DNA of 28,431 nucleotides from a virus. This document shows, in pieces, positions 1 through 28,431 of this stretch. The stretch lies in IMG/VR virus record IMGVR_UViG_3300025592_000048. One strand, written 5' to 3'. Each line of letters starts with the position of its first letter. Within the stretch, counting starts at the first letter, position 1. The translations under genes were made by a program, and so were the position numbers. Under the pieces are notes generated by a model. The model made no database searches and was not told where the DNA came from. It saw only the letters and a program-made list of their open reading frames with translations.

Positions 1-23
1 ATAGAACAATTGGTGATAGATAA
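1..23 (+). CDS. 3' end of an upstream gene (partial, ...RTIGDR*)
   Basis: Frame from position 3 is open to TAA at 21-23, which overlaps the ATG at 23 (TAATG coupling as elsewhere in the window). Too short to assign. Confidence 0.4.
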
Positions 24-1753
24 TGGGATTAGTAGATTTAAAATCAAATTTAGGAAAACTACGAGTTATACCAGCAGGCCCAACACCTGAAGACTCAATA
101 GACCCAGACCCAGTAATAATTAATCCGCTAAGGTCAAATATACATCGACCATATGTGAATACCATAGTAGATTCTGAAAAGACACCATCACCGATTGAAA
201 TATTACATAATAACGAATCATCATTAACTAATAAATTCCCATTAGCAGAATATTACGCACAAGCAAAAGGTTCAGGTAGATTAGGTTATTTTTATAATAC
301 AAGTTATCGTAATAATAATACACCAGGTTTTGACCAACCTTTTGTCGTTAGAGATATAGGTGATAGATGGGGCACATTCGATTCATTTAGTTTAGGAAAT
401 ACTAAATTTGGTAATAATATAGAAAGTATTATTAAATTAGGTGGTTCTTTTATAGATGATATAGGTGGTGCTGTTTTAGGTAGAGACCCAAGTGATTATA
501 TTGGAAACACACTTGGAGCATATGAGAGAACAGCTAAGTTTTTAATCACACCCCAAGGTATTGGATTTTTAGCTAAACAAACTTTACTAAAAAGACGTAA
601 TAAAAATTCTGAAATAGCTGAAGTTAGATATGGCATCACAAAAGATATTTCAAAAATATTTCAAAATAATAAAAAATATAATCCATTATCATTAGCCAGT
701 TTACCTGGTGTCACTAAAATCAATATCAATGGTATTGACCCAACGTTACCTTTTGATGAATATACAGACACAATTGCTGATATGATTTCTCAACAAGTTT
801 ATGATTTAGCAACAAGAGTACAAGGTACACTTGTAAGAACACTCACAGGCGTCGCCTCTAATATAGGTGGTCGTATTAAAAGTAAATTTGGTGGTACTAA
901 GTTAGGTGAAGGTATAGCAAGAACCACAAAAAAATTAAAAGAAAACACAGTAGCAATAAAAAAGAAAGTTGACGCTTTTAATGAAGTTATGACTCAACAA
1001 GATGGTGAGTTATCTAAACTTACTGGTATAAAAATAGACCCAATAGCTTTTAGTGATGTTGGTAAAGACAGAGTTAATTTAATACCATACGGTTCTGATG
1101 AACATAAAGATAAAAGTTATAAAGAGTTAGACTTTGTACCATTTAAATTTTATAATGTAAATACTGATAAAAGTATTGTATTTAGAGCAATACTAAGTGG
1201 TATAACAGATACATTTACACCAGAGTACTCATCAGAACGATACATTGGTAGACCTGATAATGTTTATGTTTATACAGGTACTACTCGTGAAATAAGTTTT
1301 ACTTTTGATATTTATCCAAAATCAGACGAAGAACTACTTACATTATGGGAAAAAATGAACTATCTTGCAGGATTAACATATCCAAGTTGGGAAGGTGCAG
1401 CTGGAGGTGGTGCTGGTATGGTAGCTCCTTTTTGTAAGTTAACACTTGGTCAGATGTATGATAACACATCCGGTTACATATCAGGTTTAACATATACTGT
1501 GATGGATAGTAGTACTTGGGAAACAACGTTTGCAAAACTACCAAAATACATTCAAGCAAGTTGTACGTTTGTTTATATCGGTGATAGATTACCAAGCTCA
1601 ACACAAAAACATTATGAACTACCTTGGGTACAAGATGAAGAATATAAGACTGCATTAATTGGTGGTAATGGTGTTGAAGGTCTTTTAGGTGTTGACCCTA
1701 ATAAATTAGTAGATGAAACACTTGATAACATCTTAGGTAAAGTTGGACTATAA
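23..1753 (+). CDS. Phage baseplate/tail-tube-initiator-like protein (C-terminal tube-fold domain)
   Basis: C-terminal FRAILSGITDTFTPEYSSERYIGRPDNVYVYTGTTREISFTFDIYP...APFCKLTLGQMY...GYISGLTYT resembles gp48/gp54/CIS-tube-type domains; directly upstream of a LysM wedge gene. Confidence 0.55.
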   Translation: MGLVDLKSNLGKLRVIPAGPTPEDSIDPDPVIINPLRSNIHRPYVNTIVDSEKTPSPIEILHNNESSLTNKFPLAEYYAQAKGSGRLGYFYNTSYRNNNTPGFDQPFVVRDIGDRWGTFDSFSLGNTKFGNNIESIIKLGGSFIDDIGGAVLGRDPSDYIGNTLGAYERTAKFLITPQGIGFLAKQTLLKRRNKNSEIAEVRYGITKDISKIFQNNKKYNPLSLASLPGVTKININGIDPTLPFDEYTDTIADMISQQVYDLATRVQGTLVRTLTGVASNIGGRIKSKFGGTKLGEGIARTTKKLKENTVAIKKKVDAFNEVMTQQDGELSKLTGIKIDPIAFSDVGKDRVNLIPYGSDEHKDKSYKELDFVPFKFYNVNTDKSIVFRAILSGITDTFTPEYSSERYIGRPDNVYVYTGTTREISFTFDIYPKSDEELLTLWEKMNYLAGLTYPSWEGAAGGGAGMVAPFCKLTLGQMYDNTSGYISGLTYTVMDSSTWETTFAKLPKYIQASCTFVYIGDRLPSSTQKHYELPWVQDEEYKTALIGGNGVEGLLGVDPNKLVDETLDNILGKVGL

Positions 1754-2052
1754 TGAAAAGATACGCCACAACAAGACAAAAATTAGATAAGTCAGGTATA
1801 AGAGTATACAGTACAACATATTACCCTGAAATACCACTTGAGAATGAAGATAGATTTATCAATGTAATAATCGGTGATAGATTAGATAGTTTAGCACATA
1901 AATACTATGGTGACAATACTTTATGGTGGATTATCGCAAAAGCAAATGGTCTAAAAGGTAAACCAGGTTTGAATGCTGGTGAAGTTATAAGAATCCCTTC
2001 AAACATAACAAACATAATAGAGAAGTTTAATAATTTAAACAATGGTGATTAG
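1753..2052 (+). CDS. LysM-domain baseplate wedge protein (gp53/P2 gpX-like)
   Basis: GDRLDSLAHKYYGDNTLWWIIAKANGL...GEVIRIP is a typical LysM/tail-X signature. Confidence 0.8.
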   Translation: MKRYATTRQKLDKSGIRVYSTTYYPEIPLENEDRFINVIIGDRLDSLAHKYYGDNTLWWIIAKANGLKGKPGLNAGEVIRIPSNITNIIEKFNNLNNGD

Positions 2053-2054
2053 TT

Positions 2055-4934
2055 ATGATTGATTTAACACCAATCGATAAAAGAATACAAAAAAAATTAT
2101 TTCAGAAGATGCATCTTTTGAATAGAGGTACACCCGGTGAAACTGTTGGTGGGTTAACACATAATCAACTTTCAGTACGTTCACCATTTGTACGAATGAC
2201 TTCTGATTCAAAAAATCCAGTTATATTAATGGGTGGTGAATTAACGTACGGTACAACTGATTCTGATGGGTTTGGTGTAGCTGGTTCACAACGATTAGCT
2301 GCAGGTTACGATGAAATATACGGACCTCGTGTAGTACAAAAACCTGATGATTATGATTTTTTTGACGATAACACTAATACTGAAAATAAATTCAAAAGAC
2401 CAATGCCAGGTGTCAAATCAATTGACGTACAGTTTAAAGGTGGTGTAAGAGCATTAAGAGAAGCAACAATCTCTTGGACTTGTTGGAGTTTTGAAGATAT
2501 CACAAGATTAACACCTTATTTTTTAGCACACGGTAAAAACGTTATGTTGGAGTGGGGTTGGGTATATGGTAATGATGGTTTAAGTAAATTACCAACATTA
2601 ATGAATAAAGATGGTATTAAAAAAGATGTATTTGAAAATTATGAAGAACTTGTATTTGAGGCTGAGGGTAATTTTGATTTTATGTATGGTATAGTTAAAA
2701 ACTTTGAATACACCACACGTGAAGATGGTGCATTTGATTGTCAAACCATCATAATAAGTGTAGGTACATCTATATTAGGTGATATACCATCAAATAAACA
2801 AACTGAAAACACAACAATAAAAGTAGACAGACAAAAATTAAGAGAAATCACATCAGATAAAGCAACAGATGAAGATTTAATTAGTTTTGATGTCGGTGTT
2901 ACACTAAAATATTTTATACAAAACTTATTAGAGTATATAAGTCAAAATAGATACAAAAAACAAGGAAAAAAAACAGTTCTAACATCAAATGTAATACCAA
3001 AAAGATTCGGTAAAATAGTTTATACAGGAGGTAAAGTGCCAAGAATAGACAAATCTAAAAGTACAGGTGGTACATTTTACACAAGACCAAACGCTTATAT
3101 TTATCAGTCAAGTGAAACTTTAGGTAATAAAGCGTGGGTTCGTTGGGGTTGGTTTGAAGACAATATTCTATCTAAATTTTTAACAATTGTACCTGAAAAT
3201 AAAGATAAACCTAGTATATCAGAATTTCAATCTAAAGAAGAAAAACGTGATGATGAAGGTAAAAAAACAGGTAAACTTGAAAGTACAAGAATACGAAATC
3301 ATAAAAACTTAGAGACAGTAAATATCAATCATTATATTTTACCTGGTAAACTTAAAATGTTTGCACCTGAAAAAAAGACTACAGATTTAGAAGAAGAAAT
3401 AGATAATAAAGAAATAGGTGATTCTGAAAGACATATAATACTTGAATCAATAACAAATGAATATTTTGATAAATTTGATACTGATGATGGAAAACATGGT
3501 TACTTTAGAAATATATTGATACCAGTTGATATATTAAAAAAATGTTTTGATGTAGATACAGAGTTCACAACGTCACCAATTAATTTAAGAGAAGCAATTG
3601 AGGATATGTTTACATATTTAAATCAAGAAATACCATTTTGGGACTTAGAACTTACACAAGATGAAAGTAAAACTAACAGAGTTAAAATAGTAGATAGACA
3701 AGTTACTGCTGTAACATTTGAAAAAAATAAAAAAATTAATAATACTTCACAAAAAGATATAGGTACACGAAGTACATTTGTTAATAATGAAGTAAAAAAC
3801 AATGGTGTGTTCTTTTTTCCAGTATGGAATAGTAATAGTATGGTTAAACGACAAAATGTTACTACAAAAATACCAGATGCGGTAAAACTTTCAATAATGT
3901 ATGGTGCTAGTTATGACGCTGCTAATTTTAATGGTGAAGTACCAGCTGAAGCAACTGATATGGCAGCTGTAGCTATATCACATTTGTTTAGTGACCAAGG
4001 TTCAATTTCAGAAAATTTTAAAAATTTAGGTATTAGTTTAGGTCAAGAAGGTTATGAAAAAATTGGTTCTAATCCAGTTGATGATAACAAAAATCAAATA
4101 ACACCTAATGGTGGCACTGATGACATTATTACATTTATAAATAAAAATAGTGAAAAGCTAAAAGAAAGCTATAGTGATAAATTAAAATCAATTGATGAAC
4201 AAATCTATGCTAATAGAGATAAAGAAATATTTGATGCTATAGAAAAAGAAAGTAACTTAGATAACTCAACACCATATCCAACTCCTGATTATTTATACAA
4301 AGAGAATTACGATGAGTTTTTAAAATTATATGGAAATAAAAATTATACTGAGTTGTATAATTCTAAATTTTATAAAGATGGTGTTATGAAAGAAAAGTTT
4401 ATCGATTTTATTAGCACACAAGTATCATTAACAACAAGTAATAACTCAGCAGATACTGATAAACCAATAATAATACCTTTTGATTTAGAGTTAGAAATAG
4501 ACGGTATAGGTGGTATACTACCAAGTAATTCATTTCACTCAACTTATTTACCAACAAGATACCAAGAAGAGGTGATGTTTCAAGTTTTTGATGTTAATCA
4601 CAAAGTTGCAACTGATGGGTGGTCAGTAAATTTAACTGGTGTTATGAGAACTACTTTTGCAAAAGCTGAGAGAGCTTTGAACAAGGCTACAGATTTAAAA
4701 TTAGATATAAAGAAATTAGTAGAAAATAAATTAAACTCAACAAAAAGTATATTACCAACGGTAGGTGAACAAGCTGAAAGTAGAATAGGTAAAAGTGAAG
4801 TTAAAGGTAGTGTGTATGGTGACAGAGCATCAAATAAAGTTTTTGATGGTCAAGCCCCTTCCTTCAACCCCACTTTTAGAATTACTGAAACAACTTCAGT
4901 AGACAATGTAAGGACTGAAGATGATATTAACTAA
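2055..4934 (+). CDS. Large baseplate hub-like structural protein
   Basis: 959 aa, follows tube-like and LysM genes; N-terminal PGVKSIDVQFKGGVRALREATISWTCWS and C-terminal LELEIDGIGGILP...FQVFDVNHKV...WSVNLTG fit gp27/gpD-type hub folds. Assignment relies partly on context. Confidence 0.5.
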   Translation: MIDLTPIDKRIQKKLFQKMHLLNRGTPGETVGGLTHNQLSVRSPFVRMTSDSKNPVILMGGELTYGTTDSDGFGVAGSQRLAAGYDEIYGPRVVQKPDDYDFFDDNTNTENKFKRPMPGVKSIDVQFKGGVRALREATISWTCWSFEDITRLTPYFLAHGKNVMLEWGWVYGNDGLSKLPTLMNKDGIKKDVFENYEELVFEAEGNFDFMYGIVKNFEYTTREDGAFDCQTIIISVGTSILGDIPSNKQTENTTIKVDRQKLREITSDKATDEDLISFDVGVTLKYFIQNLLEYISQNRYKKQGKKTVLTSNVIPKRFGKIVYTGGKVPRIDKSKSTGGTFYTRPNAYIYQSSETLGNKAWVRWGWFEDNILSKFLTIVPENKDKPSISEFQSKEEKRDDEGKKTGKLESTRIRNHKNLETVNINHYILPGKLKMFAPEKKTTDLEEEIDNKEIGDSERHIILESITNEYFDKFDTDDGKHGYFRNILIPVDILKKCFDVDTEFTTSPINLREAIEDMFTYLNQEIPFWDLELTQDESKTNRVKIVDRQVTAVTFEKNKKINNTSQKDIGTRSTFVNNEVKNNGVFFFPVWNSNSMVKRQNVTTKIPDAVKLSIMYGASYDAANFNGEVPAEATDMAAVAISHLFSDQGSISENFKNLGISLGQEGYEKIGSNPVDDNKNQITPNGGTDDIITFINKNSEKLKESYSDKLKSIDEQIYANRDKEIFDAIEKESNLDNSTPYPTPDYLYKENYDEFLKLYGNKNYTELYNSKFYKDGVMKEKFIDFISTQVSLTTSNNSADTDKPIIIPFDLELEIDGIGGILPSNSFHSTYLPTRYQEEVMFQVFDVNHKVATDGWSVNLTGVMRTTFAKAERALNKATDLKLDIKKLVENKLNSTKSILPTVGEQAESRIGKSEVKGSVYGDRASNKVFDGQAPSFNPTFRITETTSVDNVRTEDDIN

Positions 4935-5535
4935 ACAACAAATACAAGATATAAAAACAAGTGTTGAAAGAACAATTCAAGGTTCACGTACAAAACCTCA
5001 AGAGTTTACTTATGAACAAACTGGAGGTTATGTAAAACCAAATACATTATATTCAATATATTATGGTTTAAATAAAAAAGAAACTTATTTAACGGGTATA
5101 ATTGATACATCAAATTCTAAGATAATAAAAAGAGTTAAGAATAACACATTATATTCAAATTATTCAGACATAAAAACTTTAAATAGACAAATATATCCAA
5201 AAACAGCACCTGCAAATCCTTCTGAAAGTGACTATAGAATAGGCACAATAACACGTTACTTTACTAAAAAAACAAATGAAGTGAATGCTAAAGTATTTGA
5301 AATAACTGAAGATGATTTCAATAATCAAAATAATCTATATGATTATACACCTTTAGACTGGAGAATATCAGGTAAAAAATTAGAAGTAAGTAGAGATAAT
5401 TCAGCAACACTACGAAGTATACAATCAGAGTTTCCAAATATAACAAAAACAGTATTTCCATTACAACTTTGGGTACCACCTAAAAATTCACCAGATGATG
5501 TGCAAAATAAATTAAACCGTTTGAAAAAAACTTAA
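4921..5535 (+). CDS. Hypothetical protein (end of structural module)
   Basis: 204 aa ORF overlapping the upstream stop; no recognisable motif. Confidence 0.7.
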   Translation: MILTKQQIQDIKTSVERTIQGSRTKPQEFTYEQTGGYVKPNTLYSIYYGLNKKETYLTGIIDTSNSKIIKRVKNNTLYSNYSDIKTLNRQIYPKTAPANPSESDYRIGTITRYFTKKTNEVNAKVFEITEDDFNNQNNLYDYTPLDWRISGKKLEVSRDNSATLRSIQSEFPNITKTVFPLQLWVPPKNSPDDVQNKLNRLKKT

Positions 5536-5563
5536 TACTTATTACTAAATAAAAGGTTATATT

Positions 5564-5653
5564 ATGAAAATAGATGTATTAGATAAAAGATACATCGAGG
5601 TTGTAGATAAGCCTGAAACAACTAAATTATGGGCTAAAACACATTGGAAATAA
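5564..5653 (+). pseudogene. thyX: Probable internally deleted thymidylate synthase ThyX remnant (MKIDVLDKRYIEVVDKPETTKLWAKTHWK*)
   Basis: 29-codon ORF with AAAAGGTTATATT upstream. The first 16 aa match my recollection of phage ThyX N-termini (MKIxVLDKGYIEVVD) and PETTKLW matches their C-terminal helix; the catalytic core is absent. Confidence 0.6.
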
Positions 5654-6921
5654 TAGAGAAAAAATCACAACTTAAAAGATTTATAAAACGCTATAAATCA
5701 GAAGATTGTATCATAGTGCCAGTATCATGCGATGATAATAAACATCCGATGAACGACTCATTATCGTTGTTATACGTTAAACTGTTAAGTGGTAAGGAGT
5801 TTATACTACCATTTAATCATAGTGAAACATTGCATTTAGACATTCCAAATCTTGATTCAGATACAAAAAAATATACATATGATAGAAAAAAATTAAATCA
5901 TTATATTGAACTAACTAACGTAATTGATGTAAATCTAATGCAGTATATGAATGAAGGTACTCCAATAACAATAGAAGAAACTGATACAAACTCTCATAAC
6001 TTTCTAAATATGAGGTATTACAAAAAAGATAGTATAAATACAATCATTCCAGTATTGAAACATTTAGAAAAATCTCGTAAGATTGCTAAGATACTTCAAG
6101 ATGTGATAGCAAAACATAGTTCATCCGTCAATATGTCATACAATGATGAAGTTTTAGACAACCTAAGTTACATAGAAAATAACGGTATACATACAATTGA
6201 AAATACAGTATTTAGTGAATATAATATATACACATCTACAGGTAGACCGAGTAATAGATTTGGTGGTATTAACTTTGCAGCTCTCAATAAAAAAGATGGT
6301 AGTAGAAAACCATACGTAAGTCGTTTTAAAAACGGTGTATTAGTAGAGATGGACTTTGATGCGTATCACTTGAGATTGATTGCAGATAAGATAGATTATG
6401 AGTTTCCGAGTGGTTCAGTACACGAACATATGGCAGAGTTTTATGGTGTTGATTATGAAGAAGCAAAAATATTATCATTTAAATATTTATATGGTTTTAT
6501 TCCTCACGATGTAGTACAAATGAATCCATATTTCAGTAGAGTTTATGATTATATTGAAGAGCTATGGAGGGAGTATAATTCAAAAGAATTTATCGTTTCA
6601 GATATTTATAATAGACGATTACATAAGAAAAATTTAGGTGATATGAATGCTAATAAATTATTCAATTACACGATTCAACTTATGGAAACTGAAAATAATA
6701 TGAGGGCGTTAACAAGGTTAATACCTGAAATAAAGGATTACAAGAGTAAATTAATACTTTACTCGTATGATAGTTTTTTACTTGATTATAATATAGAAGA
6801 TGGTTTAGATTATCTAAAGAAAGTCAAAAGGATATTAGAACAAGATGATAAATATCCAGTTAAAGTAAGTTGGGGATTAAATTATCACGAAATGAAAGAT
6901 ATTACAGAGAAGTTTATATGA
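5644..6921 (+). CDS. Compact, divergent family A DNA polymerase-like protein
   Basis: TGRPSN (TGRLSS equivalent), motif A MDFDAYHLR, SVH (DIH), motif B AKILSFKYLYG, IQLMETE, motif C SYDSF; degenerate N-terminal exonuclease-like region. TTG start is uncertain. Confidence 0.85.
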   Translation: MEIIEKKSQLKRFIKRYKSEDCIIVPVSCDDNKHPMNDSLSLLYVKLLSGKEFILPFNHSETLHLDIPNLDSDTKKYTYDRKKLNHYIELTNVIDVNLMQYMNEGTPITIEETDTNSHNFLNMRYYKKDSINTIIPVLKHLEKSRKIAKILQDVIAKHSSSVNMSYNDEVLDNLSYIENNGIHTIENTVFSEYNIYTSTGRPSNRFGGINFAALNKKDGSRKPYVSRFKNGVLVEMDFDAYHLRLIADKIDYEFPSGSVHEHMAEFYGVDYEEAKILSFKYLYGFIPHDVVQMNPYFSRVYDYIEELWREYNSKEFIVSDIYNRRLHKKNLGDMNANKLFNYTIQLMETENNMRALTRLIPEIKDYKSKLILYSYDSFLLDYNIEDGLDYLKKVKRILEQDDKYPVKVSWGLNYHEMKDITEKFI

Positions 6922-8276
6922 TTAAAAATCTAAATGAAATATTAAAAGAATGGGCATATCGTGTAGATAATGGACAACCTAATCCAAAGAAATCTGCACA
7001 CCTATATCACCTTTCTGAAATACTGATTGAGTATAAATGGCCATTTGAAGTTATATATGAACTTTTAGATAATATAGAAAATGGTAAAGATATTTTAAAA
7101 GAAGTAAAAACTAATCGTACAGAAGATTTACACGAGATATTTTTTGCTATAGCGTTTGCTGGTGGTGATATTAGTAAGGCAACTGATTTAAGTGGTTTGA
7201 AACAAGTTATCAATAGGTTAAAATTAAAGTTAGATAATAAATCTAAACACATAGAAACATTAACAAAGTTTGATAAAGTGGAATCATTTCCTACGAAAAA
7301 AGATATACAATTATATAACGATGCAACCATTCTTGCTAAAAGAACACATACATATTTAAAAAGAAATAATCTAAAACCATCGAGTGTATCAAGAGTTTTT
7401 GGAACTGGACCGGGTGGAACTAAGATGATTGCAGATGTAGTTATTAAACTTTCAGGTGGTGAAATAGTATCAGTTTCATTAAAATATAAAAAAGGACAAT
7501 TTAGTAGTTTATCAATTCCAATATTAGTACAAAAACTGTTTGGATTAAAATTAGATAAGGGTTTATTGAAGGATATGTACAAACAAGGTTACAAAAGTGA
7601 GATAGATACGGCATTTCAATATTACCAGCTTGCAACGATTGCAAATTATAAAGATGTAGAGGTTGGGGTTGGTAAGTATACTGAGGGTGATAAGAAAGCG
7701 TTAGACGATAGTTCATTTACAGTTAAATCTACTTGGATGGATTATCTAAATACGTCAGTAATATCAACAAAAGGAAGAAGTGCACTTAGTCATCTATATC
7801 ATCACCCTGAGAATAAATCAGCTAAAGCAGTTCACTCAAAAATGAAAGGTCAACTTTTAAATAATGCAATAGATAATTTTTTTGAGAGTAAAAATACGGG
7901 ATTAGTTAAGAACTTAGAAGACGCTATAATTTATATAATACGAGCCGAACCCAAAACAAATTATTTGTATATAGCTGATGGTGGGAAAAAGTTTGCATTA
8001 ATACCATCACAAGAAAGTATACGGGGTAAAAAATATACCTTTAAATATGACGCAAAAACTAACGATGATGGTGTTATGGCAACAGCAGATTATATATACG
8101 ATGTTGAAGTTAGTGTTAATGGTATAAAAGCATTTACTTTTGACATTACGTGGAGATTTGCTGGAAACGCTGGACAATGGGATGGTGATTTACACCATAA
8201 AGGTGGTAAAATTACCTTTCACGGTGGATTTTCTAAAGCGTTTGGGTTACCAGATATTCCAAAGGATATGAAATAA
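6918..8276 (+). CDS. PD-(D/E)XK/restriction-endonuclease-like protein with a distinct N-terminal module
   Basis: ATG at 6918 overlaps the polA stop (ATGA), so it is preferred to the TTG at 6870. EDLHE...IADVVIKLSGGEIVSVSLK fits an E...AD-x10-SxSLK nuclease core. Confidence 0.5.
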   Translation: MIKNLNEILKEWAYRVDNGQPNPKKSAHLYHLSEILIEYKWPFEVIYELLDNIENGKDILKEVKTNRTEDLHEIFFAIAFAGGDISKATDLSGLKQVINRLKLKLDNKSKHIETLTKFDKVESFPTKKDIQLYNDATILAKRTHTYLKRNNLKPSSVSRVFGTGPGGTKMIADVVIKLSGGEIVSVSLKYKKGQFSSLSIPILVQKLFGLKLDKGLLKDMYKQGYKSEIDTAFQYYQLATIANYKDVEVGVGKYTEGDKKALDDSSFTVKSTWMDYLNTSVISTKGRSALSHLYHHPENKSAKAVHSKMKGQLLNNAIDNFFESKNTGLVKNLEDAIIYIIRAEPKTNYLYIADGGKKFALIPSQESIRGKKYTFKYDAKTNDDGVMATADYIYDVEVSVNGIKAFTFDITWRFAGNAGQWDGDLHHKGGKITFHGGFSKAFGLPDIPKDMK

Positions 8277-8277
8277 T

Positions 8278-8694
8278 ATGAAAACACAACTACTATGTAC
8301 ATTCACTAAACGAAATCATTTCAATGAGACTATAGATATTATTATAGCTTGTAATGATATCGTATTCAATAAAATTTATGTATTCTCAAATGAGAATGAC
8401 CCTCATCAATTAATCTGCACGTATAACGTAGAATTTGATGAAGATTTTGTACAAGGTATTCAAGACACAATCTCACTTCACAGAAAAAAGAATACAAACA
8501 CACTTTATACTATAAATGCACTGAATGATTTAATTCGTGAACTAAACGATGGTAAGTTAGATAAAAGATTTCCTATAGATTGGGAAAATTATAAGAATTG
8601 TCTATTGCTTACAAATGAGAATGGTCTCAATAAAATACCAACAAGAATTTATACCATAGTAGACGTAACAACTTGGGATAAAACAGAAAAATAA
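8278..8694 (+). CDS. Hypothetical phage protein upstream of ssb
   Basis: 138 aa, with motif HRKKNTNTLYTINALN; function unknown. Confidence 0.75.
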   Translation: MKTQLLCTFTKRNHFNETIDIIIACNDIVFNKIYVFSNENDPHQLICTYNVEFDEDFVQGIQDTISLHRKKNTNTLYTINALNDLIRELNDGKLDKRFPIDWENYKNCLLLTNENGLNKIPTRIYTIVDVTTWDKTEK

Positions 8695-8790
8695 ATTGTA
8701 TTTTCAGAAATCTGATTATACTTATTTATGTATCAAGGTTATACTTGATTGAAAAATACTAATTAAACAAATAAATAATGGAGAATAAAA

Positions 8791-9549
8791 ATGGATTTAA
8801 ACGCAATCAAAAATCGTCTTAGTCAACTTCAGACTACAAACACTCGAACATCAAATCTTTGGAAACCACAACCAGGTACACAAGTACTTAGAATTGTTCC
8901 TTATAAATTTAATCAGGACAATCCTTTTATTGAGTTGTACTTTCATTATGATTTAGGTGGAAAGAATTATCTTTCACCGATTTCATTTGGTAGACCAGAC
9001 CCTATTGAAGAGTTTGCACAGAAACTAAAATCAACAGGTTCTAAAGAAGACTATCGTCTTGGTAGAAAAGTAGAAGCGAAAATGAGAACTTTTGCTCCAG
9101 TCGTAGTACGTGGTGAAGAGAATCAAGGTGTTAAGTTTTGGGGATTTGGAAAAACAGTTTATCAAGAACTTCTTTCTATAATCGCAGACCCAGACTACGG
9201 TGATATCACAGACTCAGTAAGTGGTCGTGATGTAGCGGTAGAGTTCAAAACAGCTGAAGAGACAGGAAAGAATTTTCCTTCGACATCAATTAGGGTTAAA
9301 CCTAATCAAACTCCGATTACGGAAGACGCAGCTGCATTAGATACTATTAATGAATCACAAAAGAATATTACTGAAATCTATCAGGAACTTTCTTATGATG
9401 ATTTAACTCAAGCTCTTAATGATTATCTTAATGGTGGTTCAACTGAAACTAAAAAAGAAGAAACACCTAAAAAAGAAAAACCAGTAGTAGCAAATACTAA
9501 TAGTACATCAGATACAACAGCAACGTTTGACGACTTATTCAATAACTAA
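8791..9549 (+). CDS. ssb: Single-stranded DNA-binding protein, T4 gp32-like
   Basis: LWKPQPG...LRIVP...PFIELYFHY, KFWGFGKTVY, DITD...GRD, and an acidic tail ending TFDDLFNN; GGAG RBS. Confidence 0.85.
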   Translation: MDLNAIKNRLSQLQTTNTRTSNLWKPQPGTQVLRIVPYKFNQDNPFIELYFHYDLGGKNYLSPISFGRPDPIEEFAQKLKSTGSKEDYRLGRKVEAKMRTFAPVVVRGEENQGVKFWGFGKTVYQELLSIIADPDYGDITDSVSGRDVAVEFKTAEETGKNFPSTSIRVKPNQTPITEDAAALDTINESQKNITEIYQELSYDDLTQALNDYLNGGSTETKKEETPKKEKPVVANTNSTSDTTATFDDLFNN

Positions 9550-9559
9550 ATAAACAAAC

Positions 9560-9629
9560 TATAGTGGGTGGCAGTCTACAGATTGAAGAACTGAGAAGGC
9601 TGTTATTGTACGCCTAACTGCCCACTATA
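9560..9629 (+). ncRNA. Candidate structured RNA element (three-way junction) between ssb and recA
   Basis: TATAGTGGG(TGG)CAGT 9560-9575 pairs with ACTGCCCACTATA 9617-9629 (13 bp, 3-nt bulge), enclosing two short hairpins. No known family recognised. Confidence 0.4.
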
Positions 9630-9644
9630 AATATAGGAGATTCT

Positions 9645-10736
9645 ATGTCAACAAGAGACGAATTGGCTGGTGTTTTAGCTGATACCATTAATAAGCAGTT
9701 CAAAGATATGAAAGTCGCTTATTTCTTAGATGGTACTGATACTACACCTACAGATATAAAAGATTTTATTTCAACCGGTAGTTCTATGTTGGATTTGGCA
9801 ATTGCCAATAAACCCAACGGTGGAATTGCTGTAGGTAGAATTACAGAAATCAATGGGTTAGAATCAAGTGGTAAATCTCTACTTGGAGCTCATATGTTAG
9901 CTGAAACTCAAAAGAAGGGTGGAGTTGCTGTATACGTTGATACAGAAACTGCAGTTAGTAAAGAGTTTTTAGAGTCTATTGGTGTAGACGTAAACAATAT
10001 GTTATATCTACATTTAGAAACAGTAGAAGATATCTTTTCAGCAATAGAAGAGATTGTTGCTAAAGTAAGAGAATCAGATAAAGATAGGTTAGTAACCATT
10101 CTTGTAGATTCACTTGCAGCTGCAACAACTAAAGTAGAGTTAGAAGCTGAGTTTGATAAAGATGGTTGGGCTACAAGTAAAGCAATCATTCTATCAAAAG
10201 CTATGAGAAAGATTACTCAAATGATTGGTAGACAAAAGATTGCTCTTGTGTTTACAAATCAACTCAGACAAAAACTCGGAGTTATGTTCGGAGACCCGTG
10301 GACTACGAGTGGTGGTAAAGCATTACCATTTCACGCATCAACACGTATCAGATTAAAAAATCTTGGTCAAATTAAAGATAAAAAGAATAACAATATTGGT
10401 ATGAAAATGAGAGCTCAAGTCATTAAGAATAGACTTGGACCTCCTATGAGACATGCTGATTTTGAACTTTACTTTGAATCAGGAATTGATGATGATGGTA
10501 GTTGGTTAAAAGTTATGAAAGAACATAACTTAGTGAAACAAGGTGGTGCGTGGTATACCATGGATAATCACGTTGGTAAAGAGCTTAAGTTTCAATCTAA
10601 AGATTGGAGTGAACAACTCAAAGATGTGAAGTTTAGAGAACACTGCTACAACTTAATTTGTGATAAAGTAATTCTTAAATATGAAAAGAATTTCGGTATT
10701 GATGATGTAGTAGTGGAAGAGGAACATAGTGAGTAA
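9645..10736 (+). CDS. recA: RecA/UvsX recombinase
   Basis: Walker A GLESSGKS, YVDTETA, LVDSLAA, FTNQLR, TTSGGKALPFHASTRIRL, IKNRLGPP; AGGAG RBS. Confidence 0.97.
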   Translation: MSTRDELAGVLADTINKQFKDMKVAYFLDGTDTTPTDIKDFISTGSSMLDLAIANKPNGGIAVGRITEINGLESSGKSLLGAHMLAETQKKGGVAVYVDTETAVSKEFLESIGVDVNNMLYLHLETVEDIFSAIEEIVAKVRESDKDRLVTILVDSLAAATTKVELEAEFDKDGWATSKAIILSKAMRKITQMIGRQKIALVFTNQLRQKLGVMFGDPWTTSGGKALPFHASTRIRLKNLGQIKDKKNNNIGMKMRAQVIKNRLGPPMRHADFELYFESGIDDDGSWLKVMKEHNLVKQGGAWYTMDNHVGKELKFQSKDWSEQLKDVKFREHCYNLICDKVILKYEKNFGIDDVVVEEEHSE

Positions 10737-11745
10737 TGAAAAATATCTTTCTATATTCGAAGAGATAAAGAAAAAAGGTGGCTCTTTAGATGACGGTAAA
10801 CCTAACGATAAAGTACTGATAATAGATGGCTTAAATACTTTCATAAGAGTATTTTCAGTTATACCAACTACTAACGATGATGGTATTCACGTTGGTGGAA
10901 TAGTAGGTTTTCTAAGAAGTATTGGTTACACTATAAATATGTTTAGACCTACTCGTGTCATCATAGTATTTGATGGTAAAGGTGGGTCTAAACACCGTCG
11001 TAAACTTTATCCAGACTATAAAGCAAAAAGAAAAACAAAGTATAGAGTAAATCGTTCATATGATTTCGCTTCTCCAGAAGATGAGAAACAAAATATGATT
11101 ATGCAATTGCAACGTATTGTTGAGTATTTAGATAATCTTCCTGTAACTGTAATGTCATACGATAATATTGAAGCTGACGATACTATAGGATATTTATGTA
11201 GACAAGTTCTTACTGAATCTGAAATTACAGTTATGTCTACAGATAAAGATTTTCTTCAATTAGCTAATGGTAGAATAAAAATATGGAGCCCTACTAAAAA
11301 GAAAATATACGATGAACAGGCTGTATTAGATGAATTTGGTATATCATCTCATAATCTTATTTGGTATAGAGTATTAGACGGTGATAAATCAGATAACATA
11401 AAAGGTGTAAAAGGCTTAGGTTTAAAAACTATACAAAAAAAATTGCCGTTTTTGAAAGAAAACCGTATAGTTAATATAGATGAAATTATTACTGAATTAC
11501 CAGAATCAAAAGATGTTATAGAATTAAATTACAAACTAATGCAATTATCAGACGTACACATATCAGCCTCAACAAAAACAAAAATACTTGATAGAACCAG
11601 GCAACCTATTAATAAGTTAATCAAATTTCAATTTCAAAAAATGTTTTTAGAAGATAAGTTATATTCAGCACTTCCAAATCTTGATAGTTGGTTACTTACC
11701 AATTTCAATCAGTTAAATCACTACGCAGAAAAAACATATGAGTGA
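10729..11745 (+). CDS. 5'-3' exonuclease / RNase H (FEN-like, T4 rnh-like)
   Basis: LIIDGLN, VFDGKGG...R...YPDYKAKR, IEADD, STDKDFLQL, LDGDKSDNIKGVKGLG (H3TH). Confidence 0.93.
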   Translation: MSNEKYLSIFEEIKKKGGSLDDGKPNDKVLIIDGLNTFIRVFSVIPTTNDDGIHVGGIVGFLRSIGYTINMFRPTRVIIVFDGKGGSKHRRKLYPDYKAKRKTKYRVNRSYDFASPEDEKQNMIMQLQRIVEYLDNLPVTVMSYDNIEADDTIGYLCRQVLTESEITVMSTDKDFLQLANGRIKIWSPTKKKIYDEQAVLDEFGISSHNLIWYRVLDGDKSDNIKGVKGLGLKTIQKKLPFLKENRIVNIDEIITELPESKDVIELNYKLMQLSDVHISASTKTKILDRTRQPINKLIKFQFQKMFLEDKLYSALPNLDSWLLTNFNQLNHYAEKTYE

Positions 11746-13105
11746 AACTTTAACACAATTCGGAACGTCCTTTCAATCTAAAATTATTGCTGCTTTACTA
11801 AGTGACGTAAAGTTTATACAAACTATTAGTGATATATTAGAACCATCTATGTTTGATTCAGATTCTAATAAGTGGTTAGTTAAAGCTGTACGAGATTATT
11901 ATTATGAGTATAAAAAACAACCTACACTTGAAGTTATTAAATATAAGATAGATGAAATAGACAATGATGTACTTAAATCGGGTGTAGTAGATAAGTTAAG
12001 AGAAGTTTGGAAAAACATAGAAGCTACAGATTTAGAATTTGTACAATCAGAAACACTTGACTTTTGTAAAAATCAAACATTAAAAGGTGCTATACTTGAA
12101 TCTGTTGATTTATTAGAACGACACGATTATGATGGTATAAAATCTATTATAGATGAGGCTATGAAAGCTGGTACTACACGAGATTTAGGACACGATTATA
12201 TTGTATCATTAGAAACACGACTTGCAGAATCAGCCAGAGTAACAGTTAAAACACCGTGGGATGTAGTTAATGATATAATGGATGGTGGTTTAGGTCACGG
12301 TGAACTTGGAGTGATTGTTGCTCCTGCTGGTATTGGTAAATCTTGGACATTACAAGCATTAGGTGCTGGAGCGTTAAAAGAGGGTAAAACGATAATTCAT
12401 TACACTTTAGAGTTAAATGAAAATTATGTCGGTTTACGATATGACTCTATATTTACAGGAGTTACTACTGCTAATATAAAATATTATAAAGACGATGTAC
12501 AAGCTAAATTATCAAAACTTCCAGGTAAATTACTAATCAAGTACTTTCCAACTAAAGGTGCTAGTGTACAAACAATCAGTTCTCATTTAAAACAGATTGA
12601 AATAAGTGGTGATAAACCAGATATGGTAATAGTTGATTATGCTGATATACTAATGCCTACAGGAAACTTTAGAGAGAAGAGACACGCTATAGGAACTATC
12701 TATGAAGATTTAAGAGGGTTAGCTGGTGAATTAGAAATACCAATATGGACAGCTTCTCAAGCTAATCGTTCAGCTCTCGAAGAAGATGTAATTGGGGCTG
12801 ATAAGGTTGCAGAAGATTATAGTAAAGTTATGACTGCTGACTTTGTTATGAGTATGAGTAGAAAAGTAGAAGATAAGATTGCTAATACAGGTAGATTTCA
12901 CGTAATAAAAAATAGATTTGGAATTGATGGTGTTACGTATCCAGCTACAATAAACACAAATATTGGCCAAGTTCAAATATTTGAAGGTAGTAGTCAGTTT
13001 GGAAAAAATGTACAAGGTAAGATGAATAATAGCGAAGAGTTTTTAAGAAAAGAATTGGCAAACAAATATAAAGATATGGAAAAAAATATTGAAGGATTTG
13101 AATAA
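11738..13105 (+). CDS. dnaB: Replicative DNA helicase, DnaB/T4 gp41-like
   Basis: Walker A APAGIGKS, HYTLEL, VIVDYAD, WTASQANR, KNRFG. Confidence 0.93.
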   Translation: MSETLTQFGTSFQSKIIAALLSDVKFIQTISDILEPSMFDSDSNKWLVKAVRDYYYEYKKQPTLEVIKYKIDEIDNDVLKSGVVDKLREVWKNIEATDLEFVQSETLDFCKNQTLKGAILESVDLLERHDYDGIKSIIDEAMKAGTTRDLGHDYIVSLETRLAESARVTVKTPWDVVNDIMDGGLGHGELGVIVAPAGIGKSWTLQALGAGALKEGKTIIHYTLELNENYVGLRYDSIFTGVTTANIKYYKDDVQAKLSKLPGKLLIKYFPTKGASVQTISSHLKQIEISGDKPDMVIVDYADILMPTGNFREKRHAIGTIYEDLRGLAGELEIPIWTASQANRSALEEDVIGADKVAEDYSKVMTADFVMSMSRKVEDKIANTGRFHVIKNRFGIDGVTYPATINTNIGQVQIFEGSSQFGKNVQGKMNNSEEFLRKELANKYKDMEKNIEGFE

Positions 13106-13177
13106 ATCTTAAATTAAGTTTAGTATATATTATATTTATGTTTGTTACGGGAATAAGATTACAAGGAGTTCAGGTTA

Positions 13178-15169
13178 ATGGAAAAATTTAAGTTATCCGA
13201 AAAGTTTATTGATAAATACAAAAGAAAAAAACCACCCTTTGGTTTTAATGGATTAGGTGAATTAGTTTATATGAGAACATATTCTCGTATTAAAGCTGAC
13301 GGTAAAAATGAAAGATGGTGGGAAACAGTACAACGAGTCGTAGAGGGAACATACTCTATGCAAAAACATCATATTGAATCACATCAATTAGGTTGGAATC
13401 CTTGGCAAGGTCAAAAGTCTGCACAAGAAATGTACGAAAGAATTTTTAATATGAAATTCTTACCTCCAGGTCGTGGTTTGTGGGCAATGGGAACAGCAAT
13501 CACAGAAGAAAAGAAATTATATGCAGCTCTAAATAATTGTGCATTCGTATCAACAAAAACACTAAAAGAAGATTATGCTAAACCATTCTGTTTTCTAATG
13601 GATGCATCAATGTTAGGTGTAGGAGTAGGATTCGATACCAAAGGTGCTGGAGAGATTATAGTAAAGGGTGTAAATAGAGATAGAAACGAAGAAATTTATA
13701 TGATACCTGATACTCGTGAAGGTTGGGTTGAATCACTTCGTTTATTATTAGAGAGTTACTTTCTCGGAACTGCTCACGTAGAGTTTGATTATAATCAAAT
13801 AAGACTTGAAGGAGAACCGATTAAAGGTTTCGGTGGTGTAAGTTCAGGACCTGAACCTCTAAAAGAAGTCCACGAAGACATTAGAAATGTATTAGAAAAC
13901 AATTCAGGAAATCCAATAACAATAACAACAATTGTAGATATAATGAATCTGATTGGTAAATGTGTTGTAGCAGGTAATGTCAGACGAACAGCAGAAATTG
14001 TATTCGGTGAACCAGATAACGAAGAATACTTAGATTTAAAGAATTATAAAGTAAATCCACATAGAGACCAATTTGGTTGGACATCAAACAATTCAGTATT
14101 TGCAGAACTTGGTATGGATTATACTGATATATGTAAAAGAATTAATAATAATGGAGAACCCGGATTAGCTTGGTTAGAAAATATGAGACACTACTCAAGA
14201 ATGAAAAATGGTGGTGATAATAAAGACCATAGAGTAGCTGGTGGTAATCCTTGTCTTGAACAATCACTTGAATCATATGAGTTATGTTGTTTAGTAGAGA
14301 CGTTTCCAAACAATCACGATTCATTAGAGGATTATCAGAGGACATTAAAGTATGCTTATCTGTACGCCAAAACTGTAACACTTGGTAGAACACATTGGTC
14401 AGATACTAACAGAGTTATGTTAAGAAATAGACGGATTGGATGTTCAGTAAGTGGTGTTGCTCAGTTTATAACAAATTGTGGATTAAATGAATTACAAAAT
14501 TGGTTGGAGACTGGATATGATACAATACAAGAATGGGATAAACAATATAGTGATTGGTTTGCTGTACCAAAATCTATCAAGACTACTTCAGTTAAACCAA
14601 GCGGTACAGTTTCGTTATTGGCTGGCGCTACTCCAGGTTTACATTATCCCGAAAGTCGTTTCTATATTCGAAGAGTAAGATTATCAAATCAATCTGAATT
14701 AGTAGAACCGTTGAAAAAAGCAGGTTATAAGTTAGAACCAGCGTTTGGTTCAGAAGATTCTACTATGGTAGTTGAAGTTCCAGTGGACGTAGGAGAAGGT
14801 ATTAGAACAGCAGCAGAACTATCTATATGGGAACAATTCAGTTTAGCAGCCTTTATGCAGAGACATTGGGCAGACAATCAAGTAAGTTGTACTGCAACAT
14901 TCAATCCAGAAACAGAAGCAGATGAACTACCACACGTTTTAAATTATTTTCAATACAGATTAAAAGGTATATCATTATTACCAAGACACGACTATGGTGC
15001 TTACAAACAAATGCCTTATGAATCAATTAATGAACAAGAATATAATAAACAAGTTAAGAAACTTAGTAAACTTTCATTTGGTGTTATTAAAAATGAGGAA
15101 GCCGAGATAGATAAATTCTGCAACAACGATAGCTGTGAAATGCCTGGAGAAGAAATAAAAAGTACTTGA
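13178..15169 (+). CDS. nrdJ: Class II (adenosylcobalamin-dependent) ribonucleotide reductase, monomeric RTPR type
   Basis: PPGRGLW, NNCAF, VVAGNVRRTA, NPCLEQ..ESYELCCLVE, TSVKPSGTVSLL, and a C-terminal redox pair CNNDSC. Confidence 0.93.
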   Translation: MEKFKLSEKFIDKYKRKKPPFGFNGLGELVYMRTYSRIKADGKNERWWETVQRVVEGTYSMQKHHIESHQLGWNPWQGQKSAQEMYERIFNMKFLPPGRGLWAMGTAITEEKKLYAALNNCAFVSTKTLKEDYAKPFCFLMDASMLGVGVGFDTKGAGEIIVKGVNRDRNEEIYMIPDTREGWVESLRLLLESYFLGTAHVEFDYNQIRLEGEPIKGFGGVSSGPEPLKEVHEDIRNVLENNSGNPITITTIVDIMNLIGKCVVAGNVRRTAEIVFGEPDNEEYLDLKNYKVNPHRDQFGWTSNNSVFAELGMDYTDICKRINNNGEPGLAWLENMRHYSRMKNGGDNKDHRVAGGNPCLEQSLESYELCCLVETFPNNHDSLEDYQRTLKYAYLYAKTVTLGRTHWSDTNRVMLRNRRIGCSVSGVAQFITNCGLNELQNWLETGYDTIQEWDKQYSDWFAVPKSIKTTSVKPSGTVSLLAGATPGLHYPESRFYIRRVRLSNQSELVEPLKKAGYKLEPAFGSEDSTMVVEVPVDVGEGIRTAAELSIWEQFSLAAFMQRHWADNQVSCTATFNPETEADELPHVLNYFQYRLKGISLLPRHDYGAYKQMPYESINEQEYNKQVKKLSKLSFGVIKNEEAEIDKFCNNDSCEMPGEEIKST

Positions 15170-15195
15170 CTTGTATGCGATTTTATTCGTATATT
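15165..15195 (+). promoter_or_regulatory. Sigma70-like promoter (TTGACT-N18-TATATT) with internal dyad, copy 1, upstream of polB
   Basis: CTTGACTTGTATGCGATTTTATTCGTATATT; 30/31 identical to 20318-20348. Confidence 0.75.
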
Positions 15196-15227
15196 CTTAT
15201 AACAAAAATCGAGGTTTTATAACATAA

Positions 15228-17726
15228 ATGTATCAGGCCATCTATTACGATAGAAAATCAAATACAATGAATGTTTGGGATGACAAATTTGGTCATCAAA
15301 CATTCCGTTATAAGAAATATGCTTATGTTAAAAACAAAGCAGGAACTTATATATCATTATATGGTGATAAACTAAAACGAGTTACAGATTGGGATAAAGA
15401 CCAACCAGAACTATTTGAATCAGATGTCAATCCTGAAATCAGAGTATTAGTAGATAACTATACAGATTCAGATGATGTATCAGTAGGTCATCGTACAATG
15501 ATATTTGATATTGAGGTTGAGGTAACTGATGGATTTCCAGATGTAAATAAAGCTGAAAACAAAATAACAGCGATTGGTTTTAATGATTGTCTTCTTGATA
15601 AATATTATTGTTATGTACTTGATGAAGATGGTAAACTAAATGATGATTTTGATGATGATGTTATAGTTGAATCATTTACAAATGAATATGATTTACTACA
15701 TCAATTTTTTATAAAATATAAAGAAATACAACCAACTATACTAACAGGTTGGAATGTTGAATTTTTTGATATAACATACTTGTACAATAGAGCTCAACAA
15801 ATAGTAGGTCAGACTATAGCAAACTTTTTATCACCCATTGGGATTGTTCAATGGAGTGAATTTGTTAAACGATATAAGATAGCTGGTGTTAGTGTTTTAG
15901 ATTATTTAGGTTTATATAAAAGATTTACATTTAGTGAACAACCTTCATATAGATTAGATGCAATAGGTGAATTTGAAATAGGTGAAAAGAAAGTTGCTTA
16001 TGAAGGTACTCTTAATGAGTTATATGAAAATGATTTGAATAAGTTTGTTGAATACAATATTCAAGACGTTAGACTAATTAAGAAACTTGATGATAAGTTA
16101 GATTTTATTGGGATTGCACGTGGTTTAGCTCATCTTGGACACGTTCCATATGAGAATGTATTTATGTCATCGAGATATTTAGAAGGTGCTATTTTAGTAT
16201 ACCTTAAAAAGAATAGTATTGTAGCTCCGAATAAACCTAGAAAATTTGACCATTCAAAATTAGAAAAATTTGTAGGAGCATATGTCCAGGAACCACAGCG
16301 TGGAAAACACGATTGGGTGTATGACTTAGATATAACATCGATGTATCCGTCGTGTATAATGTCTTTAAACATATCTCCTGAGACTAAATTAGGTAAAATA
16401 GAAGGTTGGAATCCTGAAGAGTTTCTTAAAAAAGGTAATAAAAAAACATATTCGATAACACATAATACTAAAGTTTTAGGTAAGTATACTGAAACTGAGT
16501 TGAAAAATATGTTAGATAATGAAGATTTAGGTGTTGCAACAAACGGTGTGATGTATCGTTCAGATAAAAATGGATTATTACCAGCGTTATTAAGAAAATG
16601 GTTTGATGAACGAGTTGAATATCGTAAGCTATCAAAGAAATTTTATGAAGAGGGTGAAATAGCTAAATCAGAATACTTTGATAGAAGACAATATCTACAG
16701 AAAGTTTTGTTAAATAGTTTATATGGAGTTTTAGGTTTACCAACATTTAGATTTTATGATTTAGATAATGCTGAAGCTGTTACATATACAGGTCAATCAT
16801 TAATTAAGTTTACAAAGAAGATAGCAAACTCGTTTTATAATAAAGAACTAGGTGATACGAAAGACCACTGTATCTACATTGATACAGATTCGGTATTCTA
16901 TTCGGCTACACCTCTTGTAGAGAAAAGATTTCCTGAGTTAGATATTAAGAACGTAGATAAGATGTCTAAAGCGATTTTAAAGATTGCAGATGAAGTACAA
17001 ACATATTTAAATCAGAGTTACAATTATTTTGCAAAGAAGTTCTGTAATTTAGATAAACATAGATTTGATATTAAACAAGAAGTTATTGCAAAGAGTGGTC
17101 TATTCGTAACTAAGAAAAGATATGGATTAAAAATTATCAACGACAATGGTAAGAAAGTTGATAAGATGATGGTAAAAGGATTAGATACAGTTCGTTCAAG
17201 TTTCCCTACAGCTATGAGAACAATGCTATCTAAAGTATTAGAAGATATTTTAATGGATGTACCTCAACCAAATTTAGATAAGTTTATTGTTAATTTTAAA
17301 AATAGTATGAAACTTATGGAATTTGATAAAATTGCTATACCAACAAGTGTTAAAGGTATTAGTAAATATCACATAAGAGACGGTCAGATATTTAACTCGT
17401 ATAAGTTGGGAACTCCTGTTCACGTTAAGTCATCAATATTTTATAATGATTTTTTAAAGTACAAGAAAATATCAAATAGATATTCTCCAATAGCAAACGG
17501 TGAAAAAATTAAATGGGTTTATTTAAAACAAAATCCATTGGGTTTGAATACAATAGCCTATAAAGGGTATGAAGACCCAATTGAGTTATTAAATTTTATT
17601 CGACAATATATAAATCACGACAAACTTTATAAACAAGCTTTACATAAAAAGATAATGATGTTATATGAAAGTATGAATTGGAGTGAACCAACCGATTCTT
17701 CTAAAACTATAGAAAGATTTTTTTGA
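15228..17726 (+). CDS. polB: Family B DNA polymerase (gp43-like) with proofreading exonuclease
   Basis: ExoI FDIE, ExoII GWNVEFFD, ExoIII YNIQD; motif A DLDITSMYPS, motif B KVLLNSLYG, motif C YIDTDS; KKRY; C-terminal KTIERFF. Confidence 0.97.
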   Translation: MYQAIYYDRKSNTMNVWDDKFGHQTFRYKKYAYVKNKAGTYISLYGDKLKRVTDWDKDQPELFESDVNPEIRVLVDNYTDSDDVSVGHRTMIFDIEVEVTDGFPDVNKAENKITAIGFNDCLLDKYYCYVLDEDGKLNDDFDDDVIVESFTNEYDLLHQFFIKYKEIQPTILTGWNVEFFDITYLYNRAQQIVGQTIANFLSPIGIVQWSEFVKRYKIAGVSVLDYLGLYKRFTFSEQPSYRLDAIGEFEIGEKKVAYEGTLNELYENDLNKFVEYNIQDVRLIKKLDDKLDFIGIARGLAHLGHVPYENVFMSSRYLEGAILVYLKKNSIVAPNKPRKFDHSKLEKFVGAYVQEPQRGKHDWVYDLDITSMYPSCIMSLNISPETKLGKIEGWNPEEFLKKGNKKTYSITHNTKVLGKYTETELKNMLDNEDLGVATNGVMYRSDKNGLLPALLRKWFDERVEYRKLSKKFYEEGEIAKSEYFDRRQYLQKVLLNSLYGVLGLPTFRFYDLDNAEAVTYTGQSLIKFTKKIANSFYNKELGDTKDHCIYIDTDSVFYSATPLVEKRFPELDIKNVDKMSKAILKIADEVQTYLNQSYNYFAKKFCNLDKHRFDIKQEVIAKSGLFVTKKRYGLKIINDNGKKVDKMMVKGLDTVRSSFPTAMRTMLSKVLEDILMDVPQPNLDKFIVNFKNSMKLMEFDKIAIPTSVKGISKYHIRDGQIFNSYKLGTPVHVKSSIFYNDFLKYKKISNRYSPIANGEKIKWVYLKQNPLGLNTIAYKGYEDPIELLNFIRQYINHDKLYKQALHKKIMMLYESMNWSEPTDSSKTIERFF

Positions 17727-17751
17727 TTTTGAGAAAACAAACTAATATATA
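17723..17751 (+). promoter_or_regulatory. Candidate sigma70-like promoter (TTGATT-N17-TATATA) within an (AT)8 tract, upstream of the clamp gene
   Basis: Hexamer spacing read directly; the AT-rich context makes a chance match possible. Confidence 0.35.
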
Positions 17752-17786
17752 TATATATATGGTTATAAACATTAACAGGAGATGTT

Positions 17787-18521
17787 ATGATAAGTAAACA
17801 AAAACTGGTCCGTTTCATTAATAAGTATTATTTGAACGGCACAGTAGGTTCTGCTGTATTCAACAGCAAAACAAGCAATCAACAATTAAGTACACGATTT
17901 ATTTCAGGAGATAAAAGTCTCTTAGGTGAAGTACATATGGATAAATGGGACTATGAAGACGCTGATATAGGTGTCTATGATACTGAACAATTATTGAAAT
18001 TGATATCAGTTTTAGATGACAATATTGAACTTTCAATAAATAAAACAGGTGATACTGCTTTTTCAATTGGGTTAAATGACGCATATTCAGTAATCACTTA
18101 TATGTTAAGTGATACATCTATCATTAACGAACCACCTCAGATGAAAGTAATTCCTGAATTTGAATTAGCATTAGATGTCACACCACAGTTTATCAGTAAA
18201 TTTATATCTGGTAAGTCAGCGTTAAGTGAAACTGATACATTCACAGTAATTACAGATGAGACAAGTGGTAAGACAAAGTTAGTTATTGGTTACTCTGCAG
18301 TTAATACGAACAGAGTTACAATTCCAGTCACTACTTCAACGTTTGAAAATATAGATAATATTTCATTCAACGCGAACTTATTTAAAGAAGTACTTATTGC
18401 AAATAAAGATTGTGAAAGTGCAACATTACAAGTATCGAGTGAAGGATTAGCTAAGATTAGTTTTAAAATAGATGATTTTACTTCTACATATTGGTTAGTT
18501 GCGGCTAGTGAAGTTGATTGA
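17787..18521 (+). CDS. Sliding clamp (gp45/PCNA-like)
   Basis: 244 aa beta-rich protein between PolB and the clamp loader; ends ATLQVSSEGLAKISFKIDDFTSTYWLVA, typical of clamp C-termini; AGGAG RBS. Confidence 0.75.
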   Translation: MISKQKLVRFINKYYLNGTVGSAVFNSKTSNQQLSTRFISGDKSLLGEVHMDKWDYEDADIGVYDTEQLLKLISVLDDNIELSINKTGDTAFSIGLNDAYSVITYMLSDTSIINEPPQMKVIPEFELALDVTPQFISKFISGKSALSETDTFTVITDETSGKTKLVIGYSAVNTNRVTIPVTTSTFENIDNISFNANLFKEVLIANKDCESATLQVSSEGLAKISFKIDDFTSTYWLVAASEVD

Positions 18522-19435
18522 TGTCAAATACTTTATGGGTTGAAAAATATAGACCTTCAAATGTAGATACATATATCGGTAACGAACACTTACTTGAGAA
18601 AGTATCAATATATCTTGAGAGTGGAGATTTACCACACCTCTTACTATACGGTAAAGCTGGTACAGGTAAAACCACTCTCGCTAAGATTCTTGTAAAAAAT
18701 ATAGAATGTGACTATTTGTACATAAATGCAAGTGATGAAAACAATGTAGATACAGTTAGAACTAAAGTTAAGAACTTTGCTTCTACTATCGGTTTCAAAG
18801 ATATGAAAGTTATTATACTTGATGAGTGTGATTATATTACACCAAATGCTCAAGCGGCTCTTCGTAATCTTATGGAAACATTCAGTAAACATTGTAGGTT
18901 TATCTTGACTTGTAATTATGTAGAACGAATTATTGACCCAATACAATCTCGGTGTCAAAGTTTTCAGATAATTCCACCGTCTAAAGTTGAAGTTGCAAAA
19001 CATCTTCATAATATTTTAGTACAAGAGAACGTGATTAGTAAACCTGAAGATATTAAAGTATTAGTAGAGAGTGGATACCCTGATATTCGTAGGGTTATAA
19101 ACTCTGCTCAAAGAAACGTAGTTAAGGGTAAACTTAAATTAGATACATCAAGTATCATTCAAAATGATTACAAACTTAAATTACTTAAAATTTTAGAAAC
19201 ACAGAATAAAAAGAATGCATTTAATGAAATCAGACAATTATTGGCAGACAATAAGATTACAGATTATGCTGACTTGTTTCGTTTATTATATGATGAAGTA
19301 GATTCATATGGTAAAGGTCACGTAGCAGAATGTATTTTAATTATTGCTAGATATGAATTAAGTGATTCACAAGTAGTGGATAAAGAAATCAACGTTATGG
19401 CTATGTTAATAGAATTATTAGGAGTTATCAAATGA
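18521..19435 (+). CDS. Clamp loader AAA+ subunit (gp44/RFC small subunit-like)
   Basis: LWVEKYRP, Walker A GKAGTGKT, INASDE, Walker B ILDECD, ALRNLME, IQSRC. ATG at 18521 overlaps the upstream TGA. Confidence 0.95.
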   Translation: MSNTLWVEKYRPSNVDTYIGNEHLLEKVSIYLESGDLPHLLLYGKAGTGKTTLAKILVKNIECDYLYINASDENNVDTVRTKVKNFASTIGFKDMKVIILDECDYITPNAQAALRNLMETFSKHCRFILTCNYVERIIDPIQSRCQSFQIIPPSKVEVAKHLHNILVQENVISKPEDIKVLVESGYPDIRRVINSAQRNVVKGKLKLDTSSIIQNDYKLKLLKILETQNKKNAFNEIRQLLADNKITDYADLFRLLYDEVDSYGKGHVAECILIIARYELSDSQVVDKEINVMAMLIELLGVIK

Positions 19436-19719
19436 GTATGCATCCAAAAGGGAGAATACCAAAAAGAGAAAAACAAGTACAAGTTGACTTGAAACAAGCA
19501 GATACTATTAAATGTAATGATTGTAATAACTATTTATTTATAACATCATTTATATTAAAAAAACTATCCGCAATAGTTTCACCAAATGGTCAAGAAGCTT
19601 TAATTCCTGTTCAAGTATATAGTTGTGGAAATTGTGGTAAAGTAGCTGAGGGAATGTTAGAGGGTGCTGGTTTGGAAGAAGAAACAAAGTCAGATAATTT
19701 TCCAAGTTTGGACATATGA
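19432..19719 (+). CDS. Zn-ribbon small protein
   Basis: CNDC...CGNC; ATGA overlaps at both ends. Confidence 0.75.
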   Translation: MSMHPKGRIPKREKQVQVDLKQADTIKCNDCNNYLFITSFILKKLSAIVSPNGQEALIPVQVYSCGNCGKVAEGMLEGAGLEEETKSDNFPSLDI

Positions 19720-19889
19720 GTGAAAAAAGAAAAACAATATTCACTAACAAATCCTCCGCTGGAAAAGGGGATTCACCGAGAGTTGGTATAAGTTATGAAG
19801 AGTGGGAAAAAAAATACGAAAAAATCTTTGGTAAAAAGGAAGAATCTATTCGACCACATCAAACAGATAACAGCGGTTCAAAACCCTAA
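19716..19889 (+). CDS. 57-aa protein MSEKRKTIFTNKSSAGKGDSPRVGISYEEWEKKYEKIFGKKEESIRPHQTDNSGSKP (missing from the ORF track)
   Basis: ATG overlaps the upstream stop (ATGA). AGKGDSPR...YEKIFGKK resembles a recurrent small phage protein motif as I recall it. Overlaps the next gene by 95 nt. Confidence 0.6.
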   Translation: MSEKRKTIFTNKSSAGKGDSPRVGISYEEWEKKYEKIFGKKEESIRPHQTDNSGSKP

Positions 19890-20313
19890 GTATTGGGAAG
19901 AGATATCAGACGAAGATAAAAAGTCTTGGTCTAATTATATGACTCATAGATTCCTATCTATGAATATGGATTGGGTTGAATTAGTAAATGAATTACAAAA
20001 GTATAACCTGAAACCAAAAGAATTATACAAATTATACACAAATGTTTTACCAAAGAAAAAACAATGGTTAAAATATACAAAAGGGAGAAATCAAATGGCA
20101 CATCCAAATTGGTTAATCAACATAGTTGCACTACACGAAGAAGTAAGTAAAAAAGAAGCATATGATATGGTTGAACTATATATGCTAACTGAAGGTGGTA
20201 TGTTAGAGTTAGGAGAACTTTGTCAGAAATGGGGAGTTGAACCTAAAAAGATAGCATCTGCAGGTCTAAATGTACTTGGTTCTATAGGTGGATACACCGC
20301 AGGAAATGAATAA
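19795..20313 (+). CDS. Clamp loader second subunit, T4 gp62-like
   Basis: WSNYMTHRFLSMNMDWVELVNE...LYTNVLPKKKQWLKY resembles the gp62 core; located just after the gp44-like gene. Confidence 0.65.
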   Translation: MKSGKKNTKKSLVKRKNLFDHIKQITAVQNPKYWEEISDEDKKSWSNYMTHRFLSMNMDWVELVNELQKYNLKPKELYKLYTNVLPKKKQWLKYTKGRNQMAHPNWLINIVALHEEVSKKEAYDMVELYMLTEGGMLELGELCQKWGVEPKKIASAGLNVLGSIGGYTAGNE

Positions 20314-20317
20314 AACG

Positions 20318-20348
20318 CTTGACTTGTATACGATTTTATTCGTATATT
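20318..20348 (+). promoter_or_regulatory. Sigma70-like promoter (TTGACT-N18-TATATT) with perfect 7-6-7 dyad, copy 2
   Basis: CTTGACTTGTATACGATTTTATTCGTATATT; TATACGA (20327-20333) and TCGTATA (20340-20346) form an inverted repeat. Confidence 0.75.
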
Positions 20349-20371
20349 TAGTTATGTAAATAGGAATATAA

Positions 20372-20755
20372 ATGAAAGTTATAAAAGACTCTAAGAACGC
20401 TTCTGTACCTAAGAATGAACGGTCAATTATAGAAATGATGGAAGAAGAATGGCCAGAGATGACAGAAGAGTTCAAGAAGATACAACGAGAACAATACGAA
20501 TTGTTCTTACATAAACAACACGACTATGGTCCTGGCAATATTAGTGTTGGAACACAATTACAAACACCAGAAGAAGTGAAGCTATCACTTACTGGCTTGT
20601 GGTTCAGGATTAATGACAAATGTCAGAGATTAAAAACCTTATTGATGGGTGATAGAGAATCAGCCGTAGATGAACCATTAGAAGATGCATATTTAGATAT
20701 ATCTAATTATGGTATAATGGCTACCATTGTAAAGAATGGTAAGTGGGGAAAATGA
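20372..20755 (+). CDS. DUF1599 / nucleotide-modification-associated domain 1 protein
   Basis: LFLHKQHDYGPGNI...FRINDKCQRL...EPLEDAYLDISNYGIM (KxxDYG...DK..R...ED...D..NY pattern). Confidence 0.8.
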   Translation: MKVIKDSKNASVPKNERSIIEMMEEEWPEMTEEFKKIQREQYELFLHKQHDYGPGNISVGTQLQTPEEVKLSLTGLWFRINDKCQRLKTLLMGDRESAVDEPLEDAYLDISNYGIMATIVKNGKWGK

Positions 20756-21615
20756 ATAGAATAAGTTATAGTCAGTATAATCAATGGGTTACGTGTCCAT
20801 ATAAGTGGAAACTTAATTACATTGATAAGCTAAGTGTTTGGACAGATAGTATTCATACATTGTTCGGAACTTCAATGCACGAAGTTCTTCAGACGTATCT
20901 TACTGTAATGTATAATGATACTATTAAAATGGCTGATGCTCTTCCTTTAGACGAAATGCTGTTACATAGAATGAAAAAGAATTACAATACTATTATGGAA
21001 AAGAATGGTGGTGAAGTATTTTGTGAACAATCTGATATGGAAGAATTTTACAATCACGGATTACTGATATTAGAGTGGTTTAAAAAGAAGCGTAATATGT
21101 ATTTCAGTAAGAAGGGTTATGAGTTAGTTGGTATAGAAGTTCCTGTTGATTATGACTTACCAAATAAGATTAAGTTTATTGGTTATATAGATATAGTTCT
21201 ACACGATACTGTAAGAGATAGATATAAAATTATAGATATCAAGACTTCCACGATGGGTTGGAATAAGTGGATGAAAGCTGACAAGACAAAGACAGACCAA
21301 CTATTATTATATAAACATTTTTATGGTGCTCAACACGATATTCCAGTAGATAAAATTGATGTAGAATACTTTATTGTAAAACGTAAACTATATGAAAAGG
21401 TAGATTTTCCACAACGTAGAGTTCAGACATTTCAACCTGCTAGTGGTAAACCGAGTATAAATAAATTAATGAATAACTTAAATCACTTTATTGAAGAATC
21501 TTTTATCGATGGAGAATATAATTTAGAACATAATTATATTAAACAACCCTCTAAAAAGAACTGTAGGTATTGTGTGTTTAATCAAACAGAACATTGTGAT
21601 GTAGGAGTTAAATAA
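20752..21615 (+). CDS. PD-(D/E)XK exonuclease, Cas4/AddB/RecB-like, probable 4Fe-4S
   Basis: ISYSQY...CPYKW, FGTSMHE, IEVP, GYIDIV, IIDIKTS, QLLLY, C-terminal CRYC-x6-C. ATG at 20752 overlaps the upstream stop. Confidence 0.88.
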   Translation: MNRISYSQYNQWVTCPYKWKLNYIDKLSVWTDSIHTLFGTSMHEVLQTYLTVMYNDTIKMADALPLDEMLLHRMKKNYNTIMEKNGGEVFCEQSDMEEFYNHGLLILEWFKKKRNMYFSKKGYELVGIEVPVDYDLPNKIKFIGYIDIVLHDTVRDRYKIIDIKTSTMGWNKWMKADKTKTDQLLLYKHFYGAQHDIPVDKIDVEYFIVKRKLYEKVDFPQRRVQTFQPASGKPSINKLMNNLNHFIEESFIDGEYNLEHNYIKQPSKKNCRYCVFNQTEHCDVGVK

Positions 21616-22037
21616 TGAAAAACAAATTAAGTCTAAGATTAAAATTAACTGATTTTATTAATACTGAAATAGAATTAAAAATTATGGAAAAGATTAATAG
21701 TATTCATAAAGACTTACATATAGCAGTTATGTTACATTTATGGTTTGATGAGGGTGAAGTAACAAATAAAGATTTAAAAGAATTTTTGATAAGATGGGAA
21801 GATAAATTATCTTTTAAAACTGTTGTTAAGCAAGGTTCTCATATTAAACCGAATGAGTTTATATGGTTTGATATAAATCCAAAAGGATTACCTTATAGTT
21901 CTAGGAAAAGATTTGAATTTGGGTATATTAATAAAGAACATATATTACATGGTTTACAAGATTTTTATAACGTAGCAAAATTCACCACCTCAGAAAAATC
22001 ATTTAAAAAACAAAAGAGAAATGACTACGAAGATTAA
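21615..22037 (+). CDS. Hypothetical protein
   Basis: 140 aa ORF coupled to both neighbours; no motif recognised. Confidence 0.7.
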   Translation: MKNKLSLRLKLTDFINTEIELKIMEKINSIHKDLHIAVMLHLWFDEGEVTNKDLKEFLIRWEDKLSFKTVVKQGSHIKPNEFIWFDINPKGLPYSSRKRFEFGYINKEHILHGLQDFYNVAKFTTSEKSFKKQKRNDYED

Positions 22038-22434
22038 AATAGGTATAGTTGGTAGTAGAGATTATACTAATAAGAAAAAAATAAAAGATTTAATATTTGA
22101 AATAAAAGAAAAGTATGGAGATGAAGTAGAAATAGTTAGTGGTGGTCAAAAAGACGGTGCCGATGGATTTGCTAAAAAGTTTGCATTAGAGTTTGATATG
22201 AGTTATGTAGAATTTCCACCATCACATTATAGTTGGAATATGCATTGTAAATTACCAGCTACTAAATACAGTAAACCATATTATGTTTCTAATTATTTCA
22301 AAAGAAACAAACAAATAGCAGAATATAGTAATATAGTCATAGCATTTATTCCAGATGGTGTTGAGTCAAGAGGTACAATGAGTACAATTGAGTACGCAAT
22401 TAAGGAAAAAAAATTGACTAAAATACTGAACTAA
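22021..22434 (+). CDS. SLOG-superfamily protein (YspA/DUF2493-like)
   Basis: IGIVGSRDY, IVSGGQKDGADGFA, FKRNKQIAEYS, SRGTMSTI. Confidence 0.82.
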   Translation: MTTKIKIGIVGSRDYTNKKKIKDLIFEIKEKYGDEVEIVSGGQKDGADGFAKKFALEFDMSYVEFPPSHYSWNMHCKLPATKYSKPYYVSNYFKRNKQIAEYSNIVIAFIPDGVESRGTMSTIEYAIKEKKLTKILN

Positions 22435-22442
22435 TATATATT
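22414..22442 (+). promoter_or_regulatory. Sigma70-like promoter TTGACT-N17-TATATT upstream of the RHH gene and glycosyltransferase operon
   Basis: TTGACT 22414-22419 and TATATT 22437-22442 with canonical 17-nt spacing; same hexamers as the two dyad promoters. Confidence 0.65.
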
Positions 22443-22472
22443 TATATATGTATATATTATTAGAGGTTTTAT

Positions 22473-22664
22473 ATGGATTACAAATTAACGTCAGTTAAGG
22501 TTTTAAAAGAACTTTATAGAAAATTTAAAAGTAGTAACTTAGATGATGAGTTTACGTTACAAAAATTAGTTAACCGTTCAATGGATTTATATCTATTAGA
22601 TAAAAAGTTTAACAATCAGATAAAAAATTGGCAGAATTTAAAACAAAGTGGGAGTAGATTATGA
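22473..22664 (+). CDS. Ribbon-helix-helix-like DNA-binding protein
   Basis: N-terminal alternating strand LTSVKV followed by two predicted helices (KELYRKFK...TLQKLVNRSMDLYL); GAGG RBS. Confidence 0.55.
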   Translation: MDYKLTSVKVLKELYRKFKSSNLDDEFTLQKLVNRSMDLYLLDKKFNNQIKNWQNLKQSGSRL

Positions 22665-22897
22665 ATTTAAGAGATGATTTATTAAAAGCAAGTAAATTAC
22701 ATTTCAAGGCTCAAGTAGAGAAGCATCGTATAAATGTTGAAAATATGTTGAATAATACAGTTGGTGTAGGAGACCATCCTGATATTATGGAAACAATTGA
22801 GGCAGAGTTAGAGAAGATGTCAGGTTATCACGACAAGTTAGAAATGTTAGATTATTTTGATGTGTCGATAGATGATAAAAAACTATTAAACGATTAG
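22661..22897 (+). CDS. Small hypothetical phage protein
   Basis: NNTVGVGDHPDIMETIEAEL resembles a small protein I recall from T4-like aquatic phages; function unknown. Confidence 0.65.
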   Translation: MNLRDDLLKASKLHFKAQVEKHRINVENMLNNTVGVGDHPDIMETIEAELEKMSGYHDKLEMLDYFDVSIDDKKLLND

Positions 22898-22904
22898 AGG
22901 TTAT

Positions 22905-24320
22905 ATGTCTAAGAAAAAGATTTTATTATTATCAGATGATTTAAGAATGTCATCTGGTATTGGTACAATGTCAAAAGAATTTGTACTCGGTACAGTTCAA
23001 CATTACGATTGGGTTCAAATTGGTGGTGCGATTAAACATCCTGAAGAAGGTAAAGCTGTTAATATGGATGAGTCTGTTCAAAAAGAAACAGATGTAAAAG
23101 ATGCTAAACTAACAATATATCCTGTTAATGGGTATGGTAATGCTGAGTTACTTAGAAGTATTATGACTCACGAAAAACCTGATGCTATTCTACACTATAC
23201 AGACCCAAGATTTTGGGGTTGGTTGTATGAAATGGAACACGAAATTAGGCAGGAGATGCCTATCTTCTATTATAATATTTGGGATGACTGGCCAGCTCCA
23301 CAATACAATGAGAATTTCTACGAGTGTTCTGATTTGATTATGAATATATCAAAACAGACAGTAGCTATTGTAAAAGACGTTGCAAAACATAAACCAAGAA
23401 CAGATTGGGATTGTACTTATTTACCCCACGGAGTTAGTGATAAATTTTATCCTATTTCAGTATTTGATGATGAATATAAACAAGTTGAATCTATGAAACA
23501 ACAACTTACAGATGATGATATTGAATTTGTGATGTTTTATAACAATAGAAATATCCGAAGAAAAAATCCAGGTGACCTTATATTAGCATTTAAGCTGTTT
23601 TGTGATACGTTATCTAAAGAAGAAGCGGACAAATGTTGTTTACTAATGCATACACAACCAGTTGATGAAAATGGTACACATTTACCTAATGTTGTTAAAG
23701 CTATATGTCCTGATTATAAAGTATATTTTAGTGATAAAAAATTAGAAACACATCAGTTAAATTGGTTATATAATATTGCAGACGTAACATTTAACATAGC
23801 ATCAAATGAAGGTTTTGGTTTAGGTACGTGTGAATCGTTAATGGCTGGAACACCTATTACAGTTAATATTACAGGTGGGTTACAAGACCAATGTGGATTT
23901 AAATTAAAAAAATATAATTTTGATACTACAGGATTTACAGAGGGATTTTTAACTGCAAATGATTATTCTGAAATAAAATCACTACACGATGATAGAAAGT
24001 GGGCTAATAACCCTGATTTGACTTGGGGTGAGTGGGTAAAACCAGTATGGCCTTCAAATCGAGCTATGGTAGGTTCAATACCAACACCATATATATTTGA
24101 CGATAGATGTAGATTTGATGATGTTGCTGATATAATGAAAGAGTGGTATGATATGTCATCTGAAGATAGAGTAGAATGTGGTACGAAAGGTCGTGAGTTT
24201 GTTTTAAGTGAGGATTCAATGCTGTCAAGTGAACATATGTGTCAGAATTTTATAGACCATATGAATACAGCATTTGATAAATGGAAACCAAGAAAACGTT
24301 ATAGTATTTATAAAGCGTAG
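22905..24320 (+). CDS. Glycosyltransferase, GT-B fold (GT4-like)
   Basis: ILLLSDD...SGIG, YNNRNIRRKNPGDLI, ASNEGFGLGTCESLMAGTP (E-x7-E). Confidence 0.9.
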   Translation: MSKKKILLLSDDLRMSSGIGTMSKEFVLGTVQHYDWVQIGGAIKHPEEGKAVNMDESVQKETDVKDAKLTIYPVNGYGNAELLRSIMTHEKPDAILHYTDPRFWGWLYEMEHEIRQEMPIFYYNIWDDWPAPQYNENFYECSDLIMNISKQTVAIVKDVAKHKPRTDWDCTYLPHGVSDKFYPISVFDDEYKQVESMKQQLTDDDIEFVMFYNNRNIRRKNPGDLILAFKLFCDTLSKEEADKCCLLMHTQPVDENGTHLPNVVKAICPDYKVYFSDKKLETHQLNWLYNIADVTFNIASNEGFGLGTCESLMAGTPITVNITGGLQDQCGFKLKKYNFDTTGFTEGFLTANDYSEIKSLHDDRKWANNPDLTWGEWVKPVWPSNRAMVGSIPTPYIFDDRCRFDDVADIMKEWYDMSSEDRVECGTKGREFVLSEDSMLSSEHMCQNFIDHMNTAFDKWKPRKRYSIYKA

Positions 24321-24328
24321 GAGTTATA

Positions 24329-25663
24329 ATGAGTAAACCAGTATGTTTAGTTACTGCACCAGTTGCAACAAGAAGTGGGTACGGAGCACATAGTAGAGAT
24401 ATAATTAGAGCACTAATTAAATTAGATAGATATGATATAAAGGTTTGGAGTGTTCGTTGGGGTAATTGTTCAATGAACGCATTACAAAGTGATGACCCAA
24501 ATGATAAAATGATTATTGATAGGATGTTACAAACTCCAGAATTACCTAAACAACCTGAGATTCACATGCATATAGTTATTCCAAATGAATTTCAACCCTC
24601 AGGAAAGTTTAATATTGGTATTACAGCTGGGTTAGAAAAAACAGCATGTCCACCTGAATGGCTCCAGGGTATGAATAAAATGGATATGAATATAGTACCA
24701 TCTAATTTTGTAAAAGATATGATGACAAGTATAGCATTTGATGTTCAAGATGACAAGACTAAACAAGTACAAGGACAATTAAAAATAGAGAAACCAATAG
24801 AAGTTTTATTTGAAGGTGTTGATACTAATATATTTAAAAAGACAAACGAATTTTCTAAAGAGTTGGTAGATGAAATAAAACAAGTTAAAGAAAACTTTAA
24901 TTTTTTATTTGTAGGTCATTGGTTACAAGGTAAATTAGGTCACGACAGAAAAGATACTGGTATGTTAGTAAAAGTATTTCTTGAAACATTTAAGAATATG
25001 AAAAATGCACCTGGTCTTATAATGAAGTCAAGTGGAGCTACATTTTCAATATTAGATAGAGAAGATATGTTAGACCGAATAAAACAACTAAAGGATACTA
25101 TAAAAGGAGACTTACCAAATATTTATTTACTACACGGTGACTTTACTGACGATGAGATGAATGAATTATATAATCATCCTAAAGTAAAAGCTCACGTAAA
25201 TATTACACATGGTGAGGGATTTGGTAGACCTTTACTTGAATCTACGATTTCACAAAAACCAGTCATAGCTTCAAATTGGAGTGGTCATATTGATTTTCTA
25301 CCTAAAAGTTCTGCTGTGTTACTTGGAGGTGGTTTAGAAAATGTACCAAAGGATTCATTTCCTGATAATATGTATGTAGAAGGTTCACAATGGTTTACTG
25401 TAAATTACCAAGAAGCTTCAGCTGTAATGAAAGATGTACATAAGAGTTACAAAAAGTATACACTTAATGCTAAAAAACTAGGAATAGCAAATAAGTCTAA
25501 GTTTTCATTAGATGCAATGACACAAAAGTTAGGTAAAATATTAGACAAATATGTACCTGAATTTCCAGAAGAAGTTGAACTTAAATTACCTAAACTTAAA
25601 AAAGTAAATGCTTCAAGTGGACCTCCACCTAAGTTAAAATTACCTAAACTAAAGAAGGTTTAA
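24329..25663 (+). CDS. Glycosyltransferase, GT-B fold (GT4-like), with duplicated C-terminal LKLPKLKKV
   Basis: APVATRSGYG, FLFVGHW...RKD, THGEGFGRPLLES (E-x7-E), ASNWSGHIDF. Confidence 0.9.
   Translation: MSKPVCLVTAPVATRSGYGAHSRDIIRALIKLDRYDIKVWSVRWGNCSMNALQSDDPNDKMIIDRMLQTPELPKQPEIHMHIVIPNEFQPSGKFNIGITAGLEKTACPPEWLQGMNKMDMNIVPSNFVKDMMTSIAFDVQDDKTKQVQGQLKIEKPIEVLFEGVDTNIFKKTNEFSKELVDEIKQVKENFNFLFVGHWLQGKLGHDRKDTGMLVKVFLETFKNMKNAPGLIMKSSGATFSILDREDMLDRIKQLKDTIKGDLPNIYLLHGDFTDDEMNELYNHPKVKAHVNITHGEGFGRPLLESTISQKPVIASNWSGHIDFLPKSSAVLLGGGLENVPKDSFPDNMYVEGSQWFTVNYQEASAVMKDVHKSYKKYTLNAKKLGIANKSKFSLDAMTQKLGKILDKYVPEFPEEVELKLPKLKKVNASSGPPPKLKLPKLKKV
25580..25660 (+). repeat. Two copies of the LKLPKLKKV coding motif (25580-25606, 25634-25660)
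   Basis: Identical 9-aa peptide encoded with several synonymous differences. Confidence 0.9.
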
Positions 25664-25666
25664 ATT

Positions 25667-25879
25667 ATGTATAAAAAATTGTTAAAACTTTTAGATAGAA
25701 ATAATAATAAAAAGTTAGATTGGTGTGAAGTACTATTTCCAACACCAGATATAAATAATAATAAAAGAGTTGATTGGTGGGAAGTATTAATAGGTATTGT
25801 GTTTATGATATCATTTTACGGACTTTTAGTATGTAGTGTTCTTTTTTTCAAGTATATATCAAATAAATACGGATTTTAA
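25667..25879 (+). CDS. 70-aa membrane protein with two EF-hand-like loops
   Basis: DRNNNKKLDWCE and DINNNKRVDWWE (D1-N3-N5-D9-E12), then a hydrophobic segment of about 22 aa. Confidence 0.65.
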   Translation: MYKKLLKLLDRNNNKKLDWCEVLFPTPDINNNKRVDWWEVLIGIVFMISFYGLLVCSVLFFKYISNKYGF

Positions 25880-25881
25880 AA

Positions 25882-26328
25882 ATGGAACGAGTAATAGATT
25901 GTCCAATATGTCATAACGTTGACCAGTGTTTTGAAGATATACAAGACGGATTTAATTCTTATTTGTGTTTTAGTTGTGGGTATATGAGTTCTACTCATTA
26001 TGAACAAGGTAGTTTAGCATTAATTGATAATTTAAAAAAATCACCAAAGTTAGTACAAAGTTTACAGATGTTAGATAAAGAACGAAATATTATATGGTTT
26101 CCGTCTGTAATTAATATGGGAGAAAAGGGAATGATATATCCTGAAGGTAAACAAGAATTGTGGTTTTGGAAATACGCTAAAGTCATTGATGTTCCTGTAG
26201 AAGAACGTTCACAGTATGACGGTCACGATAAGAAACTTGACCTTGAAGGAGCAGAAACATTTGGACAAAAAACTGGTTTCATGCAAGCTTGTAAGAAAAT
26301 GGGATTAACGAAAGACCTTAGTCTATAA
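25882..26328 (+). CDS. Zn-finger hypothetical protein
   Basis: CPIC...C...CFSCG near the N-terminus. Confidence 0.7.
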   Translation: MERVIDCPICHNVDQCFEDIQDGFNSYLCFSCGYMSSTHYEQGSLALIDNLKKSPKLVQSLQMLDKERNIIWFPSVINMGEKGMIYPEGKQELWFWKYAKVIDVPVEERSQYDGHDKKLDLEGAETFGQKTGFMQACKKMGLTKDLSL

Positions 26329-26792
26329 TGCCTAAACAAGTATATACTTGGGGTAAGGTAACTGCTGGAGATATTATATCATTTAGATATAAAGGTAAAA
26401 AACCAACCAGTACATTAACCACTTTACTTGTTTTAAATCCTCGAATACCATATACACGAAAAGATAAAACAAAAACTTTTCATTTAGTTGGATTAAAGTT
26501 AGAAGCTCTAGGAAATGTTCCAACAATTAAGGCTAAACCTATGTTAGTACAGTTATTAGAACGAGTAGGTAATATACAAGTTGTTAGTGGTGATGATGAA
26601 ATCTATAGAATAGAAATACAAGGAACAGGTCCACGTGGTGTTAGACGAGCCGCTTATAATAAAATAAAACAATATATAAATAAACACGCTGTGTATAGAA
26701 CATACGATTATAAAGAAGCTAAAAAATCTGGAGTATTTTTAGAACCAATAAAATTACCAAAACCATTAGTAGAGGTATTAGTTGAAAATTAG
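26328..26792 (+). CDS. Hypothetical protein
   Basis: 154 aa basic ORF, TAATG-coupled; no confident motif. Confidence 0.7.
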   Translation: MPKQVYTWGKVTAGDIISFRYKGKKPTSTLTTLLVLNPRIPYTRKDKTKTFHLVGLKLEALGNVPTIKAKPMLVQLLERVGNIQVVSGDDEIYRIEIQGTGPRGVRRAAYNKIKQYINKHAVYRTYDYKEAKKSGVFLEPIKLPKPLVEVLVEN

Positions 26793-27459
26793 TTATGGTA
26801 TTACAGTTCACAACGAAGCCGATGAATTAAATAAGTTATTGGGAATTCTCATACACAAAACAGATGTAGAAGATGAGATAGTTATATGTGTTGACGGTGA
26901 TGATAAAGAAGTAGATAAAGTTATAACGAGTTGGGTTCAACAATATGCAAGTGATGATGTAGATAAAATAAAAGACATCATAGTATATAACAGAAAACTC
27001 GATGGTAATTTTGCAGCTCATAAAAATTCAGTTATAGAAAAATCAAGTGGTGATTACATCTTTCACATAGATGCTGATGAATACCCAAATGAAACATTGT
27101 TAGAACAACTAAAACAAATAATAGAAATGAATGATGGTGTTGATTTAATTTGGATACCACGTGTAAATACAGTTGAAGGTATGACTCAAGAACATATTCA
27201 AAAATGGGGTTGGAGAGTTACAGAAAACGGTTGGGTAAACTATCCTGATTATCAAGCTAGAGTATTTCGTAGAGATAAAAGTATTAGATGGACTCGACCA
27301 CTACACGAAGTAATAACAGGTTGTAAAACATATTCACACTTGCCACCATATGAAGAGTTAAGTTTATACCACCCAAAAACAATACAAAAACAAGAACAAC
27401 AGAATATGTTTTATATTGATAATTTTAGTAAAGACTTATTAGTAAGAAAAGGTCAGTAG
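26782..27459 (+). CDS. Glycosyltransferase family 2 (GT-A fold)
   Basis: ISYGITVHNE, VICVDG, NFAAHKN, YIFHIDADE (DxD), YPDYQARVFR...W...LHE. Confidence 0.9.
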   Translation: MKISYGITVHNEADELNKLLGILIHKTDVEDEIVICVDGDDKEVDKVITSWVQQYASDDVDKIKDIIVYNRKLDGNFAAHKNSVIEKSSGDYIFHIDADEYPNETLLEQLKQIIEMNDGVDLIWIPRVNTVEGMTQEHIQKWGWRVTENGWVNYPDYQARVFRRDKSIRWTRPLHEVITGCKTYSHLPPYEELSLYHPKTIQKQEQQNMFYIDNFSKDLLVRKGQ

Positions 27460-27460
27460 T

Positions 27461-28186
27461 ATGAAGAATGTATATGTGTATAATATAGTATCTGATAAAA
27501 AAAGATATGATGACGAATTGTTATTTAACTACTTCAGAGCACAAGTTGATAATAGTTTGAGATTAGGTTGGGATAGAAAAGATATCATTATAGGTACTAA
27601 CTTTAGTTTTGAACATAATGGTGTAAGTAACATACAACTTGAGAATATATGCGAAACAAATATATTTAACAATAAATGGTATGGTATGCTAGAGTTAATG
27701 CAAATGGGTTATATTGATGATGACTTTTGGTTTCACGACCAAGATTCTTGGCAAATAAATAAAATAGAGTTTCCTGAATTTAAAGGCCAGATAGGTGGGT
27801 GTACATATGTGTATACACCAGAGTGGAACACGTGTTCAATGTTTCTAAAGAAGTCTTCAGAATATATTATAGATTATATTGTTCAGTTTATGGAGATGAA
27901 TGAGAATCAAAACTTTTATAGTGATGAAAATTTCATTGCAATCTTGAGACAAAATAGTGAAATAATAAATGAGTTAACAACAATCAATAATAAATACAAT
28001 GTTGGTTTAACTCATATGGAGAAAAGATATCAAGCAGCAGAAAAACCAGTATGTTCATTAGGATTTCAACCACACGTTCAAAGTTCTTGGGATGTCTTTA
28101 TTGAAGGGAAAAATGAATTAAATCTAAAACTAATTGATGATGAGATGTTAGAGTTATTTAAAAAATATAATTTAGTACCGGAGTAA
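27461..28186 (+). CDS. Putative GT-A fold nucleotide-sugar transferase
   Basis: FWFHDQDSW (DxD), WNTCSMFLK and SDENF echo GT8/GT34-like motifs; sits in the GT cluster. Confidence 0.5.
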   Translation: MKNVYVYNIVSDKKRYDDELLFNYFRAQVDNSLRLGWDRKDIIIGTNFSFEHNGVSNIQLENICETNIFNNKWYGMLELMQMGYIDDDFWFHDQDSWQINKIEFPEFKGQIGGCTYVYTPEWNTCSMFLKKSSEYIIDYIVQFMEMNENQNFYSDENFIAILRQNSEIINELTTINNKYNVGLTHMEKRYQAAEKPVCSLGFQPHVQSSWDVFIEGKNELNLKLIDDEMLELFKKYNLVPE

Positions 28187-28188
28187 TA

Positions 28189-28431
28189 ATGGAAAAAGTT
28201 GTAATATTTGGACCTTGGTGTGGAGAGTTTAGTTACGAATTAAGTTGGTGGAATCCAGGTATAAGAAAAATACGAAAAGAAGATTTTTCTGAGTATCGAG
28301 CTGTTCATCTTGGATTCAAAGGTAGAAGAGCTATGTATAAAGATTTCATAGATGATTATGTATCGTATCCAAAAGATATTGAAGATACACTAAAGTATCC
28401 AGCAGCTGGTGGTCAACACATAATTGATGTG
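28189..28431 (+). CDS. Partial gene (81 codons, MEKVVIFGPWCGEFSYELSWWNPGIRK...), possibly glycan-related
   Basis: ATG at 28189, open to the window end; assignment by context only. Confidence 0.55.
   Translation, partial: MEKVVIFGPWCGEFSYELSWWNPGIRKIRKEDFSEYRAVHLGFKGRRAMYKDFIDDYVSYPKDIEDTLKYPAAGGQHIIDV

Follow-up and report, generated by a model that had tools for sequence, protein, structure and literature searches.

A thumbless divPolA1-family phage polymerase derived from Pol I, most likely accessory to the main replicase

The phage polymerase family divPolA1 was described in 2024 by computer analysis (Yutin et al. 2024, Virol J 21:200; PMC11348598). In that paper, 14 phages carrying divPolA1 were counted, the truncated thumb and the dead exonuclease of the protein were already reported, and it was found together with a regular polymerase belonging to family A, B or C, the context of the regular polymerases being less clearly replicative in some genomes (PMC11348598). 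Other reduced family A enzymes have been described. CCPol keeps the Glu gate and a Phe (E174, F225) and only three exonuclease helices (Bebel et al. 2020, PMC7581432). The TV-Pols have a two-helix antiparallel thumb and an RxxxK motif in the fingers, and are never linked to nuclease domains (PMC2579912).

The window analysed here is the whole stretch of 28,431 nucleotides of the viral record IMGVR_UViG_3300025592_000048. It contains the following polymerase gene of a marine phage:

5644..6921, plus strand: divPolA1 gene, 425 aa, starting with TTG where close homologues have ATG

By sequence comparison, ORF 5644-6921 is a member of the divPolA1 family. It was 31.7% identical to the exemplar, gene 1 of Flavobacterium phage immuto, over 91% of its length (tblastn, E 9e-54), and family profile A2 matched both immuto gene 1 (E 6.9e-128) and Microcystis phage Mel-JY01 (E 9.5e-85). 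No match to the ORF was found in Pfam (E <= 0.01), PF00476 included, and no family in PHROGs; a single-sequence phmmer search of the PDB returned only Taq, with an E of about 2. Some homologues do carry PF00476 among their precomputed Pfam matches.

The family was found in 6 of 50,697 phage records, and metagenomes yielded 1266 clusters at 50% identity, a number because of which its features cannot be put down to chance. When prokaryote genomes were scanned with family alignment A1, only three MAG contigs were recovered (Pelagibacter, Gracilibacteria and Omnitrophota bins), and these are probably mis-binned phage DNA. Residue conservation was assessed on a set of 134 diverse relatives (30-58% identity). 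Because divPolA1 had already been named, the added value of the present analysis is limited; what is new here, beyond the 2024 paper, are the fixed pocket substitutions, the linked 138-aa gene, and a clamp and loader that travel with PolB and not with divPolA1.

Fold, missing thumb and polymerase pocket

The elements of the protein, all encoded on the plus strand, are listed below with their correspondence to Klenow residues:

5644..6048, plus strand: N-terminal DEDD/DnaQ-type 3'-5' exonuclease fold, residues 1-135, canonical acidic set absent
6052..6183, plus strand: residues 137-180, a pair of long helices with the conserved E178-x-x-G181 at their end, start of the polymerase domain
6184..6222, plus strand: thumb stump, 11 residues, G181-Y193 (about 75-95 in Klenow)
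6238..6246, plus strand: TGR motif, with R201 invariant (R668)
6352..6375, plus strand: motif A, DFDAYHLR, with D237 (D705) and, at the E710 steric-gate position, H242, both invariant
6454..6495, plus strand: motif B / O-helix, with Y271 (R754), K275 (K758), F279 (F762), Y283 (Y766) and G284
6664..6693, plus strand: helix with N341 (N845) and the invariant Q345 (Q849), the family-specific invariant E348, and E350 (91%)
6757..6786, plus strand: motif C, LYSYDSFLLD, with Y375 (H881) and D376 (D882) invariant and S377 (E883) at 81%

An AlphaFold2 model built from the 134-sequence alignment (pLDDT 97.4) displayed a Klenow-like assembly of exonuclease fold, palm and fingers. Klenow was its best Foldseek match (E 6.5e-18), and superposition on the Bst Pol I large fragment (VIA) gave a Z of 29.1 and an rmsd of 3.2, with 385 of the 425 residues aligned to a chain of 566 residues. 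Pol I structures in general aligned at Z 24-29 over 385-405 residues. The likeness to T7 RNAP (Z 11.8, 236 residues) and to mitochondrial RNAP (Z 12.9) was confined to the core, the RNAP alignments covering 233-236 residues. In a search independent of Foldseek, family A DNA polymerases were recovered at Z 20-25 and single-subunit RNA polymerases at Z 8.7-12.9. A superposition on Klenow and T7 RNAP had been proposed in the preliminary description; its outcome is a Klenow-like fold, much nearer to DNA polymerases (Z 20-29) than to T7 RNAP (Z 11.8). A Foldseek search of BFVD returned full-length PolAs only, with no equally compact viral model among the top 50.

The 134-member profile was aligned with E. 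coli Klenow at E 4.6e-12 with the motifs in register. This alignment falls into two pieces: profile positions 160-200 pair with Klenow chain residues 194-235, the segment containing RIERNGVKID, and chain residues 236-308 are skipped, which corresponds to 73 thumb residues in the family consensus. About 17 further thumb residues are absent from ORF 5644-6921 itself, one of the 15 among 134 sequences that form the shortest-stump subgroup, with 11-13 residues. The G181-Y193 linker measures 11-30 residues in all 134 members. The thumb loss announced in the preliminary description is therefore real, 11 residues standing against about 75-95 in Klenow, and only its figure of over 100 aa for the missing part was slightly generous. 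The positions given there for IENNG (6172), the end of the TGRPSN block (6255), D237 (6352), H242 (6367-6369) and D376 (6769) agree with the translation.

Residues 1 to about 180 matched the exonuclease domains of RNase D, ExnV1, Rrp6 and WRN at Z 10-12. The earlier failure to see an ExoI acidic pair was borne out in the 134 members, in which the D-x-E pair is not conserved: 63% of them have Asp at the D30 position, and position 32 varies. Another cluster is conserved in this fold, namely H34, H59, [D/E]61 and D95. Inactivation of the exonuclease is also stated in PMC11348598.

Nine residues are invariant in 134/134 members: R201, D237, H242, K275, Q345, E348, Y375, D376 and G411. Five of them (R201, D237, K275, Q345 and D376) are aligned by the profile with Klenow R668, D705, K758, Q849 and D882, so that the retention of both catalytic Asp and of the motif B Lys, noticed from the single sequence, extends to the whole set. 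The equivalents of the minor-groove and sugar residues F762, Y766, Q849, N845 and R668 are kept at 95-100% (F279 96%, Y283 99%, N341 95% or more). Two hallmarks of family A, the thumb subdomain and the Glu gate (DYSQIELR), are both absent, and H242 occupies the E710 position in 134/134 members. The collection of homologues suggested in the preliminary description thus found a linker of 30 residues or less together with a gate His in every sequence. The His at the gate, the Tyr in place of the motif B Arg and the SYDS of motif C had been pointed out from the window's copy; in the profile they align with E710, R754 and H881-D882-E883. At the R754 position, Tyr is found in 78% and Arg in 5% of the family.

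Since E710, R754, H881 and E883 are replaced by His, Tyr, Tyr and Ser, normal dNTP binding and catalysis should not be assumed for divPolA1. That H242, Y375 and E348 are fixed in the alignment is suggestive of a specialised substrate or chemistry and not of a merely weakened Pol I.

Replication module and linked genes

The genes downstream of divPolA1 in the window are the following:

6918..8276, plus strand: variable gene X, 452 aa, between divPolA1 and sm138, its ATG overlapping the polymerase stop codon
8278..8694, plus strand: sm138, 138 aa, no known family, motif HRKKxTNTLYTINALN, strictly co-occurring neighbour of divPolA1
8791-9549, plus strand: gp32-like SSB, first gene of the conserved downstream array (8791..13105)
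9645-10736, plus strand: RecA/UvsX, same array
10729-11745, plus strand: Pol I-type 5'-3' exonuclease/FEN, same array
11738-13105, plus strand: DnaB-like helicase, same array
15228-17726, plus strand: PolB with exonuclease domain, first gene of the main replicase set (15228..20313)
17787-18521, plus strand: sliding clamp, main replicase set
18518-19435, plus strand: clamp-loader large subunit, main replicase set
19795-20313, plus strand: clamp-loader small subunit, main replicase set

The order of the module is thyX remnant, divPolA1, X, sm138, gp32, RecA/UvsX, FEN and DnaB. The SSB-RecA-FEN-DnaB succession is common to the cultured phages immuto and Mel-JY01 and to those IMG/VR loci that are long enough to show it; among all 80 divPolA1 loci from IMG/VR, gp32 was present in 62, RecA in 56, FEN in 45 and DnaB in 37. 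The polymerase is the fastest-evolving gene of the module, with a median identity to the window's copy of 39% versus 51-70% for its neighbours. A promoter and terminator scan of positions 4800-13200 remained at chance level.

The genes sm138 and divPolA1 were found in an identical set of 6 of 50,697 phage records; among the 80 IMG/VR loci, sm138 was present in 70, the remaining 10 ending 2258 bases or less past the polymerase. The sm138 product shares 41% identity with immuto gene 2 and 38% with the Mel-JY01 neighbour. It gave a best E of 0.16 against PDB sequences, nothing usable in Pfam at E up to 1 or in the ESM Atlas, and no sequence match to any SSB or OB family. Prediction of a complex between divPolA1 and sm138, run without controls, scored 0.00, a value that speaks neither for nor against binding. 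Longer proteins containing sm138 came down to 9 single-cluster matches (8 on a single contig, 1 on two); in some of them the Pfam domains are those of genes nearby (RecA, FEN), in others they are unrelated. These matches are probably miscalls and no systematic fusion was seen. Gene X is 450-790 aa long elsewhere, is conserved only over its first 50 residues or so, and is absent from immuto, Mel-JY01 and three IMG/VR loci (L039, L040 and L071). Copies from 10 loci had no meaningful Pfam matches.

The presence of PolB, clamp and loader near the polymerase, already noted in the preliminary description, was confirmed at 15228-20313. Mel-JY01 likewise encodes a PolB, 47% identical to that of the window, together with a clamp and a loader. 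In the complete genome of immuto, divPolA1 is accompanied by a full-length PolA of 777 aa, whereas a PolB, a clamp and a clamp loader are lacking. The divPolA1 gene is thus kept independently of the replicase type, in line with the earlier view that it does not encode the main replicase.

A candidate DnaG/Toprim-type primase ORF was detected in two complete genomes (immuto and Mel-JY01) and in one 73%-complete relative. That of immuto is annotated as a DnaG primase and the Mel-JY01 match, at 17.1 bits, lies below the Pfam cut-off. A Toprim search of four IMG/VR fragments, 36-63% complete, gave none, absence from fragments being uninformative.

Possible roles of divPolA1

Taken together, we consider it probable that divPolA1 is an accessory polymerase derived from Pol I (Klenow), most likely devoted to short-patch synthesis beside the main replicase. 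The protein would be a Pol I reduced to an exonuclease-fold domain without canonical catalytic acids, a palm and fingers, from which the thumb was deleted and in which both metal-binding Asp, the O-helix Lys/Phe/Tyr and the Arg/Asn/Gln reading the minor groove at the primer terminus were kept. Its activity is most likely still the dNTP-dependent extension of DNA primers on DNA templates, without proofreading, and because it has little duplex grip it should add only few nucleotides at a time. Bulk synthesis would be carried out by the swappable PolB-clamp-loader set, divPolA1 acting as an accessory within the replication-recombination module. Since it is kept while the phages swap their main replicase among families A, B and C, it should do something that the replicase cannot. 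It could fill gaps after the separately encoded Pol I-type 5'-3' exonuclease has removed primers, the two proteins forming a kind of split Pol I, or it could extend 3' ends in recombination or repair intermediates.

Several observations run the other way. Besides the replaced and the fixed pocket residues, the FEN gene is not adjacent to divPolA1, and primers are removed in T4-type phages with no second polymerase involved. The fastest evolution within the module is also unusual for a core housekeeping step.

There is a modest chance that divPolA1 and sm138 form a two-subunit enzyme with an activity new to characterised family A polymerases, in very abundant aquatic phages. The small basic sm138 would then supply in trans the nucleic-acid grip lost with the thumb, and the His/Tyr/Tyr/Ser/Glu pocket might serve de novo initiation, the use of ribonucleotides or of sugar- or base-modified nucleotides, or the extension of RNA primers. 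In the last case the pair would be a Pol-alpha-like hand-off enzyme. The phages concerned form a marine and freshwater group.

A two-component initiator or primase like CCPol-MP is unlikely. In such a pair, divPolA1 would be catalytic and sm138, perhaps with gp32, would hold the single-stranded template, chains being started de novo or primers being passed to the replicase. The co-occurrence of both genes without exception (6 of 50,697 records, 70 of 80 loci and the other 10 too short), an sm138 more conserved than the polymerase and carrying a basic HRKK motif, and the SSB and DnaB downstream in the same array are compatible with this role, and CCPol, too, combines a shortened thumb and a truncated exonuclease domain with a small partner (PMC10061031, PMC7581432). 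However, immuto (annotated), Mel-JY01 (weak, sub-cut-off) and the 73%-complete relative each have a candidate gene for a conventional primase of the DnaG/Toprim type, and CCPol retains the equivalents of E710 and F762 whereas the divPolA1 gate is a His. Moreover, the equivalents of R668, N845 and Q849, which read an existing base pair at the primer terminus, are 95-100% conserved, and sm138 matches no SSB or OB family in sequence. The priming role put forward in the preliminary description is therefore weakened by the candidate primases and by the residues that CCPol keeps, even if a strictly linked small gene was indeed found.

It is improbable that divPolA1 is the core replisome polymerase, the constant partner of DnaB and gp32, with the regular polymerases as auxiliaries. 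The constancy of divPolA1 and of its replication context, when the regular polymerase varies among A, B and C and has a less clearly replicative context in some genomes (PMC11348598), would fit. Against it, divPolA1 has neither thumb nor proofreading, shows no clamp dependence (immuto lacks clamp and loader) and evolves fastest in the module, and the window's PolB lies in the same module with its own clamp and loader.

No more credit can be given to an enzyme that uses ribonucleotides, whether to make RNA primers or as an RNAP-like protein, in which the lost Glu gate and the YDS of motif C would admit rNTPs. The exchange of E710 for His in 134/134 members and the Y-D-S motif C are consistent with this idea; the motif C of T7 RNA polymerase is H-D-S. 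Nevertheless, F279 and Y283 conform to what is seen in DNA polymerases, Q345 corresponds to Q849, the resemblance to RNA polymerases is limited to the core (Z 11.8-12.9 over 233-236 residues, versus Z 24-29 over 385-405 residues for Pol I), and neither a promoter-binding N-terminal domain nor a specificity loop is present. His is also bulky, and in the high-fidelity Pol III alpha a His (H760) has been proposed as the steric gate (PMC8485763). The possible ribonucleotide tolerance that the preliminary description had drawn from the gate His is not supported, given these pocket residues, the fold and the Pol III alpha example.

A catalytically inactive scaffold or DNA-end-binding protein keeping the polymerase fold is most improbable: the R754, H881 and E883 positions, important in Klenow catalysis, are substituted, but no exchange of either metal-binding Asp, of the O-helix Lys or of the minor-groove Arg and Gln is seen in 134 sequences of only 30-58% identity, and dead enzymes normally lose such catalytic residues.

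As an accessory polymerase or otherwise, divPolA1 ranks among the most stripped-down derivatives of Pol I in nature and is very common in ocean and lake viromes. Its job, once known, would reveal how synthesis in lagging-strand replication, repair or recombination is organised in large aquatic phages, and what a family A active site can do without a thumb and with a His replacing the Glu sugar gate. Given its compact size of 425 aa and unusual substrate rules, such a polymerase could also serve as a laboratory enzyme.

Comparison with known systems

The TV-Pols (Iyer, Abhiman, Aravind 2008, PMC2579912) are also viral and have a family A-like core of minimal size, which includes two catalytic Asp and a conserved hairpin Arg. 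Identity with them was rejected, divPolA1 having no thumb, Tyr (78%) more often than Arg (5%) at the Arg position, and an exonuclease fold. The divPolA1 profile found no candidate in Microcystis phage Ma-LMM01 (AB231700), a TV-Pol carrier, a comparison of little weight made with a loose first-pass filter. Identity with a T7-like single-subunit RNAP was rejected as well, the likeness being core only (Z 11.8) and the N-terminal domain an exonuclease fold. The divPolA2 of barbaviruses is another second, divergent PolA beside a regular PolB and without a canonical thumb; it is set apart, by description only, by an unrelated N-terminal globular domain, a variable neighbourhood and RNAP-like structural matches (PMC11348598).

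The CCPol-MP pair of SCCmec and the PolA-SSB pairs likewise contain a shrunken A-family polymerase with a reduced thumb (PMC7581432, PMC10061031). In these pairs as with divPolA1, a small protein without sequence family adjoins the polymerase and a replicative helicase gene lies further downstream. Unlike CCPol with its E174 and F225, divPolA1 has a His at the gate, the Phe being retained. The CCPol-MP partner is an OB fold whereas sm138 is known from sequence alone, and the CCPol-MP/PolA-SSB pairs reside on Bacillota mobile islands without another primase whereas divPolA1 resides in large lytic phages with a DnaG-type primase.

Klenow-type Pol I (E. coli, Bst, Taq) shares with divPolA1 the order of exonuclease fold, palm and fingers, the TGR motif and motifs A, B and C. 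The equivalents of Pol I R668, D705, K758, F762, Y766, N845, Q849 and D882 are kept, but divPolA1 has no thumb and no exonuclease acids, and E710 is replaced by His, R754 by Tyr, H881 by Tyr and E883 by Ser.

The text of PMC11348598 is silent on the gate His, the Tyr/Tyr/Ser substitutions, E348 and the linked 138-aa gene. The protein of the window differs from the divPolA1 exemplar by its sequence (32% identity) and by the 452-aa gene inserted before the partner gene. It has the same size as the exemplars described in 2024, the same truncated thumb, acid-less exonuclease fold and retained palm residues, and, as in those phages, the same SSB-RecA-FEN-DnaB array lies downstream and a regular polymerase coexists with it.

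Family A fold and the missing thumb

The window is an AT-rich (about 30% GC), 28-kb fragment of an uncultured virus, with a completeness estimate of 14%. The divPolA1 polymerase is encoded by the ORF 5644-6921 (+), which starts with TTG and codes for 425 aa. Since close homologues have ATG at the equivalent position and the N-terminus is conserved at the protein level, the gene boundaries of the preliminary description are right. Its motif positions also check: IENNG at 6172, the end of TGRPSN at 6255, and D237, H242 and D376 at 6352, 6367-6369 and 6769, respectively.

The protein alone matched no Pfam or PHROG family and barely grazed Taq Pol I (phmmer, E about 2). Relatives were numerous: 2795 matches in a word-indexed search and, in an exhaustive profile search, 1266 clusters at 50% identity, nearly all of 418-471 aa. 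The profile of alignment A2, made of 134 diverse members (30-58% identity to the query), matched E. coli Klenow at E 4.6e-12 with every motif in register.

Residues of divPolA1 and their Klenow equivalents in the A2 profile alignment
TGR: R201 = R668
DFDAYHLR on DYSQIELR: D237 = D705, H242 = E710
H260 = H734
Motif B: Y271 = R754, K275 = K758, F279 = F762, Y283 = Y766
N341 = N845, Q345 = Q849
Motif C: Y375-D376-S377 = H881-D882-E883

The two metal ligands, the O-helix Lys, Phe and Tyr and the H734 equivalent are thus retained, as are the equivalents of R668, N845 and Q849, which read the primer-terminal base pair from the minor groove. The alignment consists of two pieces between which Klenow chain residues 236-308 are skipped, and these 73 thumb residues are missing even from the family consensus. 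The stretch from G181 to Y193 counts 11 residues in the window's protein and 11-30 in all 134 members, confirming the thumb loss described from the sequence.

An AlphaFold2 model from a deep alignment (pLDDT 97.4, pTM 0.93) had Klenow as its best Foldseek match (E 6.5e-18), and the 566-residue chain of the Bst Pol I large fragment was aligned over 385 of the 425 residues (Z 29.1, rmsd 3.2). In a Foldseek-independent structure search, family A DNA polymerases gave Z 20-25. The T7, mitochondrial and N4 RNA polymerases reached just Z 8.7-12.9 over 228-238 aligned residues of the shared core. Residues 1 to about 180 alone matched DEDD exonucleases (RNase D, ExnV1, Rrp6, WRN; Z 10-12). Profile alignment, linker lengths and structural matches point together to a modelled architecture of exonuclease fold, two linking helices, then palm and fingers, with the thumb deleted. 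The protein belongs to the family A fold, although two hallmarks of these polymerases, the thumb and the Glu gate, are absent and the Pfam threshold was failed.

Gene neighbourhood and replicase independence

The genes of the window are, in order:
5564-5653 (+): thyX remnant, a 29-codon ORF
5644-6921 (+): divPolA1
6918-8276 (+): gene X, 452 aa
8278-8694 (+): sm138, a 138-aa protein
then gp32-like SSB, RecA/UvsX, Pol I-type 5'-3' exonuclease (FEN), DnaB-like helicase, class II ribonucleotide reductase
then PolB, clamp, clamp-loader large subunit, a 95-aa ORF, clamp-loader small subunit
20372-28431 (+): DUF1599 'nucleotide modification associated' protein, PD-(D/E)XK nuclease, SLOG/YspA-like protein and at least three glycosyltransferases, a set which suggests DNA or virion glycan modification

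In the remnant, residues 1-15 match the N-terminus and 17-29 the C-terminus of intact ThyX, so that about 200 codons have been deleted in frame. In related loci, intact genes of 222-234 aa, which match Pfam Thy1 at E 3e-35 to 5e-43, are found upstream of divPolA1 and in some cases directly abut it (L033:9342-10010, L017:1176-1871; also L019:2420-3112 and L020:8710-9414). Gene X, without family match, separates divPolA1 from sm138 in most relatives (450-790 aa) and is absent from the cultured phages immuto and Mel-JY01 and from three IMG/VR loci. It evolves fast, and conservation is confined to roughly the first 50 residues (ILxEWAYRVxNGxPD...H); in L016, the only longer relative inspected, the middle is a low-complexity stretch with many charged residues.

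By tblastn against 50,697 phage records, full-length divPolA1 relatives were found only in four Flavobacterium phage immuto records, Mel-JY01 and one uncultured 484-kb phage, and sm138 occurs in exactly the same six. The gene directly after divPolA1 is 41% (immuto) and 38% (Mel-JY01) identical to sm138, which was also seen in 70 of 80 IMG/VR loci (L009-L088), the other ten all ending at most 2258 bases past the polymerase. It carries the invariant pattern HR..N..Y..N..N (motif HRKKxTNTLYTINALN) and matched nothing in Pfam, PHROGs, PDB sequences or Atlas. Across the 80 loci it is better conserved than divPolA1 (median identity to the window's copy 53% versus 39%); the values are 63% for gp32, 70% for RecA, 51% for FEN and 60% for DnaB. 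Of the genes in its module, divPolA1 evolves fastest, yet its active-site residues are invariant.

This strict pairing and the SSB/helicase context would suit an initiator formed by divPolA1 and sm138 in the manner of CCPol-MP. We nevertheless consider this, and with it the priming role proposed in the preliminary description, unlikely. The residues reading the primer terminus are kept, CCPol retains E710/F762 where divPolA1 has His at the gate, and relatives carry primase genes of their own: an annotated DnaG in immuto, a 313-aa Toprim ORF in a 73%-complete relative and, below the Pfam cut-off, a weak Toprim match in a 333-aa ORF of Mel-JY01. The primase comparison rests on these three genomes, smaller fragments being uninformative.

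The order from divPolA1 to DnaB is common to the window, immuto and Mel-JY01 and is kept in the 80 IMG/VR loci as far as each reaches. Searches of immuto for PolB, clamp and clamp loader found none, its replicase candidate being a 777-aa PolA, whereas Mel-JY01 has a PolB 47% identical to the window's, with clamp and loader. The clamp set therefore accompanies PolB. divPolA1 depends on neither and is not redundant with full-length PolA. These results agree with the earlier view that it is unlikely to be the replicase. That it should be the true core enzyme is quite unlikely for a polymerase lacking thumb, proofreading and clamp. In immuto (MW353176; L001/L005/L008) the single PolA replacing the PolB set adjoins GroES/GroEL; divPolA1, sm138, SSB, RecA, FEN, DnaB and DnaG are kept, and a full 7-deazaguanine (DpdA/QueC-F) DNA modification set is present. 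In a scan of 185,579 prokaryotic species genomes only three 16-18 kb contigs matched (L094-L096), from Pelagibacter, Gracilibacteria and Omnitrophota bins; they are probably phage DNA that was placed in the wrong bins because of its composition.

Active-site pocket and proposed role

R201, D237, H242, K275, Q345, E348, Y375, D376 and G411 are invariant in the 134 sequences, and F279, Y283, N341, R221, Y342 and E178/G181 are at least 95% conserved. At the R754 position 78% have Tyr and 5% have Arg; at that of E883, 81% have Ser, the remainder having Ala or Gly. Because of their invariance, the gate His and motif C Tyr are fixed family traits and not local decay, and the catalytic aspartates are under strict selection. 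The gate and the Y-D-S motif are suggestive of ribonucleotide use. However, histidine has also been proposed as the steric gate in Pol III alpha, the sugar pocket otherwise resembles that of DNA polymerases and the fold is distant from that of RNA polymerases; ribonucleotide use is thus very unlikely and the tolerance suggested earlier was not borne out. A dead scaffold is highly improbable, contradicted by the invariant catalytic residues.

The exonuclease-fold domain of the 134 members has no conserved ExoI D-x-E, as had been noted for the window. Within this otherwise variable domain, four polar positions located at 5743-5928 are conserved: H34 (95%), H59 (98%), position 61 (always Asp/Glu, E61 here) and D95 (96%). 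They follow strands 1, 3 and 4 and, by analogy with known DnaQ topology, would sit on the sheet edge of the old exonuclease site. Instead of simply marking a dead domain, they could make up a remodelled site that binds a metal or a 3' end.

The retained metal ligands, O-helix residues and H734 and, above all, the R668/N845/Q849 equivalents argue for a template- and primer-dependent DNA polymerase. Thumb deletion in Klenow is established to cause loss of duplex grip (cited in PMC10061031); its loss here would take away most of that grip, so synthesis is expected to be distributive and, the exonuclease acids being missing, unedited. The probable role, in our view, is that of an accessory polymerase for short-patch synthesis within the replication-recombination machinery, which fits the replicase-swap evidence and the place of the gene in the module. 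Paired with the Pol I-type FEN, which is encoded by a gene of its own, divPolA1 would constitute a 'split Pol I' for Okazaki-fragment maturation; equally, it might elongate 3' ends at lesions or in intermediates made by UvsX/RecA. The observation first made on the window is confirmed and its interpretation supported in part.

Comparison with described polymerases

Yutin et al. (2024, Virol J 21:200, PMC11348598) described the family as 'divPolA1', with immuto gene 1 as its named exemplar, in 14 phages of 155-190 kb; they reported a conserved palm, truncated thumb, inactivated exonuclease, a regular family A, B or C polymerase encoded beside it and a conserved replication gene array downstream. 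In the library searched, divPolA1 appears in no later paper. The window's polymerase is homologous to the exemplar, shows all these features of the protein and its gene context, and is a newly added member of a family known and described computationally, an unusual and very abundant enzyme. New beyond that description are the strictly fixed H/Y/Y/S/E pocket, the strictly co-occurring sm138 and the association of clamp and loader with PolB, not divPolA1.

TV-Pols still have a two-helix thumb and RxxxK, and none carries a nuclease domain (PMC2579912). This identity was rejected for divPolA1, in which the thumb is deleted, Tyr mostly occupies the RxxxK Arg position and a nuclease fold is attached; the profile found nothing in Ma-LMM01, weak evidence given the loose first-pass filter. 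Although CCPol-MP is not demonstrably closer to divPolA1 than Pol I is, divPolA1 may, by analogy, work like it.
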